Assembly: GCA_963792365.1 (NCBI GenBank)
Contig: CAWBVW010000001.1
Coordinates: 912,592 to 976,591 of the forward strand
Origin: an uncultured bacterium
GTDB lineage: Bacteria; Actinomycetota; Acidimicrobiia; Spongiisociales; ZC4RG35
Direction of reading: 5' to 3'
DNA length: 64,000 nucleotides
In this document: positions 1-64,000 of the stretch, in pieces
Numbering within the stretch: position 1 is the stretch's first letter
How the letters are laid out: the number at the start of each line of letters is the position of its first letter
Position numbers and translations under genes: made by a program
The notes under the pieces: generated by a model
The model's input: the letters and a program-made list of their open reading frames with translations, nothing else
The model's database searches: none
What the model was told of the DNA's origin: nothing

Positions 1-1050
1 ACCGTGTTCGACGGGACCGTGTATGTGGGCGTAGCCTCGCTCGAGGAGGCGTTTGCGTTGTTTCCGGGGTATCCGTGTTGCTCGTTCCGGGGCAGCATGC
101 TGGCGTTGGACGAGGCCACGGGGCAGATCAAGTGGCGGACCTACACCGCCCCGGAGGGCTTCAGCGGGAATGCTCTGTGGGGTAGCTCGCCCGCAATCGA
201 CACCAAACGGGGTCAGGTCTACGTTGCAACGGGCAACAACTACTCGGTTCCCCAGTCGGTGCTCGATTGCGTCGCGGCGGCCGGTGACGACGCAAACGCC
301 AAGGCAGCCTGCTCACCGGGTGACAATCTGTTCGATTCAATCCTGGCGCTGGACATGAAGACCGGTGCCATCAAGTGGGCGACCAAGGCGATCCCCTTCG
401 ACGCCTGGACCGTGGACTGCCTGCCGTTCCTGGGTGATGGCAACAACTGCCCCGAACCGGCCGGGCCTGACTACGACTTCGGTCAGGCGCCCGGGCTGTT
501 CACGGTGAAGGGCGGCAGCGGGAAGAAGACGGAGCTGGTCGGCGCCGGCCAGAAGAGCGGCCAGTACTGGGCCCTCAACCCCGACACGGGCCAAGTCGTC
601 TGGGTGACCCAAGCCGGACCGGGCGGAGTGGCCGGAGGCCTCCAATGGGGCTCGGCGGTCGACGGACAACGGGTCTACACCGCCAACGCCAACTCCGACC
701 TCACGCCTTGGACCCTGCCGGGTGGGGTTGTCACAACGCAGGGTGTGTGGTCTGGTCTCGACGCTCGCACCGGCGAGGTCCTGTGGCAGGTGACCCCGTC
801 GAGCGGTGGATCGACATCCGGTCCGGTCACCACCGCCAACGGAGTGGTGTTTGGGTGCTCGCTGGACGCGAGCGGACACATGTACGCACTGGATGCGGCG
901 ACCGGCGCAGAGTTGTGGAAGTTCGCCAGCGGTGGGTCGTGCCTGTCGGGTGCGGCCATCTCCGGCGGGATGCTGTTCTGGGGCTCGGGCTACACGAACT
1001 TCGGGGGGACGCCGAGCACGTCGCTGTACGCCTTCGGGCTACCGGGCTGA
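1..1050 (+). CDS. PQQ-like beta-propeller repeat protein (BamB/PQQ-repeat family), 5'-partial at window edge
   Basis: ORF 4..1050 reads in frame from base 1; repeated W/G-rich beta-propeller blades (ALDxxTGxxxW, ALNPDTGQVVW, LDARTGEVLWQ) typical of PQQ-enzyme repeats. Confidence 0.7.
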   Translation, partial: TVFDGTVYVGVASLEEAFALFPGYPCCSFRGSMLALDEATGQIKWRTYTAPEGFSGNALWGSSPAIDTKRGQVYVATGNNYSVPQSVLDCVAAAGDDANAKAACSPGDNLFDSILALDMKTGAIKWATKAIPFDAWTVDCLPFLGDGNNCPEPAGPDYDFGQAPGLFTVKGGSGKKTELVGAGQKSGQYWALNPDTGQVVWVTQAGPGGVAGGLQWGSAVDGQRVYTANANSDLTPWTLPGGVVTTQGVWSGLDARTGEVLWQVTPSSGGSTSGPVTTANGVVFGCSLDASGHMYALDAATGAELWKFASGGSCLSGAAISGGMLFWGSGYTNFGGTPSTSLYAFGLPG

Positions 1051-1296
1051 GACGGGATGGGCGGGGCGACTCCGCGCGGTGAGTCGCCCCGCCCCAAACC
1101 GCGGGGCGGGGCTTGGGGCGGAGGATTGTTCTCGTTGCGCGGCGCCCCTGGCCTCGGGACGTCGCGGACCGCGGTACATCGAGTCAGACTCGATTCGGGG
1201 CGACAGATGGGAAGCGTTCTCACTACCGCTCGTCGAAACCTGGCTCGTGACCGGGCTAATGTCGCGCGCCGTGTCGCGGGATACGTCACAGTCCCG

Positions 1297-1369
1297 GGGC
1301 CCCTAGCTCAATTGGCAGAGCACCGGGCTTTTAACCCGTTGGTTGTGGGTTCGAGTCCCACGGGGCCCA
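1297..1369 (+). tRNA. tRNA-Lys: tRNA-Lys (anticodon UUU)
   Basis: Manual cloverleaf: acceptor GGGCCCC/GGGGCCC, D-stem GCTC/GAGC, anticodon loop CTTTTAA (UUU), T-arm GTGGG-TTCGAGT-CCCAC, discriminator A, CCA not encoded. Confidence 0.85.
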
Positions 1370-1578
1370 CGCCGAGTTTCCTCCGGAAACTCCAGGCGCT
1401 GCGAGGGATTTCGAGGGATCGAGCTCGAGCGCCATCTGGGTTTCTGGGTGTCGCGCCTTTTCGCGAGATCCTGGCTTTGTCCGTCGTTTGTCCGTCCGAT
1501 TCTGCGCGTAGAGCATCGTCGATGAGGGGTCGGTGCCCGGCCCGCAGAAATGGAAGTGACCGACCGGGAGCCGAACCC

Positions 1579-2640
1579 TCACCCGGCCTGAGCGAGGCTC
1601 TCCGCTTCGGACGGGAACAGGTGTCCGTACACGTCCATCGTCACCACGATCGAGGAGTGCCCGAGGTGGCGTTTGATCGCTTCTGGGTGGGCGCCCTTCG
1701 AGATGAGGAGGGCGGCGGCGGTGTGGCGGAGGTCGTGGATCCTGAGTGCTGCCGGGAGTTGTGCGGTCTCGAGCGCCGGCTGCCACACGTTCTTGGTGAA
1801 GTTCGAGTTCCGCAGCGGCGACCCGTTGGAGACAGTGAAGACGAGCCCGTCGGGGTCGGTGCCGCAGTAGGTGACCAGGTGGTGGTTGAGCATCTCCCGC
1901 AGGAAACTCGGGATCACCACGGTGCGAGACCGGTGGTTCTTGGTGGTCCCGAAGTGGAGGTCGCCACCCACCTCGGCGAGCGACTCGTTGACGTCGACCC
2001 GACCCCGGAGGACGTCGACCCGCCGCCGTCGGAGGGCAGCCGCCTCACCCCACCGGAGTCCGCCATAGGCGAGCACGTAGACGAGTGCCCGGTAGCGATC
2101 GTCGACGGCGTCGGCCAGCCGGTCGATCTCCACCGGGGTGAGGAACAGCTGCTCCCGCTTGGGTTTGCGTGGGAGGGCGATCCCGTCGGCCGGGTTGGCG
2201 GGGATGTACCGACTCCGGACCGCCGCCTTGAGGATCTGGGACATGACACGATGCGCCTGCCGGATACGGGATGCAGACAGCCCCGACTCCTGCATGTCCG
2301 CTACCCATTGCTCGATCGCCAGCCCGTCGATCCGGTCGAGCCGCACCCCACCGAAGCGAGGGATGATGTGATTGCGCAGCAGCGACTGGTAGCCGTCAAG
2401 CGTCTTCGGCTTGAGATGGGTGCGGGTGGTGATCCACCCGTGTGCCCAGTCGGAGAAAGGAGTGGCAGACAGGTCCGGATCGATCCACTCGCCCCGCTGT
2501 TTCTGAGCCTCGACCTGGATCAGGAAGCGGTCGGCGTCGACCTTGCGCCGGAACGTCTTGGAGCGCTCCCGCCCACCCGGATCGATGTAGCGAATCTGCC
2601 ACTTGGACTGATCGACCGGATGCCGGCGGATGTGCGCCAT
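1579..2640 (-). CDS. tyrosine-type site-specific recombinase (phage-type integrase)
   Basis: 353 aa; SAM-like N-domain, catalytic-region motifs (LRWGE, HDLRHT, MDVYGHL tyrosine) characteristic of the phage integrase family; sits next to the tRNA 3' end. Confidence 0.9.
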   Translation of the reverse strand: MAHIRRHPVDQSKWQIRYIDPGGRERSKTFRRKVDADRFLIQVEAQKQRGEWIDPDLSATPFSDWAHGWITTRTHLKPKTLDGYQSLLRNHIIPRFGGVRLDRIDGLAIEQWVADMQESGLSASRIRQAHRVMSQILKAAVRSRYIPANPADGIALPRKPKREQLFLTPVEIDRLADAVDDRYRALVYVLAYGGLRWGEAAALRRRRVDVLRGRVDVNESLAEVGGDLHFGTTKNHRSRTVVIPSFLREMLNHHLVTYCGTDPDGLVFTVSNGSPLRNSNFTKNVWQPALETAQLPAALRIHDLRHTAAALLISKGAHPEAIKRHLGHSSIVVTMDVYGHLFPSEAESLAQAG

Positions 2641-2643
2641 GGC

Positions 2644-2879
2644 TCAGTGTCCATCCTCCGAGGCCAACTCCGCAAGCCACTCCTCGACGTCGACCCACCG
2701 GAACCGCAGATGCCGCCCCACTCTGAACCCCCGCGGTCCCTTGCTTCGATGCCGCAGGTGTAGATCGTCTGCACCGGCACGTCGAGGTACGCAGCGGGGT
2801 CATCAACAGAGAGGAGGGGGTCACCAACAGCCCCGGTTCCTCGTACGGGCCCGTGTCGGGCACCATGATCGTCCCTCAT
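2644..2879 (-). CDS. small excisionase/AlpA-family HTH protein (Xis) with apparent 1-nt frameshift
   Basis: C-terminal frame encodes KGPRGFRVGRHLRFRWVDVEEWL* (classic Xis/HTH_17 tail) ending 4 nt before int start; N-terminal HTH part (LLSVDDPAAYLDVPVQTIY) lies in the adjacent frame (ORF 2520..2879), implying an indel near 2775. Confidence 0.55.
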
Positions 2880-3110
2880 GGGTGCACTGTATCAACTCAT
2901 TCCCATTCATACAAGCGTCAACTAACAATAAAACCAAGCGGTTCGAGGGGTCAGGTGGCTCGCCTGACAACCACTCTCCGTGACCGAACACACCGAGTTC
3001 ATCGGTGCCGATACCGGACACTTGGGGGAATATTTGCTTCTTATCCGGATCTGGTGATCTGAGATAGACCAGCGAGGGGAGAACAGGGCTTCGACATCTA
3101 CGATGAGAGG

Positions 3111-3326
3111 ATGCCCCTCTACCATGTGCGGCTCTCTGTTGCTGGCGAAACCTCAGACGAAGTCAAGGTTGACCTGTCCGAGACCGAGCTCGAAGAACAG
3201 TTCTTGGCTCCATATCGAGACGGCCGAGCGATCACGGTCAACGGTCGGACCATCGAGGTGCCGAATCTAGACCGATCCGGGTCTCCAAGTCGGAGAGATC
3301 TGCGCAAGATTTCGTACCCCAGCTGA
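3111..3326 (+). CDS. hypothetical small protein (71 aa)
   Basis: ORF in the AT-richer segment of the island just upstream of the TIR-like gene; no recognisable domain. Confidence 0.25.
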   Translation: MPLYHVRLSVAGETSDEVKVDLSETELEEQFLAPYRDGRAITVNGRTIEVPNLDRSGSPSRRDLRKISYPS

Positions 3327-3383
3327 AGGCTGAGGATCAGGTGTCGTCCGTTACGGTATTCGGCGGGCCGTCGTATCTGTGGC

Positions 3384-4010
3384 GTGCGGCCCCGCGCTGA
3401 AGATGTCACCGACCATTACATCAGTGGACCCCCCGGCCACCCACAGCAGGACGGCAGTGAAGACATCCGCTTGCGTCGCGTGACCGTGCCCTTGGGTCCC
3501 GGCGACGGTCGCAGCGTGTTCTTGGTTCACGGGCGAGATCTGTCAAAGGCTCGTGCGATGACTGAGTTCCTGCGCTCGCTAGACCTAAGGGTCATCGAAT
3601 GGGAGCAAGCCGTTCACCTTACGGGCGAGGCGAATCCGTATGTCGGTGACATCCTTGCCGCCGGCCTCGAAGCGGCCGATGCGGTCGTGGTCCTTGCGAC
3701 GCCGGACGACATCGTACGCCTGGATCCTGCACTCACAGATGGGGCCGATGACCCCGAGGTCAAAGAGGCGAAGCAGCCTCGTCAGAACGTCATCTACGAA
3801 GCCGGCATGGCTATGGCTCTCGCGGCGAACAGGACACTCATCTTGGCAACGAAGGGCACCAAGATCCTCAGCGATATCCAGGGACGACATGTAGCGCATT
3901 TGGACAACTCCGCTCAGGCGAGGAAGCGGATCGTTGGACGGCTTCAGGTTCTAGGCCTCGCCGTGGATGACTCCGGCCAGGACTGGCTCGAAGCTGGCGA
4001 CTTCGAATGA
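3384..4010 (+). CDS. TIR-like nucleotide-binding protein (COG4271 / Cap12-PycTIR-type TIR-like domain)
   Basis: Motif SVFLVHGRD...FL..L.L.VIEWE...ILAAGLEAADAVVVLATPDDIV matches the N-terminal signature of the CBASS Cap12 / Pycsar PycTIR TIR-like family (KVFIVHGHD...AVVLLTPDD); an alternative GTG start near 3479 is possible. Confidence 0.7.
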   Translation: MRPRAEDVTDHYISGPPGHPQQDGSEDIRLRRVTVPLGPGDGRSVFLVHGRDLSKARAMTEFLRSLDLRVIEWEQAVHLTGEANPYVGDILAAGLEAADAVVVLATPDDIVRLDPALTDGADDPEVKEAKQPRQNVIYEAGMAMALAANRTLILATKGTKILSDIQGRHVAHLDNSAQARKRIVGRLQVLGLAVDDSGQDWLEAGDFE

Positions 4011-4057
4011 CGGGATCTCGGCCTCCCCAATACCCCTCAGTCAAGGAGCGCGTGATC

Positions 4058-4393
4058 ATGGTGGTGAAGGTCGAGCGGCCGGGCACAGGGCCGGAGGTGC
4101 TCGTCTACTGGAGCCCGACCTGGCGGACCAAGCTCTTCTACAACACCACGCTTCGCTCGGATACTTCTGTCGAGGAGAAGTGCAAGTCATCTCTGGACGA
4201 GGTCTTCCGCATCCCGCCACATCGAGTCGACATCGATGAAACACAAGGCCGGATCTTGGTTGTCCGAAAGCGCAGTGAGGATCCCACAGAGTCTGAACTT
4301 GGACTTGTCGAGTACCGGTTTGTGGTCCAGCCCGTGGTCGTCGATGGTTTGCCTCGTTCGCTGCTCGAGGATGGACACAGCGGTTGGGCGTGA
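4058..4393 (+). CDS. hypothetical protein, translationally coupled partner of the TIR-like protein
   Basis: ORF 4007..4393 overlaps the stop of the upstream gene (ATGA); internal ATG at 4058 is preceded by AAGGAG with 8-nt spacing; no known domain. Confidence 0.55.
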   Translation: MVVKVERPGTGPEVLVYWSPTWRTKLFYNTTLRSDTSVEEKCKSSLDEVFRIPPHRVDIDETQGRILVVRKRSEDPTESELGLVEYRFVVQPVVVDGLPRSLLEDGHSGWA

Positions 4394-4812
4394 CGGGTAT
4401 GACTACTCAGTCGTTTCGCTTGCGTCGCTGATGCACGACGATCGGACGATGGAGGTGAACGGCAAGGAGGTGAGATTCGTCAGCGACTTTGGGGGCAACA
4501 CCCTTCGGCTGGTCCGCGCCTCTACCTTTGCGGCAGATTAGACCCCGTCTTGATGCCTACGGAGCGGGTCGCGTGAACGTAGCTGGCTGCTCTCTCGGGG
4601 AGGCGCGAACCGATCAACCGGGAACCCCAAGGGAGACGATCGTAGCGAACTCACGATCGAGGTTAGTCGCCCTGGCACTGCCAGCCTCCCTCGATATCGA
4701 GCGTCCATCCAGATCATTCACTGCGTGGCGCGTTATCGAACACCCATCGGCGTCCGGGACGCGGTAATCCCGCTCACCCCGCCAGCAATCGGATCCCCAC
4801 GATCCGCGGTCG

Positions 4813-5298
4813 CTACACAGATCCGTGACAGGCCTTGTACTTCCGCCCCGATCCGCACGGGCACGGATCGTTCCGACCAGGCTTTGCCGTTGTCGGCATG
4901 GTCGGTGGTCGCTGGCGAGCGGCTCGTGCCTCCAGCTGGGACGCCAGTGTTCGGAGATGGCGACGCTCGGCCTCCACTTCGGCCTCCCGCTCCGCGAGCG
5001 TCTGCTCTCGCTCGTTGAGTTCCTCTCGCACACGATCGATGAGCGCCACCGAATGATCGAGATCAGGATCGTCGACAGTGGACAGCTCGTGTTCGATGAG
5101 GATCGCGATCGCCCCGCCCATGGAGACGCCAACGACATCGCAGTATCGCTTCCACGTCGACCAGACCGCATCCGACACCGGCACTTTCACGAGCTGCGTA
5201 CCCTTCCCGTGATCGAGCTCGGCAAGCACCCGGCGATCGATCCGAGCCAACACTCCACGGTCAAGCGCCATCGCGACCCCCATGCGTTCCAACCGCAC
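4813..5298 (-). CDS. hypothetical protein with C-terminal SEC-C metal-binding motif
   Basis: C-terminus [15 protein letters not shown] is the SecA-C/SEC-C zinc-binding motif; coiled-coil middle; N-terminal region unassigned. Confidence 0.6.
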
Positions 5299-5315
5299 AC
5301 AGTTGCATCAAACTG

Positions 5316-5774
5316 ATGCCGAGTCTACTGGTATACCGCCAAGGGGTAGGTTGCAACTGTGTGGTCATGAGACCGCCGGCTCTGCACCTTGCTGTGAGTG
5401 CTGTAATGCTTTCCACGATGTTGCACAACAACGAACCGCACGGAACCTCGAGAGGCATTGAGATCACTGATGCGGTGATCGCCGAGCTCGCTCGGGAAGC
5501 CGAGGTGGGCTACGACACAGGGGCCGATGCGCACGCAACCGGCTCCAAGCTACGGCTGTTTGGACGAATAACCATCGAACCCGGCAAGCACGGCGGCCAA
5601 CCGTGCATCCGAGGACTCCGGATCCCGGTAGCGACGATTGTGGGCATGGTGGCCGCCGGCATGTCGGCCGACGAGGTCGTCGCAGACCTTCCAGACCTCG
5701 AGCCCGAGGACGTTGCGGAAGCCCTTCGCTTTGCGGCTGAGACAATTCGAGAAGGACACATCCCGCAGGTATGA
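5316..5774 (+). CDS. DUF433 domain protein (antitoxin-like)
   Basis: C-terminal half ITIEPGKHGGQPCIRGLRIPVATIVGMVAAGMSADEVVADLPDLEPEDVAEALRFAA matches the DUF433 consensus; true start may be internal. Confidence 0.65.
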   Translation: MPSLLVYRQGVGCNCVVMRPPALHLAVSAVMLSTMLHNNEPHGTSRGIEITDAVIAELAREAEVGYDTGADAHATGSKLRLFGRITIEPGKHGGQPCIRGLRIPVATIVGMVAAGMSADEVVADLPDLEPEDVAEALRFAAETIREGHIPQV

Positions 5775-5808
5775 GCCTTCCCTGACTCCCGACGAGGAGA
5801 CATAAACC

Positions 5809-7851
5809 TTGGGGCGGATGAGAACGACGATACCTCGGACTCGTCAATGCGACGGCGTGCGGGAACCGATCCGATCCGGCCGGCGTGACATGGAAGTGAT
5901 TTCTGCGTGTCGTTGGGGATCGATTGTGGTGCTGTCTCTCGCATTGGCAGCGTGTTCCCGTGCGGCACCGTTGGACACCTCCCCGCCGGTCGTGAGTTCG
6001 TCACCGGCTCCTGAGAGTTCGAGCACGGTGGCTTCGGCGTTCGAACCACCTGACATCGGCGAGTTCGATCCCGGCGTCGCATCTTCCGTCGAGGTCCCGG
6101 CCGTCGTCGACTGGGACGAGATCACTGCCGGTCTGCAGGAAGCACACTCAGGGAGCTCCGAGCTTGTGGCGGTAGCACCGGAGTCTTGTGTCGAAGTCGG
6201 GCCGGATCAATGGCGTGTCGACGGGTCAGTGACCGTTCCCACGGGGGTCGAATCACCGACGGTGCTTTTCCAGTTTGTCATGCAAAACGACGACGTGATC
6301 GAGTCGATCCCGGTCCTGGTCGAGTTCAGCGAGTCGGGTCGGTTCACTTTCGTCGCCGACTTCTTGACCCGATCGCTGCGAGAGGACGAGTTCTGGTGGC
6401 CCACGTACGGCTATTCGCCCGGAGTCGAGGGCTGCCTCATCGAGGTCGCATACGGTTCGGCGGCGACCGAGAGTGGATCGTGGACGATCGATGCCCAACG
6501 ATCCAGCGAGCCGATCAGCTGGACAGCGCCGCCCGACTCGATCCAGGCGTTGGGTTTGGGAGCGTCGATGATTGATCCCGACGACCCGAGGACCAGCTGG
6601 ATGACCATGGCCTGGCTCGATATCGGCCCAACTCTCGAAACAGTGTGGGTCCCGACCGACCCGCTGCTGCCTCTGGTACGGATGTCGCTGTCTGGAGCCT
6701 GCGACAGCATGACCTTAGGAGGCAACGGAACAAGCGCGGCCGTGGTCGAGCTGTTCCATCGTTGCGACCTGACCTATTTGGTGGTTGGAGATCCGCCTGC
6801 CGGATCGGGCGTGCCGGACATCGACGGATTCGAGTATGCGACTTGGATCGATCTGCCCGCCCTTTACACCAAGCGAGACGGATGGAACATCGTGATTCAC
6901 CCCGACTCGCTCGATGCCGACTGGAGTGCCATTTCCGACGTCGCTCGCTCGCTCACATCATTCACGAATCTTCGGGTGTCGGACCGCGATGTGCCCGGTG
7001 TAGGCGAGACCGTTAGCGAAGCAATCTCCGAGATCATCGAACGTGACGGTCTCACCGAGCGGAGCCGACGCCAGGTCACGCCAGAACTCGTGACCGTCGT
7101 CGCAACCGGTGAAGACCTCGGACAGTACGTGGGAGACATCCCAGGCACCTACGTCGCAACGTTCGATGTCAACCTGCGCGACGGCGCCTGGGTGGCGGGA
7201 GACCCGGGTCTCTCCGGCGGCGGTGACCTCTGTCTCACCGGTTTCGGCTCGAGCCATCCGTCTGCACCCGACACATACTCGGCGGCCCTCGTGGGTGCCG
7301 AACCGACCTGGACCATCCAGGAAGCCGCCGGCGACGGCGGATGGCTCTCGCTCGACACCGTCGATGGTGTCGCCTGGATGGCCGAGCTGAAGTCGGTCGC
7401 CTACCGAGCGATCGACGAGCATGGCGACCCCGTGTATTGCACTGCCGGTGTACTCGGCGATGGCGAAACCTGGTCACCGTGGCAACTCCCGAACGCCCGC
7501 TGGGACCTCGACCTCACCGCCATCCCCAACCAGTCACTCTCTGACGGTGACACCATCCGAATCGAGGGCAGCGGATTCCCCAAGAACGCCAACATCGACA
7601 TCGCCATTTGCCGTGTCGCGGACCCTGGACGACCCGACATCGCAGATTGCCAGTCGTTCGAGGAGTCAGAAGAGCGCTACGGCCGCACCGAACCGGACGG
7701 CACGATTGATCGCACCTACACCGCCACGTCGAAATTCATCGACGACTACGGACAACCGATCGACTGCACCACCGACCGCTGCGTGATCCAAGTCCGAACC
7801 AACGTCGGACACCTCCGAGCCGGTCAAGCGTCGATCTCGTTCGGTGGCTGA
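5809..7851 (+). CDS. large secreted lipoprotein of unknown function (island cargo)
   Basis: 680 aa; lipobox-like LSLALAAC near the N-terminus, Ser/Pro-rich linker, Cys-containing C-terminal module (CRVADPGRPDIADCQ...CTTDRC). Confidence 0.6.
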   Translation: MGRMRTTIPRTRQCDGVREPIRSGRRDMEVISACRWGSIVVLSLALAACSRAAPLDTSPPVVSSSPAPESSSTVASAFEPPDIGEFDPGVASSVEVPAVVDWDEITAGLQEAHSGSSELVAVAPESCVEVGPDQWRVDGSVTVPTGVESPTVLFQFVMQNDDVIESIPVLVEFSESGRFTFVADFLTRSLREDEFWWPTYGYSPGVEGCLIEVAYGSAATESGSWTIDAQRSSEPISWTAPPDSIQALGLGASMIDPDDPRTSWMTMAWLDIGPTLETVWVPTDPLLPLVRMSLSGACDSMTLGGNGTSAAVVELFHRCDLTYLVVGDPPAGSGVPDIDGFEYATWIDLPALYTKRDGWNIVIHPDSLDADWSAISDVARSLTSFTNLRVSDRDVPGVGETVSEAISEIIERDGLTERSRRQVTPELVTVVATGEDLGQYVGDIPGTYVATFDVNLRDGAWVAGDPGLSGGGDLCLTGFGSSHPSAPDTYSAALVGAEPTWTIQEAAGDGGWLSLDTVDGVAWMAELKSVAYRAIDEHGDPVYCTAGVLGDGETWSPWQLPNARWDLDLTAIPNQSLSDGDTIRIEGSGFPKNANIDIAICRVADPGRPDIADCQSFEESEERYGRTEPDGTIDRTYTATSKFIDDYGQPIDCTTDRCVIQVRTNVGHLRAGQASISFGG

Positions 7852-7865
7852 GCCGCCAACAGCAC

Positions 7866-8098
7866 TCACTCCGTCTCGCCAGGGACGTATCGGCTCGACA
7901 TGAGCCATTCGAACACTTCATGCCGGAGGAAGTAGAGCTTGCGGCCGCCCTCCTTGCGGTGAGCGGGGATGATCCCTTCCCGTGCCCACAGGCGGACGAT
8001 CTGGTCTGACGTTTGTAGCAAGTCGGCGAGCTGCTTGGCGTCCATCACCGCCGGCACCTCCGGGTACCAGCGGTCGTAGTCGAAGTCCTCGCCCATCC
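7866..8098 (-). CDS. excisionase-family HTH DNA-binding protein
   Basis: C-terminal half MDAKQLADLLQTSDQIVRLWAREGIIPAHRKEGGRKLYFLRHEVFEWL is an Xis/MerR-type HTH; ORF 7866..8219, likely internal start. Confidence 0.6.
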
Positions 8099-8101
8099 CT
8101 C

Positions 8102-8371
8102 TCAGTCCCGCCCAGTGTCGTCGGATGCGGCTTCGTCCTCGGGAACGGGCTCGCCCGGCGTGTACCGCTTCATGTCCTCGAGCACCTCTTCCCGGAGGAA
8201 CCGGAACTGCTGACCCCACCGGAACGCCCGCAGCTCCCCCCGGTGCACCTTGTCCCGCACGTCTCCGATCGTCGAATGCATCATCTCCGCCACGTGAGCG
8301 GTGGTCAGCACCAGCGGGTACTCGGCCCGGAAGCGTGCAAGGATCTCACCGGAGAAGTCAGAACCGGCCAT
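8102..8371 (-). CDS. excisionase-family HTH DNA-binding protein
   Basis: AEMMHSTIGDVRDKVHRGELRAFRWGQQFRFLREEVLEDM is an Xis-like HTH; ORF 8102..8419 in tandem with the previous gene. Confidence 0.55.
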   Translation of the reverse strand: MAGSDFSGEILARFRAEYPLVLTTAHVAEMMHSTIGDVRDKVHRGELRAFRWGQQFRFLREEVLEDMKRYTPGEPVPEDEAASDDTGRD

Positions 8372-8493
8372 TACGGCGCAAGATACTCGACGAGATTTCA
8401 CATCAGAACGCATCGGCACGGATCGTTAAAGACCGGTGCCACGATTCCCATTATTAAAGCAATCGGCATCTAGGTTTAGTAAGCTGAGAACCA

Positions 8494-9684
8494 ATGCAAG
8501 GAGACTTGAACAACGAACCGTGGGGCTCCGGGGCGATGCGCACCACCCTGGCCGGCTACCAAGCCTTCCACCCGGCTCCCCTGCCGGCGTCGCTCACCTA
8601 TCCCGAAGCGACCGTGGTCAAGCTGACGGAAGCCACTGCCGCCGTCAACCGGCTGGGTGGAGCCAGCCGGCTGCTCCCCACCCCCGAGCTGCTGATCGGG
8701 CCCTACGTCCGCTTGGAGGCGATTCTCAGCTCGCGCATCGAAGGTACTCGCACCACTGTCGGCGAGCTCCTCCAATACGAGGCAGCCGGTGACGACGAGC
8801 CGACCGGTGACATCCGCGAAGTCACCAACTACGTCCGCGCCCTCAACCACGCCGTTCGACGCCTCGACGAACTCCCCCTGTCGAACCGGCTGATCCGAGA
8901 AGCCCACGCGCTGCTCATGGAAGGGGTCCGGGGCGAATACGCCAACCCAGGTGAGTTCCGCACGACACAGAACTGGATCGGAGCACCGGGCTCCACCATC
9001 AACACCGCCCGGTTCGTTCCCCCACACCCCGACGAGGCGAAGGATGCGATGGGCGAGCTGGAGCGGTTCCTCCACGACCGGAGCCTCCCCGACCTGATCG
9101 CCATCGGATTTGCCCACTACCAGTTCGAGACCATCCATCCCTTTGTCGACGGCAACGGCCGCATCGGACGGCTCCTCATCATCCTCATGCTGATCGAACG
9201 AGGAATCCTCTCGGCCCCCGTCCTCTACCTGTCCGCCTACTTCGAGCAGAACCGCCAGACCTACTACGACCTCCTCGACCACACCCGATCGACCTCGGAC
9301 CCGTTCCCCTGGCTCGACTTCTTCCTCACAGGCGTCACCGTCATGGCCACCGAAGCAGAGCAACGCGCCGTCCGCCTCATCGACCTCCAACACACCGTCC
9401 GAACCCAACTCCTCGACCAAGGTGCCTCCCCCACCGCCCTGCGACTGGGTGAGGTGATCTTCGACGTCCCATACGTCACGGCCGCCGGCATCGCCAAACG
9501 ACTCGACGTCACGTTCCCGACAGCGCAGAAGGCCATCGACGACCTCACCCGAGCCGAGCTCCTGGAAGAGATCACCGGCCAACAACGAAATCGCGTCTAC
9601 CTCGCGCGAGGAGTCCAGGACGCGGTCTACGGGGCACCAAGCGACCGTGATCCCGGACAGGAATCGGCTTCCCGACACGGATGA
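8494..9684 (+). CDS. Fic family protein (Fic/DOC AMPylase fold) with C-terminal HTH
   Basis: Canonical Fic motif HPFVDGNGRIGRLL (HxFx[DE]GNGRxxR); about 400 aa with winged-helix C-terminus, typical long Fic architecture. Confidence 0.9.
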   Translation: MQGDLNNEPWGSGAMRTTLAGYQAFHPAPLPASLTYPEATVVKLTEATAAVNRLGGASRLLPTPELLIGPYVRLEAILSSRIEGTRTTVGELLQYEAAGDDEPTGDIREVTNYVRALNHAVRRLDELPLSNRLIREAHALLMEGVRGEYANPGEFRTTQNWIGAPGSTINTARFVPPHPDEAKDAMGELERFLHDRSLPDLIAIGFAHYQFETIHPFVDGNGRIGRLLIILMLIERGILSAPVLYLSAYFEQNRQTYYDLLDHTRSTSDPFPWLDFFLTGVTVMATEAEQRAVRLIDLQHTVRTQLLDQGASPTALRLGEVIFDVPYVTAAGIAKRLDVTFPTAQKAIDDLTRAELLEEITGQQRNRVYLARGVQDAVYGAPSDRDPGQESASRHG

Positions 9685-10541
9685 GTCGGTCACCAACGCT
9701 CATCCGGTGCACATTCTGCAACACGAGAGGGCCGCGCTCTCGACAGGACGTCATTCCGAGGTGGGTCGGAAAACTCCTCGGTGGCGACGCTCCCTTCTAC
9801 GAAGACCGCTCAACGATTGCCGGCGGCGTGTTGCACCCGATCGTCCAATCCCGACCACACCACTCGAAAACGCTGTCAATCATGAAGCTGCGGAACGTGT
9901 GTGATGAGTGCAACACCGGGTGGATGCATGATCTCGAAGAGCGTGCTCGGCCCGTCTTGGCCCCGATTCTCACTAGGAGCGATGCGGTGCTGCACAGCAG
10001 TGAGGTCGGTGTCACCGTCCAATGGGCCTTGAAGACGGCACTCACTTTCGATGCCTGGTTCCGTGATCGAGCGGTCGATGCCCACGTTGGTACGTGCCGA
10101 TTCCATATCCTTCAGCGGCCCTGGCCGGGAGTCTTCGTGTGGCTCGCCCGGTATCGATACCCAAGTGAAGGCGTCGTGATGCGGCAAGCACGTTTTCGGC
10201 AAGTGAGTGGTCGATTTCCGACATCAGGTCGAGTCGCCGCCACCGATGTCGTTGTATCCATCCAGCTGGGGAACCTCGCCATCCGCGTCGCAATCCTCGG
10301 GGACGGTGGATACGGCCAACCCTCCATAGTGAAGCCAGCCGGACACTGGATCCTCGGCCACCCGATGGAGGTGCCCTACAAATGGCCAACGACGCCCGTG
10401 AGCAATCGCGAGCTCGCACAGGCCGCTGGAGCAACGCCGAGACTGCTGATCCCCACCGACGGACCAGTCGAGCGATTCACGATTCGGCTTCCCCGAGGTA
10501 CGAAGGCGGTGCGCGCCGGATCTGACGAACCCACGCCCTAG
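9681..10541 (+). CDS. hypothetical protein overlapping fic stop (Cys-cluster CTFCN...CDECN)
   Basis: Start overlaps the fic stop (ATGA coupling); two CxxC-like pairs; no assignable family. Confidence 0.6.
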   Translation: MSRSPTLIRCTFCNTRGPRSRQDVIPRWVGKLLGGDAPFYEDRSTIAGGVLHPIVQSRPHHSKTLSIMKLRNVCDECNTGWMHDLEERARPVLAPILTRSDAVLHSSEVGVTVQWALKTALTFDAWFRDRAVDAHVGTCRFHILQRPWPGVFVWLARYRYPSEGVVMRQARFRQVSGRFPTSGRVAATDVVVSIQLGNLAIRVAILGDGGYGQPSIVKPAGHWILGHPMEVPYKWPTTPVSNRELAQAAGATPRLLIPTDGPVERFTIRLPRGTKAVRAGSDEPTP

Positions 10542-10705
10542 GTCCTCGGCAAGCTCCGGGCGGTCGCAGGGTGCTTGAGCCTTGTCCGTATCTTGTCCGT
10601 GAGAGGACGAGAAACGCTGCAAGATGACACGAACGGACCACAACCGAAATCCTTGATTTCATTGGGTTTCCGGGGGTTTCTCCTGGTCAGCGACGTCGTC
10701 AGAAG

Positions 10706-10752
10706 GGGCTTTTAACCCGTTGGTTGTGGGTTCGAGTCCCACGGGGCCCACG
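10706..10752 (+). repeat. attR: 47-bp direct repeat of the tRNA-Lys 3' half (matches 1325..1371)
   Basis: Read directly: gggcttttaacccgttggttgtgggttcgagtcccacggggcccacg is identical at 1325-1371 and 10706-10752. Confidence 0.9.
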
Positions 10753-10914
10753 TCGCTGGCCTTTGGCCAGCTAACGGAGTTCCCTCCGGAAACTCCAGCC
10801 CTGCCAGGCGATTACGAGAGCCGGACTCGAGCGCCATTGGGTTGCCGGGTGTCTGCCCTTCGCTCCGGATCCTGGCTCGTGGGTTTGTCTGTCGGTGTCC
10901 ATCTGATTCTGGGG

Positions 10915-11000
10915 AACGGATCATCGATGGCTCGGGCGAGGGTCCCCGCTCCAGATGGGAACAGGCGTCCGTAGACGTCCATCGGTCGGCGAGCCTGCAA
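10915..11000 (-). pseudogene. remnant of a second integrase 3' end (degraded tandem island)
   Basis: 10752-10990 is about 75% identical to 1371-1600 (tRNA downstream flank plus int 3' end); encodes RPMDVYGRLFPSGAGTLARA versus int TMDVYGHLFPSEAESLAQAG*. Confidence 0.7.
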
Positions 11001-11130
11001 GCCCGAACGTCGAGACTCCTGACGGCTTCAGCGGCGCTTCGGACCGGAATCGCTCCTCCGGTCGCGGCACGGGTGGGTGCGGACTGCCTTCGTCGAATCA
11101 GCGCACGAAGACAGTCCGACCTACAACTTC

Positions 11131-12212
11131 CTATCCGCTGACGGCTGCTTGTAGGTAACCGATCAGGTCGGGCACCTTGTTCAGCGTGGTGTGTCCACCC
11201 GGATACGATGTGAACGAGACATCGAGACCGGCGCCGGCGAGGCGGCTCTCGAGCAGCAGTCCAGAGTCGACCGTGCCGACCGTGCCGTCGTCGAGTTGAC
11301 CGAGCCGCTCGAGATCGGCGCCGATCGATCCATCGGGATCACGGAGCGCGAACCAGTCGGCACCGGTGACGTCGACCTGTCTCGGGGGTATCCCATCCTC
11401 AGCCACCCACAGGAAGAACCTTGCGTCCAGATCCGATGGCCAGCGGCTGGGATCGATCATCGAGGCGAGCTCCTGCTGAGCCCCAGCTTGATCGGTCTGA
11501 AAGACGGCGTCGAAGTTCTCCGAGTAGAGGAGGTACTCGCCGTCGCCCAGCACGACGCCGGTGGCGGCGGTGAGCGGCTCGTCGACCATGCATCCATCGA
11601 TCGGTTCGAGGATTGGCTGGAGGGATGCGAAGAGCGTCGGCCCCACACCTGCCGAGAACCCGTACAGGACCGTTCGTGATGGGTCGCCACCGACCTGGCG
11701 GGCGTGCTGCTGGGCGAATGCCACCGCGCAACTCGCCTCCCTTCTCCAGAGGGTGAACGAATCGAGGGTCACCGGGAAGGAGTGCTCGTCGACCCAAGTT
11801 GGTGCGAACACGATCATCCCCTCGGTGGCAGCCGCCGCGGCGATGGCGGCGTTGGTGTCGTCGTCCTTCGTACCGAGCCCGTGAAACGCCATGACCACGG
11901 GCCAGGGCCCTTCGCCCACCGGGGTGTAGATGTCCATGGATATGTCGCGGCCGTCGACCGTCATGTAGACGACATCGGACGTCTCGATGAATCGTTCGGT
12001 TGGCGGTGCGACCGTGGACGACGACGTACTTGGCACCGTTTCAGTCGTCGACGACACGGGAGCGGCCGCTGTCGTCGGTGTGACCGGGGGCGGGGGCGAC
12101 GCTTCGGTCACCGGTGAAGTGTCGGAAATGGCCGCCGACCCACAGGCAGCGACGGTCAAGGCGACAGCCGCGGCGATCGCCGTCGTCCGTTGCCCTTTTC
12201 CTGCATGCTTCA
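11131..12212 (-). CDS. alpha/beta-hydrolase fold lipoprotein (esterase/lipase-like)
   Basis: Lipobox LTVAACGS, Pro/Thr-rich linker, HGLG oxyanion motif and GFSAG nucleophile elbow (GxSxG); ORF 11131..12327, likely start about 12212. Confidence 0.75.
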
Positions 12213-12329
12213 TGAGGTGATCCCTTTCTGTTCTCGCCGCGTCCTGGCTGGACCGGCTGACCTCGGAGCAGCATGAGGGACTGGGCTTAAGGGATCGTGA
12301 CCTCCACGTAGAGTCGTGCATTAACAACT

Positions 12330-15300
12330 TTGCAACCCGTGGTGAGTGATATGCCCAGGATGGAGTTCCAAGCGCTTGGCCCGCTGGCGGTGTATCGCGA
12401 CGGCGACGCAGTGGACCTCGGATCGCCGAAACAGAAAGCGGTGTTGGCGCTGCTACTCATGCACGCCAACCAGCCAGTGGCGACTGATCGGATCATCGAG
12501 GAGATCTGGGGCGACGACAGTGATGGGAAGATCAACGCCCTGCGCGTCTACGTGTCGCGGTTGCGGTCGGCCCTGGAGCCCGACCGGGGGCGAGGCGGGA
12601 GCTCCGTCCTCGAGACCAGCGGGAACGGATACCGGTTGGCGGTCGAGCCCGATCACTTCGACGTGGCCCGCTTCGAGCGGGAGCTCGCCAGGGCACGGCC
12701 GCTTCGAGGAGAGGACCCGGCCGGAACTGCGGAGGTCCTGGCGTCGGCGCTGAGCCTCTGGCGAGGTCCGGCGTACGCCGACTTCGCCTACGACAACTTC
12801 GCTCAGGTGGAGCGGGCCCGCCTACACGAGGCGCGCGTCGTGGCCTACGAGGACCGTATCGAGTCCGACTTGGCGCGGGGTCTGTCAGGCGAGCTGGTCA
12901 GCGAGCTCGAAGTGCTGCGTGACGAGCATCCGCTACGGGAACGCCTCGTGAGCCATCAGGCGCTGGCGCTCTACCGATCGGGCCGCCCCGCCGACGCCCT
13001 CCGGGCCATCGAACGATTCCGTCGCAACCTCGGTGGCGAGCTTGGCCTCGACCCTTCGCCTGGCCTGCTTCGTCTCGAAGAGCAGATTCTGCTCCACGAT
13101 CCCGCGATCCAACCCCGACATGGTGCGGCTGGTCGGGACAGGCCGAGAACAGAGGTTGCCAACCCCTTCAAGGGTCTCAGAGCCTTCACCAGCGACGACG
13201 CTCCGAACTTCTTCGGGCGGAATGCCCTGGTCGCAGAATTGCTGCGCGTCATCGGCCAGGGTCAGCGGCTGGTCGCAGTCATGGGCGCCAGTGGTTCCGG
13301 GAAGTCGAGCGTCGTCAACGCCGGGCTGCTTCCGGCATTGGCCAAGGGTGCCCTCACGGGTTCCGATCTCTGGCTGGTGGCGAACATGATGCCCGGCGCC
13401 CACCCTTTCGCAGAGCTCGAGGTAGCGCTCCTCCGCACGATCATCGACCCCCCTGACAGCCTGGACGAACAACTCCGGGACGGCGACGCCGGATTCATCC
13501 GAGCGGCCTTGCGGATACTCCCTGACAACGACAGCCATCTGCTGCTGGTGATCGACCAGTTCGAAGAGCTGTTCACGCTGGTCGATGACGCCGTCCGTCG
13601 TCGGTTCCTGTCGAACCTGGTCGCCGCGGTCGACGATCCCCACGAGCGCGTCACTGTTGTGATCACCCTGCGGGCCGACTTCTACGATCGGCCGCTCCAG
13701 CACCCCGAGTTCGGGGCCAGGCTCGGGGCAGGGGTCGTCAACGTCACGCCCATGACGGCCGAGGAGTTGGAGGAGGCCGCCCTCGAGCCTGCCCGGCAGG
13801 TGGGTGTCGGCTTCGAGCCGGCGCTACTGGGACAACTCATCTCAGACGTCGGGAGCCAGCCGAGCGCGCTGCCTCTCTTCCAGTACACGATGACGGAGCT
13901 ATTCGACCGTCGCGGTGGAGACACGCTTCTGGCCTCGTCCTACAGAGCGATGGGGGGCGTCGAAGGAGCGCTCCAACGACGCGCCACCGACTTGTACGAG
14001 CAGCTCGATCCGGCCGAGCAGGAGGCAGCACGCCAGCTGTTCTTACGGCTCGTGACGGTGTCGGAGCACGACAAGAGGACCCGGCGCCGCGTGGCGGCGA
14101 GGGAGATCGTGTCGCTGGTCGACGACACGGTGACGATGTACGCCGTGTTGAAGAAGTTCGGCGACCACCGGCTGCTTTCCTTCGACGCCGATCCCCTGAC
14201 CGGGGCGCCCACCGTCGAGGTTGCGCATGAATCACTGCTCACGGCATGGCCAACCCTGGCCGGATGGATCGACGACAGCCGGGATGATCTTCGTCGGCAT
14301 GTCAGCCTCACCGTGGCACTACGGGAGTGGCAGCTCGCCGACCACGACCCGAACTACCTGATGACGGGCGCCCGTCTCTCCGAATACGAGGCATGGAGTC
14401 GGACCTCCCAAGTGTCGCTCAACTGCGCCGAACGTGCCTACCTCGACGCCGGTGCCGCCAAACGAGCCGAGGAACGCCACATCGAGGAGAAGCAGCGTCG
14501 GCGAGAGACCAGATCCCGTCGGCGGATGTGGGCATTGATCGCCGTGATGGCGAGCGCCCTCGGCGTCGCTGCGCTCGTGCTCACTGGTGTCTTCGCCAGC
14601 GAAACGCCGGAAGTGATGTTCTTCGCCAACCGGCTGGATGACCAGTGGTTTGCCAATGTCGGGTCGGGTCTCGACCGGGCCGAGCGCGAGCTCGACATGG
14701 AACTGGTTGACGTGACATGGGCGGTCGATCCCGTGGCGGAGTTTCGGCAGCTCGCGGCGTCGGGTGCCCAGTTCATCGTCGTCAGCGATGACGTGTTCAT
14801 AGAGGTGGACCCGTCGGTGCTGGCTGACCATCCCGACGTCCAATTCGGCATCATCGAAGGGACGGCGAGCGCAGACAACGTGACCTCGGTCGAGTTCGCC
14901 AACGAGGAGGGGGCGTTCCTCGCCGGGGTGGCCGCCGCCTCCAAGAGCGAGACGGGCATCGTCGGATTCATCGGGGGAAGGAAGGAGCCGGAAGTCGAGG
15001 CGTTCCGTGCCGGATTCGAGGCGGGCGTGCAATCGGTTGATCCGCGGACCGAGGTGCTCGCCGTGTATGTCGATCAGTTCAACGAGATCAACGGTTTCGG
15101 CCGGCCCGACCTTGGAGAGGCCAGAGCGCGTGCTCTCTACCAAAGAGGGGCCGACGTGCTGTTCGCGGCGGCCGGGACCTCGGGGCACGGCATGTTCTCC
15201 GCGGCCGTAGCCGAGTCCGAGGCGCTGGGACGGGACCTGTGGGCGATCGGCGTCGACAACGACCAATGGTTCGAAGTGGAGCCCGAACAACAACAGCACG

Positions 15301-16199
15301 TGCTCACGTCCATAGTGAAACGGGGCGACCTCGCCGCGTACCGCCTGGTCGAGCACATGCTGAACGGCGGGCCGACCGGCGTCGCTTTCCGGATGGGACT
15401 CGCCGAGGGTGGCATGGCCTATTCAACCCAGAGCGACGCCCTGACCTCTGACATCGTCGCCAGGCTGGACGACGCGATCGTCGACATCTCCGAGAGCCGG
15501 ATCACGGCGCCGCCGGCCCCGACCGGTCCGACGCTGACCGTCGACTACCAGGGGAACGAAATTGTGGCGCCGCGAGGCATAGACGGTCTGGACCTGCGAG
15601 TTGCGATCGAACCGGGTACCTACCAAGTCGATGCACTCGGTGTGCCAATCGCCATCAATCTCGGTCCGGAGTGGTGGGTCCTCGACAACATCGAGGGCGC
15701 CACCGGGTTCGGGCACCCGGAGTCCAGCGGCCACGGGGATCGTGAGGTGTGGTTCTTCCGCCCGACCCTTCTTGCGGACCCGACCCAGCCCGGGGCCGAC
15801 GTCCAAGACCAGGTGTGGTGGCCCTTGGAGGACATCGACGGCTGGCTCGAGGCACTGGTCGACGGCATCGTGACCGGAGACCCGCAGGAGGTGGAGGTCG
15901 GTGGTCGGCCCGCCACCTACTTCGAGGCCGAGGTGACCGACCCCGACGTCTGCGGCCCGTTCCAACATTGCGCGGGCTTCGTCATCAACACGTTCCTCGG
16001 CCCCAGCCAGGTCAGCGCCTGGTCATTCGAGCCGGGCGTACATCACAGAGTGTGGTGGATCGACGCCGGGGACCAACCGCCGCTCGTCATCATCGCCGCA
16101 GACTTCACCGGCGACCATGATTTCGGGAAGGCGGTCGACGAACTGCTCGATGGACTCGTCATCGGCGAGTTCGGCCCACACCCGGTCGACGCTGGGTAG
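12330..16199 (+). CDS. multidomain regulator: SARP-type winged-helix + BTAD, STAND P-loop NTPase, TM helix, BMP-family (PnrA/Med-like) binding domain, C-terminal extension
   Basis: N-term OmpR/PhoB-type DNA-binding + BTAD (AfsR/DnrI-like); FKGLRAFTSDDAPNFFGR...VMGASGSGKSSV Walker A of a STAND/nSTAND-like NTPase; hydrophobic helix MWALIAVMASALGVAALVLTGVF; BMP-family signature EGAFLAGVAAASKSETGIVGFIGG. Confidence 0.8.
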   Translation: MQPVVSDMPRMEFQALGPLAVYRDGDAVDLGSPKQKAVLALLLMHANQPVATDRIIEEIWGDDSDGKINALRVYVSRLRSALEPDRGRGGSSVLETSGNGYRLAVEPDHFDVARFERELARARPLRGEDPAGTAEVLASALSLWRGPAYADFAYDNFAQVERARLHEARVVAYEDRIESDLARGLSGELVSELEVLRDEHPLRERLVSHQALALYRSGRPADALRAIERFRRNLGGELGLDPSPGLLRLEEQILLHDPAIQPRHGAAGRDRPRTEVANPFKGLRAFTSDDAPNFFGRNALVAELLRVIGQGQRLVAVMGASGSGKSSVVNAGLLPALAKGALTGSDLWLVANMMPGAHPFAELEVALLRTIIDPPDSLDEQLRDGDAGFIRAALRILPDNDSHLLLVIDQFEELFTLVDDAVRRRFLSNLVAAVDDPHERVTVVITLRADFYDRPLQHPEFGARLGAGVVNVTPMTAEELEEAALEPARQVGVGFEPALLGQLISDVGSQPSALPLFQYTMTELFDRRGGDTLLASSYRAMGGVEGALQRRATDLYEQLDPAEQEAARQLFLRLVTVSEHDKRTRRRVAAREIVSLVDDTVTMYAVLKKFGDHRLLSFDADPLTGAPTVEVAHESLLTAWPTLAGWIDDSRDDLRRHVSLTVALREWQLADHDPNYLMTGARLSEYEAWSRTSQVSLNCAERAYLDAGAAKRAEERHIEEKQRRRETRSRRRMWALIAVMASALGVAALVLTGVFASETPEVMFFANRLDDQWFANVGSGLDRAERELDMELVDVTWAVDPVAEFRQLAASGAQFIVVSDDVFIEVDPSVLADHPDVQFGIIEGTASADNVTSVEFANEEGAFLAGVAAASKSETGIVGFIGGRKEPEVEAFRAGFEAGVQSVDPRTEVLAVYVDQFNEINGFGRPDLGEARARALYQRGADVLFAAAGTSGHGMFSAAVAESEALGRDLWAIGVDNDQWFEVEPEQQQHVLTSIVKRGDLAAYRLVEHMLNGGPTGVAFRMGLAEGGMAYSTQSDALTSDIVARLDDAIVDISESRITAPPAPTGPTLTVDYQGNEIVAPRGIDGLDLRVAIEPGTYQVDALGVPIAINLGPEWWVLDNIEGATGFGHPESSGHGDREVWFFRPTLLADPTQPGADVQDQVWWPLEDIDGWLEALVDGIVTGDPQEVEVGGRPATYFEAEVTDPDVCGPFQHCAGFVINTFLGPSQVSAWSFEPGVHHRVWWIDAGDQPPLVIIAADFTGDHDFGKAVDELLDGLVIGEFGPHPVDAG

Positions 16200-16550
16200 T
16201 CCCGGCGGATGCGGCGCTGGTGTCGCGCACCCTCGCAAGACCCTGGCTCCCCCGGTCTTGTCCGCCGGTCGTCCTCTGACGCTGCGCATGGAGCGGCGTC
16301 GACGAGGAGTCGGTGCCCGTACCAGAGCAGCAGGAGTCTGCACCGGGTGCGACTCCTCACCCGCTTGCTGTGAATGTGTTCGCTTCGGACCGAACAGGTG
16401 GCCGAAGTCATCCATCGTCACCGGATGATGCCTCCGGACGTTCGTCACTTGTGTGGTTGCCACGAGGGTTGTGCTGGCCCTGCAGATTCAGCGGAACCAG
16501 GCTGAGACCGGTGGGGTACTCTCGAATCTCAGTCGACGAAGGGCAATGCC

Positions 16551-17105
16551 GTGCTTCGGGGCAACGGAATCGAATTGCGGCTCGTCCGGGAGGGCGACCT
16601 GGGGACCCTGTACAACCTTCTGACAGATCTCGGCACGAGGGGCAGCTACTTCCCGCTCGGGGTGATGAGCGAAACCCGCCTGCGCGCCGAGTTCAACGAG
16701 AACGGCTTCTGGGATCAAGAAGAGGGCATGCTGCTGATCGTCGACCATGAGGATCAGATCGTTGGAGAAATCGAATACTTCCCGATCATCCACTATCTGC
16801 AGGGCTACGAGATCTCCTACCAGCTGTTCGGAACACAGCACTCAGGAAAAGGACACGCCACCGAAGCGGTCGATCTGTTGGTCCGCTACCTCTTCGGACG
16901 CAAACGGGTCAATCGTATGCAACTGAACATCCACCCTGACAACGCTGCCTCGAAGAGAGTGGCGGAGAAATGCGGCTTCACCTTCGAGGGGTTGATGCGG
17001 GGTTGTTGGTTCCACCAAGGTGAATACCACGACTTGGAAGTCTGGTCGCTGCTCAGGGCCGAATCCCAAGCCCGAGTGACGGCCGACAGATCAACCGCTG
17101 GTTGA
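16551..17105 (+). CDS. GNAT family N-acetyltransferase (RimJ/RimL-like)
   Basis: 184 aa; acetyl-CoA binding region QLFGTQHSGKGHATEAV...RVAEKCGF typical of the GNAT fold. Confidence 0.8.
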   Translation: MLRGNGIELRLVREGDLGTLYNLLTDLGTRGSYFPLGVMSETRLRAEFNENGFWDQEEGMLLIVDHEDQIVGEIEYFPIIHYLQGYEISYQLFGTQHSGKGHATEAVDLLVRYLFGRKRVNRMQLNIHPDNAASKRVAEKCGFTFEGLMRGCWFHQGEYHDLEVWSLLRAESQARVTADRSTAG

Positions 17106-17519
17106 GTGGCTGACCGCTCTGCAACATGACGAGCCCCCCGTGCGTCGGCGAGTTCACGGCCCGAGCGGATCCCGCCCAGGGCGGGGCGGAGGGGCTGGCG
17201 TCCATCAGGGTCAAACGAGCGGAGTGGAGACGTAACGCTTCGTCGACATCGAGCATCAGATCCGAAGGACAGTCCCGATCCCGTGCAACACACGTTCTGC
17301 GGATACGGACCGAACCTGCCCTGCCTGAGCTTTCGGGCCACGCTCTAGGTCGGACTCTCTAGCGCGGATGAGCACCTGGAACGGATAGACGCGATCGATA
17401 CTGGTGGTAATCGGGACGACGTCACTGCGCCACGTTCTGCTTGGCAGTTGTCGTGTTGGCCGGGCCGGCTCGTGCCGGATCGACAGCCACGCCCGAATCT
17501 CGCCACGCAGAACCAGCGG

Positions 17520-18010
17520 CGCGTCAGCCTGGCGCCGCAGTACATCGACGTCCCCACCCGAGCCGAACTCCTGGCAGAGATCACCGGCCAACAACGAAAT
17601 CGCATCTGTCTCGCACGAGGAGTCCAGGACGCGGTCTACGGGGCACCAACCGACCGTCATCCCGGACAGGAATCGGCTTCCCAACACGGATGAGTCGGTC
17701 GCCAACGCTCATCCAGTGCACATTCTGCAACACGAGAGAACCGCGCTCTCGCGAGGACGTCATTCCGAGGTGGGTCGGAAGACTCCTCGGTGGCGACGCG
17801 CCCTTCTACGAAGACCGCTCAACGACTGCCGGCGGCGTGTTGCACCCGATCGTCCAGTACCGACCACACCACTCGAAAACGCTGTCAGTCATGAAGCTGC
17901 GGAACGTGTGTGATGAGTGCAATACCGGGTGGATGCACGATCTCGAAGAGCGTGCTCGGCCCGTCCTGGCCCCGATTCTCACTAGGAGCGATGCGGTGCT
18001 GCACAGCGGT
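17520..18010 (+). pseudogene. truncated duplicate of the fic 3' end plus the 5' half of its downstream partner gene
   Basis: About 490 bp, roughly 90% identical to 9555-10010; encodes LAEITGQQRNRICLARGVQDAVYGAP... and MSRSPTLIQCTFCNTREPRSREDVIPRWVGRLLGG... (ORF 17441..18265), then diverges. Confidence 0.8.
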
Positions 18011-18287
18011 GGCGTCGGTCGGCGTCAAGCTTCACTTGCGCCTCGATCATGTCCGCTGTCGGGGATGATCGGTGCCAGACGCATCCTGGCACCGATCGCC
18101 TTCACCGCCCGGGACAAACGGCCCCACAGTGGCGGTCGAAGTCGTTGTGGTCGAGTGGGCGCGACTGGCGACGACCGCCATCGAGATCCTCTCTCGATGA
18201 GACGTCCACCGTCCGCATCGCAGCGACACGCGTCTTCGATCGAACCGATCGCCTCCGCATCTTGACGCTCCCGCCAACGTGCAAAGA

Positions 18288-18325
18288 AGCGGCTCCGGAG
18301 GAGGCATTTACCTCCGGAGCCGCCT
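18288..18325 (-). terminator. perfect 13-bp-stem hairpin followed by a T-rich run on the minus strand (intrinsic terminator candidate)
   Basis: gcggctccggagg-aggcattta-cctccggagccgc directly 3' of the minus-strand gene ending at 18337; minus-strand reading gives ...GCCGCTTCTTTG. Confidence 0.6.
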
Positions 18326-18336
18326 TCGAAGGTGGA

Positions 18337-18834
18337 TCAGCGGTTGATGGTTCCGTTGAACACCTTGGTGAAGGTGCCTGCGTTCAAATCGACGTGGGTG
18401 GTGCCGGTTCCTGATCCGGTTGCATTCGCATACCGGCCCGATCCGCCGATCACAGTCCACGAGTCCGACCCGACGAACACGCCCGGCCCGACCTCGACCG
18501 CTTCCTGCAGGCACAAGATCGTGACCGAGTCCCCATTCCCGAAGGTGAGGGTTTCGGTAAGCGTGTCGGTGAGCCCTCCGTCGGTCACACCGGTGATCAC
18601 CACATCCCCGTGGTACGTGAACGCGCCGATCCGGGTGCCCACTCCCACGCCTTCGAGTTCGAAGGTGGCTTCGCCCGTCGGCGCCACCTTCCCACCGACG
18701 GCCACCGTGACCGACGACGGGGCAGCGGCAAACGCCGGCAGGGCCGACATGAGGGTGACCATCGCGACGACTGCTGCGACTGCAGCAAGCCGACCGCGGG
18801 CGGCGTTCCTAGAACGAATCATCGTGTATGACAT
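18337..18834 (-). CDS. small secreted protein of unknown function
   Basis: Signal peptide RGRLAAVAAVVAMVTLMSALPAFAA; Gly/Thr-rich beta-type composition; ORF 18337..18918 with probable internal start. Confidence 0.6.
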   Translation of the reverse strand: MSYTMIRSRNAARGRLAAVAAVVAMVTLMSALPAFAAAPSSVTVAVGGKVAPTGEATFELEGVGVGTRIGAFTYHGDVVITGVTDGGLTDTLTETLTFGNGDSVTILCLQEAVEVGPGVFVGSDSWTVIGGSGRYANATGSGTGTTHVDLNAGTFTKVFNGTINR

Positions 18835-18953
18835 GGGGTTTGCCCTCCCGTGATTGGAGCCCTGACCTCGTGTCGGGCCGGTAGGGTGAAACGTACGAAA
18901 AGGGTTGGTTGGGCACATCGGGAGGTCTCCCTATTTCGACCGGTTTTCTGCGG

Positions 18954-20480
18954 ATGGGCGAACTCATCGCGACGCTCGCGCTCGCTCAAGACAATGCCTT
19001 CGGCCAGCCCCTCGAATCACAACTGCGATCGTGCCTCTTGTCGGTCTGGATGGCGGAGGCGGCAGGATTGGACTCTGCGACTTGCGACACCGTGTACTGG
19101 GTCGCTCTGCTTCGATACATCGGTTGCACCGGACACGCGCACGAGGTGGCGACGCTGCTCGGCGACGAGATCGCCATCCGCGCTCAGACGCTCATACACG
19201 ACGCCGGCAACCCCGAGGAGGTCATGGCCGACGTGGTGGCATTCGCCACGGCCGGCAAGTCATCACCGGAGCGCGAAAAGATCGTCGCGATGATCGATGC
19301 CGGTGCCCACGAATGGGCCGTGTACAACTTCGCCTCGGGGTGTGAAGTCGGAGACATGTTCCTCCAACGCCTCGGGTTCGGACCGGCGGTGCGCGAACCC
19401 CTCGCCCACACGTTCGAACGTTGGAACGGGAACGGCTTCCCCAACCATGTCGGCGGGATGGACATCCCGCTCCCGATGCGGATCGTTCATGTGTGCCACG
19501 ACATGGAGGCCATCGGACGGCGCTTCTCGCCGGATCGGGCTCTCGACGCTGCCGCCGACCGTCGGGACCGCACCTATGACCCCGACCTCGCCGACCTCTT
19601 CGGCATCCACGGACTGGACTGGTTCAAGGAACTCGACAGTGTCGATCCCTGGGAGAGCGCTCTTGCCCGTGAACCGAAGCCACATCGCACGCTCACCGGC
19701 CCCGACCTCGACTCCGCCCTCGAGACGCTGGCCGATTTCATCGACCTGAAGTCGCCGTTCATGGCCGGGCACAGCCGGCGCTGCGCCGAGGTGGCGATGC
19801 TGGCGGCCGAGAACATCGGCCTGCCGGCGCGGGAGGTCGAGGCCGTTCGGAGGGCCGCACTGATCCACGAACTCGGGACCACCGCCATTCCGAATTCGAT
19901 TTTGGACAAGCCGCGTGCTCTCACCAGATCCGAGCGCGACCGGATGGAGCTTCACACGATGCTCACAGAACAGATGCTCAGCCGTTCGCCGCTGTTGGAA
20001 GATCTGAACTCGATCGCCTCCTGTCATCACGAGCGGTGCGATGGGACGGGCTACCACAAGCGCTCGACGCGCTCGACTCAGAGCGATGGAGCGTGCATCC
20101 TGGCGGCCACCGACGTGTTCGTGGGCATGACTACGGAGCGCGCTGATCGGCCGGCCCACGGCGAGGATCAGGCAGCAGCTGAACTCCGCCGCCTGGCATC
20201 TGCCGGATGCATCGATCGGACCAGTGCCGAAGCGGTTGTCGCAGCGGGCGTGGGTGATTCACGCCGAATCCGCCGAGAGCTCCCAGCAGGTCTCACACAA
20301 CGGGAAGCGGAGGTGCTTGGGCTGGCTGCGCGGGGGTTCACCACCAAGGACATCGCCGTGCGGCTGTTCATCTCCCCGAAGACGGCCGACCACCACATCC
20401 AGCACGTCTACACCAAGATCGGTGTGTCGACACGTGCGGCAGCAGCGTTGTGGGCCGTGGAGCATTCACTCGTCGGCTGA
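18954..20480 (+). CDS. HD-GYP-type HD domain protein fused to a LuxR-family HTH (regulator)
   Basis: HD-GYP signature ALIHELGTTAIP...SCHHERCDGTGYHKR; C-terminal LuxR HTH LTQREAEVLGLAARGFTTKDIAVRLFISPKTADHHIQHVYTKIGVSTRAAAA. Confidence 0.8.
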   Translation: MGELIATLALAQDNAFGQPLESQLRSCLLSVWMAEAAGLDSATCDTVYWVALLRYIGCTGHAHEVATLLGDEIAIRAQTLIHDAGNPEEVMADVVAFATAGKSSPEREKIVAMIDAGAHEWAVYNFASGCEVGDMFLQRLGFGPAVREPLAHTFERWNGNGFPNHVGGMDIPLPMRIVHVCHDMEAIGRRFSPDRALDAAADRRDRTYDPDLADLFGIHGLDWFKELDSVDPWESALAREPKPHRTLTGPDLDSALETLADFIDLKSPFMAGHSRRCAEVAMLAAENIGLPAREVEAVRRAALIHELGTTAIPNSILDKPRALTRSERDRMELHTMLTEQMLSRSPLLEDLNSIASCHHERCDGTGYHKRSTRSTQSDGACILAATDVFVGMTTERADRPAHGEDQAAAELRRLASAGCIDRTSAEAVVAAGVGDSRRIRRELPAGLTQREAEVLGLAARGFTTKDIAVRLFISPKTADHHIQHVYTKIGVSTRAAAALWAVEHSLVG

Positions 20481-21214
20481 CGCCGGAGACCAATGTCAAC
20501 CGACCACACGCCCGCCTGACGGAACGACTCCGCCGGAAGCCGCCGGAAGGCGATACAGTCGCAGCCGTGCCGCGCGCAACTCCAGTCCCTCGAGACAGGC
20601 CGACGCCACCTTTGGGCCGAGCGCTGTGGCGGGCAGGGCCACCGTTGATTCGCGGCGTTGCGAAGCTGGCGTTCTCGTACCGGGTCGAGACCCTCGCACC
20701 GCTTCCCGCGCCGCCGTTCGTGGTGGCCGCCAACCACTACTCGCACTTCGACCCGCCCGTCATAGGAGCGGCGTTGAGGACCACCATCCGCTACCTGGCG
20801 CTCGACGAGTTGGCCGACGCCTCCCGGTTTCTCGCATGGGTACTGCCCACGTTCGGCACCATTCCACTGTCCCGTTCGGCGTTGCCCATCGGGACACTCC
20901 GAGTGGCGCTGGCGAGACTCTCCCGGGGAGAGGTGGTGGGCCTGTTTCCCGAGGGCACTCGCGTCGCCCGTTGGGGCGACCGCGAACCCAAACGGGGTGC
21001 CGCCTGGCTGGCGTGCAAAGCCGGGGCGCCACTCGTGCCTGTGGCCGTGATCGGCACCGACCAGGTCCTGGGCATCGACAACCGTCTGTGCCGAGGCACC
21101 ATCCGGGTCGTCATCGGCCGGGCGATGGACCCGGATGGCGCCGACCCCACGAGCTTGACCGCCGACTGGTTCGACTGGGTGAATACACACCTTGGTGATC
21201 GATCCGTTACTTGA
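20450..21214 (+). CDS. lysophospholipid (1-acylglycerol-3-phosphate) acyltransferase, PlsC family
   Basis: NHYSHFD (HxxxxD) and FPEGTR motifs; start uncertain (overlaps upstream gene by about 30 nt). Confidence 0.7.
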   Translation: MGRGAFTRRLTPETNVNRPHARLTERLRRKPPEGDTVAAVPRATPVPRDRPTPPLGRALWRAGPPLIRGVAKLAFSYRVETLAPLPAPPFVVAANHYSHFDPPVIGAALRTTIRYLALDELADASRFLAWVLPTFGTIPLSRSALPIGTLRVALARLSRGEVVGLFPEGTRVARWGDREPKRGAAWLACKAGAPLVPVAVIGTDQVLGIDNRLCRGTIRVVIGRAMDPDGADPTSLTADWFDWVNTHLGDRSVT

Positions 21215-21243
21215 CTGCGATACGGTCGAGATGCGGCGGTCGC

Positions 21244-22083
21244 ATGATCAGGGGTGTAACACCGAAAGAAGCACCCGTGACAGCGAGCACACACCGCAGC
21301 GTGATGATGCTCGCCGCGCTCGCGCTCGTCACCGCATGTGGTGGCAGCGAGGCGAGCGTCGAACCGACCGTGTCGTCGCCTGTCTCGTCGATGGCGACGA
21401 CGCCGACCCCGACCACCTTCGGGGACTCTGTGACCCCCACGACACTCGCCACAACGACCACCGAGACTCCGACCACGTCGACCACCGACGACGAAACAAC
21501 CACGACCATCGAGCCCGGTGTGGTCGTCGACATCGGACCGGTACACGGTGATGTCCTCGGGGTCGATGTGCTCAACGTCCGTTCCGGTCCCGGAGTCGAT
21601 TGCGCCATCGCCGGCAAGCTCTCGCCGATCGCCGCCAACGTCGTGGCCCTCGGCGAGACACGATCTATTCCAGGGGCCCTGTGGATCCGAGTGAGGATCG
21701 GTGCCGTGGAGGGATGGATCAACCTCCGCTATGTCGCATATCTCGGAGATACGAACGACATCACCTCCCACGTGATCGACCAACTCGGCGAGACCCCGGA
21801 GGCCGAGACCATGGTCGACCTGGGACGGCTGGTCGCCGAAGCCATCGGTAAGGCCGGCGGCGAAAGCGATACCGACATCGAACCCGTGATGTCCGTGGCG
21901 CCTTCGGTCGGTGATCTGGGAGAGGTGACGTTCGACGTCATCGGTTTTGCCGACGACAGCGTCAGAGGATCCCGATTGCACGTGTTCGGCACACCGTCGG
22001 AGAGCGGTGAAGGTTTCGTTCTCGGGGCCGTGGAGGCAACCGCCCTGTGCGCCCGAGGGGTGAGCGACGGTTCGTGCGTTTGA
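21244..22083 (+). CDS. lipoprotein with bacterial SH3-like domain
   Basis: Lipobox LALVTACGG, Thr/Pro-rich linker, SH3b-like LNVRSGPGVDCAIAGKLSPIAANVVALGETRSIPGALWIRVRIGAVEGWINLRYV. Confidence 0.65.
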   Translation: MIRGVTPKEAPVTASTHRSVMMLAALALVTACGGSEASVEPTVSSPVSSMATTPTPTTFGDSVTPTTLATTTTETPTTSTTDDETTTTIEPGVVVDIGPVHGDVLGVDVLNVRSGPGVDCAIAGKLSPIAANVVALGETRSIPGALWIRVRIGAVEGWINLRYVAYLGDTNDITSHVIDQLGETPEAETMVDLGRLVAEAIGKAGGESDTDIEPVMSVAPSVGDLGEVTFDVIGFADDSVRGSRLHVFGTPSESGEGFVLGAVEATALCARGVSDGSCV

Positions 22084-22106
22084 GTTGCTCGGTCGCCGGG
22101 TGGTGA

Positions 22107-23050
22107 TTGCGGGCGCCCAGCGCTGCGGCTTGCCCGGAACCGATCCACGCCGACCTGCTCGAGCCCCGATGGCCTTCGCCGGTGGACGTGACCGCATGTC
22201 TGCTGGACGGTGACCCTTCCATCCGATGGCAGGTCCTTGCCGACCTCGAGGGTGCGACGCCGGCTGCCGTGGCGTACGAGCGGACCCGGGTCGAACACGA
22301 AGGATGGGGCGCTCGACTCCTCTCACTTCAGGACCCGAACGGGCTGTAGGCGGCGGCGCTTGTTTCGCCGGCGACTTCCCGGGTGAGGAGGCAGGCCAGC
22401 CTTGGACAGCCACCATGCACACACTGCAGACGCTTCAGATCCTGGGACTGGATCCGGCGTCAGAATCTGCTCGCCGTGCCGTCGAGTTGGTGGCCGAGAA
22501 CGGGCGGTGGGAACACGATGGCCAGCGTTGTTTCGACGGCGACGTGGAACCGTGCATCAACGGCCGGACGATCTAGACGGGGTCGGATTTTGGTGTCGAC
22601 GTGGCACAGATCGTGGAACGGATCCTCACGGAGCGCCTGGCCGAGGGTGGGTGGAACTGCGAGGCCGAGAACGGGTCGGTGGTGTCGTCGATCGACACCA
22701 CCATCAACGTGCTCGATGGCCTGGCTGAGTTCGAGCGGGCAACCGGTGGTTCGCTCGAGGTGGTCGAAGCGCGGCGCAGTGGCGAGGAGTATCTGCTGGA
22801 ACGACGGCTGTTCCGCCGCAAGACCACGGGTGAGGTGGCCGACCCGACATTCCTCGACATCGCGTTCCCCTACTACTGGCGGTACGACGTGCTGCGGGCG
22901 CTCGACTACTTTCGGCGCACCGGGGCGCAGCGCGACTCGCGGATGGAAGAGGCTGTCGAGCTGGTTCGACCGAAACGCGGGCCCGACGGACGGTGGCTCC
23001 GAGACCGGATACATCCCGGCAGAGCCTTCTTCGACATCGAGGGACCGAAT
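22107..23050 (+). pseudogene. frameshifted paralog of the 50398..51333 gene (prenyltransferase/terpene-cyclase-repeat-like protein)
   Basis: Three consecutive ORFs (22107..22349, 22226..22576, 22601..23050 part) together align, at about 75-85% aa identity, along the 311-aa product of 50398..51333; two frame changes near 22340 and 22580; C-terminus diverges. Confidence 0.75.
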
Positions 23051-23056
23051 GACTCC

Positions 23057-23641
23057 TCATCGGTGATGAGGGAACCAGTACATGCTGCACAACTCCAGGT
23101 TGTCCATCGCGTCCGGCTTTCCGAGTTCCTCGAGCTCACGTTGGATCGATCCTCGCCACTCGGTGAGCTCCTCAGAAGTGTCCTGGATTCCGATCCAGCC
23201 GACGAGGTTGTACGTGGCGATCCGGTTCGCAGAACGCTTGGGATCCTTGAGGCCGCTGAAGAAGATCGGGGGGCGCGGCTTCTGCACCGGCTTGGCGCCG
23301 AACCCACACGGATCGAAATCGGCAAAACTCGCCGTGGACTCGATCAAGTCGTTCGTCCAGATGCCCTCCGTGATCTCCGACGTCTCACGCACGTGCTTGT
23401 GGCGTTTGGGGAAGATGTGTGCGGCGCTTGCCGCTGCGCACTCCTCGGGCATCCAGCCGGATCGGACACCCACGTTGAGCCTGCCATAGGAGAGCTGGTC
23501 GACCGTGGCGAGTTCGGCTGCGAGCACCCCCCATGCCACGTCCACACCATCATCGCTTCGGCCAACGACTAGTGCCTGCTCATCGACGACGACTGGGACC
23601 GAATCGCAGCCTGGTACCACGTCGGCACCCCTCGGAGCCAA
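23057..23641 (-). pseudogene. N-terminally truncated LLM-class (luciferase-like) flavin/F420-dependent oxidoreductase fragment
   Basis: Only the C-terminal two-thirds of an LLM fold is present (..LNVGVRSGWMPEE..PPIFFSG..ATYNLVGW..); the TIM-barrel N-terminus is missing and the gene abuts the pseudogene above. Confidence 0.5.
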
Positions 23642-23802
23642 GGCATCTCAGCCGATGATTCACCAGACGCCTCTGCTCGTGTTCGGTCATCGAGGTCTCC
23701 TTCCCGTTTCGGAGAACCCGAGATGTAAACAAGCTCCGTCAGTTCCAGATCTCGGGTCTCGCCCGTGCTTGATAGCGTAGGTCGGCCTGGATCAGGAGAG
23801 CT

Positions 23803-25221
23803 GTGATGACGGAAGACGAACGGTGGGACTCCGAGTTCGATGTAGTTGTTGCCGGCGCCGGTGGGGCCGGGTTGGCGGCCGCGATCGAAGCCGCAGAAGC
23901 CGGGGCGAGCACCGTCGTCTTTGAGAAGCAAGGGAAGATCTGGGAGTCCTCAACCGCCATCAACGTGGGCATGGTGGCTTTTGCCGGAACCGAGGTGCAA
24001 GAGCGGCTGGGCATCGAGGACTCGAGCGAGCTGCTGTACCAGGACCTGCTGGCGGTGGGAGGCGGCAAGAACATCCCCAGCCTGGTCCGTACCTACGCCG
24101 ACCATCAACTGGACACCTACCACTGGCTGACGGACATGGGGGTGCAGTGGGCGGAGGCGACCACCGCCGCCGCCGGCATGAGCCGTCCCCGCGGGCATTT
24201 CTCCGACCCACTCGACATGGTGCGGATCCTCAAGCGCGAAGCGGAACGGCGGGGAGCCACGGTCCTCTACCACTGCGCCGTCACCGGGCTCATCACCGAC
24301 GCCAGCCGGCGGGTGGTCGGCGTCGAGTTGCGGGACCGAAGGAACGAGACCCGCGTCCGGGCCCACGGCGGGGTGGTACTGGCCACCGGTGGATTCGCCC
24401 GTTCCCCCGAGCGTCTGGCCGCCATCGATCGGCGCTTCATCGGAATGGCGGCGACAACCGGAGCAGGCCACACCGGCGATGCCCTGCGCATGGCGGAGCC
24501 GCTGGGCGCCTTCTTCCGTGACATGGAGTACGTCAAGCCGAGCTACGAGCTGCACGTGACCGGGGACTCCGCCACCGAGATCTGCCTCGTCTTCTACCTG
24601 GGGGCCATCATCGTCAACCGGGAGGGACGGCGTTTCGTAAACGAGTCCATCCCCTACAAGGACATCGGGATGGCTTCGATCGACCAGACCGACGGCGTGG
24701 GATTCATGGTCTTCGACCAGAAGATCTTCGACCGGGCGGTGGAGAACACCCGCAACGCCTCGTCCGCCATTCCCCCCGAGAACGTGGTGTCAGGACTAGA
24801 CGAGTCCAGGATCCGACTGCTGGTCAAGGCGGACACCATCGAGGAACTCGCCGACCGCATGCACGTACCGCGCCAGCAACTGGTCGACACGGTGGAGCGG
24901 TACAACGGTTTCGTCGACGCCGGTGCCGACCCCGAGTTCGGTCGCAGCCACCTGTCGGCCAACATCGGCACCCCGGTGAAGATCGAGACGCCGCCCTTCT
25001 ATGCGTACGAAGCCAAGAGCCACTTCCTCGCCACCTATGCCGGACTGGCGATCGACGACAGCATGCGGGTCCTGACGCCCGACGGCCACATCGAAGGGCT
25101 ATACGCTGCCGGGGAGGCGATCGGCGGGTTCCACGGAGCGAGCTATCACTCCGGGGCCGCCGTGGGGCAGGCGCTCATCTTCGGACGCATCGCCGGCAGA
25201 CAGGCCGCGCACGGGACGTGA
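23803..25221 (+). CDS. FAD-dependent oxidoreductase (fumarate reductase/succinate dehydrogenase flavoprotein-like, KstD-like)
   Basis: N-terminal dinucleotide-binding motif DVVVAGAGGAGLAAAIEAAEAG; C-terminal GLYAAGEAIGGFHGA typical of this family. Confidence 0.85.
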   Translation: MMTEDERWDSEFDVVVAGAGGAGLAAAIEAAEAGASTVVFEKQGKIWESSTAINVGMVAFAGTEVQERLGIEDSSELLYQDLLAVGGGKNIPSLVRTYADHQLDTYHWLTDMGVQWAEATTAAAGMSRPRGHFSDPLDMVRILKREAERRGATVLYHCAVTGLITDASRRVVGVELRDRRNETRVRAHGGVVLATGGFARSPERLAAIDRRFIGMAATTGAGHTGDALRMAEPLGAFFRDMEYVKPSYELHVTGDSATEICLVFYLGAIIVNREGRRFVNESIPYKDIGMASIDQTDGVGFMVFDQKIFDRAVENTRNASSAIPPENVVSGLDESRIRLLVKADTIEELADRMHVPRQQLVDTVERYNGFVDAGADPEFGRSHLSANIGTPVKIETPPFYAYEAKSHFLATYAGLAIDDSMRVLTPDGHIEGLYAAGEAIGGFHGASYHSGAAVGQALIFGRIAGRQAAHGT

Positions 25222-25297
25222 TCGGATCCCTGCGGAGGAGCGGCGGGGCGCCCGTGCATGATCGGAGGTAGTCCGCCCTTGTGCTCGCCCCGCTCCC

Positions 25298-25618
25298 TCA
25301 GTCTCGACCTTCGACGAGAAAATTACGGGTCACCGCAGCAGCGTGGCGAAGGGGTATGAGCGCCTGATACGCATCCGACTCGTACCAATCCCGTGCATGA
25401 TCGAGGCTCGGGAATTCGATGACCACGGTTCTCTGCGGAGGGGCATCGCCTTCGAGTGGTTCGATCCTGCCTCCACGAACCAGGATTCTCCCCCCGTATG
25501 CAACGAGGGTTCCAGGCACCTTCGCGGCGTATTCCCGGTATGTATCCGTGTCATGCACATCGACTTGAGCGATCATGTAGCCGTTTGCCATCGTTTCCTC
25601 CGGGTTTGTGTCCGCCAT
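25298..25618 (-). CDS. DUF1330 domain protein
   Basis: 106 aa; YMIAQVDVHDTDTYREYAAKVPGTLVAYGGRILVRGG...VVIEFPSLDHARDWYESDAYQ matches the DUF1330 family. Confidence 0.75.
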   Translation of the reverse strand: MADTNPEETMANGYMIAQVDVHDTDTYREYAAKVPGTLVAYGGRILVRGGRIEPLEGDAPPQRTVVIEFPSLDHARDWYESDAYQALIPLRHAAAVTRNFLVEGRD

Positions 25619-25990
25619 CGCGGTTCATGCTGGCGACTGGATGGCGCCATTCCCGATCGCCGTGTCCCTCGCCATACTCGAGAGACTCGCGGCCCCGCGA
25701 GGTCATCGTCGCCATCTTGAAGGCGCAGCTTAAGTGGTGCCGCGCACCACTCGAGCCCGCCGCAGGTCTCAATGACGCGTCGCTCTTCGGACTACCCGAC
25801 GTGGATGTGTTGGGTCTCGACGACATCGCGGGTGGCCCGCCGCGGGTGCATACGTCGGCCAGAACTCCGCACCAGCGGCAACCGTCGGGCGGTGACATCC
25901 CTGCCCAGAGCACTGCTCACCGACGCCCCGGGACCGTGGAGAGCGACCTGTTAGCGTCGCCCGTCGAGCCTCACCCTGGGATGCGCAATC

Positions 25991-26973
25991 ATGGATTTCA
26001 ACCTGCATGCTTCGACGACATCGGCGAAGACCTACTTCCAGAGGGTGCAGCTGGCCGAAGAACTGGGCTATCGAGGCCTGTACATCGGCGAAGGCCAACT
26101 CGACATCCTCAACCCCTTCCAATTGATCGCAGCCGCCCGCTTCGTATCCAGCGACATCCATCTGGGCACGGCGACGACCAACATCGTCTTCCGTGACCCC
26201 ACCCTGCTGGCCGGGGAGGCAGGCACCGCCAACCAACTGATCGGTGGTCGATTCGTGCTCGGCATCGCCACCGGCGACTCCGCCGCCTATCAACTCGGTC
26301 GCAGGATCACCAAGATCGCGGAGATGGAAGAGGCCACGAAGACGATTCGTGCACTGCTGAGCGGAGAGAGCCTCGAGACACCGTCGGGTCCAGTGCCTCT
26401 GCGATTCCCGGTGGGTGACACGGTGCCTCCCATCTACTTCGCCGTCGAGGGCCCGAAGGGCCAGCGGGCGGCCGGCAGGGTCGCCGACGGAGTCATGATG
26501 GGCACCGGGTTCGACCTCGATCTGATCGACACCGTCCGGTCGCGAGTCGCCGAAGGTGCCGAGGAGGTGGGCCGGGACCCCGCTTCCATCGACCTCATGG
26601 CAGCCGGGATCATCTACGTGTCGGACGAGGTGCGGACGCACGTACGCGGGCGCGACGCCGGCTCGCCAACCGCGCCCACCACAACTTCCGCCTTACGCTG
26701 GACTCCGTGCCGGAGGGGGAACGTCCGGGCGTGCAGCGGTTCATGGACAACTTCGACATCAGCCGGCCGCTCGAAGACCGAGTTCCGCCCGAGTTCGTTT
26801 CCGACTACCTGGTCCAGCGGTTCTCGATCGCCGGCACCCCTGCGGAGTGCATCGAGCAAGTCGAGGAACTGGCATCGATCGGAATCAGCAACTTCCTGCT
26901 GACGCCGCCCGAGTACGCCTGGGAAGAAGTCTCTCGGCGTTGGGCCGAGGACGTGATGCCGAACGTGGGATGA
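25991..26973 (+). CDS. LLM-class F420/flavin-dependent oxidoreductase (apparent frameshift near 26650-26710)
   Basis: ORF 25991..26902 has the LLM N-terminal and central regions; the authentic C-terminus (..FSIAGTPAECIEQVEELASIGISNFLLTPP..) is in ORF 26707..26973 in another frame. Confidence 0.7.
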
Positions 26974-27328
26974 GCTCGCAGCCGCAGGCGTGTTTGTCGA
27001 CATCCCTTGTAGCTGGGCATGTTCGGAATGGCCCACGTGCAGAGATGCATGAAGCGATTCCGCGATTGGGCTCGACGTCGGACTCGAGCCCGCTGCCGTC
27101 CACGGTCGCCCTCAGCGTGGATGCACTCGTGATCCAAAGGCCGTGTCGCCGTATCGGCGTTGTCATCGACGGATCGATTGATGTCTGCGACCTGCACAGC
27201 CCGGATCGAACCGAGACCATCGGACCGCGAATGCACACTATCGCCCACCGCCACACCCCGCGCGGCTGTGGTCCCGTCCGCTCATCATGGGATACCGTCG
27301 AAGTAAATCAGACGCTTGCCGGCCGGCG

Positions 27329-30010
27329 TCAGAGAGCGTCAACCCCGCTGTCGGGGAACCAGTCCATCACCTCGGGCTGAACCACGGCAACCTGCTGCCA
27401 ACCGCCCCGCTTCCGAATGGCCAGATCGGTACGAACGCGATGACGTTTGCGCCTCGAGATCACGTAGACCTTCTGATCGGTCGCGACCCGTACCATCTTC
27501 CCCTCCACCGAGGCAGGGGTGGTACTCGACGTGAGCCTGTAGTTCGCGAACGAATTCACTGTGCTCACGAGCTCCCACCCGCCCAGCACTTCGACCACCA
27601 CCTCGCTCGGGACCGGCCGGAGGACGTGATCGGCGTCGACCCACCACACGGTCATGGAGTCTTTCTCTCGCAGCATCTTGCCGGCGATCGTGACCTGCTC
27701 TCCACTTTCGGGGTGCTTAGTGATGATATCGGCAGTTGCGCTCCCGCCAATGCCCGACAGGTAGAAGAATCGCTTCATCTCCTCGCGATCCTCCGGGTCG
27801 GGTGGCTGCGTTCTCACGAGGTGACGCTTGCCGCCCCGGACCCACCACGATCGTTGATCCGGGCTCACACCGAAGATCGTCTTTCCTTCGATCGAGGGCG
27901 GCGTCGGGCTCGGAGGGAAAGCGCTGGAACGCCTCTCCCGCACAGGTCCGATGGTCAGGAACGGCCTGGATTCCGCCGAGATCTCATAGCTGAGCCCGCT
28001 GTGGATCCACGCATCGGGAGCGGAGTTCGCGTCCTTTCGCACCAGAAAGCCCTCCCACGCCACGATCGTTGCCGCTGGCGCGATGTCGAAGCTCAGGTCA
28101 GCACCGACATCGTCGTCGTAGTCGAAGCCTGACGGAAAGTCATCGAGAAACCCGTCGATCTCGGTACGGAGGTCGTCATAGACGAGCGGATCCTGGAAGA
28201 AGACAGGGCTCAACAGATGTGTCAGGTCTTCGACTTCGAGCAGAACCGGAACCGGCTCGGACTCCGAGCCCACCGATCCCCGCGAGCTGACGTCGAGCCC
28301 GCTGCCGCTCTTCGACGAGTCGCTCGACTCCTGATCGGTGCTCCCGCTGACGGACGCCGAGCCACCGCCCTCGGGTGTGTGGAAACCGACATCCAGCGAC
28401 TGTTCCTGGCTCGTTCCGTGTGTCATCGACTCCGACACCGACTCCTCGGTTTCGTGTCGCTGCTCCCACGCCTTTGAGCCAAAGCTGATGGCGTGGGCGT
28501 AGTGTGTGCCGAAGCGCCCGAAGAACTCCATGATCCGCTCGGGCCTCGGGTCTAGGGCAAGCGACGCCACGGCCGACCGAAACGCCGGCGCGAGCTGTAC
28601 GGTGGCGAGGTCGACGACGATGTTGTGGGACAGGTTCATGGTCTCGGTGATCGTCGACACGGTCTTCCCGGACGATGCCGAGCTCAACTCGCCGTGCGCC
28701 TTGCTGTTGTTCTTGTACGCCACCTTCGCCCCGAACGCATCCCCTTCGGCGGAGATGCCCAGCGAGGTGGCCCAGGTCTGACGTGACTCCTCGTCCGAAA
28801 ACGCCGAGGTGGTCCTCCCCTTGTTGGTGCCTGAGACGTCACCGGCGAATTGCCATCCGTTCGGCACGACGGTGGCCTTTCCGTTCGTTGCGACGTGGAA
28901 GTCCCGGCTACCCGGAGGAGGCGAACGGAACACCTCCTGTCCAAGTGCGCCACTCGCCTCCTGCAGATTGAAGGGGGCGAGGCGCGAGATGTCGATTCCG
29001 CGGAAAGCCCACGCCAGGTAGTCCACGCGTTCGTTGAGGCTGAACACGTTGTCCCACGTCGGACCATCTTGTGCCGCAGGCGCCGGTCGGGGCGCGGCGG
29101 TGTATACGCTGCCGTCCTCGAACACGACACGAAGCTCCGCTCCGAGGTGGACCTCGACAGACCCGTATGAGTCGACCGGTTCGCCAGAACCCGGGTCGGC
29201 GCGGTGTGCCTCGAAAGCGTGAGACGACACCGTGCCATCGAGGGTCGAGACGACCAACGTGTCGTCCCACTGGTCGATCCGGCGCACGTCCACCCGCCGG
29301 TGATTCGGGTTCGGGCGCTTCGACTCCGGTGTCGGATCTCCCACGTGATCGATCCGGCCCGCGTTTTGATCCGTCTCCGAAGGCGCCTTCGGCACCCTAT
29401 CCTCGTCGAGTCGTGGCGGTCGTCCGGCGTCGACCGTGGGGACGATCCGCAGGCCGCTGGCCGAGGTTATGGCGGTCGGTCCCCGGCCATCGACCATGAA
29501 CCGCACACCGATTCCCCGGATCGCCAAGCGGTCGTAGTGGCCGAACAGCCCGCACGCACGCGGATTGAGCGGTCCGATGTCTTCTCCGCGTCGGTCGAGC
29601 ACCTTGGCGGGGATGAGTTCGTACCAGTCGCCCATTGGGACGCCGCCTGTCAGTTCCAGGCGGCCGTCCTGGGTGGCAATCCCGATCGAGTGGATCAGTC
29701 CGGACTGGTACCCGTAGAGCCCGTTGACCACGTCGTCCTCACCCAACGCCACGACTTCGTCGGGGTCAACCGAATTCGGATCGATCCCACCCACGACCGG
29801 CGAGACGAAGAGCTCGCCTGCGGCAGTCCGCCACGTCACCTGAAATGCCCTGACAACCGTGAGTGTCTGCCCGACTTCGTTACTGGGAATCGTGCCGTGC
29901 CAAACCCTGAACTGACGCACCTGTGAATCCTCGCCCCAGTTCAAGCTGAAGTGACGTCCGGTCGATTGGCCGTGGAGGGGTGATCGGAACACGTACCTCC
30001 CAACGCTCAT
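27329..30010 (-). CDS. jacalin-like lectin + MACPF (perforin-like) domain protein with two C-terminal repeats
   Basis: N-terminal beta-prism/jacalin-like glycine pattern; central FFGRFGTHYAHAISFGS matches the MACPF signature [YF]G[TS]H[FY]x6G[GS]; C-terminal duplicated about 45-aa module (EGK..DQ..GxKRHxVRT). Confidence 0.65.
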   Translation of the reverse strand: MSVGRYVFRSPLHGQSTGRHFSLNWGEDSQVRQFRVWHGTIPSNEVGQTLTVVRAFQVTWRTAAGELFVSPVVGGIDPNSVDPDEVVALGEDDVVNGLYGYQSGLIHSIGIATQDGRLELTGGVPMGDWYELIPAKVLDRRGEDIGPLNPRACGLFGHYDRLAIRGIGVRFMVDGRGPTAITSASGLRIVPTVDAGRPPRLDEDRVPKAPSETDQNAGRIDHVGDPTPESKRPNPNHRRVDVRRIDQWDDTLVVSTLDGTVSSHAFEAHRADPGSGEPVDSYGSVEVHLGAELRVVFEDGSVYTAAPRPAPAAQDGPTWDNVFSLNERVDYLAWAFRGIDISRLAPFNLQEASGALGQEVFRSPPPGSRDFHVATNGKATVVPNGWQFAGDVSGTNKGRTTSAFSDEESRQTWATSLGISAEGDAFGAKVAYKNNSKAHGELSSASSGKTVSTITETMNLSHNIVVDLATVQLAPAFRSAVASLALDPRPERIMEFFGRFGTHYAHAISFGSKAWEQRHETEESVSESMTHGTSQEQSLDVGFHTPEGGGSASVSGSTDQESSDSSKSGSGLDVSSRGSVGSESEPVPVLLEVEDLTHLLSPVFFQDPLVYDDLRTEIDGFLDDFPSGFDYDDDVGADLSFDIAPAATIVAWEGFLVRKDANSAPDAWIHSGLSYEISAESRPFLTIGPVRERRSSAFPPSPTPPSIEGKTIFGVSPDQRSWWVRGGKRHLVRTQPPDPEDREEMKRFFYLSGIGGSATADIITKHPESGEQVTIAGKMLREKDSMTVWWVDADHVLRPVPSEVVVEVLGGWELVSTVNSFANYRLTSSTTPASVEGKMVRVATDQKVYVISRRKRHRVRTDLAIRKRGGWQQVAVVQPEVMDWFPDSGVDAL

Positions 30011-40769: not shown

Positions 40770-41544
40770 CCTATCGGGAGTACCGACGACCCGACCCCGG
40801 CCGAAGGACCCGACTTGGCCGATCCGGCTTGGACGCGGCCGAGCGCATCACGGGGGTCGAGAGAATCTCCATGTACCCGTCGGATCCATGCGCCCGGATC
40901 CGGCACCCGTCTTTGATGAGCGTTGTGCCGTCCTGGCGGAGACGGTGAGGCCGGCGAGCGCTCGGTCCGGCAGGTCGTCCCGTCGATATTCGCCGGTGAG
41001 CCCTTCGCCATCCGAGGTGAGCACTCGGGGGGCGCGAGGGACAGATACGACTTGAACTCGGCCTTTGCGCCGACGGATGAGCTCCTCGTCGACGCGCTTC
41101 GTTTCGATGACATGCGGAGTTCATGGAACGAGAGGTAATAGATGTCTTCCCGGTCGTCGAGCACGCCGACTCGCACGAGCCTGTTGGCCTCCGCCAGAAG
41201 CGCGGGCTTGTAGATGGCGTATCCACTGACCATGCCGAACTTCGGATACTCCCTGCACCCGATGAACGTTCGGACGCTGTCGATCATCGGTTTGGTCTCC
41301 TCCGCATTCGGATCGGCGATCACCCGCCCGCACCGGCGAACCATCGATTCCGAGGTCGGAAGGGAACGATCCGGTCCACGACGTTCCAACAGAGCATGTT
41401 CGTGATCGGGATGTGAACGCAGGTCATCACCGTCGCCAGGGGTGTGCGACGGGGATCGAGAGGGGAGCGGCCCAAGGTCGCTCCCCTCTCTTCGAAGAGA
41501 TGCGCACGGAGGTCGAGCCGCCTGTGGACCGGTGCGGTCGGGGA

Positions 41545-42992
41545 TCAGATCGCCATGGCGATCAGCTTCGGGATGAGGAACTCCGCCATTCCCTCGTGCC
41601 CTCCCTCGCGGCCGAATCCGGACTGCTTCATCCCGCCAAACGGTGCGACTTCGGTCATGAACACGCCAGTGTTGACCCCGACCATTCCGTAGTCGAGGGC
41701 CTCTGACACACGCCAGACCCGGGCGTTGTCGCGTGTGTACAGGTAGGCGGCGAGCCCGTACGGCGTGGAGTTGGCCTGCGCGACGACCTCGTCCTCGTCG
41801 GTGAAACCAAACACCGTGGCGACCGGGCCGAAGACCTCTTCAGAGGCGATCGGCATGTCCAGTGTCACACCGGTCAGGACAGTGGGCGTGTAGAACGTGC
41901 CACCGAGCGCATGGGCCGAGCCGCCCGTGACTACCTGGGCGCCACGGTTCCCGCGTCTTCCACCAGGCGCACCACCTTGTCGAAGCCATCGCGGTTGATG
42001 AGCGGCCCAACATCGGTCGTGTCGTCGGTTCCGGCCCCGACCCGCAGATCCTGGGCCGCGGCGGACAGCCGATCGGAGAACTCGTCGAGCACCGCATGGT
42101 GCACGTAGATCCGATTGGCGCAGATGCAGGTCTGGCCGCCGTTTCGGTACTTGCAGATCATCGCTCCGGCCACCGCCGCATCGAGGTCGGCGTCGTCGAA
42201 AACGATGAATGGGGCGTTGCCGCCGAGCTCGAGACTGAGCTTCTTCACGGTGTCCGAACTCTGTTTCATCAACAGCCGCCCGACTTCGGTCGATCCTGTG
42301 AACGAGACCTTGCGAACACCGGGGTTGGTGGTCAGCTCGAGACCCACCGGGGCCGGATCGGCGGCCGTCACCACGTTGAAGATCCCCGGGGGGATCTCGG
42401 CCCGATGCGCGAGCTCTGCCATGGCGAGCGCCGACAACGGTGTTTCCTCCGCCGGCTTGACGATCACCGGGCACCCTGCTGCCAGCGCCGGCGCCACCTT
42501 GCGAGCGATGGTCGAGAACGGAAAGTTCCACGGGGTGATCGACACCGCCACCCCGATCGGCTGTGGAACGACGACCAGGCGCATTCCCGGCACATGGCCG
42601 GGGATCACCTCACCGTACGCCCGCTTCGCCTCCTCCGAGTACCACTCGATGTAGTCGGCCCCGGAGGCCACCTCGCCACGAGCCTCGCGCAGCGGCTTGC
42701 CCATCTCCATGGTGATGATCCGGGCGAGGTCCTCGGCGTGGTCGAGCACGAGTCGATGGAATGCACCAATGACGTGCGACCGCCGCTTGGCAGTGAGCGC
42801 CCGCCACGCGGGCCATGCCCTCTCCGCCGACGAGACGGCCTGGCGGGCGAGGTCGGGTCCGGCGTCGGCTACCGAGTTGATCCGCTCGCCGGTGGCGGGA
42901 TCGGTCACCTCGAACCGCGCCTCTGTACCGACCCACGTCCCATCGACGTAGCAGTCCTTCCGGAGCAGGCCGGGGTCGTCGAGCGTGATCAT
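41545..42992 (-). CDS. NAD(P)-dependent aldehyde dehydrogenase (succinate-semialdehyde dehydrogenase-like), apparent frameshift near 41931
   Basis: N-terminal two-thirds in the tail of ORF 41931..43847 (..ITPWNFPFSTIARKVAPALAAGCPVIVKPAEETP..LELGGNAP..); C-terminal third in ORF 41545..42531 (..EEVFGPV..GVNTGV..PFGGMKQSGFGREGG). Confidence 0.75.
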
Positions 42993-43840
42993 CGGCTCAT
43001 CTCCTTCTGCAGGATCTCCATGATCGCAGCGATGTCGGACGCTCCCAGACCGGCCGCCTCCGCGGCCAGCATGATGTCGGCCGCCCGGCCCGTCACAGAG
43101 CCGGCAGGCCTTCGTTCCTCCGCCAGCCGCAGGTCCTTGCTCATGAGGCCGACGGTGAAGAGCGGCTGATAGTCGCGCGCCGCCATGGGGCCGGCCTTGT
43201 AGTCGAGCAGGCGAGGGACGGCGCCAGAGCGAAGGAGATCGAGGCTCGACGGGACATCGAGTCCCGCCTGTTCCATCTCGATGATGGCCTCGCCGATCGC
43301 CACCACATGAGTGGTGAGCAGACGATTGGTGATCAGCTTCATCTCCAGCCCCTTTCCGTTGGGGCCCATGTGGGTGACGGTCGCAGCGAAAGCCTGGAGG
43401 AGCGGGCGGATCCGATCGAGAGCTTCGGCAGAGCCTCCCACCATGATCGCCAACGTCCCGGCCTCGGCGTGGATCGAGGTGCCGCTCACCGGGGCGTCGA
43501 GGAAGTGGATGCCGGCGCGGCGCGCGGCGTCGGCGACTTCGACAGATCCCTCGACCGAGATCGTCGACAGATCCACACACACCGAGCCGGGGTCGAGGAT
43601 CGAAAGGAGCGTGCCCACGTACACGTCGTGCACATCGCTTGTCGTCGGGAGCGATGACATCACCACCGAACACCCGGAGAGATCCTTCAACGATCCGACG
43701 GCGGTCACGCCCCTGGACTCCATCCTGGTTCGTGCCTCCTCCGACAGGTCGGTGGCAAGAACCGAATGGCCCGCCTGGTGGAGACGGTTCGCCAGGTGGT
43801 AGCCCATCCGTCCGAGCCCCACGAACCCGACCTCGCTCAT
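42989..43840 (-). CDS. NAD(P)-dependent oxidoreductase, 3-hydroxyisobutyrate dehydrogenase family
   Basis: N-terminal Rossmann VGFVGLGRMGYHLANRL and 6-phosphogluconate-dehydrogenase-like C-terminal domain. Confidence 0.85.
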   Translation of the reverse strand: MSEVGFVGLGRMGYHLANRLHQAGHSVLATDLSEEARTRMESRGVTAVGSLKDLSGCSVVMSSLPTTSDVHDVYVGTLLSILDPGSVCVDLSTISVEGSVEVADAARRAGIHFLDAPVSGTSIHAEAGTLAIMVGGSAEALDRIRPLLQAFAATVTHMGPNGKGLEMKLITNRLLTTHVVAIGEAIIEMEQAGLDVPSSLDLLRSGAVPRLLDYKAGPMAARDYQPLFTVGLMSKDLRLAEERRPAGSVTGRAADIMLAAEAAGLGASDIAAIMEILQKEMSR

Positions 43841-43856
43841 GCTGCACTCCTGTGTC

Positions 43857-44477
43857 TCACGCCGTCACCCCTTCCACATCTACCCCACCGGCTTCGGCCA
43901 CTCCGAGCCCGGCCCGCAAGGCGACAATTCGCTGCGCGTGGTCGGTGTGGGCAACGGGAGGCAGCGGTTGCGAATTGTGTACCGGGATCACAACAAAATG
44001 CGGACCCTGCTCCGACAACACCTCGGGAAGCCGGAGATCGATGTCATCGAGGGTCTCCCACCGTTCCACGCGACCCGAGCCCTCCCTGCCGCCGCCCTCG
44101 ATCCCGGCGGCGCGGGCCAAGCCCACGAAGTCGACCAGCGGTGGCAGCGGCTGGCCGCCCACCATCTCGTAGGTCCGGTTCTCGAGCAGGAGCACGACCA
44201 GGTTGGGAGGTCCGTACCGACCCAGCGTCACAAGCGAGCCGAGGCTCATGAGCAACCCGCCGTCGCCTTTCCACACGATCACCTTGCGTTCGGGTCGGGC
44301 CAGGGCGAGGCCGAGGCCGAAGTCCGAGGCGTGGCCCATCCCGAAGGCGAGGAAGTCGAAGTCGAGGGCATGCTGTGACACGAGAGGCCACTGAAGGGTG
44401 GCGGTCATCGTGGTCACCACCACCTCGTCGGTGCGCAGCGCGGCCACCCCCCGGAACAGGTCCATGCGCTCGATCAT
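43857..44477 (-). CDS. TPP-dependent decarboxylase beta subunit (sulfopyruvate/phosphonopyruvate decarboxylase ComE-like)
   Basis: TPP-binding motif region GDGGLLMSLGSLVTL...NLVVLLLENRTYEM. Confidence 0.75.
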   Translation of the reverse strand: MIERMDLFRGVAALRTDEVVVTTMTATLQWPLVSQHALDFDFLAFGMGHASDFGLGLALARPERKVIVWKGDGGLLMSLGSLVTLGRYGPPNLVVLLLENRTYEMVGGQPLPPLVDFVGLARAAGIEGGGREGSGRVERWETLDDIDLRLPEVLSEQGPHFVVIPVHNSQPLPPVAHTDHAQRIVALRAGLGVAEAGGVDVEGVTA

Positions 44478-44992
44478 GGCTCGAACCGCCGCGCCACGAG
44501 TACGGCCGCCGGCCGACTCGTCTGCTCAGCCACGGCGTCCATGCGCTCGATCGCGTCGAGGTCGTCACTGCCAGCGAGTATCTCGTAAGGAACGCCCCAC
44601 GCCTCGAGGAGAGGCTCTGTGTAGGTGTAGGCCGAATCGATCGGGAGCTTGCCGGCATCCGCGCCGGCGAAGCCTCGCCAGCCGACCAGCATCCGCAACG
44701 GAACGCTGGGGCCGACCCCACATCCCCTGAGCGCGTCGCCCGCCTCCATCAGCCCCGTGTTCTGGATCAGGAGGAGAGGTTTGGCCCCTCCCACCCACAG
44801 TCCGGCGGCGATGGCGATCGACTCGCCTTCCCGACACGGCACGACGAGTTCGAGGTCGGGATCGTGCTCTACAGCGGCATGGAGCAGGCGGCTCTCGGAG
44901 TCGGGAATCGACAGCACGTGGGTGAAGCCGAGTCTGCGGATCACGCCGAGTGCGGCCTTGGCGCTCGGTCCGACTGTCATTCCTCGAACCAC
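44474..44992 (-). CDS. TPP-dependent decarboxylase alpha subunit (ComD-like, pyrimidine-binding domain)
   Basis: N-terminal TPP enzyme PYR domain; stop/start overlap with the beta subunit. Confidence 0.75.
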   Translation of the reverse strand: MVRGMTVGPSAKAALGVIRRLGFTHVLSIPDSESRLLHAAVEHDPDLELVVPCREGESIAIAAGLWVGGAKPLLLIQNTGLMEAGDALRGCGVGPSVPLRMLVGWRGFAGADAGKLPIDSAYTYTEPLLEAWGVPYEILAGSDDLDAIERMDAVAEQTSRPAAVLVARRFEP

Positions 44993-45255
44993 TGACGCTC
45001 CCCGCTCGATGGAACGAACGCACGTTGGGCGGCCACAGAGTCCTTTGGGGCGGATGCCGGATCATACATAACCGAAGTGTGCGCCATACGCGGCCGCTCG
45101 CAACCGCTGGTCTCGACGATTGTGGATCGGTGCCACGAAGACCGGCCCGGAGCGCCATGGCGGGTCGGAGGATCCCCGTTTGCCGGGCTCCGATGGGACA
45201 TTCGCCGGTGTGGTTTGGGCGCGACCGGCGCGAGACTGGTCTCGTAATGGTTGGC

Positions 45256-45879
45256 TCGCGGAGATCCGAGGAACATTGGGACGAGGTCTATGGGCAGCGC
45301 TCCGAGAGTCTGGGGTGGTACGAGCCGGATCCGTCAACGCTCGGGCTGGTGACGTCGCATTCCTCTCCCCGGGACTCTGTGATCGACGTCGGTGGTGGTG
45401 ATGGCCGCTTGGTCGACAACCTGCTCGATCTCGGCTACGAGGATGTGACCGCGTTGGATCTGAGCGCAGTGGCACTCGATCGCGCCCGCTCCCGGCTCGG
45501 ATCCCGCGCGGCAGGTGTCGGGTGGATCCACTGCGACGTGACGCTGTTCGAGCCGTACCGGACCTGGGATCTGTGGCACGACCGCGCCGTCTTCCACTTT
45601 CTCGTCGGCGAGGAGCCTCGAGATGCGTATTGCGCGGTGCTGAGACGATCCGTCGAACCGGGCGGCCTGCTCGTCGTGGCTGCGTTCGGTCTGGGTGCGC
45701 CAGAGCGGTGCGCGGGACTCCCTGTTGCTCACTTCGACGCAGACTCGCTGACGGCCGCGTTTGCCCCCCACTTCACACCCATCACTGTCCGCGGCCTTGC
45801 GCCTACACGTTCCGATGAGGGCGACCAACGGCCGTATATCGGCGGCGTCTTCAAACGAACAGGCTCAGTCGGCGACTGA
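45256..45879 (+). CDS. class I SAM-dependent methyltransferase
   Basis: Motif I VIDVGGGDGRLV, acidic residue after beta2 (LDLS); internal start of ORF 44950..45879. Confidence 0.75.
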   Translation, partial: SRRSEEHWDEVYGQRSESLGWYEPDPSTLGLVTSHSSPRDSVIDVGGGDGRLVDNLLDLGYEDVTALDLSAVALDRARSRLGSRAAGVGWIHCDVTLFEPYRTWDLWHDRAVFHFLVGEEPRDAYCAVLRRSVEPGGLLVVAAFGLGAPERCAGLPVAHFDADSLTAAFAPHFTPITVRGLAPTRSDEGDQRPYIGGVFKRTGSVGD

Positions 45880-46194
45880 GCTCGAACCCCCAGAAGATCG
45901 GTATCCGGAAACGAGCTTGGTCACGGCGCCAAAATTCATGACCCACCCGACACCAAACGCCCTGCTCGACACGATGGGGCCGTCCGGGTTCCAGTAGGCC
46001 TCACGAATCCGTTCAAATGACGGCTTCCGGAAGTCATAGGGAACAAAGCCGGCGACTTTGCCATGCCAGGTTCGTTCGTCGGCCGGCTTCCGTAACTCCT
46101 GGATGACCGCAGCCACACCGAGGCCCGCAAGCACCAGCTTCCAGAGATCCTTCAAGTTCGGGCCTTTTCGCTGCTCTGCGCTCTTGTGTGCCAT
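45865..46194 (-). CDS. small membrane protein of unknown function
   Basis: MAHKSAEQRKGPNLKDLWKLVLAGLGVAAVIQEL... contains one TM helix; ORF 45865..46425 with probable internal start. Confidence 0.45.
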   Translation of the reverse strand: MAHKSAEQRKGPNLKDLWKLVLAGLGVAAVIQELRKPADERTWHGKVAGFVPYDFRKPSFERIREAYWNPDGPIVSSRAFGVGWVMNFGAVTKLVSGYRSSGGSSSVAD

Positions 46195-46284
46195 GTACTG
46201 GAGCGTACCCCTGATCGGAAACAGTGGATCGGGCCATTCTTCGGCAACCCCAACCGAAGGCCCCCGGAGCGTCGCGCGGCCAGA

Positions 46285-46600
46285 GAGTGTCCCCCGAAGG
46301 AGTCCTGTCGCGCGACCGTGCGACACAGGTGCCTTCCCTTGACTGTCGTCGCCGGTCGCGTGCGGCGACCTAACCGAGTTTGCTGCGCAAACTCGACCCA
46401 ACACCACACGAGCCGTGGGACCCAATCGGCGCTCCGCTGGTCAACCGTGAGGTGTTTCCTGAGATTGTGTACCCCCGGCGGTGTCCTGTCGCGGGGGTTG
46501 CGAAAGGACACCGAAGGGGCGACAGGCTGTCGGGAGGCAGCCAGGGGGAATCCGCACCTGAAGCGTCGCATCAAGACGCGACAGGACACTCCGTCTCAAA
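46285..46600. repeat. copy 2 of the conserved intergenic element (expanded spacing), in the divergent intergenic region upstream of the 46658 methyltransferase
   Basis: Same three conserved blocks as 36690-36880 with 40-nt insertions between them; extra GTCCTGTCGCG / CGCGACAGGAC motif copies. Confidence 0.6.
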
Positions 46601-46657
46601 CCGCGGCAATCACCACGATGTGTCGTCATACGCGTTTGCCTTGACCACAATCTGCAG

Positions 46658-47206
46658 ATGGATGAGTCACCGTGGTCCAGGCTTCGCAGTGAGATCTATG
46701 CGTTCTTCGGACGCAATCCGAGGTCGAATCGAGACCTGCCATCGACTGCCGATCTCGGCGAATCGCAGGTGGTGCTCGACATCGGCTGTGGACCGGGGGC
46801 GGCGGTCCGGGCGGCGGCACCGTTCGTGTCGCGAGCGGTCGGGACCGACCGCAGCACAGCGATGGTGGAGATCGCCAAGCGTCGGTCAAGAGACGTCGCG
46901 AACGTCGAGTTCGCGGTGGGCGGCGCGGAGCAGCTTCCGTTCCCAGACGAGACCTTCGACAGGGTCTGGACGATCCACTCGTTTCACCACTGGGAGGACA
47001 AGACACGAGGGATGGGCGAGGCCCTCCGCGTTCTGCGGCCGGGGGGCCGACTCTTGATCGTCGAGAGCGAAACCAAGGGTTCACACGGTTTCGACAGAGC
47101 CGAGGCCGAGGAGGTCGCCGCCGAGCTCCGGGCGATCGGATTCGACGAGGCCGCGGTGTCGAAGCCACATCGACAGCTCGTCGTCACAGGTGTCCTCAAA
47201 CCCTGA
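46658..47206 (+). CDS. class I SAM-dependent methyltransferase
   Basis: Motif I VLDIGCGPGAAV; motif post-I, II and III conserved. Confidence 0.85.
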   Translation: MDESPWSRLRSEIYAFFGRNPRSNRDLPSTADLGESQVVLDIGCGPGAAVRAAAPFVSRAVGTDRSTAMVEIAKRRSRDVANVEFAVGGAEQLPFPDETFDRVWTIHSFHHWEDKTRGMGEALRVLRPGGRLLIVESETKGSHGFDRAEAEEVAAELRAIGFDEAAVSKPHRQLVVTGVLKP

Positions 47207-47216
47207 GCCGGCGCGA

Positions 47217-48206
47217 TCACGGGCGTGGTGGTGTTTCCCAGTCCTGACCCCACCAGCTCCGCCGCCCTCGGGGCTTGCCGAAGCTGGCCGGCCACGGTTC
47301 GCCCGCCAGTTCACCGGCCTCATCGCGGCCCGCCAGCTCGAGGAGTGGCGCGAGGTCGAAAGCGACGTCGTCGATCGGCTCCATCAGGTCACCCACAGCC
47401 TCGTACCGCTGCGCAAAGGAGTCCATCGGGAAGTCGGAGAGCTGAGCGTCTGGAACCTCGTCCCAGCGCAGCGGCGCCGAGACCCATCCGGTTGGACGTA
47501 CCGAGTAGGCGCTTGCAACCGTCCGATCCCTGCTGTTCTGGTTGTAGTCGATGAACACTCCGTGCCGGTTCTCCTTCCACCATTCGGTGGTGACCAGATC
47601 GGGCCGGCGACGTGCCACCTCCCGCCCGAACGCCAGCGCCGCACGCCGTACGTCGAGGAACGAGTATCGCGGCTCGATCCGGACGTAGATGTGTATGCCC
47701 TTGGATCCTGAGGTCTTGGGGTACCCCGTCAGATCGTGATCATGGAGCACCTCGTCGACGAGCAGAGCTGTCGCCTGGACGTCGGACCACGTTGCCTCTG
47801 GTGTTGGGTCGAGGTCGATGCGGAGTTCGTCGGGAGACTCCACGTGCTCGACCCTGGTGGGCCAGGGGTTCAGATCCACGCAGTTGAGCTGTGCCATCCA
47901 GATCACGTCGTACGGCGTGCGCGGCACGAAATATCCAGCGGTGCGCCCGGAGGGAAACTCCACAAAGTGTCGTTCCGACGCAGTCTTCGGTGCCCGCTTC
48001 TGAAAAAACGGCGTCTCCCCCACGCCTTTCGGCCAGCGCTTCAACATCGTCGGCCGGCCGAACACGCCTGCGAGCGCACCGTCGACACAGGTCAGGAAGT
48101 GCTCCACCACGTCCAGCTTCGTCCACCCCTGCTCGGGGAACATCACCTTGCCCGGATGGGTGATCGTGATCTCTTCGCCGGCGACCTCTACGGTGACCTC
48201 GTCCAT
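47217..48206 (-). CDS. stand-alone NHEJ LigD polymerase/primase domain protein (PolDom)
   Basis: 329 aa; ITHPGKVMFPEQGWTKLDV.. N-terminus and catalytic SGSKGIHIY region typical of LigD_Pol/archaeo-eukaryotic primase-like domains. Confidence 0.85.
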   Translation of the reverse strand: MDEVTVEVAGEEITITHPGKVMFPEQGWTKLDVVEHFLTCVDGALAGVFGRPTMLKRWPKGVGETPFFQKRAPKTASERHFVEFPSGRTAGYFVPRTPYDVIWMAQLNCVDLNPWPTRVEHVESPDELRIDLDPTPEATWSDVQATALLVDEVLHDHDLTGYPKTSGSKGIHIYVRIEPRYSFLDVRRAALAFGREVARRRPDLVTTEWWKENRHGVFIDYNQNSRDRTVASAYSVRPTGWVSAPLRWDEVPDAQLSDFPMDSFAQRYEAVGDLMEPIDDVAFDLAPLLELAGRDEAGELAGEPWPASFGKPRGRRSWWGQDWETPPRP

Positions 48207-48228
48207 GTTCCGATCTAGCGATCAGGAC

Positions 48229-50088
48229 TTAGGGCAGCTCGATTCGGATCATACTGATGGTCGTGGATTCCTCATCGCCATCGTCGAACTTGATGTGGAT
48301 CGATTCGCCCTCGCGTCGATCCACCTGACCTGGGTAGTAACTGTCGAGACCCCCGTAGCGGGCGGACACGCGAGTTCCGACGCCGATCTCAATGGGAGCC
48401 AGCTCCTCTTGGCTCACCAGCGACTCGTCGCCGTCGTCGAACCTGACGTCGTAGTCATCGCCGTCCATCCCGACGATGGTGCCCGGGTAGTAGAAGGAAT
48501 CGTCCCACAGGGCGAAGACCCGCTGCCCGATCCCCCAATCGGCGATCGCACGAGGTGCGGGTGATCGGGCCGGGATGCCGTGTCGCTCCCTGATGAGCGC
48601 CTGGAGTGACTGCAGCAGTGCTGCGGCAGGTTCCGCCTTCAAAGAGTTGTATGACAGGTCATCACCCAACGCAACCTCGTGGGCGCCGGCCTGCTCCACG
48701 CGCAAAGTTGCGAACGTTTCGTAATCCACCTCGTGAGATCCGGTCGATACCGACAGCGAAGCGTTCTTGAACCACATCGAACGAACGCCGAACGCCAACC
48801 CTACCTTCGCCGACCCGAATGCTGTCTCGTCGATCAATCCGAGGATGGGTTCGTCACGGGGAACTCCATAGCGCTCGTAGGCGCTGTCCGTCTTGCGGTC
48901 GGGAATGTCAGGAGCAACGAACAGCGCGTCGGGGAGTTCCGAGAAGCCCAACAGCAAGGCCGTCAGGTCGGCGATCCACGATTCCTCGGTCCCACGAGCA
49001 GCTTCTGCAGCGATCGCCGCTTGCTCGGCTTGGTTGGCCGCGGCCACCTCCTGGGTGCGCCGCGCCGATGCATCTTCCTCAGCCTGGAGTGCCGCGGCCG
49101 CCTGTTGGGCTCGCAGCGTCTCGGCTTCCTGTTCGGCCCGCTGGGCCGCCTCTCTCCGCTCGGCCTCGTGTTCCTTCGCTCTCTCCTGAGCACGGATCGC
49201 TTCCGCCTCTTGCTCCTGCTGCGTCTGCGTGGCAGCAGCCGCATCCCGAGCCGCCTTCTCCGACTCCAGGCGAGCCGCAACCCGCTCCACGAGACCGACG
49301 ACGTCGTCGTCCTTCAGACCGAGCTTCGCCTTACGCTTCTTCAGCTCCTCCTGCGTCTTCTGATCGAAGGGCAGTCCAACATCGTTGATCGCAAACTCGA
49401 GCTCGGCTTCGTACGCCCTGATCTTCTCGAGCTCGGCATCGTGCCGTCTCATCTCGTTGTCTTCGATCTCTTTGGCGACCTTCTCTGAGAGCCCGAGGCG
49501 CGTCCGTTCCTCTTCGAGGCTTCGCCGCTCATAGGGACTGATCACGTCGTCATCGGACAATGCTTCGGCAACGCGCATGCGATAGTCGGCCTCGTCGGCG
49601 CGCCGCTGCTCGTGTTCACGCTCGATTTCCTCGACGACTTCTTCCAATTCCTTGGCGACGGCGCGTATGGCAGCATCTTCATTCGGCCAGTAGTTGTCTT
49701 CGGCTCCGATGTTGGCGACCCACCGCTCGAACCGAGGGATTGCGTGGATGTTCTCGATCCCGAACAGCTTCTTCCATGTCGTTTCGCGCAACAACACGGG
49801 GATGATTCGAGGTGGAAACTCCTCCTCCTGCACGCGCTTCAGAGCGGCTGGGAGTTCCTGTGTCGTGACAAAATCGGATGTGAGGAAGTCACGGCTGATC
49901 AGCAGCAGGATGATATCCGCAGATGCGAGGGCTTCCTCGATCTCGCTCTGCCACGCATCGCCAGGCTTGATCTCACGATCGGCCCAAACGGTGATGCCGA
50001 GGAGTAGGAGCTCGGCTGTGATCTTGCGCTGCCACTCATAGTCCACGTGCGAGTAAGACAGAAAGATCCTGAGCGATTCGTGCGCCAT
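48229..50088 (-). CDS. TIR domain protein with long coiled-coil and C-terminal tandem Tudor/Agenet-like repeats
   Basis: TIR_2 signature RIFLSYSHVDYEWQRKITAELLLLGITVWADREIKPGDAWQSEIEEALASADIILLLISRDFLTSDFVTTQEL; about 230-aa E/R/A-rich coiled coil; two repeats GxRVxA.....YYPGxI........IKFDDGDE. Confidence 0.8.
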   Translation of the reverse strand: MAHESLRIFLSYSHVDYEWQRKITAELLLLGITVWADREIKPGDAWQSEIEEALASADIILLLISRDFLTSDFVTTQELPAALKRVQEEEFPPRIIPVLLRETTWKKLFGIENIHAIPRFERWVANIGAEDNYWPNEDAAIRAVAKELEEVVEEIEREHEQRRADEADYRMRVAEALSDDDVISPYERRSLEEERTRLGLSEKVAKEIEDNEMRRHDAELEKIRAYEAELEFAINDVGLPFDQKTQEELKKRKAKLGLKDDDVVGLVERVAARLESEKAARDAAAATQTQQEQEAEAIRAQERAKEHEAERREAAQRAEQEAETLRAQQAAAALQAEEDASARRTQEVAAANQAEQAAIAAEAARGTEESWIADLTALLLGFSELPDALFVAPDIPDRKTDSAYERYGVPRDEPILGLIDETAFGSAKVGLAFGVRSMWFKNASLSVSTGSHEVDYETFATLRVEQAGAHEVALGDDLSYNSLKAEPAAALLQSLQALIRERHGIPARSPAPRAIADWGIGQRVFALWDDSFYYPGTIVGMDGDDYDVRFDDGDESLVSQEELAPIEIGVGTRVSARYGGLDSYYPGQVDRREGESIHIKFDDGDEESTTISMIRIELP

Positions 50089-50397
50089 TCTGAGCCTCTG
50101 ATGGGTTGCCTGCGGAGCGCGCGTTTCAGCACGAGCCTTGTCGGCGACTCTACAGCTCGACACTCATCCGCGCCCCCGAGCCTCACGTATGACTTTCGAT
50201 CGAGTGGGTCCAATGCTCGAGGAGACGCCTGGGCTCGAGCGGCCTCTGCGCTAGATCCGCGGTCGGTCTGTCTCTGGCATTCACATCTATTCGGTGAAGT
50301 CGTGCCGGGAAATGGACGGGACCAGGCGGAGGTCTTCGCAACGGTCTGCATGAGAAGGTGGTGCCATCCAAGTTGGCGGGGTCGAACGCGGCCGGCG

Positions 50398-51333
50398 TCA
50401 GCTGGAGCGGTCCCACCAATCGAGCACCCGGAGGGCACGAAGTGTGTTCCAGCGGCTCGGCGCACCCCGGTCTTCAACGTCGAAGAGGACGCGACCCGGA
50501 TGAATGCGATCGAGCAGCCATCGGCCGTCGAACTGCCGTTTCGATCGGACGAGCTCCACGGCGTCAGCCATTCGAGGGTCCGGGTCGGCGTCCGAACGCC
50601 GGAAGTAGTCGAGGGCACGCAAGACGTCGTAGTGCCAGTAGAACGGGAACCCGAACTCGAGGTAGGCCGGGTCGACGACGCCACCTGTGCTCTGGCGCCG
50701 AAAGAGATCTCGGGAGAGGAGATACTCCTCGCCACTGCGTCGCGCCACCCGGACCTCATTGGATTCGCCGGTCGCCCGCTCGAACTCGAGCAGCCCATCG
50801 AGCACGTTGATCGTCGTGTCGATCGAGGATCGAACGGATCCGTTTTCGGCCTCACAGTTCCAACCGCCATCGTCGAGCCGCTCATCCAGGATCCGTTCGA
50901 CGATCGGCGCCACATCCACGCCGAAGTAGGCGCCGGTCTCGATCGTCCTGCCGTTGATGCACGGCTCGACCTCGCCATCGAAGTATCGCTGCCCGTCGTG
51001 TTCCCAGCGCCCGTTCTTGGCAACGAGGGCGATCGCCCTGCGAGCGGACTCCGAAGCCGGATCCAGCCCGAGAATCTGCAGAGTCTGCAGCGTGTGCATC
51101 GTGGCCGTCCACGGCTGACCGGGCTCACCGCCCCGGTACGCCCTTGGGAAGCAGGCGCCGCCGTCCCACAGGCCGTCGGGATCCTCCAGGCCCAAGAGGC
51201 GAGCACCCCATCCCTCGTACTCGACCCGTGCTCGTTCGGCGGCCACTTCAGCCGGAGGTGAATCCTGAAGGTCGGCCATCACCTGCCAGCGGACGGCAGG
51301 ATCTCCGTCGAGAAGCCAGTCGATCACGTTCAT
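50398..51333 (-). CDS. prenyltransferase/squalene-cyclase-repeat (alpha/alpha toroid)-like protein; intact paralog of the 22.1-kb pseudogene
   Basis: 311 aa; DGGW-type repeat (LDDGGWNCEAENGSVRSSIDTTINVLDGL, LWDGGACF) reminiscent of the QxxDGGW terpenoid cyclase/PFTB repeat; family assignment tentative. Confidence 0.55.
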   Translation of the reverse strand: MNVIDWLLDGDPAVRWQVMADLQDSPPAEVAAERARVEYEGWGARLLGLEDPDGLWDGGACFPRAYRGGEPGQPWTATMHTLQTLQILGLDPASESARRAIALVAKNGRWEHDGQRYFDGEVEPCINGRTIETGAYFGVDVAPIVERILDERLDDGGWNCEAENGSVRSSIDTTINVLDGLLEFERATGESNEVRVARRSGEEYLLSRDLFRRQSTGGVVDPAYLEFGFPFYWHYDVLRALDYFRRSDADPDPRMADAVELVRSKRQFDGRWLLDRIHPGRVLFDVEDRGAPSRWNTLRALRVLDWWDRSS

Positions 51334-51480
51334 CCGCGCAGCCTACGTCTGGTTGCGGACCACCGGCTTCCGGGAAGGGCGGCAGCCGAAAGGCAAAGGC
51401 ATGTGGCGTTTCCGCCTCGTGCACGTCCGGGTCTTCGCACCAGGGTTCCTTGGCTCCGGCTCGGCTGGGAACGATGTCGG

Positions 51481-51987
51481 CTACGTCAGGAGATCATCGG
51501 CTCGACGTCGGATATCCTCGAACACCGAGATGGCTTGCTCGGATTTTCCCTGAGCGCTGGTGTCCGCCCAGTCGGAGGTTGCCGACTGCACCCAGCGGCC
51601 GTACTCGACGAGCATGGTGCCGTACTCGAGGAGGAACTCCCCGGCCAGGGCGATCAGGTGATATCGCTGCGGGAACTCGGTGCCCGACTCCAGATACACG
51701 GTCGCACGCCGTCGGACCACCTCGAGCACTGTGCGCCCGTCTGCTTCGACCCCGGCAGCCATGGCTCTGAGATCTTCCATCGACCCGTATTCGGCGAAGA
51801 ACAGCCGCCCGAGCATCTCGGATTCGATCTTGGTCGATGACGGCTCCCGATCCGCCAGCCAATCTCGAAGTGCGTGGAGGCCTTTGTCCGTGATGGTGTA
51901 CCGGACGCGTCGCCGACCGACAATCTCGTGGCGTATCTGGGACGGCAGCCATGATCCCTGGAGAGACCCTTTCCCCGCACACCACAA
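51481..51987 (-). CDS. PadR-like transcriptional regulator, apparently N-terminally truncated or frameshifted
   Basis: GRRRVRYTITDKGLHALRDWLA resembles the PadR wing plus C-terminal Vir_act_alpha_C-like domain; no room for a full winged-helix N-terminus (TTG start). Confidence 0.4.
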   Translation of the reverse strand: MWCAGKGSLQGSWLPSQIRHEIVGRRRVRYTITDKGLHALRDWLADREPSSTKIESEMLGRLFFAEYGSMEDLRAMAAGVEADGRTVLEVVRRRATVYLESGTEFPQRYHLIALAGEFLLEYGTMLVEYGRWVQSATSDWADTSAQGKSEQAISVFEDIRRRADDLLT

Positions 51988-52382
51988 GGGCGGCCGCTCG
52001 CAACAACGAAGCCCTGGTCCGAGCGATGATCGATGCCTTCCGGGCCGGCGACCTCGCCGCTGTCGCTGCGAGCTTCGCGCCGGACGGGATCTGGGACCTT
52101 CCAGGGCGAGGCCTCCTCGCCGGCAAGTACGAGGGACCGGAGGAGATCACCAGTTTCCTCGCCCGCGCCCACCAGCTGTCGGGCGGTACCTTGCGACTCC
52201 AGGTGCTCGACGTGCTCTCGAGCCCGAAGGGAGCAGCGCACCTGCAACGGGTCACCGCCGAGAAGCCTGATGCCACGCTCGACTGTGTCGAGACGCTCGT
52301 CCACGAGATCGAGGACGGTCACATAACCCGCACATATCACCGGCCAGACGCTCACGCGCTCGACGACTTCTTTGGCGCCTGA
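51951..52382 (+). CDS. SnoaL/NTF2-like fold protein
   Basis: 143 aa; ..NEALVRAMIDAFRAGDLAAVAASFAPDGIWDLPG... typical of SnoaL-like polyketide cyclase/ketosteroid isomerase-like domains. Confidence 0.75.
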   Translation: MIPGETLSPHTTRAAARNNEALVRAMIDAFRAGDLAAVAASFAPDGIWDLPGRGLLAGKYEGPEEITSFLARAHQLSGGTLRLQVLDVLSSPKGAAHLQRVTAEKPDATLDCVETLVHEIEDGHITRTYHRPDAHALDDFFGA

Positions 52383-52478
52383 GCCCGATCTCGGGCCAAA
52401 CCGGCAACGTGAAGGGAATGAACAGTTCATCCCCTTCACCGGTCGTTTCGTGCGCCGCCGGCTCGGAGACCGCGATCG

Positions 52479-53357
52479 ATGGCGGGAATCGCCGACCGCC
52501 ATCTCCGAGTCGAACAAGGCTTCGGTATCGCCGAGGCTGGTTCCTTGGATGTCACCCCTTGCACCCCATTGGTTCGTCTCAATGACATGATCACCTCTCA
52601 CGCAGGCGTGTCCCAAGGGTTGTCGGTCGGTCGGCGGATCGGAATCGCCGGCCTGGCCGCCCTTTTGGGTGGGGTCTTGGTTCTCGGAATCGGGGGCCGG
52701 TTGGCGATGCGTCTGTCGGGGGCGATGGCGATCACGAACGACGCAAACACCCGGTTCATGTTGACAGGCGACGGATTCCGGATCGGACACATCAGCCTCG
52801 ACGGGTCGCTCGGCCTCGTTCTCTTCGGCGGAGTGTTCGGCTCGATCATCGCCGGTGGCTACTGGGCTCTGCTGAAGGACCACCTCCCACGGAAGCGACG
52901 ACTCCTCCTTGCAGGCGTCGCAGCGGCCGCCGTCGGGGGTAATGCATTCGTCCGGACCGACAACATCGACTTCGTGATATTGCAGCCGGTGATCATGAAC
53001 GTCGTGCTCTATCCGGTCTTGTGTGCAATCGCCGGAGTCACGATCGTCGCCCTGGACCACAAGATCGAAGGGCTTGCACGGACTTCGACGATCCTGAGTA
53101 GCGCCCTGCTCACGGCATTCGGGATGGTAGGTGCGGCGATGGTCGGGACGCTCATGATCGTGAGCGTGCTCGACGACCCGTGGCCGGCACTCGAGCTGGC
53201 GGCGCTTTCGGCGGTCACCGTTCCGTTGTGGGTACGAGAGATCATGGGTCGCGAACCAGTCGTGTGGCTGACGCGATCGGCCGGGTTCGTGGCCGGCGCC
53301 GTGATCCTCGCCGAGTGGATGCGGCTGGTCAGAACTGCGGCGTTGATCCTGCAGTGA
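52479..53357 (+). CDS. integral membrane protein of unknown function (about 7 TM)
   Basis: Multiple hydrophobic helices (GIAGLAALLGGVLVLGIGG, LGLVLFGGVFGSIIAGGYWALL, etc.); start probably internal (about 52586). Confidence 0.6.
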   Translation: MAGIADRHLRVEQGFGIAEAGSLDVTPCTPLVRLNDMITSHAGVSQGLSVGRRIGIAGLAALLGGVLVLGIGGRLAMRLSGAMAITNDANTRFMLTGDGFRIGHISLDGSLGLVLFGGVFGSIIAGGYWALLKDHLPRKRRLLLAGVAAAAVGGNAFVRTDNIDFVILQPVIMNVVLYPVLCAIAGVTIVALDHKIEGLARTSTILSSALLTAFGMVGAAMVGTLMIVSVLDDPWPALELAALSAVTVPLWVREIMGREPVVWLTRSAGFVAGAVILAEWMRLVRTAALILQ

Positions 53358-53378
53358 AACTCGCTCGGCGGACGCGCC

Positions 53379-55784
53379 GTGCTCCCCGTTAGGGTCGCGG
53401 CGATGAGTCGCGACTCCGCCGACGTTGCCTGCACGCTGGTGAACCGGCGCGCGCAGATCGCCGAGCTCTGGCATGCCATCCAGGCAGCCGACCGCGTCGC
53501 CATCGACACCGAAGTGCCGATCGACGGACCCCGCAAGGGCGAACTACGTGTGATGTCGATCGCCACCCGGTCGGAATCCGGCGAGCAAGCATTTGTCGTC
53601 GACGCCCGAGACCTGGACCCCACGCTGCTCGGCCCGATGCTCGACGGAGTGACCGCCGACGCCTGGAACGCCAACTTCGACGCCCGAGTGATCGACGCCG
53701 CCGTGTGGCACTCCTCGGACACCACGCCCGGCATCACGTGGTGGGACGCCCAGCTGGGCGACGCCCTCATCCACCAGGGACGGAGCGGGTTCAGCTGGTA
53801 TCACGGACTGGCCTGGGCGACCTCGCACTATCTGGGCATCGACGCCGAGGGCAAAGGCACGGTCCAGCTGTCATACACCGCCACCGACGATCTGACCCCC
53901 GAACAGATCTCCTATGCGGCGGCCGACGCCCTCCACACCCTCTGGGTCGCCGATGAGATCCGCTCCGAAATCGAACGCTCTCGACTCACCGAGATCTGCC
54001 AGATCGAACAGGACGCACGCCCGTTTCTCGACCAGATGGAGCGCACGGGTCTGCCGTTCGACTGGGAGGGTTGGCGCACCGAGCTGGAGCGCATCGAAAC
54101 CCGGCATCGGTCGGTGATCGACCGTCTGGCCATGCTCACCGGTGGTGGACAGGCGACGCTGTTCGACCAGACCGTGGAGCCCACGTGGAACCCCGCGTCG
54201 GACCCGCAGGTACGCGAGGTGCTGAACCGGTGGGCGGAACCGGAGGTCCGGGCATGGACCCTGAGCCGTGACGGGGCTGCTCGGCTCCTCACCGGTAGCG
54301 ACTCGCTGAGGGCGGGCGTGCTGAAGGAGATCGGCGGCGAGCTGTGCCAAACGCTGCTCGAGTTCCGCAACCAGGCGAAGATCCTCACCACCTACGGCGA
54401 CTCGATCGCCGAGCACCTCCATCCCGACGGTCGCCTCAGGCCCCAGTACCTGCAGGTGGTCGGTACCAACACCGGACGGCTGGCCAGCCGAAACCCCAAT
54501 GCCCAGAACTTCACGCCGCTGATGAAGCCATACCTGCGACCCAACCACCCGGACCGAGTGTTCGTTCACGCCGACCTCAGCCAGGCCGAACTTCGCTACC
54601 TGGCACAGGTGGCCGAAGACGAGCCCCTCCGACTGGCCTTCGCCCGGGGGGACGACGTCCATGTGACGACTGCCGCCTCCATGTTCGGGTTCGACCCCGA
54701 CGAGCTCGCCCGCACCGATCCCACGCGGTTCAAGCGGCTGAGGCAGATCGCCAAGGCGCTCAATTTCGGAATCGCCTACGGATCGGGACCGGCGGCGCTC
54801 GGCCGGTCGCTCACGAGCGAGGGAACTCCGACGACCACCGACGAGGCCGCGGAACTGCTCACCCAGTACCGCCGTACCTACCCGGGGACCGCCACCTGGG
54901 CGGAGAACCGAATTGCCGAGATCCGTCAGATCAGCGAGGAGACTGCGGCCATCGACTGGCCGATGTCTATGCGTCTCGCCCGTGGCTTCCGCGACGTCCA
55001 CGCCATCCGGAGGGAGCTGCGAGAGACCCTGAACCGCTGGCCGACCGCAGAGGAGATCGTCGAGCAGCATCCAGACCGACTCGGGTCGGATGTCGATGCT
55101 CTCCGAGATGACGTCGAGTGGCTGCTCCGCTACTCCGCCCCGGTCGCGCTCGTCCCGGGCGGCAATCCATTTCGGTTCTCCAGCCGGACGCTCGCCGGCC
55201 GGCGCCAGCAGTTCGAGCTGCACCTCGATCGGTTGTTCCTCGGAACCGTGATCGCAGCGTTCCGATCCGACGAACCCGGGTTCGCCGAGGTTCGTCGGCG
55301 GTTCGTGCTCGACCACGGGGTGGAACTCCCCCATGGCGAGCCACGAGAGTCCGAGGTCGAACGGCTTTTCGAAGAGCGTCGCCTCCGCCGGTTCTTCGTC
55401 GAGACCATCTCCGCCGAGCTCGGCGAACAGACTGCTCACGCGTGTCTGGCTCGCTCGGCCCGTGAGCGGGTGTCGACGATGGTCAACGCCTGGCGCAATG
55501 CACCCATCCAGGGTGGCGTCGCAGACATCATGCTGGTCGCCTACGCCGACCTGCACCGGCGTCTCGCCGCCGTCCCGAGCGCCCGGCCGGTGCAGACCGT
55601 CCACGACTCGGTGGTCATCGAGTGCGACCGCACCGACGCCGACCGCGTCGTCGCGGAAGTCACCGCAGCGCTCGAAGCGGCCTCCCGCCGCTTCTGTCCC
55701 GACGTGGCACCGAAGGCAGACGTCGACATCCGCACCTCGCTTGCCGAGGCAGACGTACTGGCTCCAGAGGAGAGTCGAGCGTGA
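53379..55784 (+). CDS. family-A (PolA-like) DNA polymerase with 3'-5' exonuclease domain, no 5' nuclease, and a large insertion between motifs B and C
   Basis: Exo I VAIDTEV; PolA motif A VHADLSQAELRYLAQ, motif B RQIAKALNFGIAYGSG, NAPIQGGVADIM, motif C VQTVHDSVVIEC; about 190 aa between motif B and the PIQG helix instead of the usual 50. Confidence 0.75.
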   Translation: MLPVRVAAMSRDSADVACTLVNRRAQIAELWHAIQAADRVAIDTEVPIDGPRKGELRVMSIATRSESGEQAFVVDARDLDPTLLGPMLDGVTADAWNANFDARVIDAAVWHSSDTTPGITWWDAQLGDALIHQGRSGFSWYHGLAWATSHYLGIDAEGKGTVQLSYTATDDLTPEQISYAAADALHTLWVADEIRSEIERSRLTEICQIEQDARPFLDQMERTGLPFDWEGWRTELERIETRHRSVIDRLAMLTGGGQATLFDQTVEPTWNPASDPQVREVLNRWAEPEVRAWTLSRDGAARLLTGSDSLRAGVLKEIGGELCQTLLEFRNQAKILTTYGDSIAEHLHPDGRLRPQYLQVVGTNTGRLASRNPNAQNFTPLMKPYLRPNHPDRVFVHADLSQAELRYLAQVAEDEPLRLAFARGDDVHVTTAASMFGFDPDELARTDPTRFKRLRQIAKALNFGIAYGSGPAALGRSLTSEGTPTTTDEAAELLTQYRRTYPGTATWAENRIAEIRQISEETAAIDWPMSMRLARGFRDVHAIRRELRETLNRWPTAEEIVEQHPDRLGSDVDALRDDVEWLLRYSAPVALVPGGNPFRFSSRTLAGRRQQFELHLDRLFLGTVIAAFRSDEPGFAEVRRRFVLDHGVELPHGEPRESEVERLFEERRLRRFFVETISAELGEQTAHACLARSARERVSTMVNAWRNAPIQGGVADIMLVAYADLHRRLAAVPSARPVQTVHDSVVIECDRTDADRVVAEVTAALEAASRRFCPDVAPKADVDIRTSLAEADVLAPEESRA

Positions 55785-56066
55785 GGCGAGTTGCCGTTCC
55801 GTATCCACGCTGTGGCTGACCGGGCCTGACGACCCGCATCTATCAGCGGTGGCCGATCGAGTTCGCGTTCACGCCAGGCCGCCCCACGGGGACGAGTGCG
55901 GGCCTTTCTCCGACGAAGTGTGGTCGTGCTGGGGCTACGAGTTCGGATCGACGAGAAACCCCCGGAACAGGGTCGAACGCTGTGGGTCTCACCGAAACTC
56001 GCACGCCGCGAGTGGGAAGGGCCGTACCGTTCCCTAGGAGTCGAGGATCGGATATGCTGGCATATC

Positions 56067-56288
56067 ATGAAACGGACCACCGTGAAGCTGCCCGATGAGG
56101 TCGATGCCCGGCTCCGCCACGAGGCGGAACGGCGGGGAATCACGGTTTCTGAGCTGACCCGCGAAGCGATCGAGCAGCATCTCGGCGGTCGACAGCGCCA
56201 CCTTCGCGCAGCAGGCGCCGGAAACAGCGGACGCGACGACATCTCCGAACGTATCGAAGAGATCCTCGCAGCCGAGGTGGCCCGATAA
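56067..56288 (+). CDS. ribbon-helix-helix (CopG-family) antitoxin
   Basis: MKRTTVKLPDEVDARLRHEAERRGITVSELTREAIEQHL is a canonical RHH; internal start of ORF 55896..56288. Confidence 0.75.
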   Translation: MKRTTVKLPDEVDARLRHEAERRGITVSELTREAIEQHLGGRQRHLRAAGAGNSGRDDISERIEEILAAEVAR

Positions 56289-56698
56289 CCCTCCTCGTCG
56301 ACGCGGGACCCCTCTACGCCTACGTCGATGCCGACGATCGGCATCATGCCGAGTCGCTCGACCTGCTGCTGCGATACCCGGGGCCCCTGGTCGTTCCGGC
56401 TCTCGTGATCACCGAAGTGGCGTACCTCATCGGGAGTCGGCTCGGCCCCGACGCCGAGGTCCGTTTCCTCGGGGACCTCGCGGCTGGTGAATTCTCCATC
56501 GAGAGCGTGATGGCGGGCGACTGGCTTCGAATCGCCGAACTCGTGGCTCGATATCGCGACCTCTCCCTGGGGACAGTCGATGGCTCGGTCGTCGCAACCG
56601 CGGAGCGACTCCGCATCACCACGATCGCCACGCTCGATCGCCGGCACTTTTCAGTCGTGCGCCCCACCCACACCGACGCGTTCGAGCTCTTGCCCTGA
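56282..56698 (+). CDS. PIN-domain toxin (VapC-like); start codon not identifiable
   Basis: ..ITLLVDAGPLYAYVDADDRHH...PALVITEVAYLIG...LSLGTVDGSVVATAERL.IATLDRRHF contains the PIN acidic residues; reading frame open from the RHH stop but no ATG/GTG/TTG before the conserved N-terminal D. Confidence 0.65.
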   Translation, partial: PITLLVDAGPLYAYVDADDRHHAESLDLLLRYPGPLVVPALVITEVAYLIGSRLGPDAEVRFLGDLAAGEFSIESVMAGDWLRIAELVARYRDLSLGTVDGSVVATAERLRITTIATLDRRHFSVVRPTHTDAFELLP

Positions 56699-56752
56699 GA
56701 CGCCACGCGCCATGAAGCCGACGGCTCGGCGGGCTGCTCGTGGTGGCAAGCT

Positions 56753-59227
56753 GTGTGCATGTCAACCCAGCTTGTTCCCGACATCCCGGACCGCGCTCGA
56801 GTGGTGATCATCGGAGGCGGCATCATCGGCGTCAGCGTCGCCTATCACCTGGCCGACCTCGGCTGGATTGATGTGGTCGTGTGCGAGCGGGACCGCCTGA
56901 CGTCGGGGACCACCTGGCACGCAGCCGGACTGATGGTCACGTTCGGGTCGATGTCGTCGACATCGACTGAGATGCGCCTCTACACCCGTGATCTGTACAC
57001 CCGGCTCGAGGCAGAGACGGGCCTCAGCACCGGTTTCAAGCCGGTCGGATTCATCGAACTGGCCGCCGACACCGACCGGCTGGAGGAGTACCGGAGGGTC
57101 GCTGCCTTCAACCGTTTCTGCGGTGTCGACGTGCACGAGATCGGTCCGGACGAGGTCCGTAGTCGATTCCCGCTCGCTCGCACCGAGGACATCCTCGCAG
57201 GCTTCTTGGTCCCCGAAGACGGGCGGGTCAACCCGGTCGACGCCACCATGTCGCTCGCGTCCGGTGCCCGCCGAAAAGGAGTTCGCATCCTCGAGGGTAC
57301 GCCGGTGACCGGCATCATCTCGGATCGGGGGGCGGTGACCGGTGTGCGGACACCGAGGGGCGACATCGAAGCCGAATACGTCGTCAACTGTGCCGGAATG
57401 TGGGCACGCCAGCTCGGCGACGAAGCCGGGATCACCATCCCGCTGCAGGCCGCCGAGCACTACTACCTCATCACGGAACAGATCCCGGAGATCGACGGGT
57501 CGTGGCCGGTGATCGAAGACCCCGCCTCCCACGCCTATTACCGCGAAGAGGTGGGAGGGCTGATGATCGGGCTGTTCGAGCCGCAGTGCGCGCCGTGGAA
57601 CGTGGACCGCATACCGGAGACGTTCTCGTTCGGCGAGATCTCACCCGACTGGGACCGCATGGGGCCGTACCTGGAAACTGCGATGAGTCGTGTCCCGATC
57701 TCACACGAGACGGGCATACGGAAGTTCTTCTGCGGCCCCGAGAGCTTCACCCCGGATCTCTCCCCGGTGGTCGGCGAAGCACCCGAGCTGCGTAACTACT
57801 TCGTCGCGGCCGGCCTCAATTCGATCGGAATCCTCACCGGAGGCGGCCTCGGCCGACTGGTCGCCAGATGGATCGTGGACGGACGGCCGGACACCGACGT
57901 CACCGGTATCAACATCGATCGGCTTCTCCCCTATCAGACCGATCCCGACTACCGCCGGCAACGGACGGTGGAGTCGCTCGGGATGGTCTACCAATGCCAC
58001 TACCCGAACCGGTCGATGCAGACGGCCCGAGGCGCGAAGCTGTCTCCGATCCACGACCGGCTCGCCGCTCGCGGCGCGTACTTCCGCGAAGTGAGCGGCT
58101 GGGAGGGCGCGGACTGGTACGCCCCCGAAGGCGAGAAGCCGGCCGTCGACCAGCTGTCGTGGGGGCGCGAGAATTGGTTCCCGTACTGGCAGGCCGAGCA
58201 CGAGGCGGCCCGCACCGGTGTCGTGGTGATGGACATGTCGTTCATGTCCAAGTTCCGGGTCGAGGGCGCCGATTCCGGCGCACTGCTCGAGCGGATCTCG
58301 GCGAACCGAGTCGCCGGCGAACCCGGCTTCATCACGTACACGCAGTGGCTGAACGAGACAGGGAAGCTCGAGGCGGACCTCACAGTGACCATGCTCGACG
58401 ACGGCCGGTTCTGGGTCGTCGCCACCGACACCGCCCACCGCCACGTCGAGACGTGGATGCGCCGTCACACGCTTTCGTCCGAGCGCGTCACCGTCACCGA
58501 CGTCACCGCCGACCACGCCCAGATCAACGTCCAGGGTCCCCGGTCGCGTGAGCTGCTGCAGACTGTGACATCGGCCGACTTGTCCGACGCCGCCTTTCCG
58601 TTCAGGGCGGCTCGAGAGGTCGCCATCGGCTCCGCCCCGGTGCTGTGCATCCGCATCACCTACGTCGGCGAGCTCGGGTACGAGCTGTACGTGCCGGCGA
58701 ATCAGGCGATCGACGTGTACGACCGCATCGTTGCGGCAGGAGAAAGGTTCGACCTCGCACACGCCGGCTTGAAGGCCCTGGGCAGTCTGCGGATGGAGAA
58801 GGCGTATCGGGATTACGGCCACGACATCGACAACACGGACGCCGTGTGGGAGGCGGGGCTCGGATTCGCGGTCGACCTCGACAAACCCGGGGGGTTCATC
58901 GGGTGCGAGGCGGCAGCCGCCGCCAAGGCTGCCGGCCCCCCGACCTCCCGGCTGGTCCAGGTGCTGGTAACCGATCCCGAGCCGCTGATGTTCCACGGCG
59001 AGGTGGTGTATCGAGACGGCAGCCCGGTCGGATACGTGCGCTCCGCGTCGTACGGCTTCTCGCTCGCCGGTGCGGTGGGACTGGCGATGGTCTCGGGCGA
59101 CGACCCGATCACACAGACCGCCATGGATGCCGCCGAGTGGGAGGTCGAGATCGCCGGCAACCGCTTCCCAGCAGTGGTGTCACTCCGCCCCCTGTACGAC
59201 CCGACGAACGTACGGATTCGAGCCTGA
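56753..59227 (+). CDS. FAD-dependent oxidoreductase fused to a glycine-cleavage T-protein (aminomethyltransferase) domain (dimethylglycine/sarcosine dehydrogenase family)
   Basis: N-terminal DAO-type Rossmann VVIIGGGIIGVSVAYHLA; C-terminal GcvT domains (folate-binding); 824 aa matches the DMGDH/SARDH architecture. Confidence 0.85.
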   Translation: MCMSTQLVPDIPDRARVVIIGGGIIGVSVAYHLADLGWIDVVVCERDRLTSGTTWHAAGLMVTFGSMSSTSTEMRLYTRDLYTRLEAETGLSTGFKPVGFIELAADTDRLEEYRRVAAFNRFCGVDVHEIGPDEVRSRFPLARTEDILAGFLVPEDGRVNPVDATMSLASGARRKGVRILEGTPVTGIISDRGAVTGVRTPRGDIEAEYVVNCAGMWARQLGDEAGITIPLQAAEHYYLITEQIPEIDGSWPVIEDPASHAYYREEVGGLMIGLFEPQCAPWNVDRIPETFSFGEISPDWDRMGPYLETAMSRVPISHETGIRKFFCGPESFTPDLSPVVGEAPELRNYFVAAGLNSIGILTGGGLGRLVARWIVDGRPDTDVTGINIDRLLPYQTDPDYRRQRTVESLGMVYQCHYPNRSMQTARGAKLSPIHDRLAARGAYFREVSGWEGADWYAPEGEKPAVDQLSWGRENWFPYWQAEHEAARTGVVVMDMSFMSKFRVEGADSGALLERISANRVAGEPGFITYTQWLNETGKLEADLTVTMLDDGRFWVVATDTAHRHVETWMRRHTLSSERVTVTDVTADHAQINVQGPRSRELLQTVTSADLSDAAFPFRAAREVAIGSAPVLCIRITYVGELGYELYVPANQAIDVYDRIVAAGERFDLAHAGLKALGSLRMEKAYRDYGHDIDNTDAVWEAGLGFAVDLDKPGGFIGCEAAAAAKAAGPPTSRLVQVLVTDPEPLMFHGEVVYRDGSPVGYVRSASYGFSLAGAVGLAMVSGDDPITQTAMDAAEWEVEIAGNRFPAVVSLRPLYDPTNVRIRA

Positions 59228-59258
59228 GCGGCACGGGTCCCACGCAAGACCCAGACCC

Positions 59259-59345
59259 GTTTTCGCGCACAGAAGGTGCGCTATTCACGCACTTTGTGCG
59301 CGAAAACCCGGATCTCAGCCGACCCCCCGGGTCGTCCGGGGGGTC
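59259..59345. terminator. two consecutive GC-rich hairpins between convergent genes (bidirectional terminator candidates)
   Basis: gttttcgcgcaca...tgtgcgcgaaaac (13-bp stem, 59259-59307) and gaccccccgg-gtcgtc-cggggggtc (59321-59345) between gene ends at 59227 (+) and 59363 (-). Confidence 0.6.
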
Positions 59346-59362
59346 GGCGTTCCGGATTGAAC

Positions 59363-60754
59363 TCAACCGCCGATGGCGGCCACGTACTGTGCCACGAGAT
59401 TGCGGTGAGCTTCGCGCACCACCTCTGTGTCGAGCTTCATCCTGAGCCCGTCCACGAACAGGTCGGCGAACTGGTCCCGGGCGTTCGCCTCGACCCAATC
59501 CCGGTATCCAGCGACACCCGGGCCACTGGAAGGATCATTGAACTCGACCGGTGCACCGTCGGGGAAGTCGATACTCCAGATATAGCCATCAGCTCCGTTC
59601 CACAAGGTGACGATCTGGTCACTGATCGTCCCTGGCTCGAGACCAGACACGGCCCGTTCCACACATCGAACCTGCGTTTCGCCGACGACGGTGCAGTCAC
59701 GCTCATGCTGCATTCCGGTTACGGCCCCGAACCACGAGGTCTCGGCGTCCTGCCCACTCACATAACCGGACATCGGATGGAAGATCGCCTCGTATCCAGC
59801 CACATCTCCTGTATCGAACCGCTCCTGGAACGTGGCAACCACGTCGAGGAGAGGCGTGTCGGCAGGCAACGCCTGCTCTGCACGCGGTCCGGTCGATGTG
59901 AGGAAGAACGGCACGAATTGGCGGTGACCCGCTCTGGCATCCTCCGTGTCGAGCTTCATGGTGAGCCCGTCGATGAACAACTCGGCGAACGCATCAGGGT
60001 TGATCCGCTCGAGCCAATCTCGATATGCAGCGACCCCTGGACCGTTGGTCGGATCGAAGAACTCGGTGGGCGCCGCGTCGGACACCTCGACCGAGGAGAT
60101 GTAGCCGTCGGCTCCGTTCCAGAGCGTCGTGTACTCGTCACTCGCCGCACCGGGCTCGAGGCCAGACACGACTCGCTCCAGGCAGCGAACCTGGGTGTCG
60201 CTCACCACCTCACAGTCACGCTCATGCTGCAGCCCGGTGACGGCCCCGAACCAAGAGGCTTGGGCGTCGGAGCCACTCACGTATCCCGAGGCGGGATCGA
60301 AGATCGCCTCGTACCCGGACACGTCACCGAGGTCGAAGCGCGCTTGGAACACTCTGACCACCTCGAAGAGCGGTGTATCGGCGGACAGGGCGCCGGCCGC
60401 ACGCGCGGCCACCGTCGTCGAGGTGGGTGCAGGCGTGGTCGTTGCAGATGTGTCGGCAACCGGCTGACGGTCGTTTCCTGTATCGAAACTGGTGGTGATC
60501 GCGAACACAAGGGCGATAGCCATCGCAGCGGCGATGGCGATGAGCGGTCCACGGCCACGTCGCCAGCCGTCTCTGGGCTCGTGACGCGGGTCGCTGGGTG
60601 GGCGGCGGGTCGTCGTGTCGGTCATTGCGGTGTTCCTCTCGTCGATGCGTGCGAGGAGTTCAGCTGAGGACAGCGCGCCGTCCGGGAGCGAGTCTGGCGA
60701 CGGGACTGCGTTGGCAGACTCGATCAGCTCCACGATTGCGTTCATGTCGGTCAT
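59363..60754 (-). CDS. membrane-anchored anti-sigma-factor-like protein with internally duplicated extracytoplasmic domain
   Basis: Start overlaps the ECF sigma gene stop; N-terminal cytoplasmic segment, single TM (LIAIAAAMAIALVFAITT), then two about 165-aa repeats at about 70% identity. Confidence 0.7.
   Translation of the reverse strand: MTDMNAIVELIESANAVPSPDSLPDGALSSAELLARIDERNTAMTDTTTRRPPSDPRHEPRDGWRRGRGPLIAIAAAMAIALVFAITTSFDTGNDRQPVADTSATTTPAPTSTTVAARAAGALSADTPLFEVVRVFQARFDLGDVSGYEAIFDPASGYVSGSDAQASWFGAVTGLQHERDCEVVSDTQVRCLERVVSGLEPGAASDEYTTLWNGADGYISSVEVSDAAPTEFFDPTNGPGVAAYRDWLERINPDAFAELFIDGLTMKLDTEDARAGHRQFVPFFLTSTGPRAEQALPADTPLLDVVATFQERFDTGDVAGYEAIFHPMSGYVSGQDAETSWFGAVTGMQHERDCTVVGETQVRCVERAVSGLEPGTISDQIVTLWNGADGYIWSIDFPDGAPVEFNDPSSGPGVAGYRDWVEANARDQFADLFVDGLRMKLDTEVVREAHRNLVAQYVAAIGG
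59374..60379 (-). repeat. in-frame tandem duplication (2 x about 495 bp) inside the anti-sigma-like gene
   Basis: Protein repeats ADTPLFEVVRVFQARFDLGDVSGYEAIFDPASGYVSG... and ADTPLLDVVATFQERFDTGDVAGYEAIFHPMSGYVSG... map to about 59884-60379 and 59374-59869. Confidence 0.75.
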
Positions 60755-61326
60755 CAGACAACCTCCCCGGACTCGGTCGAGGGGGGACTGCTCAGTGCGG
60801 CTCGCCGGCCGCCCTTCAGGATCTTCGATAGCTTCTTCAGCGCCCTCGTGTAACGGGCTTCAACGGCACGATGCGTGATGCCGAGGATCGTGCCGATCGC
60901 CTCATTCGAAAGGCCCTCCCACACCTTGAGGCGAACCAATTCCTGATCGTCCGGGCGGAGCGCGCTGATCGCAGCCAGCACCTCACGCTGTGCCTCGTTC
61001 CGGAGAACGACGACCTCGGGGCCGTCGACATCCTCGACAGCCAAAGCTGCATGGCGGACGGCGAGAGCCATGCTCCGCCGGCCGCTCCGCTGCAGGTTCC
61101 GAACAACGTTGCGCGCCACGCCATAGAGCCACAAGAGCGCCTCGTCCCGGCCCGGCACCTGGTCGGGTCGTCGAAGTGCCACCAGGAATATCTCCGCTAC
61201 GGCCTCGTTGGCGTCTTCGACAGGGAGCCTGCGCATGCAGTAGGCCAGCAGAGTCCGGTGGTGCGCGTCGAACAACGCCCTGAAATCATGATTTGTCGTC
61301 GAGGCAGCCGTCACGCGACGCTCCAC
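60754..61326 (-). CDS. ECF-type RNA polymerase sigma-70 family factor
   Basis: Region 2 (..AEIFLVALRR..) and region 4 HTH (LSNEAIGTILGITHRAVEARYTRALKKL) of ECF sigma factors. Confidence 0.85.
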   Translation of the reverse strand: MERRVTAASTTNHDFRALFDAHHRTLLAYCMRRLPVEDANEAVAEIFLVALRRPDQVPGRDEALLWLYGVARNVVRNLQRSGRRSMALAVRHAALAVEDVDGPEVVVLRNEAQREVLAAISALRPDDQELVRLKVWEGLSNEAIGTILGITHRAVEARYTRALKKLSKILKGGRRAALSSPPSTESGEVV

Positions 61327-61754
61327 TCTGGTGCTTGCAACCTACATGTCCGAACCCTCCTCGAACCCTCAGAATTTTCTTGTGAGGGGTGGAGCCTGAT
61401 GCGGACACATACGGGTTGCACGATCGGGCATGGGGACGGACTGCCCCAGGAACGAGGAAGGCCCCGGAGTACACCGGGGCCTTCCTCATGGTCGCATGAC
61501 CCGCCAGCAAACCATCATCGCAGTCATGCGGAGAACCCGTGAGTTTCCCAGGTGCGGGTGTGGCACCGCACTGCAACAGTTGCCCGGGCACCCACGCTCT
61601 GAGTTTCCGGGGTTTCCTGTCGCGCTTTGCTGCGAAGGGGTTGGTGCCGTAGGCGAGGCTGGACGCTGGTCCGTCGCAGGTACTGGAGCGTGCCGCCAGG
61701 CACGTTCGATACACTCGGAGATGAGCCCCACCTTTCGCGACTGGAGCGGCCCCC

Positions 61755-62366
61755 ATGATGCGCGCCTTGTGCCGAGCGTTCCTCCGCCTGACGGGATGGA
61801 AGGTGGTCGGCGGCCCTCCTGACGCTCCCAAATGTGTGGTGATCGCAGCGCCTCACACGTCCAACTGGGACCTCGTCTTCATGTTGGCCATGGCCGGCGC
61901 TCTGGGCATCCGCGTCTCATGGATGGGCAAAGACACGATCTTCCGTGCTCCGTTCGGATCGATCATGCGTCGGCTCGGCGGCATCCCCGTTCGCCGCCAG
62001 GCCGCCCACAACGTCGTCGAGCAGATGGTGGACGAATTCGGGGCAACCGATCGCCTGCTGCTGGCGATACCGGCCGAGGGGACCCGGTCGAGGACGGACC
62101 ACTGGAAGTCCGGCTTCTATCACATCGCACGAGGCGCCAACGTACCGGTGGTGCCCTCCTACCTCGACTACGGCCGCAAGCAGGGCGGATTCGCTCCGCC
62201 GATCGTGCTCACGGGCGACATCTCCGCCGACATGGACAGATTCCGAGCCGTCTATGCGGGCGTGACCGGAAAGCGGCCAACCGACCAGGGCCCCGTCCGC
62301 TTGCGCGAGGAGATGGGCGACGACCCGTCGACCACCCCGACCCTCGACGGCCCGGCAACCGACTGA
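61755..62366 (+). CDS. lysophospholipid acyltransferase, PlsC family
   Basis: PHTSNWD (HxxxxD) and IPAEGTR motifs. Confidence 0.8.
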   Translation: MMRALCRAFLRLTGWKVVGGPPDAPKCVVIAAPHTSNWDLVFMLAMAGALGIRVSWMGKDTIFRAPFGSIMRRLGGIPVRRQAAHNVVEQMVDEFGATDRLLLAIPAEGTRSRTDHWKSGFYHIARGANVPVVPSYLDYGRKQGGFAPPIVLTGDISADMDRFRAVYAGVTGKRPTDQGPVRLREEMGDDPSTTPTLDGPATD

Positions 62367-62436
62367 CCACTGCGGCAAACGCGCGCACGGCACTGTGCTA
62401 CGACCCAGTCGGGTGCGTACTCTCGAAGGTCAACAT

Positions 62437-64000
62437 GCAGCCAGCGCGCAAGGTGATCGGAGCGAGTCTGCTCGTGGCGGTGTTCATCACCATCGGTACC
62501 TTCGCAGCACACGCCCAGACAACGGCGTCTCCCGGCGGAACCTTCTTCGACGACGACGGCGACGTCTTCGAAGGCGCCATCGAGGCGATCGTCGGTGAGG
62601 GCATCACCGTCGGATGCAACCGGTCCGGGTCCTTCTATTGCCCCGACTCGTACGTCACGCGCTACGAGATGGCGACGTTCCTGACACGGGCGACCGGTCT
62701 CACACCGGTCGACCCGATCGACTTCACGGACGTTGGTGGCGTCCACGCCCGCAGCGTCGGTGCCCTCGAATCTGCCGGGTGGGTGAAGGGCTGCAACCCG
62801 CCCGAGAACACCGAGTTCTGCGGCGACCGCGCAGTCAATCGCGGCGAAATGGCAGCGATGCTGGTCCGCGCCTTCAGGCTCGATGCAACCGCGCAGAACC
62901 GTTTCGTCGACGACGACGGCTCGGTGTTCGAGACCGACATCGACGCGCTTGCCTTCGCCGGTATCGCAAAAGGCTGTGATCCGCCCGCCAACACTCGCTA
63001 CTGCCCCGACGAGCCTGTCACCCGTGCCCAGATGGCGGGCTTCCTCACACGGGCGCTACATCTTCGAGCGCCTTCTCCCTCCGATCCGTTCGACGGCCGG
63101 ATGGTGGTCGGCTCGCCCGGCGCCGGCTTCGGGCTCAACGAGCTGGCCACGCTCGACGGCACGCGGGTCCCGCGGGACGTCCTGTCGAATTGGGTGTGGC
63201 AGCCGACCTTGTCGCCGGACGCAGCCACCATCGCCTACATCGACCTCTTTCGCCTGTGCCCGAACGGCAATCCGAAGTCGCAAGGCTGCAGCAGACGTCT
63301 GTTCGCGATCCCCTTCTCAGGCGGACCCGAGCGACAGCTCACTCCCGACTGGCTCGACGTGGCGTACTACTACGACGCCACCTACGCCTGGTCGGAGGAT
63401 GGCTCGAGCATCTGGTTCTCGGCCAAAGAGGACGGCGCAACGTCGCTGTGGTCGGTCGACGTCCAAACGGCCTCACTGATCCGAATCATCACCTTGAGCG
63501 GCGACGTAGGCGTTGTGTGGTCGCCACGAGGCGCGGCAGCGGCGGTCTCGCAAGACCAGCAGAAGATCTCGGTGATCGACCCGAAGGGTGCAGAGGTGGC
63601 CTCCTTCTCTCACTCAGATACCACGTTTGACCTCGTCAGATGGTCTGCCGACGGCCGCCTGCTTGCATACCTCTCGAGCGGAACCAGCGACGCCGTCGAG
63701 AGCACGGGCATCTCTTCCATCGTCGTGGCCGACCCGACGAACGGAACGGAGACCACCGTTGCACAGGTCGGACACGTGACGAACCTGGCCTGGTCACCAG
63801 ACGGGACATCGATCGCCTATGTCGAGGTCGACGAATCCACGACCGGAGACACCGTACGTGTGGTGAACGCGACCGGCGGCGAACCGGAGACGATCGTCGG
63901 CCTACCGGGGGGCGCCAGCGGCACACTTGAATGGTCACCTGATGGCACCGGTGTCGCCTTCGTGTGGGACTCCAACGGCATCGAGGACCCCCTCCTCCGC
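62437..64000 (+). CDS. secreted SLH-domain protein with C-terminal PD40/TolB-type beta-propeller repeats (3'-partial)
   Basis: Signal peptide ASLLVAVFITIGTFAAHAQ; three SLH-like repeats (F.DDDG.VFE..I.A....GI..GC...YCPD..VTR..MA.FL.RA); repeated WSPDG blades; runs off the window. Confidence 0.7.

Follow-up and report, generated by a model that had tools for sequence, protein, structure and literature searches.

How a single tRNA gene can come to be followed by an integrase gene, a displaced copy of its own 3' part and further integrase stumps is the question raised by this locus, which lies in a 64-kb window (the whole stretch of DNA analysed) from an uncultured Acidimicrobiia-like actinobacterium. 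With a probability of about 0.85, positions 1297-10752 represent a small tRNA-Lys island of an Acidimicrobiia-like family, hereafter element A, which was inserted by lambda-type tyrosine recombination after earlier occupants that are now reduced to relics B and C. In the proposed history, the family would use this type of recombination to enter tRNA genes within their 3' part, tRNA-Lys(UUU) in the present case, each newcomer would integrate at the tRNA and push the older element downstream, and the older elements would then lose their integrases by deletion.

Target and recombination module of element A

ARAGORN identified tRNA-Lys(ttt) at 1297-1370 (+ strand) as the sole tRNA in the window, and Rfam scored this tRNA-Lys(UUU), the integration target, at 71.5 bits. 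A 47-bp core, running from the anticodon stem to one base beyond the tRNA 3' end, is present at 1325-1371 (attL, +) and again at 10706-10752 (attR, +); all 47 positions are identical while the bases flanking the two copies differ, in full agreement with the original prediction of an exact direct repeat of the tRNA-Lys 3' part. The locus therefore has the arrangement of a tRNA island, with a full tRNA at one end and the 3'-part repeat at both ends, and the two cores bracket an element of 9.4 kb whose GC content of 0.627 is lower than that of the window (0.648) and that of the left flank (0.672). The present tRNA gene would be a composite, its 5' part derived from the host and its 3' part contributed by the element. 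The attR core corresponds to the displaced tRNA 3' part, and together with element bases 10674-10705 it forms a weak pseudo-tRNA whose acceptor stem is broken (Rfam 33 bits).

The tyrosine integrase predicted to adjoin the tRNA, IntA (353 aa; 1579-2640, -), was readily recognized by a Phage_integrase match (Pfam, 1.7e-20) combined with a SAM-like domain and by a PHROG integrase match (5e-76). It is 87% identical to P0002 over residues 1-352, and a motif check found all of its catalytic residues (R196, K234, H302, R305, H328, Y338), so that a full catalytic set is encoded beside the att site, with the gene ending 208 bp from the core. The small Xis expected next to it was recovered in part: an HTH_17 gene of the excisionase type is present at the expected position, directly upstream of int (2644-2879, -), where the family would generally carry its Xis, but its reading frame is broken in the present sequence. 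Searches with the Xis of relative L081 (tblastn), which matched in two frames, and three-frame translation traced the frameshift to a 1-nt deletion near 2755 (TGGCGG to TGCGG). The frameshifted xis is either a pseudogene or the product of an assembly error, the latter being possible because the int gene of P0003, from the nearest relative metagenome-assembled genome (MAG), is also frameshifted.

A motif search revealed a pair of putative Int binding sites of the arm type on each side of the element, TTGTCCGT CGT TTGTCCGT in the P arm (1477-1495, +) and TTGTCCGT ATC TTGTCCGT in the P' arm (10582-10600, +). Both pairs lie 106-124 bp inside the respective core copy, at the same distance at both ends, and they are the only two exact matches to TTGTCCGT-N3-TTGTCCGT in the 64 kb. 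The P-arm pair is conserved in L081, L084, L002, L082 and L093-L095, and P'-arm equivalents are present in L081, L094 and L082. Such repeats, present in both arms and separate from the core, are the layout of a lambda-like attP as far as these predicted sites go; attP would span approximately 290 bp, with the 47-bp core formed by the tRNA 3' part and an arm-type pair to each side, and the pairs, which have an 11-bp period, would presumably be bound by the conserved N-terminus of Int. A further candidate arm-type site, TGTCCGTA (at about 1622, within Tyr-Gly-His codons), was considered as a reason for the retention of integrase stumps; this idea was discarded, as relatives differ in the Gly codon (GGA, GGC, GGG) and conservation at the DNA level is lacking.

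At its C-terminus, IntA lacks 58 residues that the integrases of most close relatives (410-411 aa) possess. In most relatives the int frame runs past the catalytic domain through the P-arm flank and the att core into the tRNA in antisense, with a stop in the D-loop, and the arm-type sites are read as ..QTDKRRTK.. within this extended frame. In element A, the P-arm flank between core and int (1372-1578, +), which holds the arm-type pair, also carries a 58-nt insertion (at about 1526-1584) that provides an early int stop. For L081, the end of Int is predicted to be ..GLKARCSAN when read from attL and ..GLKALQEGSDDEGDSQEEDS when read from attP. Since the last residues would be set by the integrated or excised state, they might constitute a built-in switch that senses the state of the element, with A and relic C belonging to a sublineage that lost the extension through the 58-nt insertion, a proposal that we regard as unlikely. 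A codon-position comparison of L081 and L084, directed at the question of whether the 58-codon tail encodes protein, gave differences of 8/6/13 at positions 1/2/3 in the tail versus 31/18/154 in the body, which in this one pair would indicate at most weak constraint on the tail.

Relatives from other metagenomes share the backbone and the att layout, and their int gene abuts or overlaps a tRNA-Lys (L081, L082), tRNA-Arg (L094, L095) or tRNA-Met (L093) gene. Empty tRNA-Lys sites beside the same PQQ gene were found in L001 and at the first, PQQ-adjacent tRNA-Lys of L002, in relatives that are only 81-87% identical in flanking gene DNA. No near-identical genome without element A was found among the available relatives, in which synteny downstream of the tRNA is poor. 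The right end of element A in L003 shows 94.7% identity, as opposed to 72-88% for neighbouring genes; an integrase stump suspected beside attR in L003 was unconvincing, because its tblastn match comes solely from the stretch antisense to the tRNA. When metagenome contigs were scanned by pattern for an A-, B- or L002-type flank next to the core, 0 matches were obtained, and an integrase-based metagenome scan gave only seven short loci. Symmetric arm-type sites, relatives of the same layout, empty sites in related genomes and the high identity of the right end in L003 lend new support to the original prediction of a tRNA-Lys-targeting island with genuine attL and attR.

Backbone and cargo genes

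The element would be laid out with an Int-Xis-SEC-C backbone at one end, an HTH pair at the other and variable cargo in between; two cargo slots are apparent in element A, one between Xis and SEC-C and one between the HTH pair and attR. The SEC-C motif protein (4813-5298, -; Pfam) is 37% identical to that of L081, and a SEC-C gene also stands beside Xis-Int in L081, L094 and the P0014 contig. The HTH pair consists of two overlapping ORFs of the HTH_17/excisionase type (7866-8219 and 8102-8419, -; Pfam) with 76% and 70% identity to the pair in L081, and the same pair occurs in L094.

Examples of cargo include a TIR-domain protein of the CAP12/Pycsar-effector type (3384-4010, +; Pfam PF10137, 1.7e-26; PADLOC PDC-S35, PycTIR), a DUF433 protein (5316-5774, +; Pfam PF04255, 9e-23), a 680-aa protein with a C-terminal neocarzinostatin-like (enediyne chromoprotein-like) domain (5809-7851, +; Pfam, NCBIfam) and a Fic protein (8494-9684, +; Pfam Fic_N and Fic). 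The latter matches the SoFic model of PADLOC, in which SoFic is a single-gene anti-phage system, over essentially its full length (positions 5-354 of 361, 2e-113). Its NCBIfam score of 165 bits lies below the 550-bit cut-off of the SoFic equivalog, and the protein is therefore assigned to the SoFic type, not to the equivalog, with a predicted role in defence. Translationally coupled to fic is a 286-aa ORF (orf286; 9681-10541, +) that is conserved in L003 and gave no match in Pfam and PADLOC searches. Judged from their sequences, the SoFic, TIR and DUF433 proteins would make up a set of anti-phage and toxin-like genes; a close relative carries a DarT and Macro domain pair as defence cargo.

Relics downstream of attR and alternative readings

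The similarity of about 75% that had been noticed between the sequence after attR and the sequence following the real tRNA resolves into two blocks, one of 75.5% identity (10777-10911 against 1374-1504) and one of 85.7% (10936-10984 against 1592-1640). Both belong to relic B (10753-10989, +; alignments, tblastn), which consists of a palindromic insert of 22-24 bp just after attR (the hairpin at 10753-10776), a P-arm flank in a state of decay and about 19 codons from the end of an integrase gene (10929-10989, -). The in-frame remnant reported here, ..RPMDVYGRLFPS.., is real: tblastn placed Int residues 335-352 on 10982-10929 at 72%. A second stump, which the original prediction had missed, lies at 16219-16425 (+). 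This relic C (70% over 209 bp to 1447-1645, blastn E 3e-16) comprises a P-arm flank that has decayed and carries the 58-nt insertion of the A type, together with the last 21 or so int codons (16359-16421, -; tblastn, alignments); it has no att core, and the catalytic Tyr is changed to Phe. Each relic retains only the attL-side flank and the last approximately 20 integrase codons. With both stumps recovered by blastn and tblastn, the interpretation of this homology as a footprint of earlier insertion into the same tRNA stands, and the one older element that had been envisaged is replaced by two.

The genes tentatively attributed to that single element, a hydrolase and a SARP-STAND regulator on the one hand and a GNAT and a Fic fragment on the other, would therefore derive from different old elements. 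Relic B, which would have left a core, a flank and 19 integrase codons, can be credited with the genes between the stumps (11131-16199; GC 0.658, similar to the host): an alpha/beta-hydrolase-like gene (11131-12327, -; Pfam) and a SARP-nSTAND1-PnrA regulator (12330-16199, +; Pfam). Relic C would have left its flank and 21 codons, and the remains of its cargo would occupy 16551-18019, with a GNAT (16551-17105, +; Pfam), a MazF/PemK-like fragment (about 17268-17420, -; Pfam), a Fic 3' fragment (17532-17690, +) and an orf286 5' fragment (17690-18019, +), the last two matching at 79% and 92% in tblastn and also found by blastn. The Fic-fragment duplicate described at 17.5 kb is indeed present, but it is larger than had been stated, with 93.2% identity over 488 bp between 9523-10010 and 17532-18019 (blastn).

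A degenerate third att copy had been suggested near 18.0-18.9 kb. None was detected: when the 47-bp core, and arm plus core, were aligned to 16.1-16.26, 17.9-19.3 and 10.75-30 kb, scores were no better than those of shuffled sequences. Because no right-hand att copy bounds relic B or C, the outer limit of the array can only be bracketed, with 18019 and about 19977 as its bounds. The segments 10984-11135 and 16420-16555 likewise gave nothing above shuffles when aligned sensitively to the rest of int, and a comparison by eye for a pseudo-att site at the breakpoint shared by the stumps yielded only scattered matches to the T-arm core. An order of arrival for A, B and C is inferred from this arrangement, and element A may or may not still be able to excise.

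The capacity for excision bears on a different account of the present state of element A, in which the element arrived site-specifically, lost excision through the xis frameshift and the shortened Int, and became a fixed fossil, so that 1.3-18 kb would hold three generations of dead islands. The 1-nt deletion in xis and the length of IntA relative to most close relatives speak for this account, which is a substantial possibility that we nevertheless consider the less probable one. The frameshift comes down to one base within a GG run, the attR core remains identical at every position though unconstrained, both arm-site pairs are perfect, and IntA has retained its catalytic residues and its high identity to P0002. 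Moreover, the insertion that shortens Int is also found in the much older relic C, and short-tail integrases have therefore integrated at least twice. The relics have another conceivable origin, as diverged local duplications of element A's own attL region, given that the three copies span the same segment and that B and C, in A coordinates, have end points no more than about 5 bp apart. This origin is already disfavoured and very improbable. Two indel characters, the hairpin beside the core and the absence of the 58-nt insertion, link relic B to the L002 element and distinguish it from A, while the insertion is common to A and relic C; this distribution points to separate arrivals and not to local duplication. 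Flank identity is lower between B and C (63%) than between A and C (71%) or A and B (74%), the Fic/orf286 fragment near C is 93% identical to both the A and the L003 copy, and the relic flanks found beyond the distal att vary in length (27, 43 and about 150 bp) among L081, L094 and L082.

As regards the class of the element, the identity of IntA to mycobacteriophage integrases (about 34%) and several small ORFs without annotation could suggest a prophage, a phage satellite or an actinomycete integrative and conjugative element (AICE). Against this, element A measures only 9.4 kb, Pfam, PHROGs and NCBIfam searches found no capsid, terminase, portal, FtsK/Tra, relaxase or Rep protein in it, and it had no DNA match in phage or plasmid collections; the virion structural and packaging genes of a prophage are lacking, as are the conjugation and replication genes of an integrative conjugative element or AICE, making this classification improbable. 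As a tRNA-Lys island, element A may still lead a helper-dependent satellite or mobilisable lifestyle.

Comparison with known systems

The locus is an ordinary, if clear-cut, example of an established process in which elements accrete in tandem by site-specific integration and then decay, and it leaves the current understanding of how such elements work unchanged. Its value lies in a full dissection of island turnover at a tRNA hotspot, from the core and the putative arm sites to the backbone, both cargo slots and the occupants of three generations, in an uncultured soil actinobacterial lineage for which descriptions of mobile elements are scarce. A second contribution is the definition of a family of small islands with defence-type cargo in which the arm-type sites stay constant while the target switches between tRNA-Lys, -Arg and -Met; this could aid the annotation of islands in metagenome-assembled genomes and the mining of cargo slots for defence genes.

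Tyrosine integrases of the lambda and pSAM2 types use arm-type sites and an excisionase and integrate into the 3' ends of tRNA genes. Element A resembles them in a core that reproduces the 3' part of the tRNA starting at the anticodon arm, in putative arm-type repeats about 100 bp from the core on both arms, and in the position of a small, here frameshifted, HTH gene of the excisionase type upstream of int. It differs from characterised phage integrases in sharing only about 34% identity with them, from pSAM2 in having no replication or transfer genes, and from both types in that the int frame of most relatives continues over the flank into the tRNA in antisense.

Tandem accretion and decay to cis-mobilisable elements (CIMEs) are described for elements related to ICESt1/ICESt3 of Streptococcus thermophilus and for streptococcal IMEs in a review (PMC5704250, citing Pavlovic 2004 and Bellanger 2011). 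There, integration at the 3' end of a target gene, loss of recombination genes and re-integration at the same att, all of which have a parallel here, yield an array in which several decayed elements accompany a live one, with att copies between them, an arrangement to which the present array would correspond. Unlike that case, the present array has no conjugation or mobilisation genes and resides in an uncultured Acidimicrobiia-like host. Relics B and C are not CIMEs in the strict sense, because att copies no longer stand at both ends: relic B has a core on the left only, relic C has none, and no further copy was found up to 30 kb.

The Dehalococcoides ssrA islands (PMC3146451) are likewise stacked downstream of one small RNA gene, each with a direct repeat of its 3' end, and have in common with the present array an integration module beside attL on the reverse strand, a non-conjugative nature and the decay of some units; one relative described along with them has its att repeat embedded in the integrase gene (PMC3146451). 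Those islands employ a serine recombinase, a 20-bp repeat and a tmRNA target, whereas element A targets tRNA-Lys, is bounded by a 47-bp repeat and relies on a tyrosine recombinase with putative arm-type sites. Finally, as a small integrative element with variable, predicted anti-phage cargo, element A is comparable to the integrase-associated defence islands at tRNA hotspots (PMC10121019, PMC10201445), from which it is set apart by another host phylum, another element family and the placement of its cargo at two slots.

Element A, its att sites and its cargo

The tRNA-Lys(UUU) gene at 1297-1370 (+), the sole tRNA gene within the 64-kb window, carries a 9.4-kb integrative island, element A (1297-10752). 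The last 46 bases of the tRNA plus one more (1325-1371) have an identical copy at 10706-10752; the DNA flanking these two core copies, attL and attR, is unlike on both sides. With the tyrosine integrase IntA (353 aa; 1579-2640, - strand) ending 208 bp from the tRNA, the originally predicted 47-bp repeat with its integrase was confirmed. G+C content is 0.648 (64.8%) in the window, 0.627 between the repeats and 0.672 in the left flank.

A small Xis had also been predicted; an excisionase-type gene does lie directly upstream of int (2644-2879, -), but it matches a relative's Xis in two different frames, since one G is absent from TGGCGG near 2755 and the frame is broken in the present sequence. 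The gene may truly be a pseudogene, or the missing base may stem from an error in the long-read assembly. The related elements L081 and L094 share a backbone with two HTH genes at the far end, variable cargo mid-element, and SEC-C, Xis (HTH_17) and Int adjoining the tRNA. Relative to this backbone, the cargo of element A occupies two slots: the block holding a CAP12/Pycsar-effector-type TIR-domain protein (3384-4010), between Xis and the SEC-C motif protein (4813-5298, -), and a Fic protein (8494-9684; PADLOC SoFic model, 2e-113) with a coupled 286-aa ORF of unknown function, orf286 (9681-10541), between the HTH pair (two HTH_17 ORFs, 7866-8419, -) and attR. The element further encodes a DUF433 protein (5316-5774) and a 680-aa protein (5809-7851) whose last 110 residues match the neocarzinostatin/enediyne chromoprotein family, the remainder having no match. 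Searches with Pfam, NCBIfam and PHROGs found no capsid, packaging, conjugation, relaxase or replication proteins in element A, and it had no DNA match in phage or plasmid collections.

The 64 kb contain just two exact instances of the 16-base pattern TTGTCCGT-N3-TTGTCCGT, 1477-1495 and 10582-10600 on the + strand, each pair 106-124 bp inside one core copy. The same motif on the opposite strand, ACGGACAAACGACGGACAAA, is conserved beside the integrase end in seven related elements (L081, L084, L002, L082, L093, L094, L095), and copies also lie on the far arm in the elements for which this arm is available (L081 4400/4411, L094 4456/4467, L082 606/617). The paired motifs are predicted arm-type Int binding sites; if they serve as such, attP would span ~290 bp with a 47-bp core. 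A second common motif, CAT(C)TGGGTT(T/G)C(C/T)GGG(G/T)GT, lies between core and arm-type sites in the integrase-side (P) arm (1433-1451), the attR-side (P') arm (10660-10677) and the adjoining relic (10834-10852), and may be a further protein-binding site. Separately, the P' end of element A weakly mimics a tRNA 5' half: the attR junction (10674-10750) is a full-length tRNA match in Rfam, at 33 bits with a broken acceptor stem, and its equivalent in the related locus L003 (17434-17510) is called by ARAGORN as a 77-nt tRNA-Lys. A 12-nt inverted repeat there (10685-10696 and 10750-10761, 11/12 complementary) would pair the element's end with the last core bases and the start of the hairpin that follows, and the fold of 10674-10765 has z = -3.8.

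Two decayed islands beyond attR

Directly after the attR core lies a palindromic insert of 22-24 bp, and then ~190 alignable bases match the real tRNA's downstream sequence in two blocks (75.5% and 85.7%), including an in-frame integrase C-terminus remnant, ..RPMDVYGRLFPS... The roughly 75% homology reported for this region is thus present, and the stump of an older island is real; a second stump at 16219-16425 (70% identity to 1447-1645, E 3e-16), together with a duplicate of the Fic 3' end and orf286, means that the region holds two relics rather than one. Relic B (10753 to ~16218) comprises its stump, a hydrolase-like gene and a SARP-nSTAND1-PnrA regulator, and relic C (16219 to at least 18019) its stump, a GNAT, a MazF-like fragment and fragments of Fic and orf286, so that the genes first proposed as one older cargo would be split between them. 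The duplicate noted at 17.5 kb (17532-18019 against 9523-10010; 488 bp, 93% identical) extends into the first 110 codons of orf286. The regulator of relic B (12330-16199) is a 1289-aa fusion of a SARP DNA-binding domain, BTAD, nSTAND1 NTPase and PnrA/Bmp-type substrate-binding domain, an unusual arrangement for a regulator.

The stump of relic C starts 20 bp past the stop of this SARP-STAND gene, has no att core and retains residues 333-353 of the integrase, in which Phe replaces the catalytic Tyr. A degenerate third att copy had been suggested at 18.0-18.9 kb; no further core was detected up to 30 kb of the window. The outer limit of the array would lie between 18019 and the part of an HD-GerE gene conserved in L003 (~19977).

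Whether the two relics arose by local duplication can be judged from a four-way alignment of the flanks. Relic B and the element of L002 share the post-core hairpin and lack a 58-nt insertion (A 1526-1584) that is common to element A and relic C; the hairpin is absent from element A, and the core-proximal flank of relic C, where it would be expected, is deleted. Because of these characters, and because B and C (63%) are less alike than A and B (74%) or A and C (71%), relics B and C are best read from their sequences as separate arrivals. Their stumps nevertheless end at most ~5 bp apart in element A coordinates (~1640-1647, Int residue ~333; 10985-10989 for B and 16421-16425 for C in the window), seven codons before the catalytic Tyr, with no integrase homology beyond either end. 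For one pair of independent deletions such agreement has a ~1% chance, and neither a pseudo-att site nor a conserved DNA motif explaining it was found. Five relics of different length are known in the family, however, giving ten pairings, among which one near-coincident pair is unremarkable; with relic lengths varying in other genomes, the shared breakpoint may be chance.

Related loci, target switching and the integrase tail

More than 2000 relatives of IntA were found at E<=1e-30, the closest labelled Acidimicrobiia, and the best matches of the PQQ-propeller gene flanking the tRNA are likewise from Acidimicrobiia-like MAGs. Empty tRNA-Lys sites were found in two related loci. In L001, which has the same PQQ gene (81% DNA identity) and tRNA-Lys, the genes beyond the tRNA are unrelated, and the site shows neither an integrase nor a repeat. 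In L002, the closest relative (PQQ 91% at the protein level), the PQQ-adjacent tRNA-Lys is empty, and a second tRNA-Lys 8 kb on holds an element whose integrase gene is 89% identical (DNA). The two full tRNA-Lys(UUU) genes (11293-11366 and 19301-19374) enclose ABC-transporter and FtsX genes; the anticodon loop of the PQQ-adjacent one, CTTTTCT, is unusual, and the element's integrase (P0003) is frameshifted. The right end of element A (window 8475-10616) recurs in L003 at 94.7% identity, with lower identity in neighbouring genes (PQQ 80%, two oxidoreductase genes 86-88%, HD-GerE gene 71-77%) and different DNA from the att copy to the HD-GerE gene, where neither relic is found; element A has thus diverged less than the DNA around it and is present in varied contexts. 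Compared with window 8.4-27 kb, L003 (11000-21041) has the stretch running from the element to the genes at window 20-27 kb inverted with respect to the PQQ gene and partly reordered. There, orf286 and attR are 1.3 kb apart because of an insert, and the contig ends 1.5 kb further on, within the element.

The family uses several targets: tRNA-Lys(UUU) in L081, L082, L084 and the window, tRNA-Arg(CCU) in L094 and L095, and tRNA-Met(CAT) in L093. Int identity to IntA is 74% in L081, 67% in L094 and 83% in L082/L083, which carry DarT, a Macro-domain protein and an AAA_15/DUF2813 ATPase. Despite the differing targets, the arm motif is the same across these members; the integrases of L093, L094 and L095 (64-67% identical to IntA) keep paired CGGACAA arm sites, and sequence comparison indicates a switch of core specificity with arm recognition unaltered.

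In most close relatives Int has 410-411 aa, compared with 353 in IntA, the extra residues (..QTDKRRTK...EVGPVGLEPTTNGLKARCSAN) arising where the frame reads, on the antisense strand, through the P-arm flank and the core into the tRNA; the conserved 'QTDKRRTK' is arm-site DNA in translation. Whichever of the three targets is used, the int ORF extends 63-64 nt into the tRNA gene and stops in the D-loop (L081 10001-11236, tRNA 11174-11247; likewise L082, L084, L093, L094, L095). Differences at codon positions 1/2/3 number 8/6/13 in this tail versus 31/18/154 in the body, indicating only weak constraint. Translation of this tail would give the integrated (attL) and excised (attP) forms different predicted C-termini, an as yet unproven lead.

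Successive arrivals at one tRNA

By the usual logic, element A, adjoining the intact tRNA, would be the newest; its attR core and arm sites are perfect and B and C are decayed, as this order would lead one to expect. Insertion at a distal att copy could in principle have produced another order. Element A may still be mobile: IntA has all six catalytic residues, and the 58-nt insertion that shortens it to 353 aa also occurs in relic C, which is much older, so that short integrases in this sublineage would have integrated at least twice; against this stands the broken xis frame. Relic flanks also lie past the far att copy in L081 (27 bp), L094 (43 bp) and L082 (~150 bp), making occupied and re-occupied sites the rule in the family.

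The island and its older remains are real and the original interpretation essentially right. The locus is a well-preserved case of an already familiar process, in a lineage that has received little study. A published scheme in three steps, in which integration is followed by decay and then by a new integration (PMC5704250), fits the array, which also resembles the stacked ssrA islands of Dehalococcoides (PMC3146451).

What the first reader, a model, noticed from the sequence alone, without database searches (positions are those of the whole stretch)
3384..4393. Orphan Cap12/PycTIR-type TIR-like protein with a coupled small partner inside the island: candidate minimal defence module
The 208-aa protein carries the TIR-like signature (SVFLVHGRD ... 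AVVVLATPDD) that defines the COG4271 / CBASS-Cap12 / Pycsar-PycTIR effector family. Here there is no CD-NTase, no pyrimidine cyclase and no fused sensor domain (SAVED, cNMP-binding or STING). Instead it is translationally coupled (ATGA overlap, strong AAGGAG RBS) to a 111-aa protein with no recognisable domain. The pair sits on an integrase-bounded island next to an AT-rich putative promoter region. A TIR-like NAD-depleting effector with a novel small regulator or sensor would be a previously undescribed arrangement.
Basis: partly seen in the sequence, partly recalled or inferred. Interest (0 to 1): 0.8.

Follow-up and report, generated by a model that had tools for sequence, protein, structure and literature searches.

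The report
Frameshifted TIR gene with Nudix-fold partner
The "minimal" TIR protein and its small partner are fragments of two longer genes broken by three single-base frame errors; repaired, they form a rare pair of a 300-residue TIR-type NAD-cleaving defence candidate and a catalytically dead Nudix-fold protein that always sits next to it.

Summary
The ORFs and the CAP12/PycTIR-type TIR domain are real (Pfam PF10137, E 1.7e-26), but both gene models are wrong. The 208-aa ORF is the 3' two-thirds of a 300-aa gene (3111-4010) broken by two frame changes, near 3274/3275 and at 3392. Repaired, it aligns end to end at 66-73% identity with about 300-aa proteins and matches PADLOC's single-gene candidate PDC-S35 almost full length. 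It therefore has a conserved N-terminal region and is not a bare TIR.

The partner is about 160 aa (4058-4541), broken by an extra G at 4382. Only five such proteins exist among 5.8 billion. All five lie immediately downstream of this TIR subfamily, whereas every other TIR locus sampled (about 45) lacks it.

Most likely this is a TIR NADase abortive-infection module with a ligand-binding Nudix-like regulator. In this window it is either inactivated or mis-assembled. No cyclase is obligatory. I rate it a new variant of a known kind, of moderate interest.

The parts
3111..4010 (+). Full TIR-like gene (about 300 codons): a conserved N-terminal region of about 130 aa plus a CAP12/PycTIR-type TIR domain. 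It is disrupted by two frame changes.
   Evidence: The reconstructed 300-aa protein finds 211 homologues. The best are 300-305 aa, 66-73% identical, with 97-100% query coverage, and the alignment has no gaps. It matches PADLOC PDC-S35 model PDLC05007 over residues 17-287 against profile positions 21-273 of 278, E 1.2e-17.
3111..3274 (+). N-terminal piece of the TIR gene, read in frame 0 (MPLYHVRLSVAGE...NLDR). One base is missing after 3274, in an Arg codon CGN.
   Evidence: The sequence GAC CG|ATC CGG should read N-L-D-R-I-R, as in the homologues.
3275..3391 (+). Out-of-frame segment. It encodes IRVSKSERSAQDFVPQLKAEDQVSSVTVFGGPSYLWRAA in frame 2. The assembled frame 0 has a TGA stop at 3324-3326.
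   Evidence: Frame 2 gives 27-29 of 39 identities to P0001, P0002 and P0005, against 4 of 39 for frame 0. The codon-usage Viterbi pass also switches frame here.
3392..3392 (+). Second frame change. Either an extra C in the CCCC run 3390-3393, or two bases lost from one codon.
   Evidence: Read directly from the sequence against alignment A1. All 11 homologues have one residue between WRAA and RAxDV.
3516..3905 (+). TIR domain (PF10137). It keeps the family-invariant VFLVHGR, TPDD and NVIYEAG motifs, including the presumed catalytic Glu.
   Evidence: Pfam E 1.7e-26 over residues 45-174 of the 208-aa ORF. The invariant columns are listed.
4043..4048 (+). Shine-Dalgarno sequence AAGGAG, nine bases upstream of the partner's ATG at 4058.
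   Evidence: The motif TCAAGGAGCG...ATC ATG GTG GTG AAG is conserved in the window, L022 and L024. L023 has a GTG-start variant and L004 has AGGAAA.
4058..4541 (+). Partner gene, about 160 codons: a Nudix-fold protein with a degenerate Nudix box. An extra G at 4382 disrupts it (frame 2 for 4058-4381, frame 0 for 4383-4541).
1297..1370 (+). tRNA-Lys(UUU). Its 3' 46 bases (1325-1370) form attL of the island.
1579..2640 (-). Tyrosine integrase of the island.
   Evidence: Pfam Phage_integrase E 1.7e-20 plus the SAM-like N-terminal domain.
10706..10751 (+). attR: an exact 46-bp repeat of the tRNA-Lys 3' end.
   Evidence: A weak tRNA-like Rfam hit covers 10674-10750.

Best explanation
The locus is a two-gene module carried on a tRNA-Lys integrative island.

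Gene 1 (3111-4010) encodes a 300-aa protein. It has a conserved, unclassified N-terminal region of about 130 aa and a C-terminal CAP12/PycTIR-type TIR domain. It belongs to a family of mostly stand-alone proteins that PADLOC lists as the single-gene defence candidate PDC-S35.

Gene 2 (4058-4541) encodes a Nudix-fold protein of about 160 aa that lacks the metal-binding Nudix box.

Shown:
- the gene structures and the three frame disruptions;
- the TIR and Nudix fold assignments;
- the strict adjacency of the partner to this TIR subfamily;
- the absence of an obligatory cyclase.

Inferred mechanism:
- The TIR domain is an NAD+-cleaving effector, as in Cap12 and PycTIR, held in check or triggered through its N-terminal region.
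- On phage infection it depletes NAD+ and aborts the infection.
- The Nudix-like partner does not hydrolyse anything. It binds a nucleotide of the ADP-ribose, NAD-derived or NDP-X class, as NrtR does.
- Through that binding it tunes the TIR protein, acting either as a brake or safety subunit or as an additional trigger.

In this window the module is non-functional as assembled, because of three one-base frame errors within 1.4 kb. This is either recent inactivation of a toxic module or local consensus error in the assembly.
For: Gene structure:
- full-length, gap-free alignment at 66-73% identity.
- 27-29 of 39 identities in frame 2 against 4 of 39 in frame 0.
- the partner is tiled by two frames.

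TIR protein:
- Pfam PF10137, E 1.7e-26.
- PDC-S35 match over nearly the whole length.
- Y-E-A-G and TPDD are invariant.

Partner linkage:
- In the four loci outside the window, the partner starts 4 bases before to 130 bases after the stop codon of a TIR homologue (L004, L022, L023, L024).

Partner fold:
- pLDDT 92.5.
- These include the non-catalytic NrtR, AraR, MutY C-terminal domain and CFIm25.

Dead Nudix box:
- No acidic residue is conserved across the family.
- hhalign to MutT places L58, S59 and V63 at MutT R52, E53 and E57.

Conflict-system context of the domain:
- P0126 fuses it to GT4-conflict (PF20706, E 4e-105).
- Relatives are cargo on conjugative elements, next to an HATPase_c protein.

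Island and neighbourhood context:
- The window's island also carries a SoFic-like gene and a PDC-S12-like gene.
- TIR homologues sit among restriction-modification, HEPN and relaxase/integrase genes.

Precedent:
- Nudix domains act as ADP-ribose sensors in NrtR-type regulators (PMC9503650).
Against: - No experiment exists for this family. PDC-S35 is only a candidate.
- NADase activity is inferred from the Pfam family alone.
- The ligand of the Nudix-like protein and its contact with the TIR protein are inferred, not tested.
- The partner is absent from every other TIR-family locus sampled: none of the roughly 45 further loci L001-L021 and L033-L064 has it in a six-frame profile search. It is therefore dispensable for the family.
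- The N-terminal region has no detectable family and no model was made of it.
- Three frameshifts mean this copy may be dead.
Confidence: 0.55

Rival explanations
1. Thoeris-like signalling pair. The TIR protein is the signal generator, making a cADPR-type or ADPR-derived molecule on infection. The Nudix-like protein is the receptor that executes or relays the response.
For: - TIR-plus-neighbour two-gene operons are the Thoeris architecture, and 29 putative types with varied effectors are now proposed (10.64898/2025.12.03.692087).
- Inactive Nudix domains sense ADP-ribose in NrtR (PMC9503650).
- Distant relatives of the partner domain are fused to effector-like modules. These are GT4-conflict and, by my own reading of the sequences, membrane-spanning segments. 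That is how a sensor domain behaves.
Against: - The TIR domain is of the PF10137 type, which is known as an NAD-depleting effector in CBASS and Pycsar. It is not the ThsB type.
- The stand-alone partner has no effector module.
- Most TIR family members are single genes.
- The Thoeris survey's main text does not mention Nudix.
Confidence: 0.15
2. Toxin-antitoxin-like pair. The Nudix-like protein is an immunity or antitoxin subunit that neutralises a constitutively toxic TIR NADase, by binding it or by mopping up its product. Phage-induced loss of the partner releases the toxin.
For: - Tight coupling: ATGA or GTGA overlap, or a 47-base gap with a strong Shine-Dalgarno sequence.
- The partner is small.
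- TIR genes in this group are found inactivated: IS insertions in L004 and frameshifts here. This is as expected for a toxic gene.
Against: - The antitoxin is downstream of the toxin and is absent from most family members, which therefore tolerate the TIR protein alone.
- The same Nudix-like domain occurs fused to other effector-type modules, which fits a sensor better than a dedicated antitoxin.
Confidence: 0.15
3. One reading: an intact minimal system made of a 208-aa TIR-only protein and a 111-aa partner with no recognisable domain.
For: Both ORFs are open as assembled. A gene caller recorded the 111-aa product (P0122).
Against: - Both ORFs are fragments of longer conserved genes.
- By direct reading of the sequence, there is no Shine-Dalgarno sequence before GTG 3384.
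- The 111-aa product would lack the C-terminal third of the Nudix fold, including its long C-terminal helix.
Confidence: 0.03
4. The partner is an unrelated passenger gene that happens to lie next to the TIR gene on related mobile islands.
For: Only five loci are known, and three TIR genes (window, L022, L023) are close relatives at 86-94% identity over the C-terminal 78 aa. Shared ancestry could therefore explain part of the linkage.
Against: - Adjacency is five of five, on the same strand and with overlapping or closely spaced genes.
- The pair is retained at only 58-67% partner identity.
- The L004 TIR gene belongs to a different sub-branch.
Confidence: 0.1

Closest known systems
PADLOC PDC-S35 (single-gene phage defence candidate)
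   Same: A near-full-length profile match covers both the N-terminal region and the TIR domain (residues 17-287 against profile 21-273 of 278, E 1.2e-17). Most homologues are stand-alone genes in defence or mobile-element contexts.
   Different: The match is moderate, so this is a relative rather than a core member. PDC-S35 is defined as a single gene, whereas here and in four other loci a Nudix-fold gene is attached. To my knowledge PDC-S35 is itself untested, and no paper in the searched library names it.
Cap12 (CBASS) and PycTIR (Pycsar) TIR NADase effectors
   Same: The same Pfam TIR family, PF10137. PADLOC's PycTIR and CBASS TIR-effector models hit the TIR domain (E 1e-8 to 1e-9). NAD+ depletion is the presumed output.
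   Different: - The NCBIfam Cap12 equivalog scores 24.9 bits against a cut-off of 450.
- Similarity is confined to the TIR domain.
- No adjacent CD-NTase or pyrimidine cyclase is present.
- The N-terminal region is different and unclassified.
Thoeris (ThsB TIR plus ligand-activated effector)
   Same: A two-gene TIR operon in a defence island, in which the second protein has a fold suited to binding an NAD-derived nucleotide.
   Different: The TIR subtype differs. The partner has no effector module. Most relatives of the TIR protein have no partner at all.
NrtR/AraR-type non-catalytic Nudix sensor domains
   Different: There is no HTH domain in the TIR-linked proteins and no sequence similarity detectable by Pfam. 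Ligand binding has not been tested.

Membership tests
CAP12/PycTIR TIR domain family (Pfam PF10137) | Match to the PF10137 profile above the gathering score | tested here: met
   93 bits against a cut-off of 24.7, E 1.7e-26, profile positions 2-118 of 119. The reconstructed protein gives the same match.
CBASS Cap12 (NCBIfam NF050171/NF050172 equivalogs) | Full-length equivalog score of at least 450 bits | tested here: not met
   24.9 and 19.3 bits, over the TIR domain only.
CBASS Cap12 | Encoded next to a CD-NTase (SMODS) gene | tested here: not met
   None of the nine island ORFs scanned has a CD-NTase hit. None is present in L001, L002 or L034, and none was seen in the ORFs of L004 positions 4500-9000. 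L033 has a SMODS gene 2 kb away, beyond an opposite-strand gene.
Pycsar PycTIR | Full-length similarity, including the N-terminal part of the PycTIR profile, and an adjacent pyrimidine cyclase | tested here: not met
   The PADLOC PycTIR model matches only residues 137-266 against profile positions 154-261 of 288, E 3.8e-8. No cyclase is found in the island.
PADLOC PDC-S35 | Near-full-length match to a PDC-S35 profile | tested here: met
   PDLC05007: residues 17-287 against profile positions 21-273 of 278, E 1.2e-17. Homologues P0001 and P0038 also match this model best, P0001 over nearly its whole length and P0038 in two stretches.
PADLOC PDC-S35 | Functions as a single gene | tested here: inconclusive
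   Most homologue loci have no conserved neighbour. The window, L004 and L022-L024 carry the Nudix-fold partner.
Nudix superfamily | Nudix alpha/beta/alpha fold | tested here: met
Nudix hydrolases (catalytically active) | Nudix box GX5EX7REUXEEXGU, with the Arg and Glu residues that bind metal | tested here: not met
No acidic residue is conserved across the 11-15 family members.
Thoeris | The TIR protein produces a signalling nucleotide that activates the adjacent effector | not testable with these tools
   This needs lysate and LC-MS assays. The architecture is only partly similar.
Integrative island at a tRNA gene | tRNA gene, direct repeat of its 3' end, and an adjacent tyrosine integrase | tested here: met
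   tRNA-Lys 1297-1370, an exact 46-bp repeat at 10706-10751, and an integrase at 1579-2640.

The most novel reading that the evidence does not exclude
The partner founds a previously undescribed family of catalytically dead Nudix-fold sensor domains used in prokaryotic conflict systems. It occurs stand-alone next to TIR or HATPase_c genes, or fused to a GT4 glycosyltransferase or to membrane segments. In the TIR pair, it reads an NAD-derived product or a phage-derived NDP-X nucleotide to gate the TIR NADase. That would be a new logic for TIR-based immunity, distinct from CBASS, Pycsar and the described Thoeris types.
Probability: 0.2. Interest if true: 0.7.

Novelty: new variant of a known kind. 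Interest (0 to 1): 0.45.

Why it matters
- TIR NADases are central to bacterial, plant and animal immunity, and how stand-alone bacterial TIR effectors are controlled is poorly understood.
- A dedicated, catalytically dead Nudix-fold partner would be a new type of control or sensing element for ADP-ribose-class nucleotides. The same domain turns up fused to other conflict-system modules, so it may be a reusable sensor.
- There is also a practical lesson. The apparent 'minimal orphan TIR' came from frameshifts, so cloning the native cassette would have tested a broken module. The intact sequences (L022-type, or the repaired window genes) are the ones to test.

Tried and rejected
- **Shallow structure model.** The first AF2 run of the partner used a 6-sequence alignment and gave pLDDT 48.7, which is unusable. 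It was replaced by the 15-sequence run.
- **Library unavailable.** The afdb50 fold library could not be used.
- **PDB sequence searches.** Searches with the TIR profile and the partner profile found nothing significant.
- **Pfam on the N-terminal region.** Six TIR N-terminal regions gave no hit even at E up to 10.
- **Wider scans for the partner.** Peptide-pattern scans of JGI metagenomes and IMG/VR found none. Alignment A3 was unusable for such scans.
- **Promoter and terminator scan of 2600-4900.** No sites.
- **Rfam on 1-12000.** Only tRNA hits.
- **Composition-based frame plots.** The simple GC3 plots were too noisy for this genome of about 64% GC. A codon-usage Viterbi pass replaced them.
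- **Source genome.** P0122 (111 aa) carries no accession and has no gene record.
- **Literature.** 'PDC-S35' returns no paper. The 2015 Burroughs et al. survey could not be retrieved.
- **Rejected reading: remnant of a CBASS or Pycsar operon.** Intact homologues also lack a cyclase.
- **Rejected reading: programmed frameshifting.** There are three independent sites in two genes, and the homologues are encoded in a single frame.

Full report
**1. What is in the sequence**

An internal ATG at 4058 gives the 111-aa version.

The 208-aa ORF matches Pfam PF10137 (CAP12/Pycsar effector TIR domain) at E 1.7e-26. PADLOC's TIR-effector and PycTIR models also hit it.

The pair lies on a 9.4-kb integrative island:
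- tRNA-Lys(UUU) at 1297-1370;
- an exact 46-bp repeat of its 3' end at 10706-10751;
- a tyrosine integrase at 1579-2640(-).

**2. The TIR gene model is wrong**

A 71-aa ORF (3111-3326) lies upstream in the same frame as the 208-aa ORF. Between them, a stretch reads as good protein in a different frame.

I joined frame 0 (3111-3274), frame 2 (3275-3391) and frame 0 (3393-4010). This gives a 300-aa protein.
- It finds 211 homologues. The best are 300-305 aa, 66-73% identical, with 97-100% query coverage.
- It aligns to them without a gap across both junctions.
- In the shifted segment, frame 2 gives 27-29 of 39 identities. The assembled frame gives 4 of 39 and contains a TGA stop.

The two lesions are:
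- one base missing after 3274, in an Arg codon;
- a net +1 change at 3392, either an extra C in a CCCC run or two bases lost from one codon.

The 'orphan 208-aa TIR' is therefore the 3' two-thirds of a 300-aa gene. That gene has a conserved N-terminal region of about 130 aa.

The whole protein matches PADLOC's single-gene candidate PDC-S35 over nearly its full length (residues 17-287 against profile 21-273 of 278, E 1.2e-17). It is far below the NCBIfam Cap12 equivalog cut-off (24.9 against 450 bits). The N-terminal region has no Pfam family.

**3. The partner gene model is also wrong**

The partner ORF continues after a +1 shift, caused by an extra G at 4382, into the frame that ends at 4541.
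- A reconstructed query finds proteins of 159-173 aa that cover 89-96% of it.
- Windows 4058-4381 and 4383-4538 tile these proteins exactly.
- The start with an equivalent in all five loci is ATG 4058, nine bases after AAGGAG (4043-4048). The ATGA overlap belongs to an alternative upstream ATG, whose extension is not conserved in L004 or L024.

**4. Is the pairing real?**

The partner family is extremely rare: five proteins among 5.8 billion clusters. In all four loci outside the window it lies directly downstream of a TIR homologue:
- L022 and L023 have an ATGA overlap;
- L024 has a GTGA overlap;
- in L004 it lies 130 bases after the TIR stop codon.

The converse does not hold. A six-frame profile search of all other TIR loci fetched found no partner. 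This covered the remaining genome loci and the 30 metagenome loci.

Gene tables for L001, L002, L033 and L034 show the TIR gene standing alone among mobile-element and defence genes.

The TIR genes of the window, L022 and L023 are each other's closest relatives. The L004 gene sits on another sub-branch.

The partner is thus an optional accessory, tightly bound to this TIR subfamily.

**5. What the partner is**

No Pfam, PADLOC or NCBIfam model matches it.

An exhaustive HMM search of 1.84 billion representatives found only ten relatives. One more word-indexed search added four.

With these 15 sequences, AlphaFold2 gave a confident model (pLDDT 92.5, pTM 0.87).
- All of the top 50 Foldseek PDB hits are Nudix-fold proteins too.
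- They include the non-catalytic NrtR, AraR, MutY C-terminal domain, CFIm25 and mL46.
- The viral library agrees.

The Nudix box is degenerate.
- Family-wide invariant residues are L29, Y31, W36, L40, Y100, L164 and S170, with N148 nearly invariant. None is acidic.
- A profile alignment to MutT places L58, S59 and V63 at MutT R52, E53 and E57.

I conclude that this is a Nudix fold without canonical pyrophosphatase capacity.

**6. Context of the wider Nudix-like family**

- P0126 fuses the domain to a 'GT4-conflict' glycosyltransferase (PF20706, E 4e-105). That domain has been described as an effector in bacterial conflict systems (PMC8195603).
- Several relatives carry hydrophobic N- or C-terminal segments. 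This is my own reading of the sequences, not a prediction from a tool.
- P0132, P0134 and P0136 are cargo on conjugative or mobilisable elements. Each lies immediately upstream of a protein of 241-249 aa, which is an HATPase_c protein in the P0132 and P0134 loci and has no Pfam hit in the P0136 locus.

This distribution is that of a sensor or adaptor domain rather than a housekeeping enzyme.

**7. Are the frameshifts real?**

A codon-usage Viterbi pass over the 64 kb shows few mid-ORF frame switches. They occur in the TIR gene (two), the partner (one) and a luciferase-like monooxygenase near 26661. One more is possible near 40.8 kb.

The monooxygenase case is confirmed by Pfam:
- profile positions 21-233 lie in one frame;
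- positions 275-313 lie in another.

So indels occur elsewhere in this assembly, which makes consensus error plausible. Yet three of about five fall within 1.4 kb, which argues for something local. That could be genuine inactivation of a toxic module or poor consensus over a variable island.

Apart from the three indels, both genes look undecayed. Identity in the shifted segment is 69%, against 73% overall.

In the related MAG L004, the TIR homologue is truly inactivated by IS630-like and IS3-like insertions.

I cannot decide between the two readings without the raw reads.

**8. Mechanism**

Shown:
- the gene structures;
- the fold and domain assignments;
- the linkage;
- the lack of an obligatory cyclase.

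Inferred:
- The TIR protein is an NAD+-depleting abortive-infection effector of the Cap12/PycTIR kind, with its own N-terminal control region.
- The Nudix-like protein binds a nucleotide of the ADP-ribose or NDP-X class and modulates the TIR protein. NrtR is the precedent for Nudix domains as ADP-ribose sensors (PMC9503650).

Rivals:
- a Thoeris-like signal and receptor pair (see the 2025 survey, whose main text does not mention Nudix);
- an antitoxin-like brake;
- a passenger gene.

**9. Verdict**

- It is not a bare orphan TIR. It is a PDC-S35-like TIR protein with a rare, previously unclassified dead-Nudix partner, and this copy is broken or mis-assembled.
- Novelty: a new variant of a known kind.
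- Interest: moderate (0.45). The main value is the Nudix-like sensor family and a testable TIR-Nudix pairing.

Noticed in passing
window 8494-10541: A SoFic-like Fic gene (8494-9684; PADLOC SoFic E 2e-113) overlaps by ATGA a 286-aa Cys-rich ORF (9681-10541) that has no Pfam or PADLOC hit. This may be a second two-gene defence module on the same island.
   Followed up: partly
window 4813-5774: A SEC-C-motif protein (4813-5298, minus strand) hits PADLOC candidate PDC-S12 (E 7e-10). It is divergent from a DUF433 gene (5316-5774).
   Followed up: partly
window 25991-26973: A luciferase-like monooxygenase outside the island is frameshifted near 26640-26661. Pfam profile positions 21-233 lie in one frame and positions 275-313 in another.
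   Followed up: yes
window 56283-59227: Two coding-like segments in the same frame (56283-56692 and 56780-59200) are separated by an in-frame stop at 56696-56698. This is either two genes or a nonsense-interrupted gene.
   Followed up: no
window 17088-18342: About 1.25 kb has no consistent coding frame in the codon-usage analysis, although long ORFs are present.
   Followed up: no
window 39864-41389: Minus-strand ORFs 39864-40847 and 40766-41389 overlap by about 80 bases, with a frame switch in coding potential. This may be a further frameshifted gene.
   Followed up: no
window 10674-10750: A weak tRNA-like Rfam hit (33 bits, gathering score 29) covers the attR repeat. ARAGORN does not call it. 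It is probably a tRNA remnant created by island integration.
   Followed up: partly
window 5809-7851: A 680-aa island protein has a C-terminal neocarzinostatin-family domain (E 6e-8). By my own reading its N-terminus looks like a signal or lipoprotein sequence. This is unusual cargo for a small integrative island.
   Followed up: no
L004 6001-9610: In an uncultured Acidimicrobiia MAG, the TIR homologue is split at about residue 210 by IS630-like (6625-7740, minus strand) and IS3-like (7852 to about 9287) insertions. The Nudix-like partner downstream (9741-10232) is intact.
   Followed up: partly
L033 8973-11088: A SMODS nucleotidyltransferase operon lies 2 kb downstream of a TIR homologue, separated from it by an opposite-strand M78-peptidase/HTH gene. 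HEPN and type I restriction-modification genes are nearby. It is probably a separate system in one defence island.
   Followed up: no
L025, L027, L029 (about 5001-6900 in each): Distant Nudix-like relatives of about 292 aa with an N-terminal extension are cargo on conjugative elements, and each is followed by a protein of 241-249 aa. That protein is an HATPase_c protein in L025 and L027 and has no Pfam hit in L029. This may be another uncharacterised two-gene module.
   Followed up: partly

What the first reader, a model, noticed from the sequence alone, without database searches (positions are those of the whole stretch)
12330..16199. Unusual one-component architecture: SARP DNA-binding + STAND NTPase + TM + extracytoplasmic BMP-family ligand-binding domain
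AfsR/SARP-STAND proteins normally end in cytoplasmic TPR sensor repeats. Here the P-loop NTPase (FKGLRAFTSDDAPNFFGR...GASGSGKSS) is followed by a single hydrophobic helix and a BMP/PnrA-like periplasmic-binding-protein fold (TGIVGFIGG motif) of the kind that binds nucleosides. A further about 350-aa C-terminal domain follows. This suggests a membrane-spanning STAND switch that senses an extracellular small molecule and directly activates transcription. It lies right after the island attR, next to a lipoprotein hydrolase.
Basis: partly seen in the sequence, partly recalled or inferred. Interest (0 to 1): 0.6.

Follow-up and report, generated by a model that had tools for sequence, protein, structure and literature searches.

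The report
Membrane-spanning SARP–STAND transcription factor with outside sensor
This gene encodes a single-pass membrane protein that joins a nucleoside-receptor-like domain outside the cell to an ATP-driven switch and a DNA-binding activator inside. It belongs to a widespread but unstudied family, which suggests that NLR-type switches can be wired as transmembrane receptors.

Summary
ORF 12330..16199 (+), 1289 aa, likely starting at 12351, contains in order:
- a SARP DNA-binding module (Trans_reg_C + BTAD);
- a full-length nSTAND1 NTPase (E 1e-114);
- one strong TM helix (aa 733-757, Arg-rich before, acidic after);
- a Bmp/PnrA-fold domain (E 1e-46; TM-score 0.83 to PnrA);

The NTPase is nSTAND1, not the NB-ARC of AfsR.

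The tail is an unmodelled domain. It also occurs in about 300 clusters of exported lipoproteins and has a conserved Cys pair. This independently places it outside the cell.

The residues that hold ribose and stack the base in solved Bmp proteins are conserved. The base-specificity loop varies.

The fusion is not a one-off. All of the best 120 homologue clusters share it, mostly in Acidimicrobiia. Its nSTAND1-TM core recurs in Chloroflexota and Actinomycetota with kinase, SARP, GerE or HTH outputs and WD40, Bmp or SBP ectodomains.

Best reading: a ToxR/CadC-like membrane-tethered one-component activator gated by a STAND switch, which probably senses an extracellular nucleoside-like ligand. The ligand, the DNA targets and how the signal crosses the membrane are all inferred.

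I found no paper describing this architecture. I rate it a new variant of known kinds, interest about 0.6.

The parts
12330..16199 (+). Whole gene for the SARP-nSTAND1-TM-Bmp-tail protein. It is 1289 aa from TTG 12330. The likelier start is ATG 12351, or ATG 12360 to match the homologue consensus 'MEFxALGP'.
   Evidence: P0001, 100% identical, 1282 aa; consensus N-terminus.
12423..12638 (+). OmpR-type winged-helix DNA-binding domain (Trans_reg_C), aa 32-103.
   Evidence: E 4e-14; aligns to the N-terminus of AfsR (NF053617, residues 27-334) and to OmpR/PhoB-type response-regulator output domains.
12657..13091 (+). BTAD (bacterial transcriptional activation domain), aa 110-254. Together with the wHTH it forms the SARP module.
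   Evidence: E 6e-36, covering the full model (1-146 of 146).
13164..14351 (+). nSTAND1 NTPase module, aa 279-674. Motifs: Walker A GASGSGKSS (K325), Walker B LLLVIDQFEE (D409, E412, E413), TLRADF (R448) and VAHES (H633-E634, an MHD-like His-acidic motif).
   Evidence: E 1.3e-114, model positions 1-378 of 379. K325 in 119 of 120; D409, E412, E413, R448, H633 and E634 in 120 of 120 homologues.
14352..14525 (+). Juxtamembrane linker, aa 675-732. It is charged, probably helical, and ends in RRRETRSRRR directly before the membrane helix.
   Evidence: The conserved 'LNxxExxFLxAS' segment and the R-rich stop-transfer signal appear in the family consensus.
14526..14600 (+). Single transmembrane helix, aa 733-757 (MWALIAVMASALGVAALVLTGVFAS).
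   Evidence: KD 2.37, the only peak above 1.6 in the protein; conserved in 117 of 120, with charge +3.8 inside and -1.1 outside; the same helix lies a median of 422 aa after Walker A in 54 of 57 relatives.
14631..15470 (+). Extracytoplasmic Bmp/PnrA-like type-I periplasmic-binding-protein domain, aa 768-1047. Putative ligand contacts are W773 (with F774 adjacent), E843, F892, F923, V975-D976 and K997.
   Evidence: E 1.2e-46. PnrA 2fqw at 2.7e-32 and BmpD 6shu at 4.9e-25; model pLDDT 93, TM 0.83 to PnrA; contact residues and their conservation.
15471..16196 (+). C-terminal beta-rich tail domain, aa 1048-1289. It has a conserved Cys pair, C1208 and C1214 (CGPFQHC). It belongs to a domain family absent from Pfam that otherwise occurs in exported lipoproteins. 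The fold is weakly PsbP/Mog1/LpqN-like.
   Evidence: no Pfam hit; model pLDDT 91. Mtb Apa at E 3e-4, plus LpqN, MTC28 and PsbP at TM 0.35-0.55; 320 cluster representatives; lipoboxes, and 94 of 99 full-size hits with an N-terminal signal or anchor; no Pfam family.
12214..12350 (.). Divergent intergenic region between the hydrolase and the regulator. It holds a -10-like TAGAGT, conserved in three orthologous loci, flanked by two TTAAC/TTAAG-containing boxes about 34 nt apart. No SARP-type direct repeats were found.
11131..12213 (-). Divergently transcribed lipoprotein alpha/beta hydrolase, 360 aa. It is the conserved neighbour in the query's subclade and a candidate target gene.
   Evidence: BD-FAE at 2e-5, below cut-off; the same neighbour sits next to P0001, P0002 (86% identity) and P0006 (65% identity).
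10706..10752 (+). attR of the tRNA-Lys island, an exact 47-nt repeat of 1325-1371. This is context only, not part of the gene's function.

Best explanation
The protein is a membrane-integrated one-component transcription activator with a STAND ATPase switch between the sensor and the output.

Topology is N-in/C-out. The SARP DNA-binding module and the nSTAND1 NTPase are cytoplasmic. One helix crosses the membrane. The Bmp/PnrA-fold Venus-flytrap domain and a lipoprotein-type beta-rich domain face the cell envelope.

Proposed sequence of events:
1. The Bmp domain binds a small extracellular ligand, most likely a nucleoside or another ribosyl compound.
2. Lobe closure changes how the ectodomains pack or associate.
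3. The change travels through the TM helix and the charged juxtamembrane helix and releases autoinhibition of nSTAND1.
4. ADP is exchanged for ATP and the NTPase modules oligomerise at the membrane.
5. The SARP modules come side by side, bind repeats overlapping a -35 region and recruit RNA polymerase, as shown for AfsR. The protein stays membrane-tethered, as ToxR and CadC do.

A likely target is the divergent gene for an exported protein. Here that is a lipoprotein hydrolase. Other subclades have other exported proteins in the same position.

Shown here in silico: domain identities, order, topology signals, intact catalytic and ligand-site residues, family-wide conservation, and modular relatives.

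Inferred: the ligand class, the transmembrane coupling, oligomerisation, DNA binding while tethered, and the target genes.
For: Domain calls and order.

Topology:
- The same bias in 28 of 33 WD40-type relatives.
- The modules after the TM helix are families that are normally exported: Bmp and SBP_bac_1.
- The tail's relatives outside this family are lipoproteins or signal-anchored proteins, 94 of 99 full-size hits.
- The tail has a conserved Cys pair in a protein with only three Cys.

Switch competence:
- Walker A Lys is present in 119 of 120.
- Walker B Asp and the two Glu, sensor Arg448 and the His633-Glu634 motif are present in 120 of 120.
- The analogous HD motif is the activation switch in AfsR (bioRxiv 10.64898/2026.09.02.748808).

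Sensor competence:
- The model has pLDDT 93. Its best PDB matches are nucleoside-bound PnrA, BmpD, S. pneumoniae PnrA and Lbp.
- Equivalents of the BmpA contact set Phe27/Asp98/Phe151/Phe176/Val224-Asp225/Lys242 (PMC13325309) are W773, E843, F892, F923, V975-D976 and K997.
- Conservation across 120 homologues: D or E in 109, F in 98, aromatic in 111, D in 111, K in 109.

Output mechanism precedent:
- SARP dimers bind direct repeats at the -35 region and contact RNA polymerase, and the AfsR NOD/TPR autoinhibits (PMC10936776).
- ToxR and CadC act as membrane-tethered OmpR-type activators (PMC5430869 and PMC7888679, listed).

Modularity argues for a sensor-switch-output logic. The nSTAND1-TM core is constant, with the TM helix a median of 422 aa after Walker A in 54 of 57 relatives. 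Around it, outputs (Pkinase 30, BTAD 26, HTH 6, GerE 4 of 56) and ectodomains (WD40 33 of 54, the rest mostly Bmp, also SBP_bac_1) are exchanged.

Each subclade keeps its own adjacent gene for an exported protein, usually divergent.
Against: There is no experimental data on any member.

No SARP-type heptamer repeats at 11- or 22-nt spacing occur in the divergent intergenic region of three orthologous loci. The adjacent gene is therefore not shown to be a target, and the regulon is unknown.

The base-recognition loop differs from solved nucleoside binders. The PnrA Asp27/Ser28 equivalents are Ala/Asn, and the Asn after the stacking aromatic is Phe774. That loop is highly variable across the family, so the ligand could be something else. 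Riboflavin, B6, atrazine/guanine and non-transport roles all occur in the Bmp fold.

How a single helix would control a STAND switch is unknown. Known STAND sensors contact the NOD directly (PMC10936776).

Oligomerisation of 1289-aa membrane-tethered chains on DNA is sterically untested.

Topology rests on hydropathy, charge bias and domain-family arguments, not on a dedicated predictor or an experiment.
Confidence: 0.6

Rival explanations
1. Envelope-surveillance or conflict sensor. The nSTAND1-TM receptors would be immune-type sensors that detect invader-derived or damage-derived cues at the cell surface. They would switch on defence or stress genes (SARP output) or phosphorylation cascades (kinase output), rather than sensing a nutrient or signal metabolite.
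For: - nSTAND1 was defined in predicted conflict systems (PMC8195603; PMC10907252).
- TM plus extracellular PBP modules were noted on caspase proteins of the EACC1 conflict system (PMC7159879 section 33).
- Ectodomains and tails are highly variable between close relatives, and MAGs carry several paralogues (L015 and L016 come from one MAG).
- The gene sits next to an integrative island carrying TIR and Fic cargo.
Against: - PADLOC finds no defence-family match beyond a 16-bit P-loop touch.
- The outputs are regulators (SARP, kinase, GerE, HTH), not toxic effectors.
- The Bmp pocket keeps small-molecule contact residues.
- The gene lies outside the island. Another contig is colinear from 10576 onward but has different island cargo.
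- The neighbours in five other loci are ordinary housekeeping or metabolic genes.
Confidence: 0.12
2. Transporter co-sensor. The tethered Bmp domain would not signal by ligand binding alone. It would dock onto a Bmp-type nucleoside ABC permease encoded elsewhere, so the regulator reads transport flux, as CadC does with LysP or Bce-type systems do.
For: - The Bmp family is by definition the substrate-binding partner of ABC importers (Pfam description; PMC7093131).
- CadC's lysine signal comes through a transporter, which shows the principle in ToxR-like receptors (abstract of PMC3096576).
Against: - No ABC permease or ATPase gene is adjacent in any of 25 loci examined.
- The window has no second Bmp gene.
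- The same position in relatives is taken by WD40 propellers, which have no transporter partner.
- Part of the ectodomain surface is occupied by the tail domain. pTM 0.84 for the two-domain model suggests a fixed arrangement.
Confidence: 0.1
3. Proteolytic release. The membrane form is a latent precursor. The signal triggers cleavage near or within the TM helix, and the soluble SARP-nSTAND1 fragment then acts like a cytoplasmic AfsR-type regulator.
For: - Cleavage-dependent activation has been reported for CadC (title of PMC11484849).
- A soluble product would avoid the steric problem of oligomerising on DNA at the membrane.
Against: - No site-2 protease or other protease is a conserved neighbour of the query's subclade. 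The HExxH secreted proteins next to another subclade are uncharacterised and absent here.
- No conserved cleavage motif was identified.
- ToxR and CadC show that tethered action is feasible.
Confidence: 0.08
4. The hydrophobic segment is not membrane-spanning, and the whole protein is cytoplasmic. The Bmp domain would then act as an intracellular ligand sensor, as LacI-type regulators use the same fold.
For: - Type-I PBP folds do serve as cytoplasmic sensors in LacI/GalR regulators. LacI-family structures appear among the distant fold matches.
- No dedicated topology predictor was available.
Against: - The segment scores KD 2.2-3.0 over 19 residues, flanked by 3-5 Arg/Lys on the N-side, in 117 of 120 homologues.
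- The closest structural relatives are exported lipoprotein SBPs, not LacI.
- The tail family is exported.
- A conserved Cys pair lies in the tail.
Confidence: 0.04

Closest known systems
AfsR and other 'large' SARPs (SARP-NB-ARC-TPR) of Streptomyces
   Same: - N-terminal OmpR-type wHTH plus BTAD, followed directly by a STAND-class P-loop NTPase. NCBIfam AfsR aligns over residues 9-326.
- A conserved His-acidic switch motif.
- The expected logic is the same: a sensor controls the nucleotide state of the NOD, which controls SARP activity (PMC10936776; bioRxiv 10.64898/2026.09.02.748808).
   Different: - The NTPase is nSTAND1, not NB-ARC.
- There is no TPR sensor.
- The sensor is on the other side of the membrane, so it cannot autoinhibit by direct NOD contact.
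- The AfsR equivalog score is 173 bits against a cut-off of 1430.
- Taxonomy is Acidimicrobiia rather than Streptomyces, and no biosynthetic gene cluster is seen in the neighbourhood.
ToxR/CadC-type membrane-integrated one-component receptors
   Same: - N-terminal cytoplasmic OmpR-type winged-helix activator, a single TM helix and a C-terminal extracytoplasmic sensor in one polypeptide.
- DNA is presumably bound while the protein is membrane-tethered (PMC5430869, PMC7888679).
- CadC's periplasmic domain also has a functional disulfide (PMC3096576).
   Different: - ToxR and CadC have no BTAD and no NTPase.
- Their sensors have different folds.
- They are about 300-500 aa and proteobacterial.
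- There is no sequence relationship beyond the wHTH.
- Here an energy-dependent STAND switch of about 400 aa is inserted between the DNA-binding module and the membrane.
Bmp/PnrA-family nucleoside substrate-binding lipoproteins (T. pallidum PnrA/TmpC, B. burgdorferi BmpA/BmpD, S. pneumoniae PnrA, C. thermocellum Lbp) and B. subtilis/B. halodurans Med
   Same: - Same Pfam family and fold.
- Ribose-contacting Asp/Glu, Asp and Lys and the aromatic cradle are conserved.
- Med (2hqb, 'transcriptional activator of comK') shows that a Bmp-fold protein can serve signalling rather than transport.
   Different: - It is anchored by fusion to a TM helix instead of a lipid-modified Cys.
- There is no adjacent ABC transporter.
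- The base-specificity loop is divergent.
- A second ectodomain follows it.
nSTAND1 conflict-system proteins and the caspase/EACC1 'System 4' of Kaur et al. 2020/2021
   Same: - Same NTPase clade.
- Kaur et al. recorded TM helices followed by an extracellular PBP among the variable C-terminal modules (PMC7159879 section 33).
- Same phyla with multicellular or filamentous habits (Actinomycetota, Chloroflexota).
   Different: - Those proteins carry caspase or cyclase effectors and pair with an EACC1 gene. Here the output is a transcription activator.
- The upstream neighbours tested from other subclades (for example L009, L005) have no EACC1 hit, and the query's own upstream neighbour is the hydrolase.
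- There is no PADLOC match.
- The SARP-nSTAND1-TM-Bmp combination and the generality of the nSTAND1-TM core were not described in the passages read.
Single-pass receptor Ser/Thr kinases with extracytoplasmic sensor domains (PknB-type; planctomycete STKs with periplasmic WD40/TPR)
   Same: A cytoplasmic output, a single TM helix and an extracytoplasmic repeat or PBP sensor. Periplasmic WD40 on single-pass kinases is documented (PMC11032199). Relatives of this protein carry exactly such kinase outputs.
   Different: Classical receptor kinases have no STAND module between the kinase and the membrane. The query's output is DNA binding, not phosphorylation.

Membership tests
SARP (Streptomyces antibiotic regulatory protein) family | N-terminal OmpR-type winged-helix DNA-binding domain (Trans_reg_C) | tested here: met
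   PF00486, aa 32-103, E 4e-14, 52.9 bits against a cut-off of 26.2.
SARP (Streptomyces antibiotic regulatory protein) family | Bacterial transcriptional activation domain (BTAD) immediately after the wHTH | tested here: met
   PF03704, aa 110-254, E 6e-36, full model length.
SARP (Streptomyces antibiotic regulatory protein) family | Binds direct heptamer repeats spaced 11 or 22 bp, with the 3' repeat 8 bp from the -10, and activates transcription | tested here: inconclusive
   no such repeats in the adjacent intergenic region of three orthologous loci. Other promoters could not be tested because the motif is unknown. DNA binding itself cannot be tested with these tools.
AfsR-like 'large SARP' (SARP-NB-ARC-TPR) | Central NOD of the NB-ARC clade | tested here: not met
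   no NB-ARC hit. The region is nSTAND1 at E 1e-114.
AfsR-like 'large SARP' (SARP-NB-ARC-TPR) | C-terminal cytoplasmic TPR sensor | tested here: not met
   no TPR domain after the NTPase. The only TPR-S touch (E 0.14) lies inside BTAD. A TM helix and a Bmp domain follow instead.
AfsR-like 'large SARP' (SARP-NB-ARC-TPR) | Reaches the NCBIfam AfsR equivalog cut-off | tested here: not met
   173 bits against a cut-off of 1430. Only residues 9-326 align.
STAND NTPases, nSTAND1 clade (PF20703) | Full-length match to the nSTAND1 profile | tested here: met
   E 1.3e-114, 384 bits, model positions 1-378 of 379.
STAND NTPases, nSTAND1 clade (PF20703) | Intact Walker A, Walker B, sensor Arg and a His-acidic (MHD-like) motif | tested here: met
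   K325 in 119 of 120; D409, E412, E413, R448, H633 and E634 in 120 of 120. Reading VAHES as MHD-like is by analogy, not by structure.
STAND NTPases, nSTAND1 clade (PF20703) | Nucleotide-dependent oligomerisation switch | not testable with these tools
   This needs ATPase assays, SEC-MALS or cryo-EM.
Bmp/PnrA family of ABC substrate-binding proteins (PF02608) | Profile and fold membership | tested here: met
   159.5 bits against a cut-off of 24.1. PnrA at 2.7e-32. Foldseek E 4e-24, TM 0.83.
Bmp/PnrA family of ABC substrate-binding proteins (PF02608) | Nucleoside-contact residues: aromatic cradle plus ribose-binding Asp/Asp/Lys | tested here: met
   W773 (with F774 adjacent), E843, F892, F923, V975-D976 and K997 are present and conserved. 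The base-specificity loop is divergent, so the exact ligand stays open.
Bmp/PnrA family of ABC substrate-binding proteins (PF02608) | Signal peptide with lipobox (free lipoprotein) | tested here: not met
   The domain is internal, tethered by the TM helix at aa 733-757.
Bmp/PnrA family of ABC substrate-binding proteins (PF02608) | Encoded with ABC permease and ATPase genes | tested here: not met
   no ABC transporter genes adjacent in 25 loci.
ToxR/CadC-like membrane-integrated one-component receptors | Cytoplasmic N-terminal wHTH, a single TM helix and a periplasmic C-terminal sensor in one chain | tested here: met
   This is architectural resemblance only.
ToxR/CadC-like membrane-integrated one-component receptors | Homology of the sensor and linker to ToxR/CadC, with no NTPase | tested here: not met
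   the sensor is Bmp, a 396-aa nSTAND1 module is inserted, and no ToxR or CadC family hit appears in Pfam or NCBIfam.
Known anti-phage defence systems (PADLOC) | Match to a defence-system protein model | tested here: not met
   only mad3 at E 0.0013, 16 bits, over the P-loop.

The most novel reading that the evidence does not exclude
This protein may be one member of a large, unrecognised class of transmembrane STAND (NLR-like) receptors in Actinomycetota and Chloroflexota.

In this class an nSTAND1 ATP switch is controlled from outside the cell through a single helix by interchangeable ectodomains (Bmp, SBP_bac_1, WD40 propellers, lipoprotein-type domains). It drives interchangeable outputs (SARP or LuxR/HTH transcription factors, Ser/Thr kinases).

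That would overturn the working assumption that STAND/NLR switches are strictly intracellular receptors whose sensor touches the NOD. It would also add an energy-gated mode of bacterial transmembrane signalling, distinct from two-component, ECF, ToxR-like and receptor-kinase systems.
Probability: 0.45. Interest if true: 0.8.

Novelty: new variant of a known kind. Interest (0 to 1): 0.62.

Why it matters
STAND/NLR switches are treated as cytosolic receptors in which the sensor domain physically clamps the nucleotide-binding domain. Here the sensor is separated from the switch by a membrane. If the protein works as proposed, the nucleotide state of a NOD can be set through a single transmembrane helix.

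That would be a new coupling mechanism. It can be tested directly with a soluble ectodomain, a defined candidate ligand class, and the His-acidic autoactivation mutants already validated in AfsR.

It would also add a membrane-bound class to the SARP regulators. Current classifications list only small, medium, NB-ARC-TPR and LAL types.

It gives a handle on environmental sensing in Acidimicrobiia, an abundant but almost uncultured group of soil and water Actinomycetota.

The modular relatives have the same core with kinase, LuxR or HTH outputs and WD40 or SBP sensors. This suggests a general receptor chassis that could be re-engineered for biosensing.

The tail defines a domain family of about 300 clusters of exported proteins that has no Pfam model.

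Tried and rejected
1. Fusion artefact, pseudogene or mis-assembly: rejected. An identical protein occurs on two contigs, and more than 100 homologue clusters share the same order.

2. AfsR orthologue: rejected. The NOD is nSTAND1, not NB-ARC. There is no TPR, and the equivalog score is far below cut-off.

3. Island cargo: rejected for the current island. The gene lies 1.6 kb beyond attR. Contig L001 is colinear from 10576 onward although its island content differs. A second, truncated copy of the island's right end downstream (17543-18019) leaves open that the block sits in an old integration hotspot.

4. Conserved operon with an ABC transporter or a biosynthetic cluster: not found in 25 loci.

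5. SARP boxes in the divergent promoter: none. The sigma-70 and terminator consensus scans of 12000-16700 found nothing, which is uninformative in a 65% GC actinobacterium.

6. EACC1-type partner gene: the small upstream ORFs of other subclades have a Gly-rich TM helix but no Pfam EACC1 hit.

7. Defence-system membership: no PADLOC match.

8. Tail function by fold: only weak PsbP/Mog1/LpqN-like matches, TM 0.35-0.55. I do not assign a function from them.

9. Technical dead ends:
- The word-indexed search with the tail found only fragments of the same family. The exhaustive HMMER search was needed to find its lipoprotein relatives.
- Several literature searches returned nothing relevant.

Full report
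**What is there.**
The window has a single long ORF at 12330..16199 on the + strand, 1289 aa from a TTG. The public copy P0001 is 100% identical and starts at Met8 (nt 12351). The consensus N-terminus of homologues, 'MEFxALGP', would fit ATG 12360.

Pfam gives four confident domains in this order:
- Trans_reg_C, aa 32-103, E 4e-14
- BTAD, aa 110-254, E 6e-36
- nSTAND1 (PF20703), aa 279-674, E 1.3e-114, covering 378 of 379 model positions
- Bmp (PF02608), aa 768-1047, E 1.2e-46

Nothing in Pfam or NCBIfam covers aa 1048-1289. The P-loop domain is nSTAND1. There is no NB-ARC hit. AAA_16 is marginal and NACHT is below its cut-off. The AfsR equivalog model aligns only to residues 9-326, at 173 bits against a cut-off of 1430.

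**Topology.**
A Kyte-Doolittle scan finds one hydrophobic peak in the whole protein, aa 733-757 (2.37 over 19 residues). It is preceded by RRRETRSRRR and followed by an acidic stretch.

Among the 120 best homologues, 117 have the equivalent peak (2.2-3.0) at the same place. Mean net charge is +3.8 in the 15 residues before it and -1.1 after it. This is the classic N-in/C-out signature.

Three further observations place the C-terminal 530 residues outside the cell:
1. The module after the helix is always a family that is normally exported. It is Bmp here and SBP_bac_1 in a relative.
2. The tail has two nearly invariant cysteines, C1208 and C1214 in 'CGPFQHC', in a protein with only three Cys in total.
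3. An exhaustive profile search with the tail finds 320 cluster representatives outside the word-index reach, 211 at E ≤ 1e-10. The ones I read are lipoproteins: a signal peptide ending in a lipobox (…AAC|G), an acidic or Pro-rich linker, then one to three copies of the domain with the same 'CGPxxCxGF' pair. Of the 99 hits of at least 380 aa, 94 have an N-terminal signal or anchor segment. The five exceptions look like fragments.

Pfam has no model for this domain.

**The sensor.**
A model of aa 758-1289 built on 57 family sequences is confident (mean pLDDT 93.2, pTM 0.84). Its best PDB matches are T. pallidum PnrA with inosine (E 4e-24, TM 0.83), B. burgdorferi BmpD with adenosine, S. pneumoniae PnrA with four nucleosides, and C. 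thermocellum Lbp with guanosine. After these come AtzT, RfuA and Med. The sequence search of the PDB gives the same order.

The literature defines a shared contact set. In BmpA numbering it is Phe27 and Phe176 (base stacking, essential by mutagenesis), Phe151, Val224, and Asp98, Asp225 and Lys242 (ribose) (PMC13325309; PMC7093131).

I mapped these through the HMMER alignments to PnrA and BmpD and the family alignment:

| BmpA residue | Equivalent here | Conservation in 120 homologues |
|---|---|---|
| Phe27 | W773 (motif D-x-x-W-[N/F]-A-N, matching canonical D-K-S-F-N) | varies, part of the N-lobe loop |
| Asp98 | E843 | D in 92, E in 17 |
| Phe151 | F892 | F in 98 |
| Phe176 | F923 | F 97, W 9, Y 5 |
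| Val224-Asp225 | V975-D976 | D in 111 |
| Lys242 | K997 | K in 109 |

BmpD also has Glu at the Asp98 position. HMMER's register for F923 against PnrA is off by one residue. The family conservation settles which residue is meant.

The N-lobe loop that tunes base specificity in PnrA (Asp27/Ser28) is different here and varies strongly across the family. Distant members lack the first aromatic.

I conclude that the pocket is intact and of the ribosyl or nucleoside type in this clade. The exact ligand is open, and paralogues probably differ in what they bind.

**The tail.**
Modelled alone, aa 1056-1289 has pLDDT 91.1. It is a beta-rich alpha/beta domain. The only PDB similarities are weak (E 3e-4 to 0.03, TM 0.35-0.55). 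They are M. tuberculosis Apa, LpqN and MTC28, plant and cyanobacterial PsbP, Mog1, BT_1490 and T6SS immunity proteins. This is the PsbP/Mog1-like group, which includes mycobacterial envelope proteins. I treat it as a hint about location, not function.

The tail is a swappable module. Of the 120 homologues, about 32 have this tail and a group has a related 208-aa version. The rest have no tail, or unrelated tails of about 90, 125 or 250-330 aa.

**The switch and the output.**
Walker A Lys325 is present in 119 of 120 homologues. Walker B Asp409 with Glu412 and Glu413, Arg448 in 'TLRADF', and His633-Glu634 in 'VAHES' are present in 120 of 120.

A His-Asp motif at the corresponding place in AfsR is the activation switch, and mutating it makes AfsR autoactive (bioRxiv 10.64898/2026.09.02.748808). 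For AfsR it is established that two SARP modules bind direct repeats overlapping the -35 element and contact RNA polymerase. The C-terminal NOD/TPR part autoinhibits until ATP binds (PMC10936776).

The query has the same SARP module fused to a STAND NOD of a different clade.

**How common it is.**
The full-length search returned 7088 hits at E ≤ 1e-10. The best 120 clusters all show Trans_reg_C + BTAD + nSTAND1 + Bmp, apart from a few fragments. Where named, they are called 'BTAD domain-containing putative transcriptional regulator' or 'basic membrane lipoprotein Med / DNA-binding SARP'.

In the species-representative genome set, more than 580 loci matched. The full architecture is in Acidimicrobiia MAGs (Acidimicrobiaceae, Ilumatobacteraceae, Acidimicrobiales), a few other Actinomycetota and one Chloroflexia MAG. 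Some MAGs carry two copies. The window's organism is therefore an uncultured member of the Acidimicrobiia. The best species representatives are 56-60% identical.

**A wider pattern.**
Many Chloroflexota (Anaerolineae, Aggregatilineales, Promineifilaceae) and Actinomycetota loci matched only residues ~268-750. That span is the nSTAND1 domain up to the membrane helix.

I extracted those genes. 54 of 57 have a single strong hydrophobic helix a median of 422 residues (range 405-470) after Walker A. The WD40-type relatives show a positive-inside bias in 28 of 33 cases.

Pfam on individual proteins shows these architectures:
- Pkinase-nSTAND1-TM-WD40
- BTAD-nSTAND1-TM-WD40
- HTH-Pkinase-nSTAND1-TM-WD40-Bmp
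- SARP-Pkinase-nSTAND1-TM-SBP_bac_1

A census gives WD40 after the helix in 33 of 54 loci, with the rest mostly Bmp. Before the NTPase it gives Pkinase in 30 of 56, BTAD in 26, HTH_3/31 in 6 and GerE in 4.

The sample is biased towards close relatives of this NTPase. Even so, it shows a constant nSTAND1-TM core with interchangeable outputs and ectodomains. That is the pattern expected of a sensor-switch-output receptor.

**Genomic context.**
The tRNA-Lys gene lies at 1297-1370. Its 3' 47 nt (1325-1371) recur exactly at 10706-10752. Between them lie a tyrosine integrase (1579-2637, -), a CAP12/Pycsar-type TIR protein, a DUF433 protein, a 680-aa protein with a neocarzinostatin-family domain, and a Fic protein.

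A second contig with the identical regulator (L001) is 99.9% identical to the window from 10576 onward. It has different island cargo. The regulator therefore belongs to the flanking chromosome, not the island.

The divergent neighbour 11131-12213(-) is a lipoprotein alpha/beta hydrolase. It is kept next to the regulator in the 86%- and 65%-identical orthologues but not in more distant ones.

A neighbour clustering over 25 loci found no ABC transporter. Instead it found subclade-specific genes immediately upstream, usually divergent, and all of them encode exported proteins:
- a ~200-aa HExxH protein in 8 loci;
- a 110-131-aa protein with two 'IAxWARxNGLTGLSPASL' repeats in 5 loci;
- an anchored protein with three to five 'AADAARWNGLAAY' repeats in 3 loci;
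- the hydrolase in 3 loci.

None has a Pfam family.

The intergenic region 12214-12350 aligned with its two orthologues keeps a -10-like TAGAGT flanked by two TTAAC/TTAAG boxes about 34 nt apart. It has no 7-mer direct repeats at 11- or 22-nt spacing. A SARP box is therefore not evident, and the target remains unknown.

**Mechanism, and what is inferred.**
Shown in silico: domain identities and order, topology signals, intact catalytic and ligand-contact residues, family-wide conservation, and the modular relatives.

Inferred:
- that ligand binding to the Bmp domain is the input;
- that the signal crosses the membrane through the single helix and the charged juxtamembrane helix;
- that this releases the nSTAND1 switch, by ADP/ATP exchange and oligomerisation;
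- that the SARP modules then activate transcription while tethered, as ToxR and CadC do (PMC5430869, PMC7888679).

The main weakness is the coupling step.

**Rivals.**
- A conflict or envelope-surveillance role. For it: the history of the nSTAND1 clade and the variable ectodomains. Against it: no PADLOC match, regulator-type outputs, and ordinary neighbourhoods.
- Co-sensing with a distant Bmp-type ABC permease. No partner was found.
- Proteolytic release of the cytoplasmic part. There is no evidence either way.
- A cytoplasmic, non-membrane reading. This is strongly disfavoured.

**Comparison with what is known.**
Current SARP classifications list small, medium, large (NB-ARC-TPR) and SARP-LAL types. 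The 2024 review does not contain the word 'membrane'.

The systematic STAND survey of 2026 treats transcriptional STANDs (MalT, GutR, AfsR) as non-immune clades. In the passages I searched, it mentions transmembrane segments only as an effector label.

The nearest prior notes are:
- one sentence in Kaur et al. [quoted passage not shown]
- oyster proteins with an extracellular domain, a TM helix and an intracellular DED-TRADD-N-STAND region;
- periplasmic WD40/TPR domains on planctomycete receptor kinases.

I found no paper describing SARP-nSTAND1-TM-Bmp proteins or the generality of the nSTAND1-TM core. The searchable library is limited to open-access papers and bioRxiv, so absence there is not proof of absence.

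**Verdict.**

The protein works like a ToxR/CadC-type receptor with an AfsR-like STAND-gated SARP output and a PnrA-like sensor. By the defining features tested, it is a member of none of those three families as wholes. It is a member of the SARP, nSTAND1 and Bmp domain families.

I class it as a new variant of known kinds, already present but unstudied in databases. Interest is 0.62. It would be higher if the transmembrane-STAND reading proves general.

Noticed in passing
window 1297-10752: A 9.4-kb integrative island at tRNA-Lys with exact 47-nt att repeats (1325-1371 and 10706-10752). It carries a tyrosine integrase (1579-2637, -), a CAP12/Pycsar-type TIR-domain protein (3384-4007), DUF433 (5316-5771), a 680-aa protein ending in a neocarzinostatin-family domain (5809-7848) and a Fic protein (8494-9681). 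Contig L001 has the same attR and flanks but different cargo (HNH, HTH_17, SEC-C). The site is therefore a strain-variable hotspot with defence-like cargo.
   Followed up: partly
window 9534-10010 and 17543-18019: A 477-nt direct repeat at 94% identity. It is a second, truncated copy of the island's right end (the Fic 3' end plus the 5' part of the 286-aa ORF). It lies downstream of the regulator and the GNAT gene, and is also present in L001. The hydrolase-regulator-GNAT block is thus bracketed by two island right-ends. This may be the scar of an older integration. No second attR-like sequence was found with up to 8 mismatches.
   Followed up: partly
L012, L014, L018, L019, L023, L024, L025, L029 (immediately upstream of the regulator gene, ~5.2-5.9 kb in most loci): A conserved divergent neighbour in another subclade. 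It is a ~200-aa secreted protein with an HExxH motif ('LHE[LI][AG]HAW') and conserved cysteines. It has no Pfam family, only a weak Peptidase_M91/SprT touch. It may be a small exported metallopeptidase that is controlled by the receptor or acts on it.
   Followed up: partly
L002 7413-7808, L005 503-847, L007 5534-5929, L009 5492-5824, L011 5414-5773; also L010, L013, L015: Small exported proteins next to the regulator in two further subclades. One type has two tandem 'IAxWARxNGLTGLSPASL' repeats after a Gly-rich anchor helix. The other has three to five 'AADAARWNGLAAY' repeats. They have no Pfam family and their function is unknown. They could be partner proteins or ligand precursors for the ectodomain.
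   Followed up: partly
window 12214-12350; L003 7789-8006; L004 5855-6006: The divergent promoter region keeps 'CGTAGAGTC' (a -10-like TAGAGT) in three orthologous loci. It is flanked by two TTAAC/TTAAG-containing boxes about 34 nt apart. In the window these are 'CTTAAGGGATCGTGACC' and 'ATTAACAACTTTGCAAC'. This is not the SARP repeat pattern. It may be a binding site for another regulator.
   Followed up: partly
proteins P0130-P0278: The tail defines a domain family of about 200 aa with no Pfam model: 320 clusters at 50% identity. It is typically found in 430-520-aa lipoproteins after an acidic or Pro-rich linker, sometimes in 2-3 copies (P0133, 902 aa). One member follows RTX repeats (P0261) and one apparently follows an SBP_bac_1 fragment (P0139). 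The hallmark is the 'CGPxxCxGF' Cys pair and a C-terminal 'GxPxPHP'.
   Followed up: partly
L005 4908-6781 (also L006): Directly downstream of the P0015 orthologue lie a 154-aa sigma-70 region-4 protein and a 470-aa Peripla_BP_4 protein. This looks like another signalling pair built on a periplasmic-binding-protein fold.
   Followed up: no
window 18909-20480: A 523-aa regulator with two HD_5/HD (HD-GYP-like) domains and a C-terminal GerE/LuxR HTH. It sits two genes downstream of the regulator and is conserved in L001.
   Followed up: no
window 22180-23035 vs 50479-51336 (inverted, 74%); 59422-59831 vs 59941-60350 (tandem, 73%): Two pairs of diverged repeated segments elsewhere in the window, probably paralogous genes. 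Not examined.
   Followed up: no
L015 and L016 (same MAG CAYFYC01); L049/L077; L053/L070: Several MAGs carry two or more nSTAND1-TM receptor genes. This is consistent with paralogous expansion with different ectodomains.
   Followed up: no

What the first reader, a model, noticed from the sequence alone, without database searches (positions are those of the whole stretch)
47217..51333. Minus-strand trio: prenyltransferase-like toroid protein, TIR/coiled-coil/tandem-Tudor protein, stand-alone LigD polymerase domain
A bona fide TIR domain (RIFLSYSHVDYEW...DIILLLISRDFLTSDF) is fused to a roughly 230-residue coiled coil and two Tudor/Agenet-like beta-barrel repeats (Y.PG.I.......IKFDDGDE). Upstream is a 311-aa protein with DGGW-type alpha/alpha-toroid repeats. 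Downstream is an NHEJ PolDom. Bacterial TIR proteins are NAD-consuming defence effectors such as Thoeris ThsB, and Tudor-like modules could read a modified protein or nucleic-acid cue. The toroid-protein partner also exists as a decayed second copy at 22.1 kb, which suggests this unit has moved or duplicated before. This is a candidate undescribed TIR-based system.
Basis: partly seen in the sequence, partly recalled or inferred. Interest (0 to 1): 0.75.

Follow-up and report, generated by a model that had tools for sequence, protein, structure and literature searches.

The report
Stand-alone TIR protein with Tudor sensor
The three genes are real, but they are not a conserved three-gene system: the centre gene is a rare single-protein fusion of a probably NAD-cleaving TIR domain to PH-like and tandem Tudor modules, and its two neighbours are an ordinary, very widespread enzyme-like protein and a DNA-repair polymerase.

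Summary
All three minus-strand ORFs exist as described. Its Ser, Asp and Glu align with the AbTir residues needed for NADase activity.

The three-gene system reading fails.
- The trio occurs only in this organism and one sister MAG with 96% identical TIR.
- The next relative (73% identical TIR-Tudor) has neither the toroid gene nor the polymerase beside it.
- About 40 more distant TIR+linker relatives share no neighbour at all.
- The toroid protein belongs to a huge family (over 8000 homologs, the 120 listed 71-100% identical). Three other members have no TIR or polymerase nearby.
- The 22-kb copy is a pseudogene of the toroid gene alone.
- The polymerase is closest to mycobacterial Prim-PolC, a gap-repair enzyme, not to the NHEJ PolDom.

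Relatives keep the TIR+linker and swap the C-terminus for FGE-sulfatase, WD40, TPR, a periplasmic-binding domain, PH-like repeats or a zinc ribbon. The best reading is therefore a single-gene sensor-effector TIR NADase with an unusual Tudor/PH sensor. Function and trigger are inferred, not shown. Interest is moderate to low.

The parts
48229..50088 (-). TIR-linker-coiled coil-PH-like-tandem Tudor protein, 619 aa (the ORF extends to a GTG at 50163, but the ATG at 50088 is the likely start)
   Evidence: ORF list. GAGG 7 nt upstream of the ATG. The identical 619-aa protein P0001 is in the database. dN/dS is 0.12 against sister MAG L007.
49654..50076 (-). TIR domain (residues about 5-145); candidate catalytic Glu78 is at 49855..49857
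   Evidence: Pfam TIR_2 7.8e-22. PADLOC ThsB1 6.9e-23. Alignment to AbTir puts E78 on E208, S11 on S140, D37 on D167 and F74 near W204 (PMC11374754). These residues are invariant in 8 relatives. dN/dS is 0.03.
49219..49653 (-). Conserved helical repeat 'linker' (residues about 146-290; motif Y..V.E.LSDD..IS..ER..LEE.R..LGLS), the family's second hallmark
   Evidence: Conserved in all 8 relatives. Detected by a local HMM in 40 of the 86 locus records examined, a few of them duplicates, in 1-4 copies. No Pfam match at E<=0.1. The same motif is visible by eye at the N-terminus of kinase protein P0184.
48937..49218 (-). Low-complexity E/A/Q/R-rich helical spacer (probable coiled coil or single helix), residues about 291-384
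   Evidence: Read from the sequence. Variable in length and sequence among relatives, and absent from P0002 and P0003.
48574..48936 (-). PH-like domain (residues about 385-505), belonging to a repeat family with no Pfam model
48232..48573 (-). Tandem Tudor (residues about 506-619)
   Evidence: Pfam Tudor_3 54.3 bits and BAHCC1-like Tudor 31.8 bits, both above cut-offs. PDB matches are PCL, KDM4B, PHF20, PHF1 and 53BP1 Tudors. 1645 representative proteins match the 245-aa PH-like+Tudor query, most through the Tudor part.
47217..48206 (-). Stand-alone AEP primase-polymerase of the Prim-PolC type, 329 aa; adjacent (22-bp gap) but not shown to belong to the TIR gene's function
   Evidence: PF21686 5.6e-73. 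Best PDB match is M. smegmatis Prim-PolC, 6sa0/5op0, 1.4e-74 over residues 6-314 (PMC7442782). NCBIfam ligD_pol scores 195.9, below its 214.7 cut-off. Adjacent to the TIR gene only in the window, L002 and L007.
50398..51333 (-). (alpha/alpha)6-toroid protein of unknown function, 311 aa; a neighbour, not a partner
22174..23041 (+). Pseudogene copy of the toroid gene only
   Evidence: tblastn gives 76% identity over residues 52-287, plus residues 1-74 in another frame. Frameshift, in-frame stop and lost C-terminus. DNA similarity is 73.5% over 863 bp and confined to the ORF.
53379..55784 (+). PolA-like 3'-5' exonuclease/DNA polymerase, the only neighbour of the TIR-Tudor gene kept in both lineages
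   Evidence: NCBIfam PRK14975-type match, below its cut-off. 73.8% identical homolog lies next to TIR-Tudor in L001, and 91.6% identical in L007.

Best explanation
The centre gene is a self-contained, single-gene sensor-effector protein. The N-terminal TIR domain is predicted to be an NAD+-cleaving enzyme. A conserved helical-repeat stalk plus a coiled coil probably mediates oligomerisation. The C-terminal PH-like domain and tandem Tudor are the input module, binding an unidentified ligand, possibly a lipid or membrane surface for the PH-like domain and a protein or methylated or cationic mark for the Tudors.

By analogy with other TIR enzymes, ligand binding would drive TIR-TIR assembly. That assembly would switch on NAD+ hydrolysis or production of an ADPR-derived signal, as in abortive-infection or conflict systems.

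The gene belongs to a family, TIR + helical linker + swappable C-terminal binding module, that is common in filamentous cyanobacteria and present in Acidobacteriota and Acidimicrobiia. This is its rare Tudor-bearing variant.

The flanking toroid gene and Prim-PolC-type polymerase are unrelated neighbours: a very widespread enzyme-like protein and a repair polymerase.

Shown: domain content, conserved catalytic-type residues, family architecture, lack of conserved neighbours, purifying selection.
Inferred: NADase activity, oligomerisation-based activation, ligand identity, defence role.
For: Domains.

Catalytic-type residues: S11, D37 and E78 align to AbTir S140, D167 and E208 (PMC11374754) and are invariant in relatives.

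Family architecture: 40 of the 86 locus records examined carry TIR+linker. Their C-termini are FGE-sulfatase, WD40, Peripla_BP_6 or TPR, PH-like x2 (P0005) or a zinc ribbon (P0007).

No partner gene: no conserved neighbour cluster appears across 40 loci. The trio is found only in L002 and L007. L001 has TIR-Tudor without the toroid gene or polymerase.

Neighbours unrelated: the toroid family has over 8000 members in unrelated contexts. The toroid gene and polymerase have no PADLOC hits.

The gene is functional: dN/dS is 0.12 overall and 0.03 in the TIR domain.

Literature: TIR as an N-terminal effector fused to FGS, WD40 or TPR sensor domains in conflict systems of multicellular bacteria (PMC7159879, PMC10907252).
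Against: - No activity data exist.
- The AbTir W204 position is Phe, and the motif has a one-residue insertion (FxxxxE rather than WxxxE), so the product or activity may differ.
- The immediate neighbourhood is metabolic and repair genes, not a defence island.
- High conservation against the sister MAG is not typical of fast-evolving immune genes.
- The Tudor and PH ligands are unknown.
- The 22-bp TIR-polymerase spacing, with no terminator-like site in that gap, allows co-transcription.
- PolA-like adjacency is kept in two lineages.
Confidence: 0.55

Rival explanations
1. One reading: the toroid protein, the TIR-Tudor protein and the polymerase domain form one three-gene TIR-based defence system that moves as a unit.
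For: All three genes are on the same strand and adjacent in the window, L002 and sister MAG L007. All three are under purifying selection. A second toroid copy exists in the window.
Against: - The trio is seen in only one shallow lineage.
- L001, with a 73% identical TIR-Tudor, lacks both partners.
- Toroid homologs number over 8000 against about 10 for the TIR protein, and three other toroid contexts have no TIR or polymerase.
- A 310-bp gap separates the toroid and TIR genes.
- The duplicate covers only the toroid ORF.
- The three genes differ in dS against L007: 0.55, 0.15 and 0.29.
- Neither partner has a PADLOC hit.
Confidence: 0.04
2. The TIR-Tudor protein works with DNA-repair polymerases as a DNA-damage or repair-linked module. 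The partners would be the co-transcribed Prim-PolC-type enzyme and/or the divergently placed PolA-like polymerase. The 53BP1/Crb2-like tandem Tudor would recruit it to a damage-associated mark.
For: The gap to the polymerase gene is 22 bp, with no terminator-like site in it, in the window and in L007. The PolA-like gene is the only neighbour kept in both lineages although both outer flanks differ. The best Pfam Tudor model is the Crb2 DNA-repair Tudor.
Against: - There are only two independent lineages, so the synteny may be plain vertical inheritance at about 74% aa identity.
- L001 lacks the Prim-PolC neighbour.
- More distant TIR+linker relatives have no polymerase nearby.
- The tandem Tudor module is widespread (most of the 1645 representative proteins that match the PH-like+Tudor query), and nothing in these searches ties it to repair (their gene neighbourhoods were not examined).
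- No Ku or ATP-dependent ligase was found among the 51 ORFs called in the window.
Confidence: 0.1
3. The TIR domain is a ThsB-like signal generator. It would make a cADPR-isomer or similar nucleotide that activates an unlinked effector encoded elsewhere in the genome. It would not itself be a killing NAD+ depleter.
For: The best PADLOC match is ThsB1, 6.9e-23. The catalytic-type residues are kept.
Against: - No ThsA-like gene (SIR2/SLOG or Macro) is adjacent.
- Neither flanking gene has a PADLOC hit.
- None of the 25 (of 28) PADLOC families listed for the window's 51 ORFs is ThsA.
- Only positions 4-158 of the 319-position ThsB1 profile are matched.
- W204, needed for 2'cADPR formation in AbTir (PMC11374754), is replaced by Phe.
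Confidence: 0.1
4. It is a housekeeping signalling or scaffold protein, for example membrane- or envelope-associated through the PH-like domain. The TIR domain would act mainly as an interaction or regulatory module, not in anti-phage conflict.
For: The gene is not in a defence island. It is highly conserved against the sister MAG, 96% aa with dN/dS 0.12. The same linker and PH-like modules occur with Ser/Thr kinases (P0184). Nothing was found on viral contigs.
Against: - The Ser, Asp and Glu needed for NADase activity in AbTir are invariant.
- The family shows the swappable-C-terminus pattern typical of conflict proteins.
- The distribution is very patchy.
- dS is lower than in the neighbours, which hints at recent exchange of this gene alone.
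Confidence: 0.2

Closest known systems
Single-chain bacterial TIR proteins fused to sensor or superstructure domains (FGS/CLec, WD40, TPR) in conflict systems of multicellular bacteria (Kaur et al. 2020, PMC7159879; Dore et al. 2024, PMC10907252)
   Same: The TIR_2 domain is N-terminal and the C-terminal binding module is variable. The direct relatives found here (30-40% identical over TIR+linker) carry FGE-sulfatase, WD40, TPR or periplasmic-binding domains. They come mostly from filamentous cyanobacteria, Acidobacteriota and Actinomycetota.
   Different: The C-terminus here is a PH-like domain plus a tandem Tudor, a combination seen only in the window (= P0001), its sister MAG L007 and the possibly truncated P0140; the PH-less TIR-Tudor form adds P0002, P0003 and P0197. 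There is no NTPase, vWA-MoxR or DGR context here. The shared helical-repeat linker has no Pfam model.
Thoeris ThsB
   Same: The TIR domain resembles ThsB most among PADLOC models (6.9e-23), and a catalytic Glu equivalent is present.
   Different: There is no adjacent ThsA. The protein is 619 aa with four extra modules. Only the first half of the ThsB1 profile is matched.
AbTir/TcpC-type bacterial TIR NADases
   Same: The TIR domain aligns with AbTir (7uwg, 8g83). The equivalents of S140, D167 and E208 are conserved. A coiled-coil region accompanies the TIR domain.
   Different: The PDB E-values are weak (about 3e-3). The W204 equivalent is Phe, with a one-residue insertion. The domain order differs, with TIR N-terminal here. 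The source is an environmental actinobacterium-like MAG, not a pathogen.
SARM1 (a works-like analogy only)
   Same: It is one polypeptide in which non-catalytic domains control an NAD+-cleaving TIR domain through oligomeric assembly.
   Different: There is no homology outside the TIR domain, and no ARM or SAM domains. Regulation here is entirely inferred.
Mycobacterial Prim-PolC (PolD1), for the downstream gene
   Same: It is the best solved relative, 1.4e-74 over residues 6-314, including the C-terminal extension region. Both are stand-alone AEP polymerases (PMC7442782, PMC5663958).
   Different: No LigC gene is adjacent. The position aligned with the N321 pin residue reads as Ser in the printed alignment.
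Eukaryotic Royal-family Tudors (PCL/PHF1, PHF20, KDM4, 53BP1/Crb2)
   Same: There are two consecutive roughly 55-residue barrels with the W...YYPG...FDDG pattern. The Pfam Tudor_3 and BAHCC1-like Tudor models score above their cut-offs.
   Different: The PDB E-values are weak (1.6e-4 and weaker). One aromatic cage position appears non-aromatic (by eye, not verified structurally). The context is bacterial and the ligand is unknown.

Membership tests
TIR domain (Pfam TIR_2) NADase-type | Match to the TIR_2 profile above the gathering score | tested here: met
   78.5 bits against a 28-bit cut-off, E 7.8e-22
TIR domain (Pfam TIR_2) NADase-type | Conserved catalytic glutamate of the alphaC (W)xxxE motif | tested here: met
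   E78 aligns to AbTir E208, and S11 and D37 align to S140 and D167 (PMC11374754). These residues are invariant in 8 relatives. The W position is Phe, with a one-residue insertion.
TIR domain (Pfam TIR_2) NADase-type | NAD+ hydrolase or cyclase activity | not testable with these tools
   Needs a biochemical assay.
Thoeris defence system | ThsB-like TIR protein | tested here: inconclusive
   PADLOC ThsB1 6.9e-23, but only profile positions 4-158 of 319 are matched.
Thoeris defence system | Adjacent ThsA effector (SIR2/SLOG or Macro/TM) | tested here: not met
   The flanking genes have no PADLOC hits. None of the 25 (of 28) PADLOC families listed for the 51 window ORFs is ThsA. The Pfam neighbourhood shows none.
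Multi-gene defence system (toroid + TIR + polymerase) | Conserved co-occurrence of the genes across independent genomes | tested here: not met
   Among the 89 loci then held, the trio occurs only in L002 (the same organism) and L007 (a sister MAG). It is absent from L001 and from three toroid contexts. No conserved neighbour appears in 40 TIR+linker loci.
LigD polymerase domain / NHEJ | LigD_Prim-Pol fold and catalytic motifs | tested here: met
   PF21686 246 bits. The DxD (RIDLDP) and SGSKGIH motifs are visible in the sequence.
LigD polymerase domain / NHEJ | Equivalog-level match to ligD_pol, and association with Ku or the LigD ligase | tested here: not met
   TIGR02778 scores 195.9, below its 214.7 cut-off. 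No Ku or ATP-dependent ligase was found among the 51 called ORFs. Gaps between the called ORFs were not examined.
Prim-PolC | Closest similarity to Prim-PolC, including the C-terminal Loop 3 extension | tested here: met
   6sa0/5op0 score 1.4e-74 over residues 6-314, against 5e-32 for Mt PolDom 2iru.
Prim-PolC | Operon with LigC | tested here: not met
   No ligase gene lies within 10 kb on either side.
Royal-family tandem Tudor | Two Tudor barrels by profile match | tested here: met
   Tudor_3 scores 54.3 against 25.8, and BAHCC1-like Tudor 31.8 against 28. PDB matches are PCL, PHF1, PHF20, KDM4 and 53BP1.
Royal-family tandem Tudor | Complete aromatic cage for a methyl-lysine or methyl-arginine ligand | tested here: inconclusive
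   W528, Y534, F550 and D552 are invariant in 5 sequences and lie in the W...YYPG...FDDG pattern. Equivalence to cage residues was judged by eye from the alignments. No structure of this region was made.
PH-like fold | Seven-strand sandwich capped by a C-terminal helix | tested here: met
Prenyltransferase / class II terpene cyclase (alpha/alpha)6 toroid | (alpha/alpha)6 barrel fold | tested here: met
Prenyltransferase / class II terpene cyclase (alpha/alpha)6 toroid | Sequence-profile membership (Prenyltrans/SQHop_cyclase repeats) or catalytic motif | tested here: not met
   There is no Pfam or NCBIfam hit at E<=0.01 and no PDB sequence hit, even with a profile. The fold search does not separate epimerase, cyclase, GH and LanC-like families.

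The most novel reading that the evidence does not exclude
The tandem Tudor, with or without the PH-like domain, is a true reader module in a bacterium. It would recognise a methylated or otherwise modified protein, a nucleic-acid-associated mark or a phage component. That recognition would be coupled directly to NAD+ cleavage by the fused TIR domain. This would be a prokaryotic 'mark reader to TIR' immune or damage sensor, possibly acting with the neighbouring repair polymerases.
Probability: 0.1. Interest if true: 0.75.

Novelty: new variant of a known kind. Interest (0 to 1): 0.33.

Why it matters
If the model holds, this protein adds Tudor and PH-like domains to the known input modules that control bacterial TIR NADases. 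It would also be a rare bacterial case in which a Royal-family Tudor is wired to an enzymatic output, giving a handle for finding what bacterial Tudor domains bind.

The work also defines two unannotated modules that recur in many signalling and conflict proteins. One is the helical-repeat linker shared by about 40 TIR proteins. The other is a PH-like repeat found with kinases, TIR domains and zinc ribbons.

The practical result for the scan is negative. The proposed three-gene system should not be carried forward as a system.

Tried and rejected
- Three-gene system: rejected by neighbourhood analysis.
- 'The unit was duplicated': rejected, because only the toroid ORF is duplicated.
- Thoeris membership: rejected for lack of ThsA.
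- NHEJ assignment of the polymerase: replaced by Prim-PolC type.
- TerB-like or GUN4-like identity for the helical linker: my guess, unsupported, with no Pfam hit at E<=0.1.
- Sequence-level family for the toroid protein: none found in Pfam, NCBIfam, PADLOC or PDB, even with a profile.
- A word-index homolog search with the PH-like domain alone returned nothing, although the full protein is in the database. This is a tool limitation and cost one search.
- The metagenome-contig and viral-contig scans for more TIR-Tudor genes found only distant Tudor-only hits or nothing. Linkage could therefore not be tested beyond two lineages.
- No Rfam family matched in 44-56 kb. The promoter and terminator scans were no better than shuffles.
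- A PADLOC scan of neighbours of the 40 family loci was considered. It was not run because generic PADLOC models would make the result hard to interpret.

Full report
OBSERVATION

The three minus-strand ORFs are real. They are a 311-aa ORF at 50398..51333, a 644-aa ORF at 48229..50163, and a 329-aa ORF at 47217..48206. The true start of the middle ORF is almost certainly the ATG at 50088. A GAGG lies 7 nt upstream, and the database holds the identical 619-aa protein.

Pfam places TIR_2 (7.8e-22), Tudor_3 (1.3e-14) and a BAHCC1-like Tudor (1.4e-07) on the middle protein, all above their gathering scores. It places LigD_Prim-Pol (5.6e-73) on the downstream protein.

ANATOMY OF THE TIR PROTEIN

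Numbering follows the 619-aa protein.
- Residues about 5-145 are the TIR domain.
- Residues about 146-290 are a conserved helical repeat with the motif Y..V.E.LSDD..IS..ER..LEE.R..LGLS. It has no Pfam model.
- Residues about 291-384 are a low-complexity E/A/Q/R-rich helix. It varies among relatives and is missing from P0002 and P0003.
- Residues about 506-619 are the tandem Tudor. Its best solved relatives are the PCL, KDM4B, PHF20, PHF1 and 53BP1 Tudors.

In the phmmer alignment to AbTir, E78 falls on E208. E208 is the catalytic Glu of the WxxxE motif (PMC11374754). S11 and D37 fall on S140 and D167, which are also required for AbTir NADase activity. The W204 position is Phe, with a one-residue insertion. 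These residues are invariant in eight relatives.

IS THE TRIO A SYSTEM?

No, on six lines of evidence.

First, the TIR protein is very rare. In 5.8 billion clustered proteins, only about eight true relatives appeared. A scan of 185,579 species genomes found the full-length protein only in a sister MAG, L007, at 96% identity. A tblastn of the toroid and polymerase proteins against all the loci then held (89) found them next to a TIR relative only in L002 (the same organism) and L007.

Second, the next-closest relative is P0002 in L001/L008. It is 73% identical, has TIR-linker-Tudor and lacks the coiled coil and PH-like domain. It sits between a PNPOx gene and a convergent AMP-binding gene, with no toroid or polymerase.

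Third, more distant relatives have other neighbours. These are a second TIR_2 gene (L003) or a DZR zinc-ribbon gene (L004, L005). An all-against-all clustering of ORFs around 40 TIR+linker loci found no conserved partner.

Fourth, the toroid protein belongs to a very large and strongly conserved family. More than 8000 homologs were found, and the 120 listed are 71-100% identical. Three members examined on long contigs have no TIR or polymerase nearby.

Fifth, the second copy at 22 kb is a pseudogene with a frameshift, an in-frame stop and a lost C-terminus. DNA similarity between the two regions is 73.5% over 863 bp and confined to the toroid ORF. No TIR or polymerase remnant lies there.

Sixth, a 310-bp gap separates the toroid and TIR genes. 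Synonymous divergence from L007 differs threefold among the three genes, at 0.55, 0.15 and 0.29.

THE POLYMERASE

Its best solved relative is M. smegmatis Prim-PolC (6sa0/5op0), at 1.4e-74 over residues 6-314. The NHEJ PolDom of M. tuberculosis LigD scores 5e-32. Prim-PolC fills short gaps during excision repair and is operonic with LigC in mycobacteria (PMC7442782, PMC5663958).

The NCBIfam ligD_pol equivalog score is below its cut-off. No Ku or ATP-dependent ligase was found among the 51 ORFs I called in the window. The gene is therefore an ordinary stand-alone actinobacterial repair polymerase.

It lies 22 bp downstream of the TIR gene in the window and in L007, with no terminator-like site in that gap. 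Co-transcription is possible. L001 shows that the pairing is not required.

WHAT THE TIR PROTEIN BELONGS TO

A local HMM of the linker detects it in 40 of the 86 locus records examined (a few are duplicates), in one to four copies. Most come from Nostoc, Leptolyngbya and other filamentous cyanobacteria. A few come from Acidobacteriota, Aestuariivirga, Ilumatobacter and Acidimicrobiia.

Their C-termini differ. L009 has FGE-sulfatase, L010 has WD40, L022 has a periplasmic-binding domain and L018 has TPR. P0005 has two PH-like domains and P0007 has a zinc ribbon. This fixed TIR+stalk with a swappable binding module is the pattern described for TIR effectors in conflict systems of multicellular bacteria (PMC7159879, PMC10907252).

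The C-terminal 245 residues, searched against 1.84 billion representatives, gave 1645 hits. The tandem Tudor is common in small bacterial proteins and in giant multi-repeat proteins. The PH-like domain occurs as tandem repeats with Ser/Thr kinase (P0184), TIR (P0240) and zinc-ribbon (P0158) proteins.

The PH-like domain also matches weakly the N-terminus of BnzA of the Bunzi defence system, at 6.3e-06. That protein is described as carrying a lipid-interacting domain (bioRxiv 10.1101/2022.05.11.491447). I did not check that the matched BnzA residues are that domain.

MECHANISM (INFERRED)

I read the gene as a single-gene sensor-effector. The PH-like and Tudor modules would bind a trigger. The helical stalk and coiled coil would oligomerise. 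The assembled TIR domains would then cleave NAD+.

Support comes from the conserved catalytic-type residues, the family architecture, the absence of any conserved partner and purifying selection. dN/dS is 0.12 overall and 0.03 in the TIR domain.

Several points count against a defence role.
- The local context is metabolic and repair genes, not a defence island.
- The protein is highly conserved against the sister MAG.
- No relative was found on viral contigs.

The low dS of the TIR gene (0.146, against 0.29-0.55 for its neighbours) hints that this gene alone was recently exchanged between the two lineages. I did not pursue this.

A WEAK LEAD

The PolA-like polymerase at 53379..55784 is the only neighbour kept beside TIR-Tudor in both lineages. 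It is 73.8% identical in L001, while both outer flanks differ. With only two lineages this may be plain inheritance. It is the basis of the repair-linked rival, together with the Prim-PolC adjacency and the Crb2/53BP1-like Tudor.

NOVELTY AND SCORE

TIR proteins fused to varied sensor domains are a known kind. A TIR fused to a PH-like domain and a tandem Tudor appears undescribed. No paper in the library holds the four terms together, and only a few such proteins were found in all the collections searched. I rate it a new variant of a known kind, with moderate to low interest. The proposed three-gene system is not supported.

The organism is probably an Acidimicrobiia (Actinomycetota) MAG. This is an inference from the source names of related proteins and loci, not a test.

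Noticed in passing
window 1579..10541: A mobile-element or defence-like stretch lies at the left end of the window. It holds a phage-type integrase (1579..2640, minus strand). It also holds a second TIR protein of the CAP12/Pycsar type (3384..4010, plus strand, PF10137 1.7e-26), followed by an overlapping 128-aa ORF (4007..4393). Further genes are a SEC-C motif protein (4813..5298), a DUF433 protein (5316..5774) and a Fic protein (8494..9684). A PADLOC SoFic hit at 2e-113 from the pooled window scan probably belongs to this Fic protein, though that scan does not name the member matched.
   Followed up: partly
window 12330..16199 (+): A 1289-aa protein combines Trans_reg_C, BTAD, nSTAND1 NTPase (1.3e-114) and a C-terminal Bmp/PnrA-like substrate-binding domain. 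This is a STAND regulator or sensor with an unusual ligand-binding end.
   Followed up: no
window 27329..30010 (-): An 893-aa protein has a MACPF (perforin-like) domain at 7.8e-09, which is uncommon in Actinomycetota-like genomes.
   Followed up: no
window 50398..51333 (-) and homologs P0020-P0139: The toroid protein family has no Pfam, NCBIfam or PDB sequence match. It nevertheless has over 8000 homologs in metagenomes, and the 120 listed are 71-100% identical. About 100 columns are invariant, including three Cys (C61, C125, C160) and three His (H80, H112, H278). That pattern could indicate a metal-dependent enzyme of LanC-like or prenyltransferase-like type, which is my speculation.
   Followed up: partly
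window 48229..50088 compared with L007 8001..9860: The TIR gene's synonymous divergence from the sister MAG is dS 0.146. That is two to four times lower than for every neighbouring gene (0.29-0.55). This suggests recent recombination or transfer of this gene alone.
   Followed up: no
window 48574..48936 (-); P0158, P0172, P0177, P0184, P0194, P0213, P0235, P0240 and others: A roughly 115-120-residue PH-like repeat with the motif APDIP..KL.NA....VP..E.VLGL.D.TVFGSAKNGLLFG..GIY..N has no Pfam model. It occurs in 2-5 tandem copies in proteins with kinase, TIR or zinc-ribbon domains.
   Followed up: partly
window 55896..56698 (+): An RHH antitoxin plus PIN toxin pair lies just downstream of the PolA-like gene. 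No homolog of either was found in the sister MAG locus L007, and the same holds for the SnoaL gene (51951..52382) and the 168-aa ORF at 51481..51987. The region around the TIR gene therefore gains and loses small genes.
   Followed up: no
window 17256..17705 (-): A weak PemK/MazF-like toxin match at 5.2e-4, below the Pfam cut-off.
   Followed up: no
L003 8510..9679 (-) and 10001..11893 (+): In an Acidimicrobiia MAG, the TIR-linker-PH-PH relative P0005 is divergently paired with a second, 389-aa TIR_2 protein.
   Followed up: no
L004 11346..11819; L005 2036..3333: Two distant TIR+linker relatives are followed by a small DZR or zinc-ribbon protein. In L005 and L006 an M48 peptidase with a zinc ribbon follows as well. 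This could be a local two- or three-gene variant of the family.
   Followed up: no
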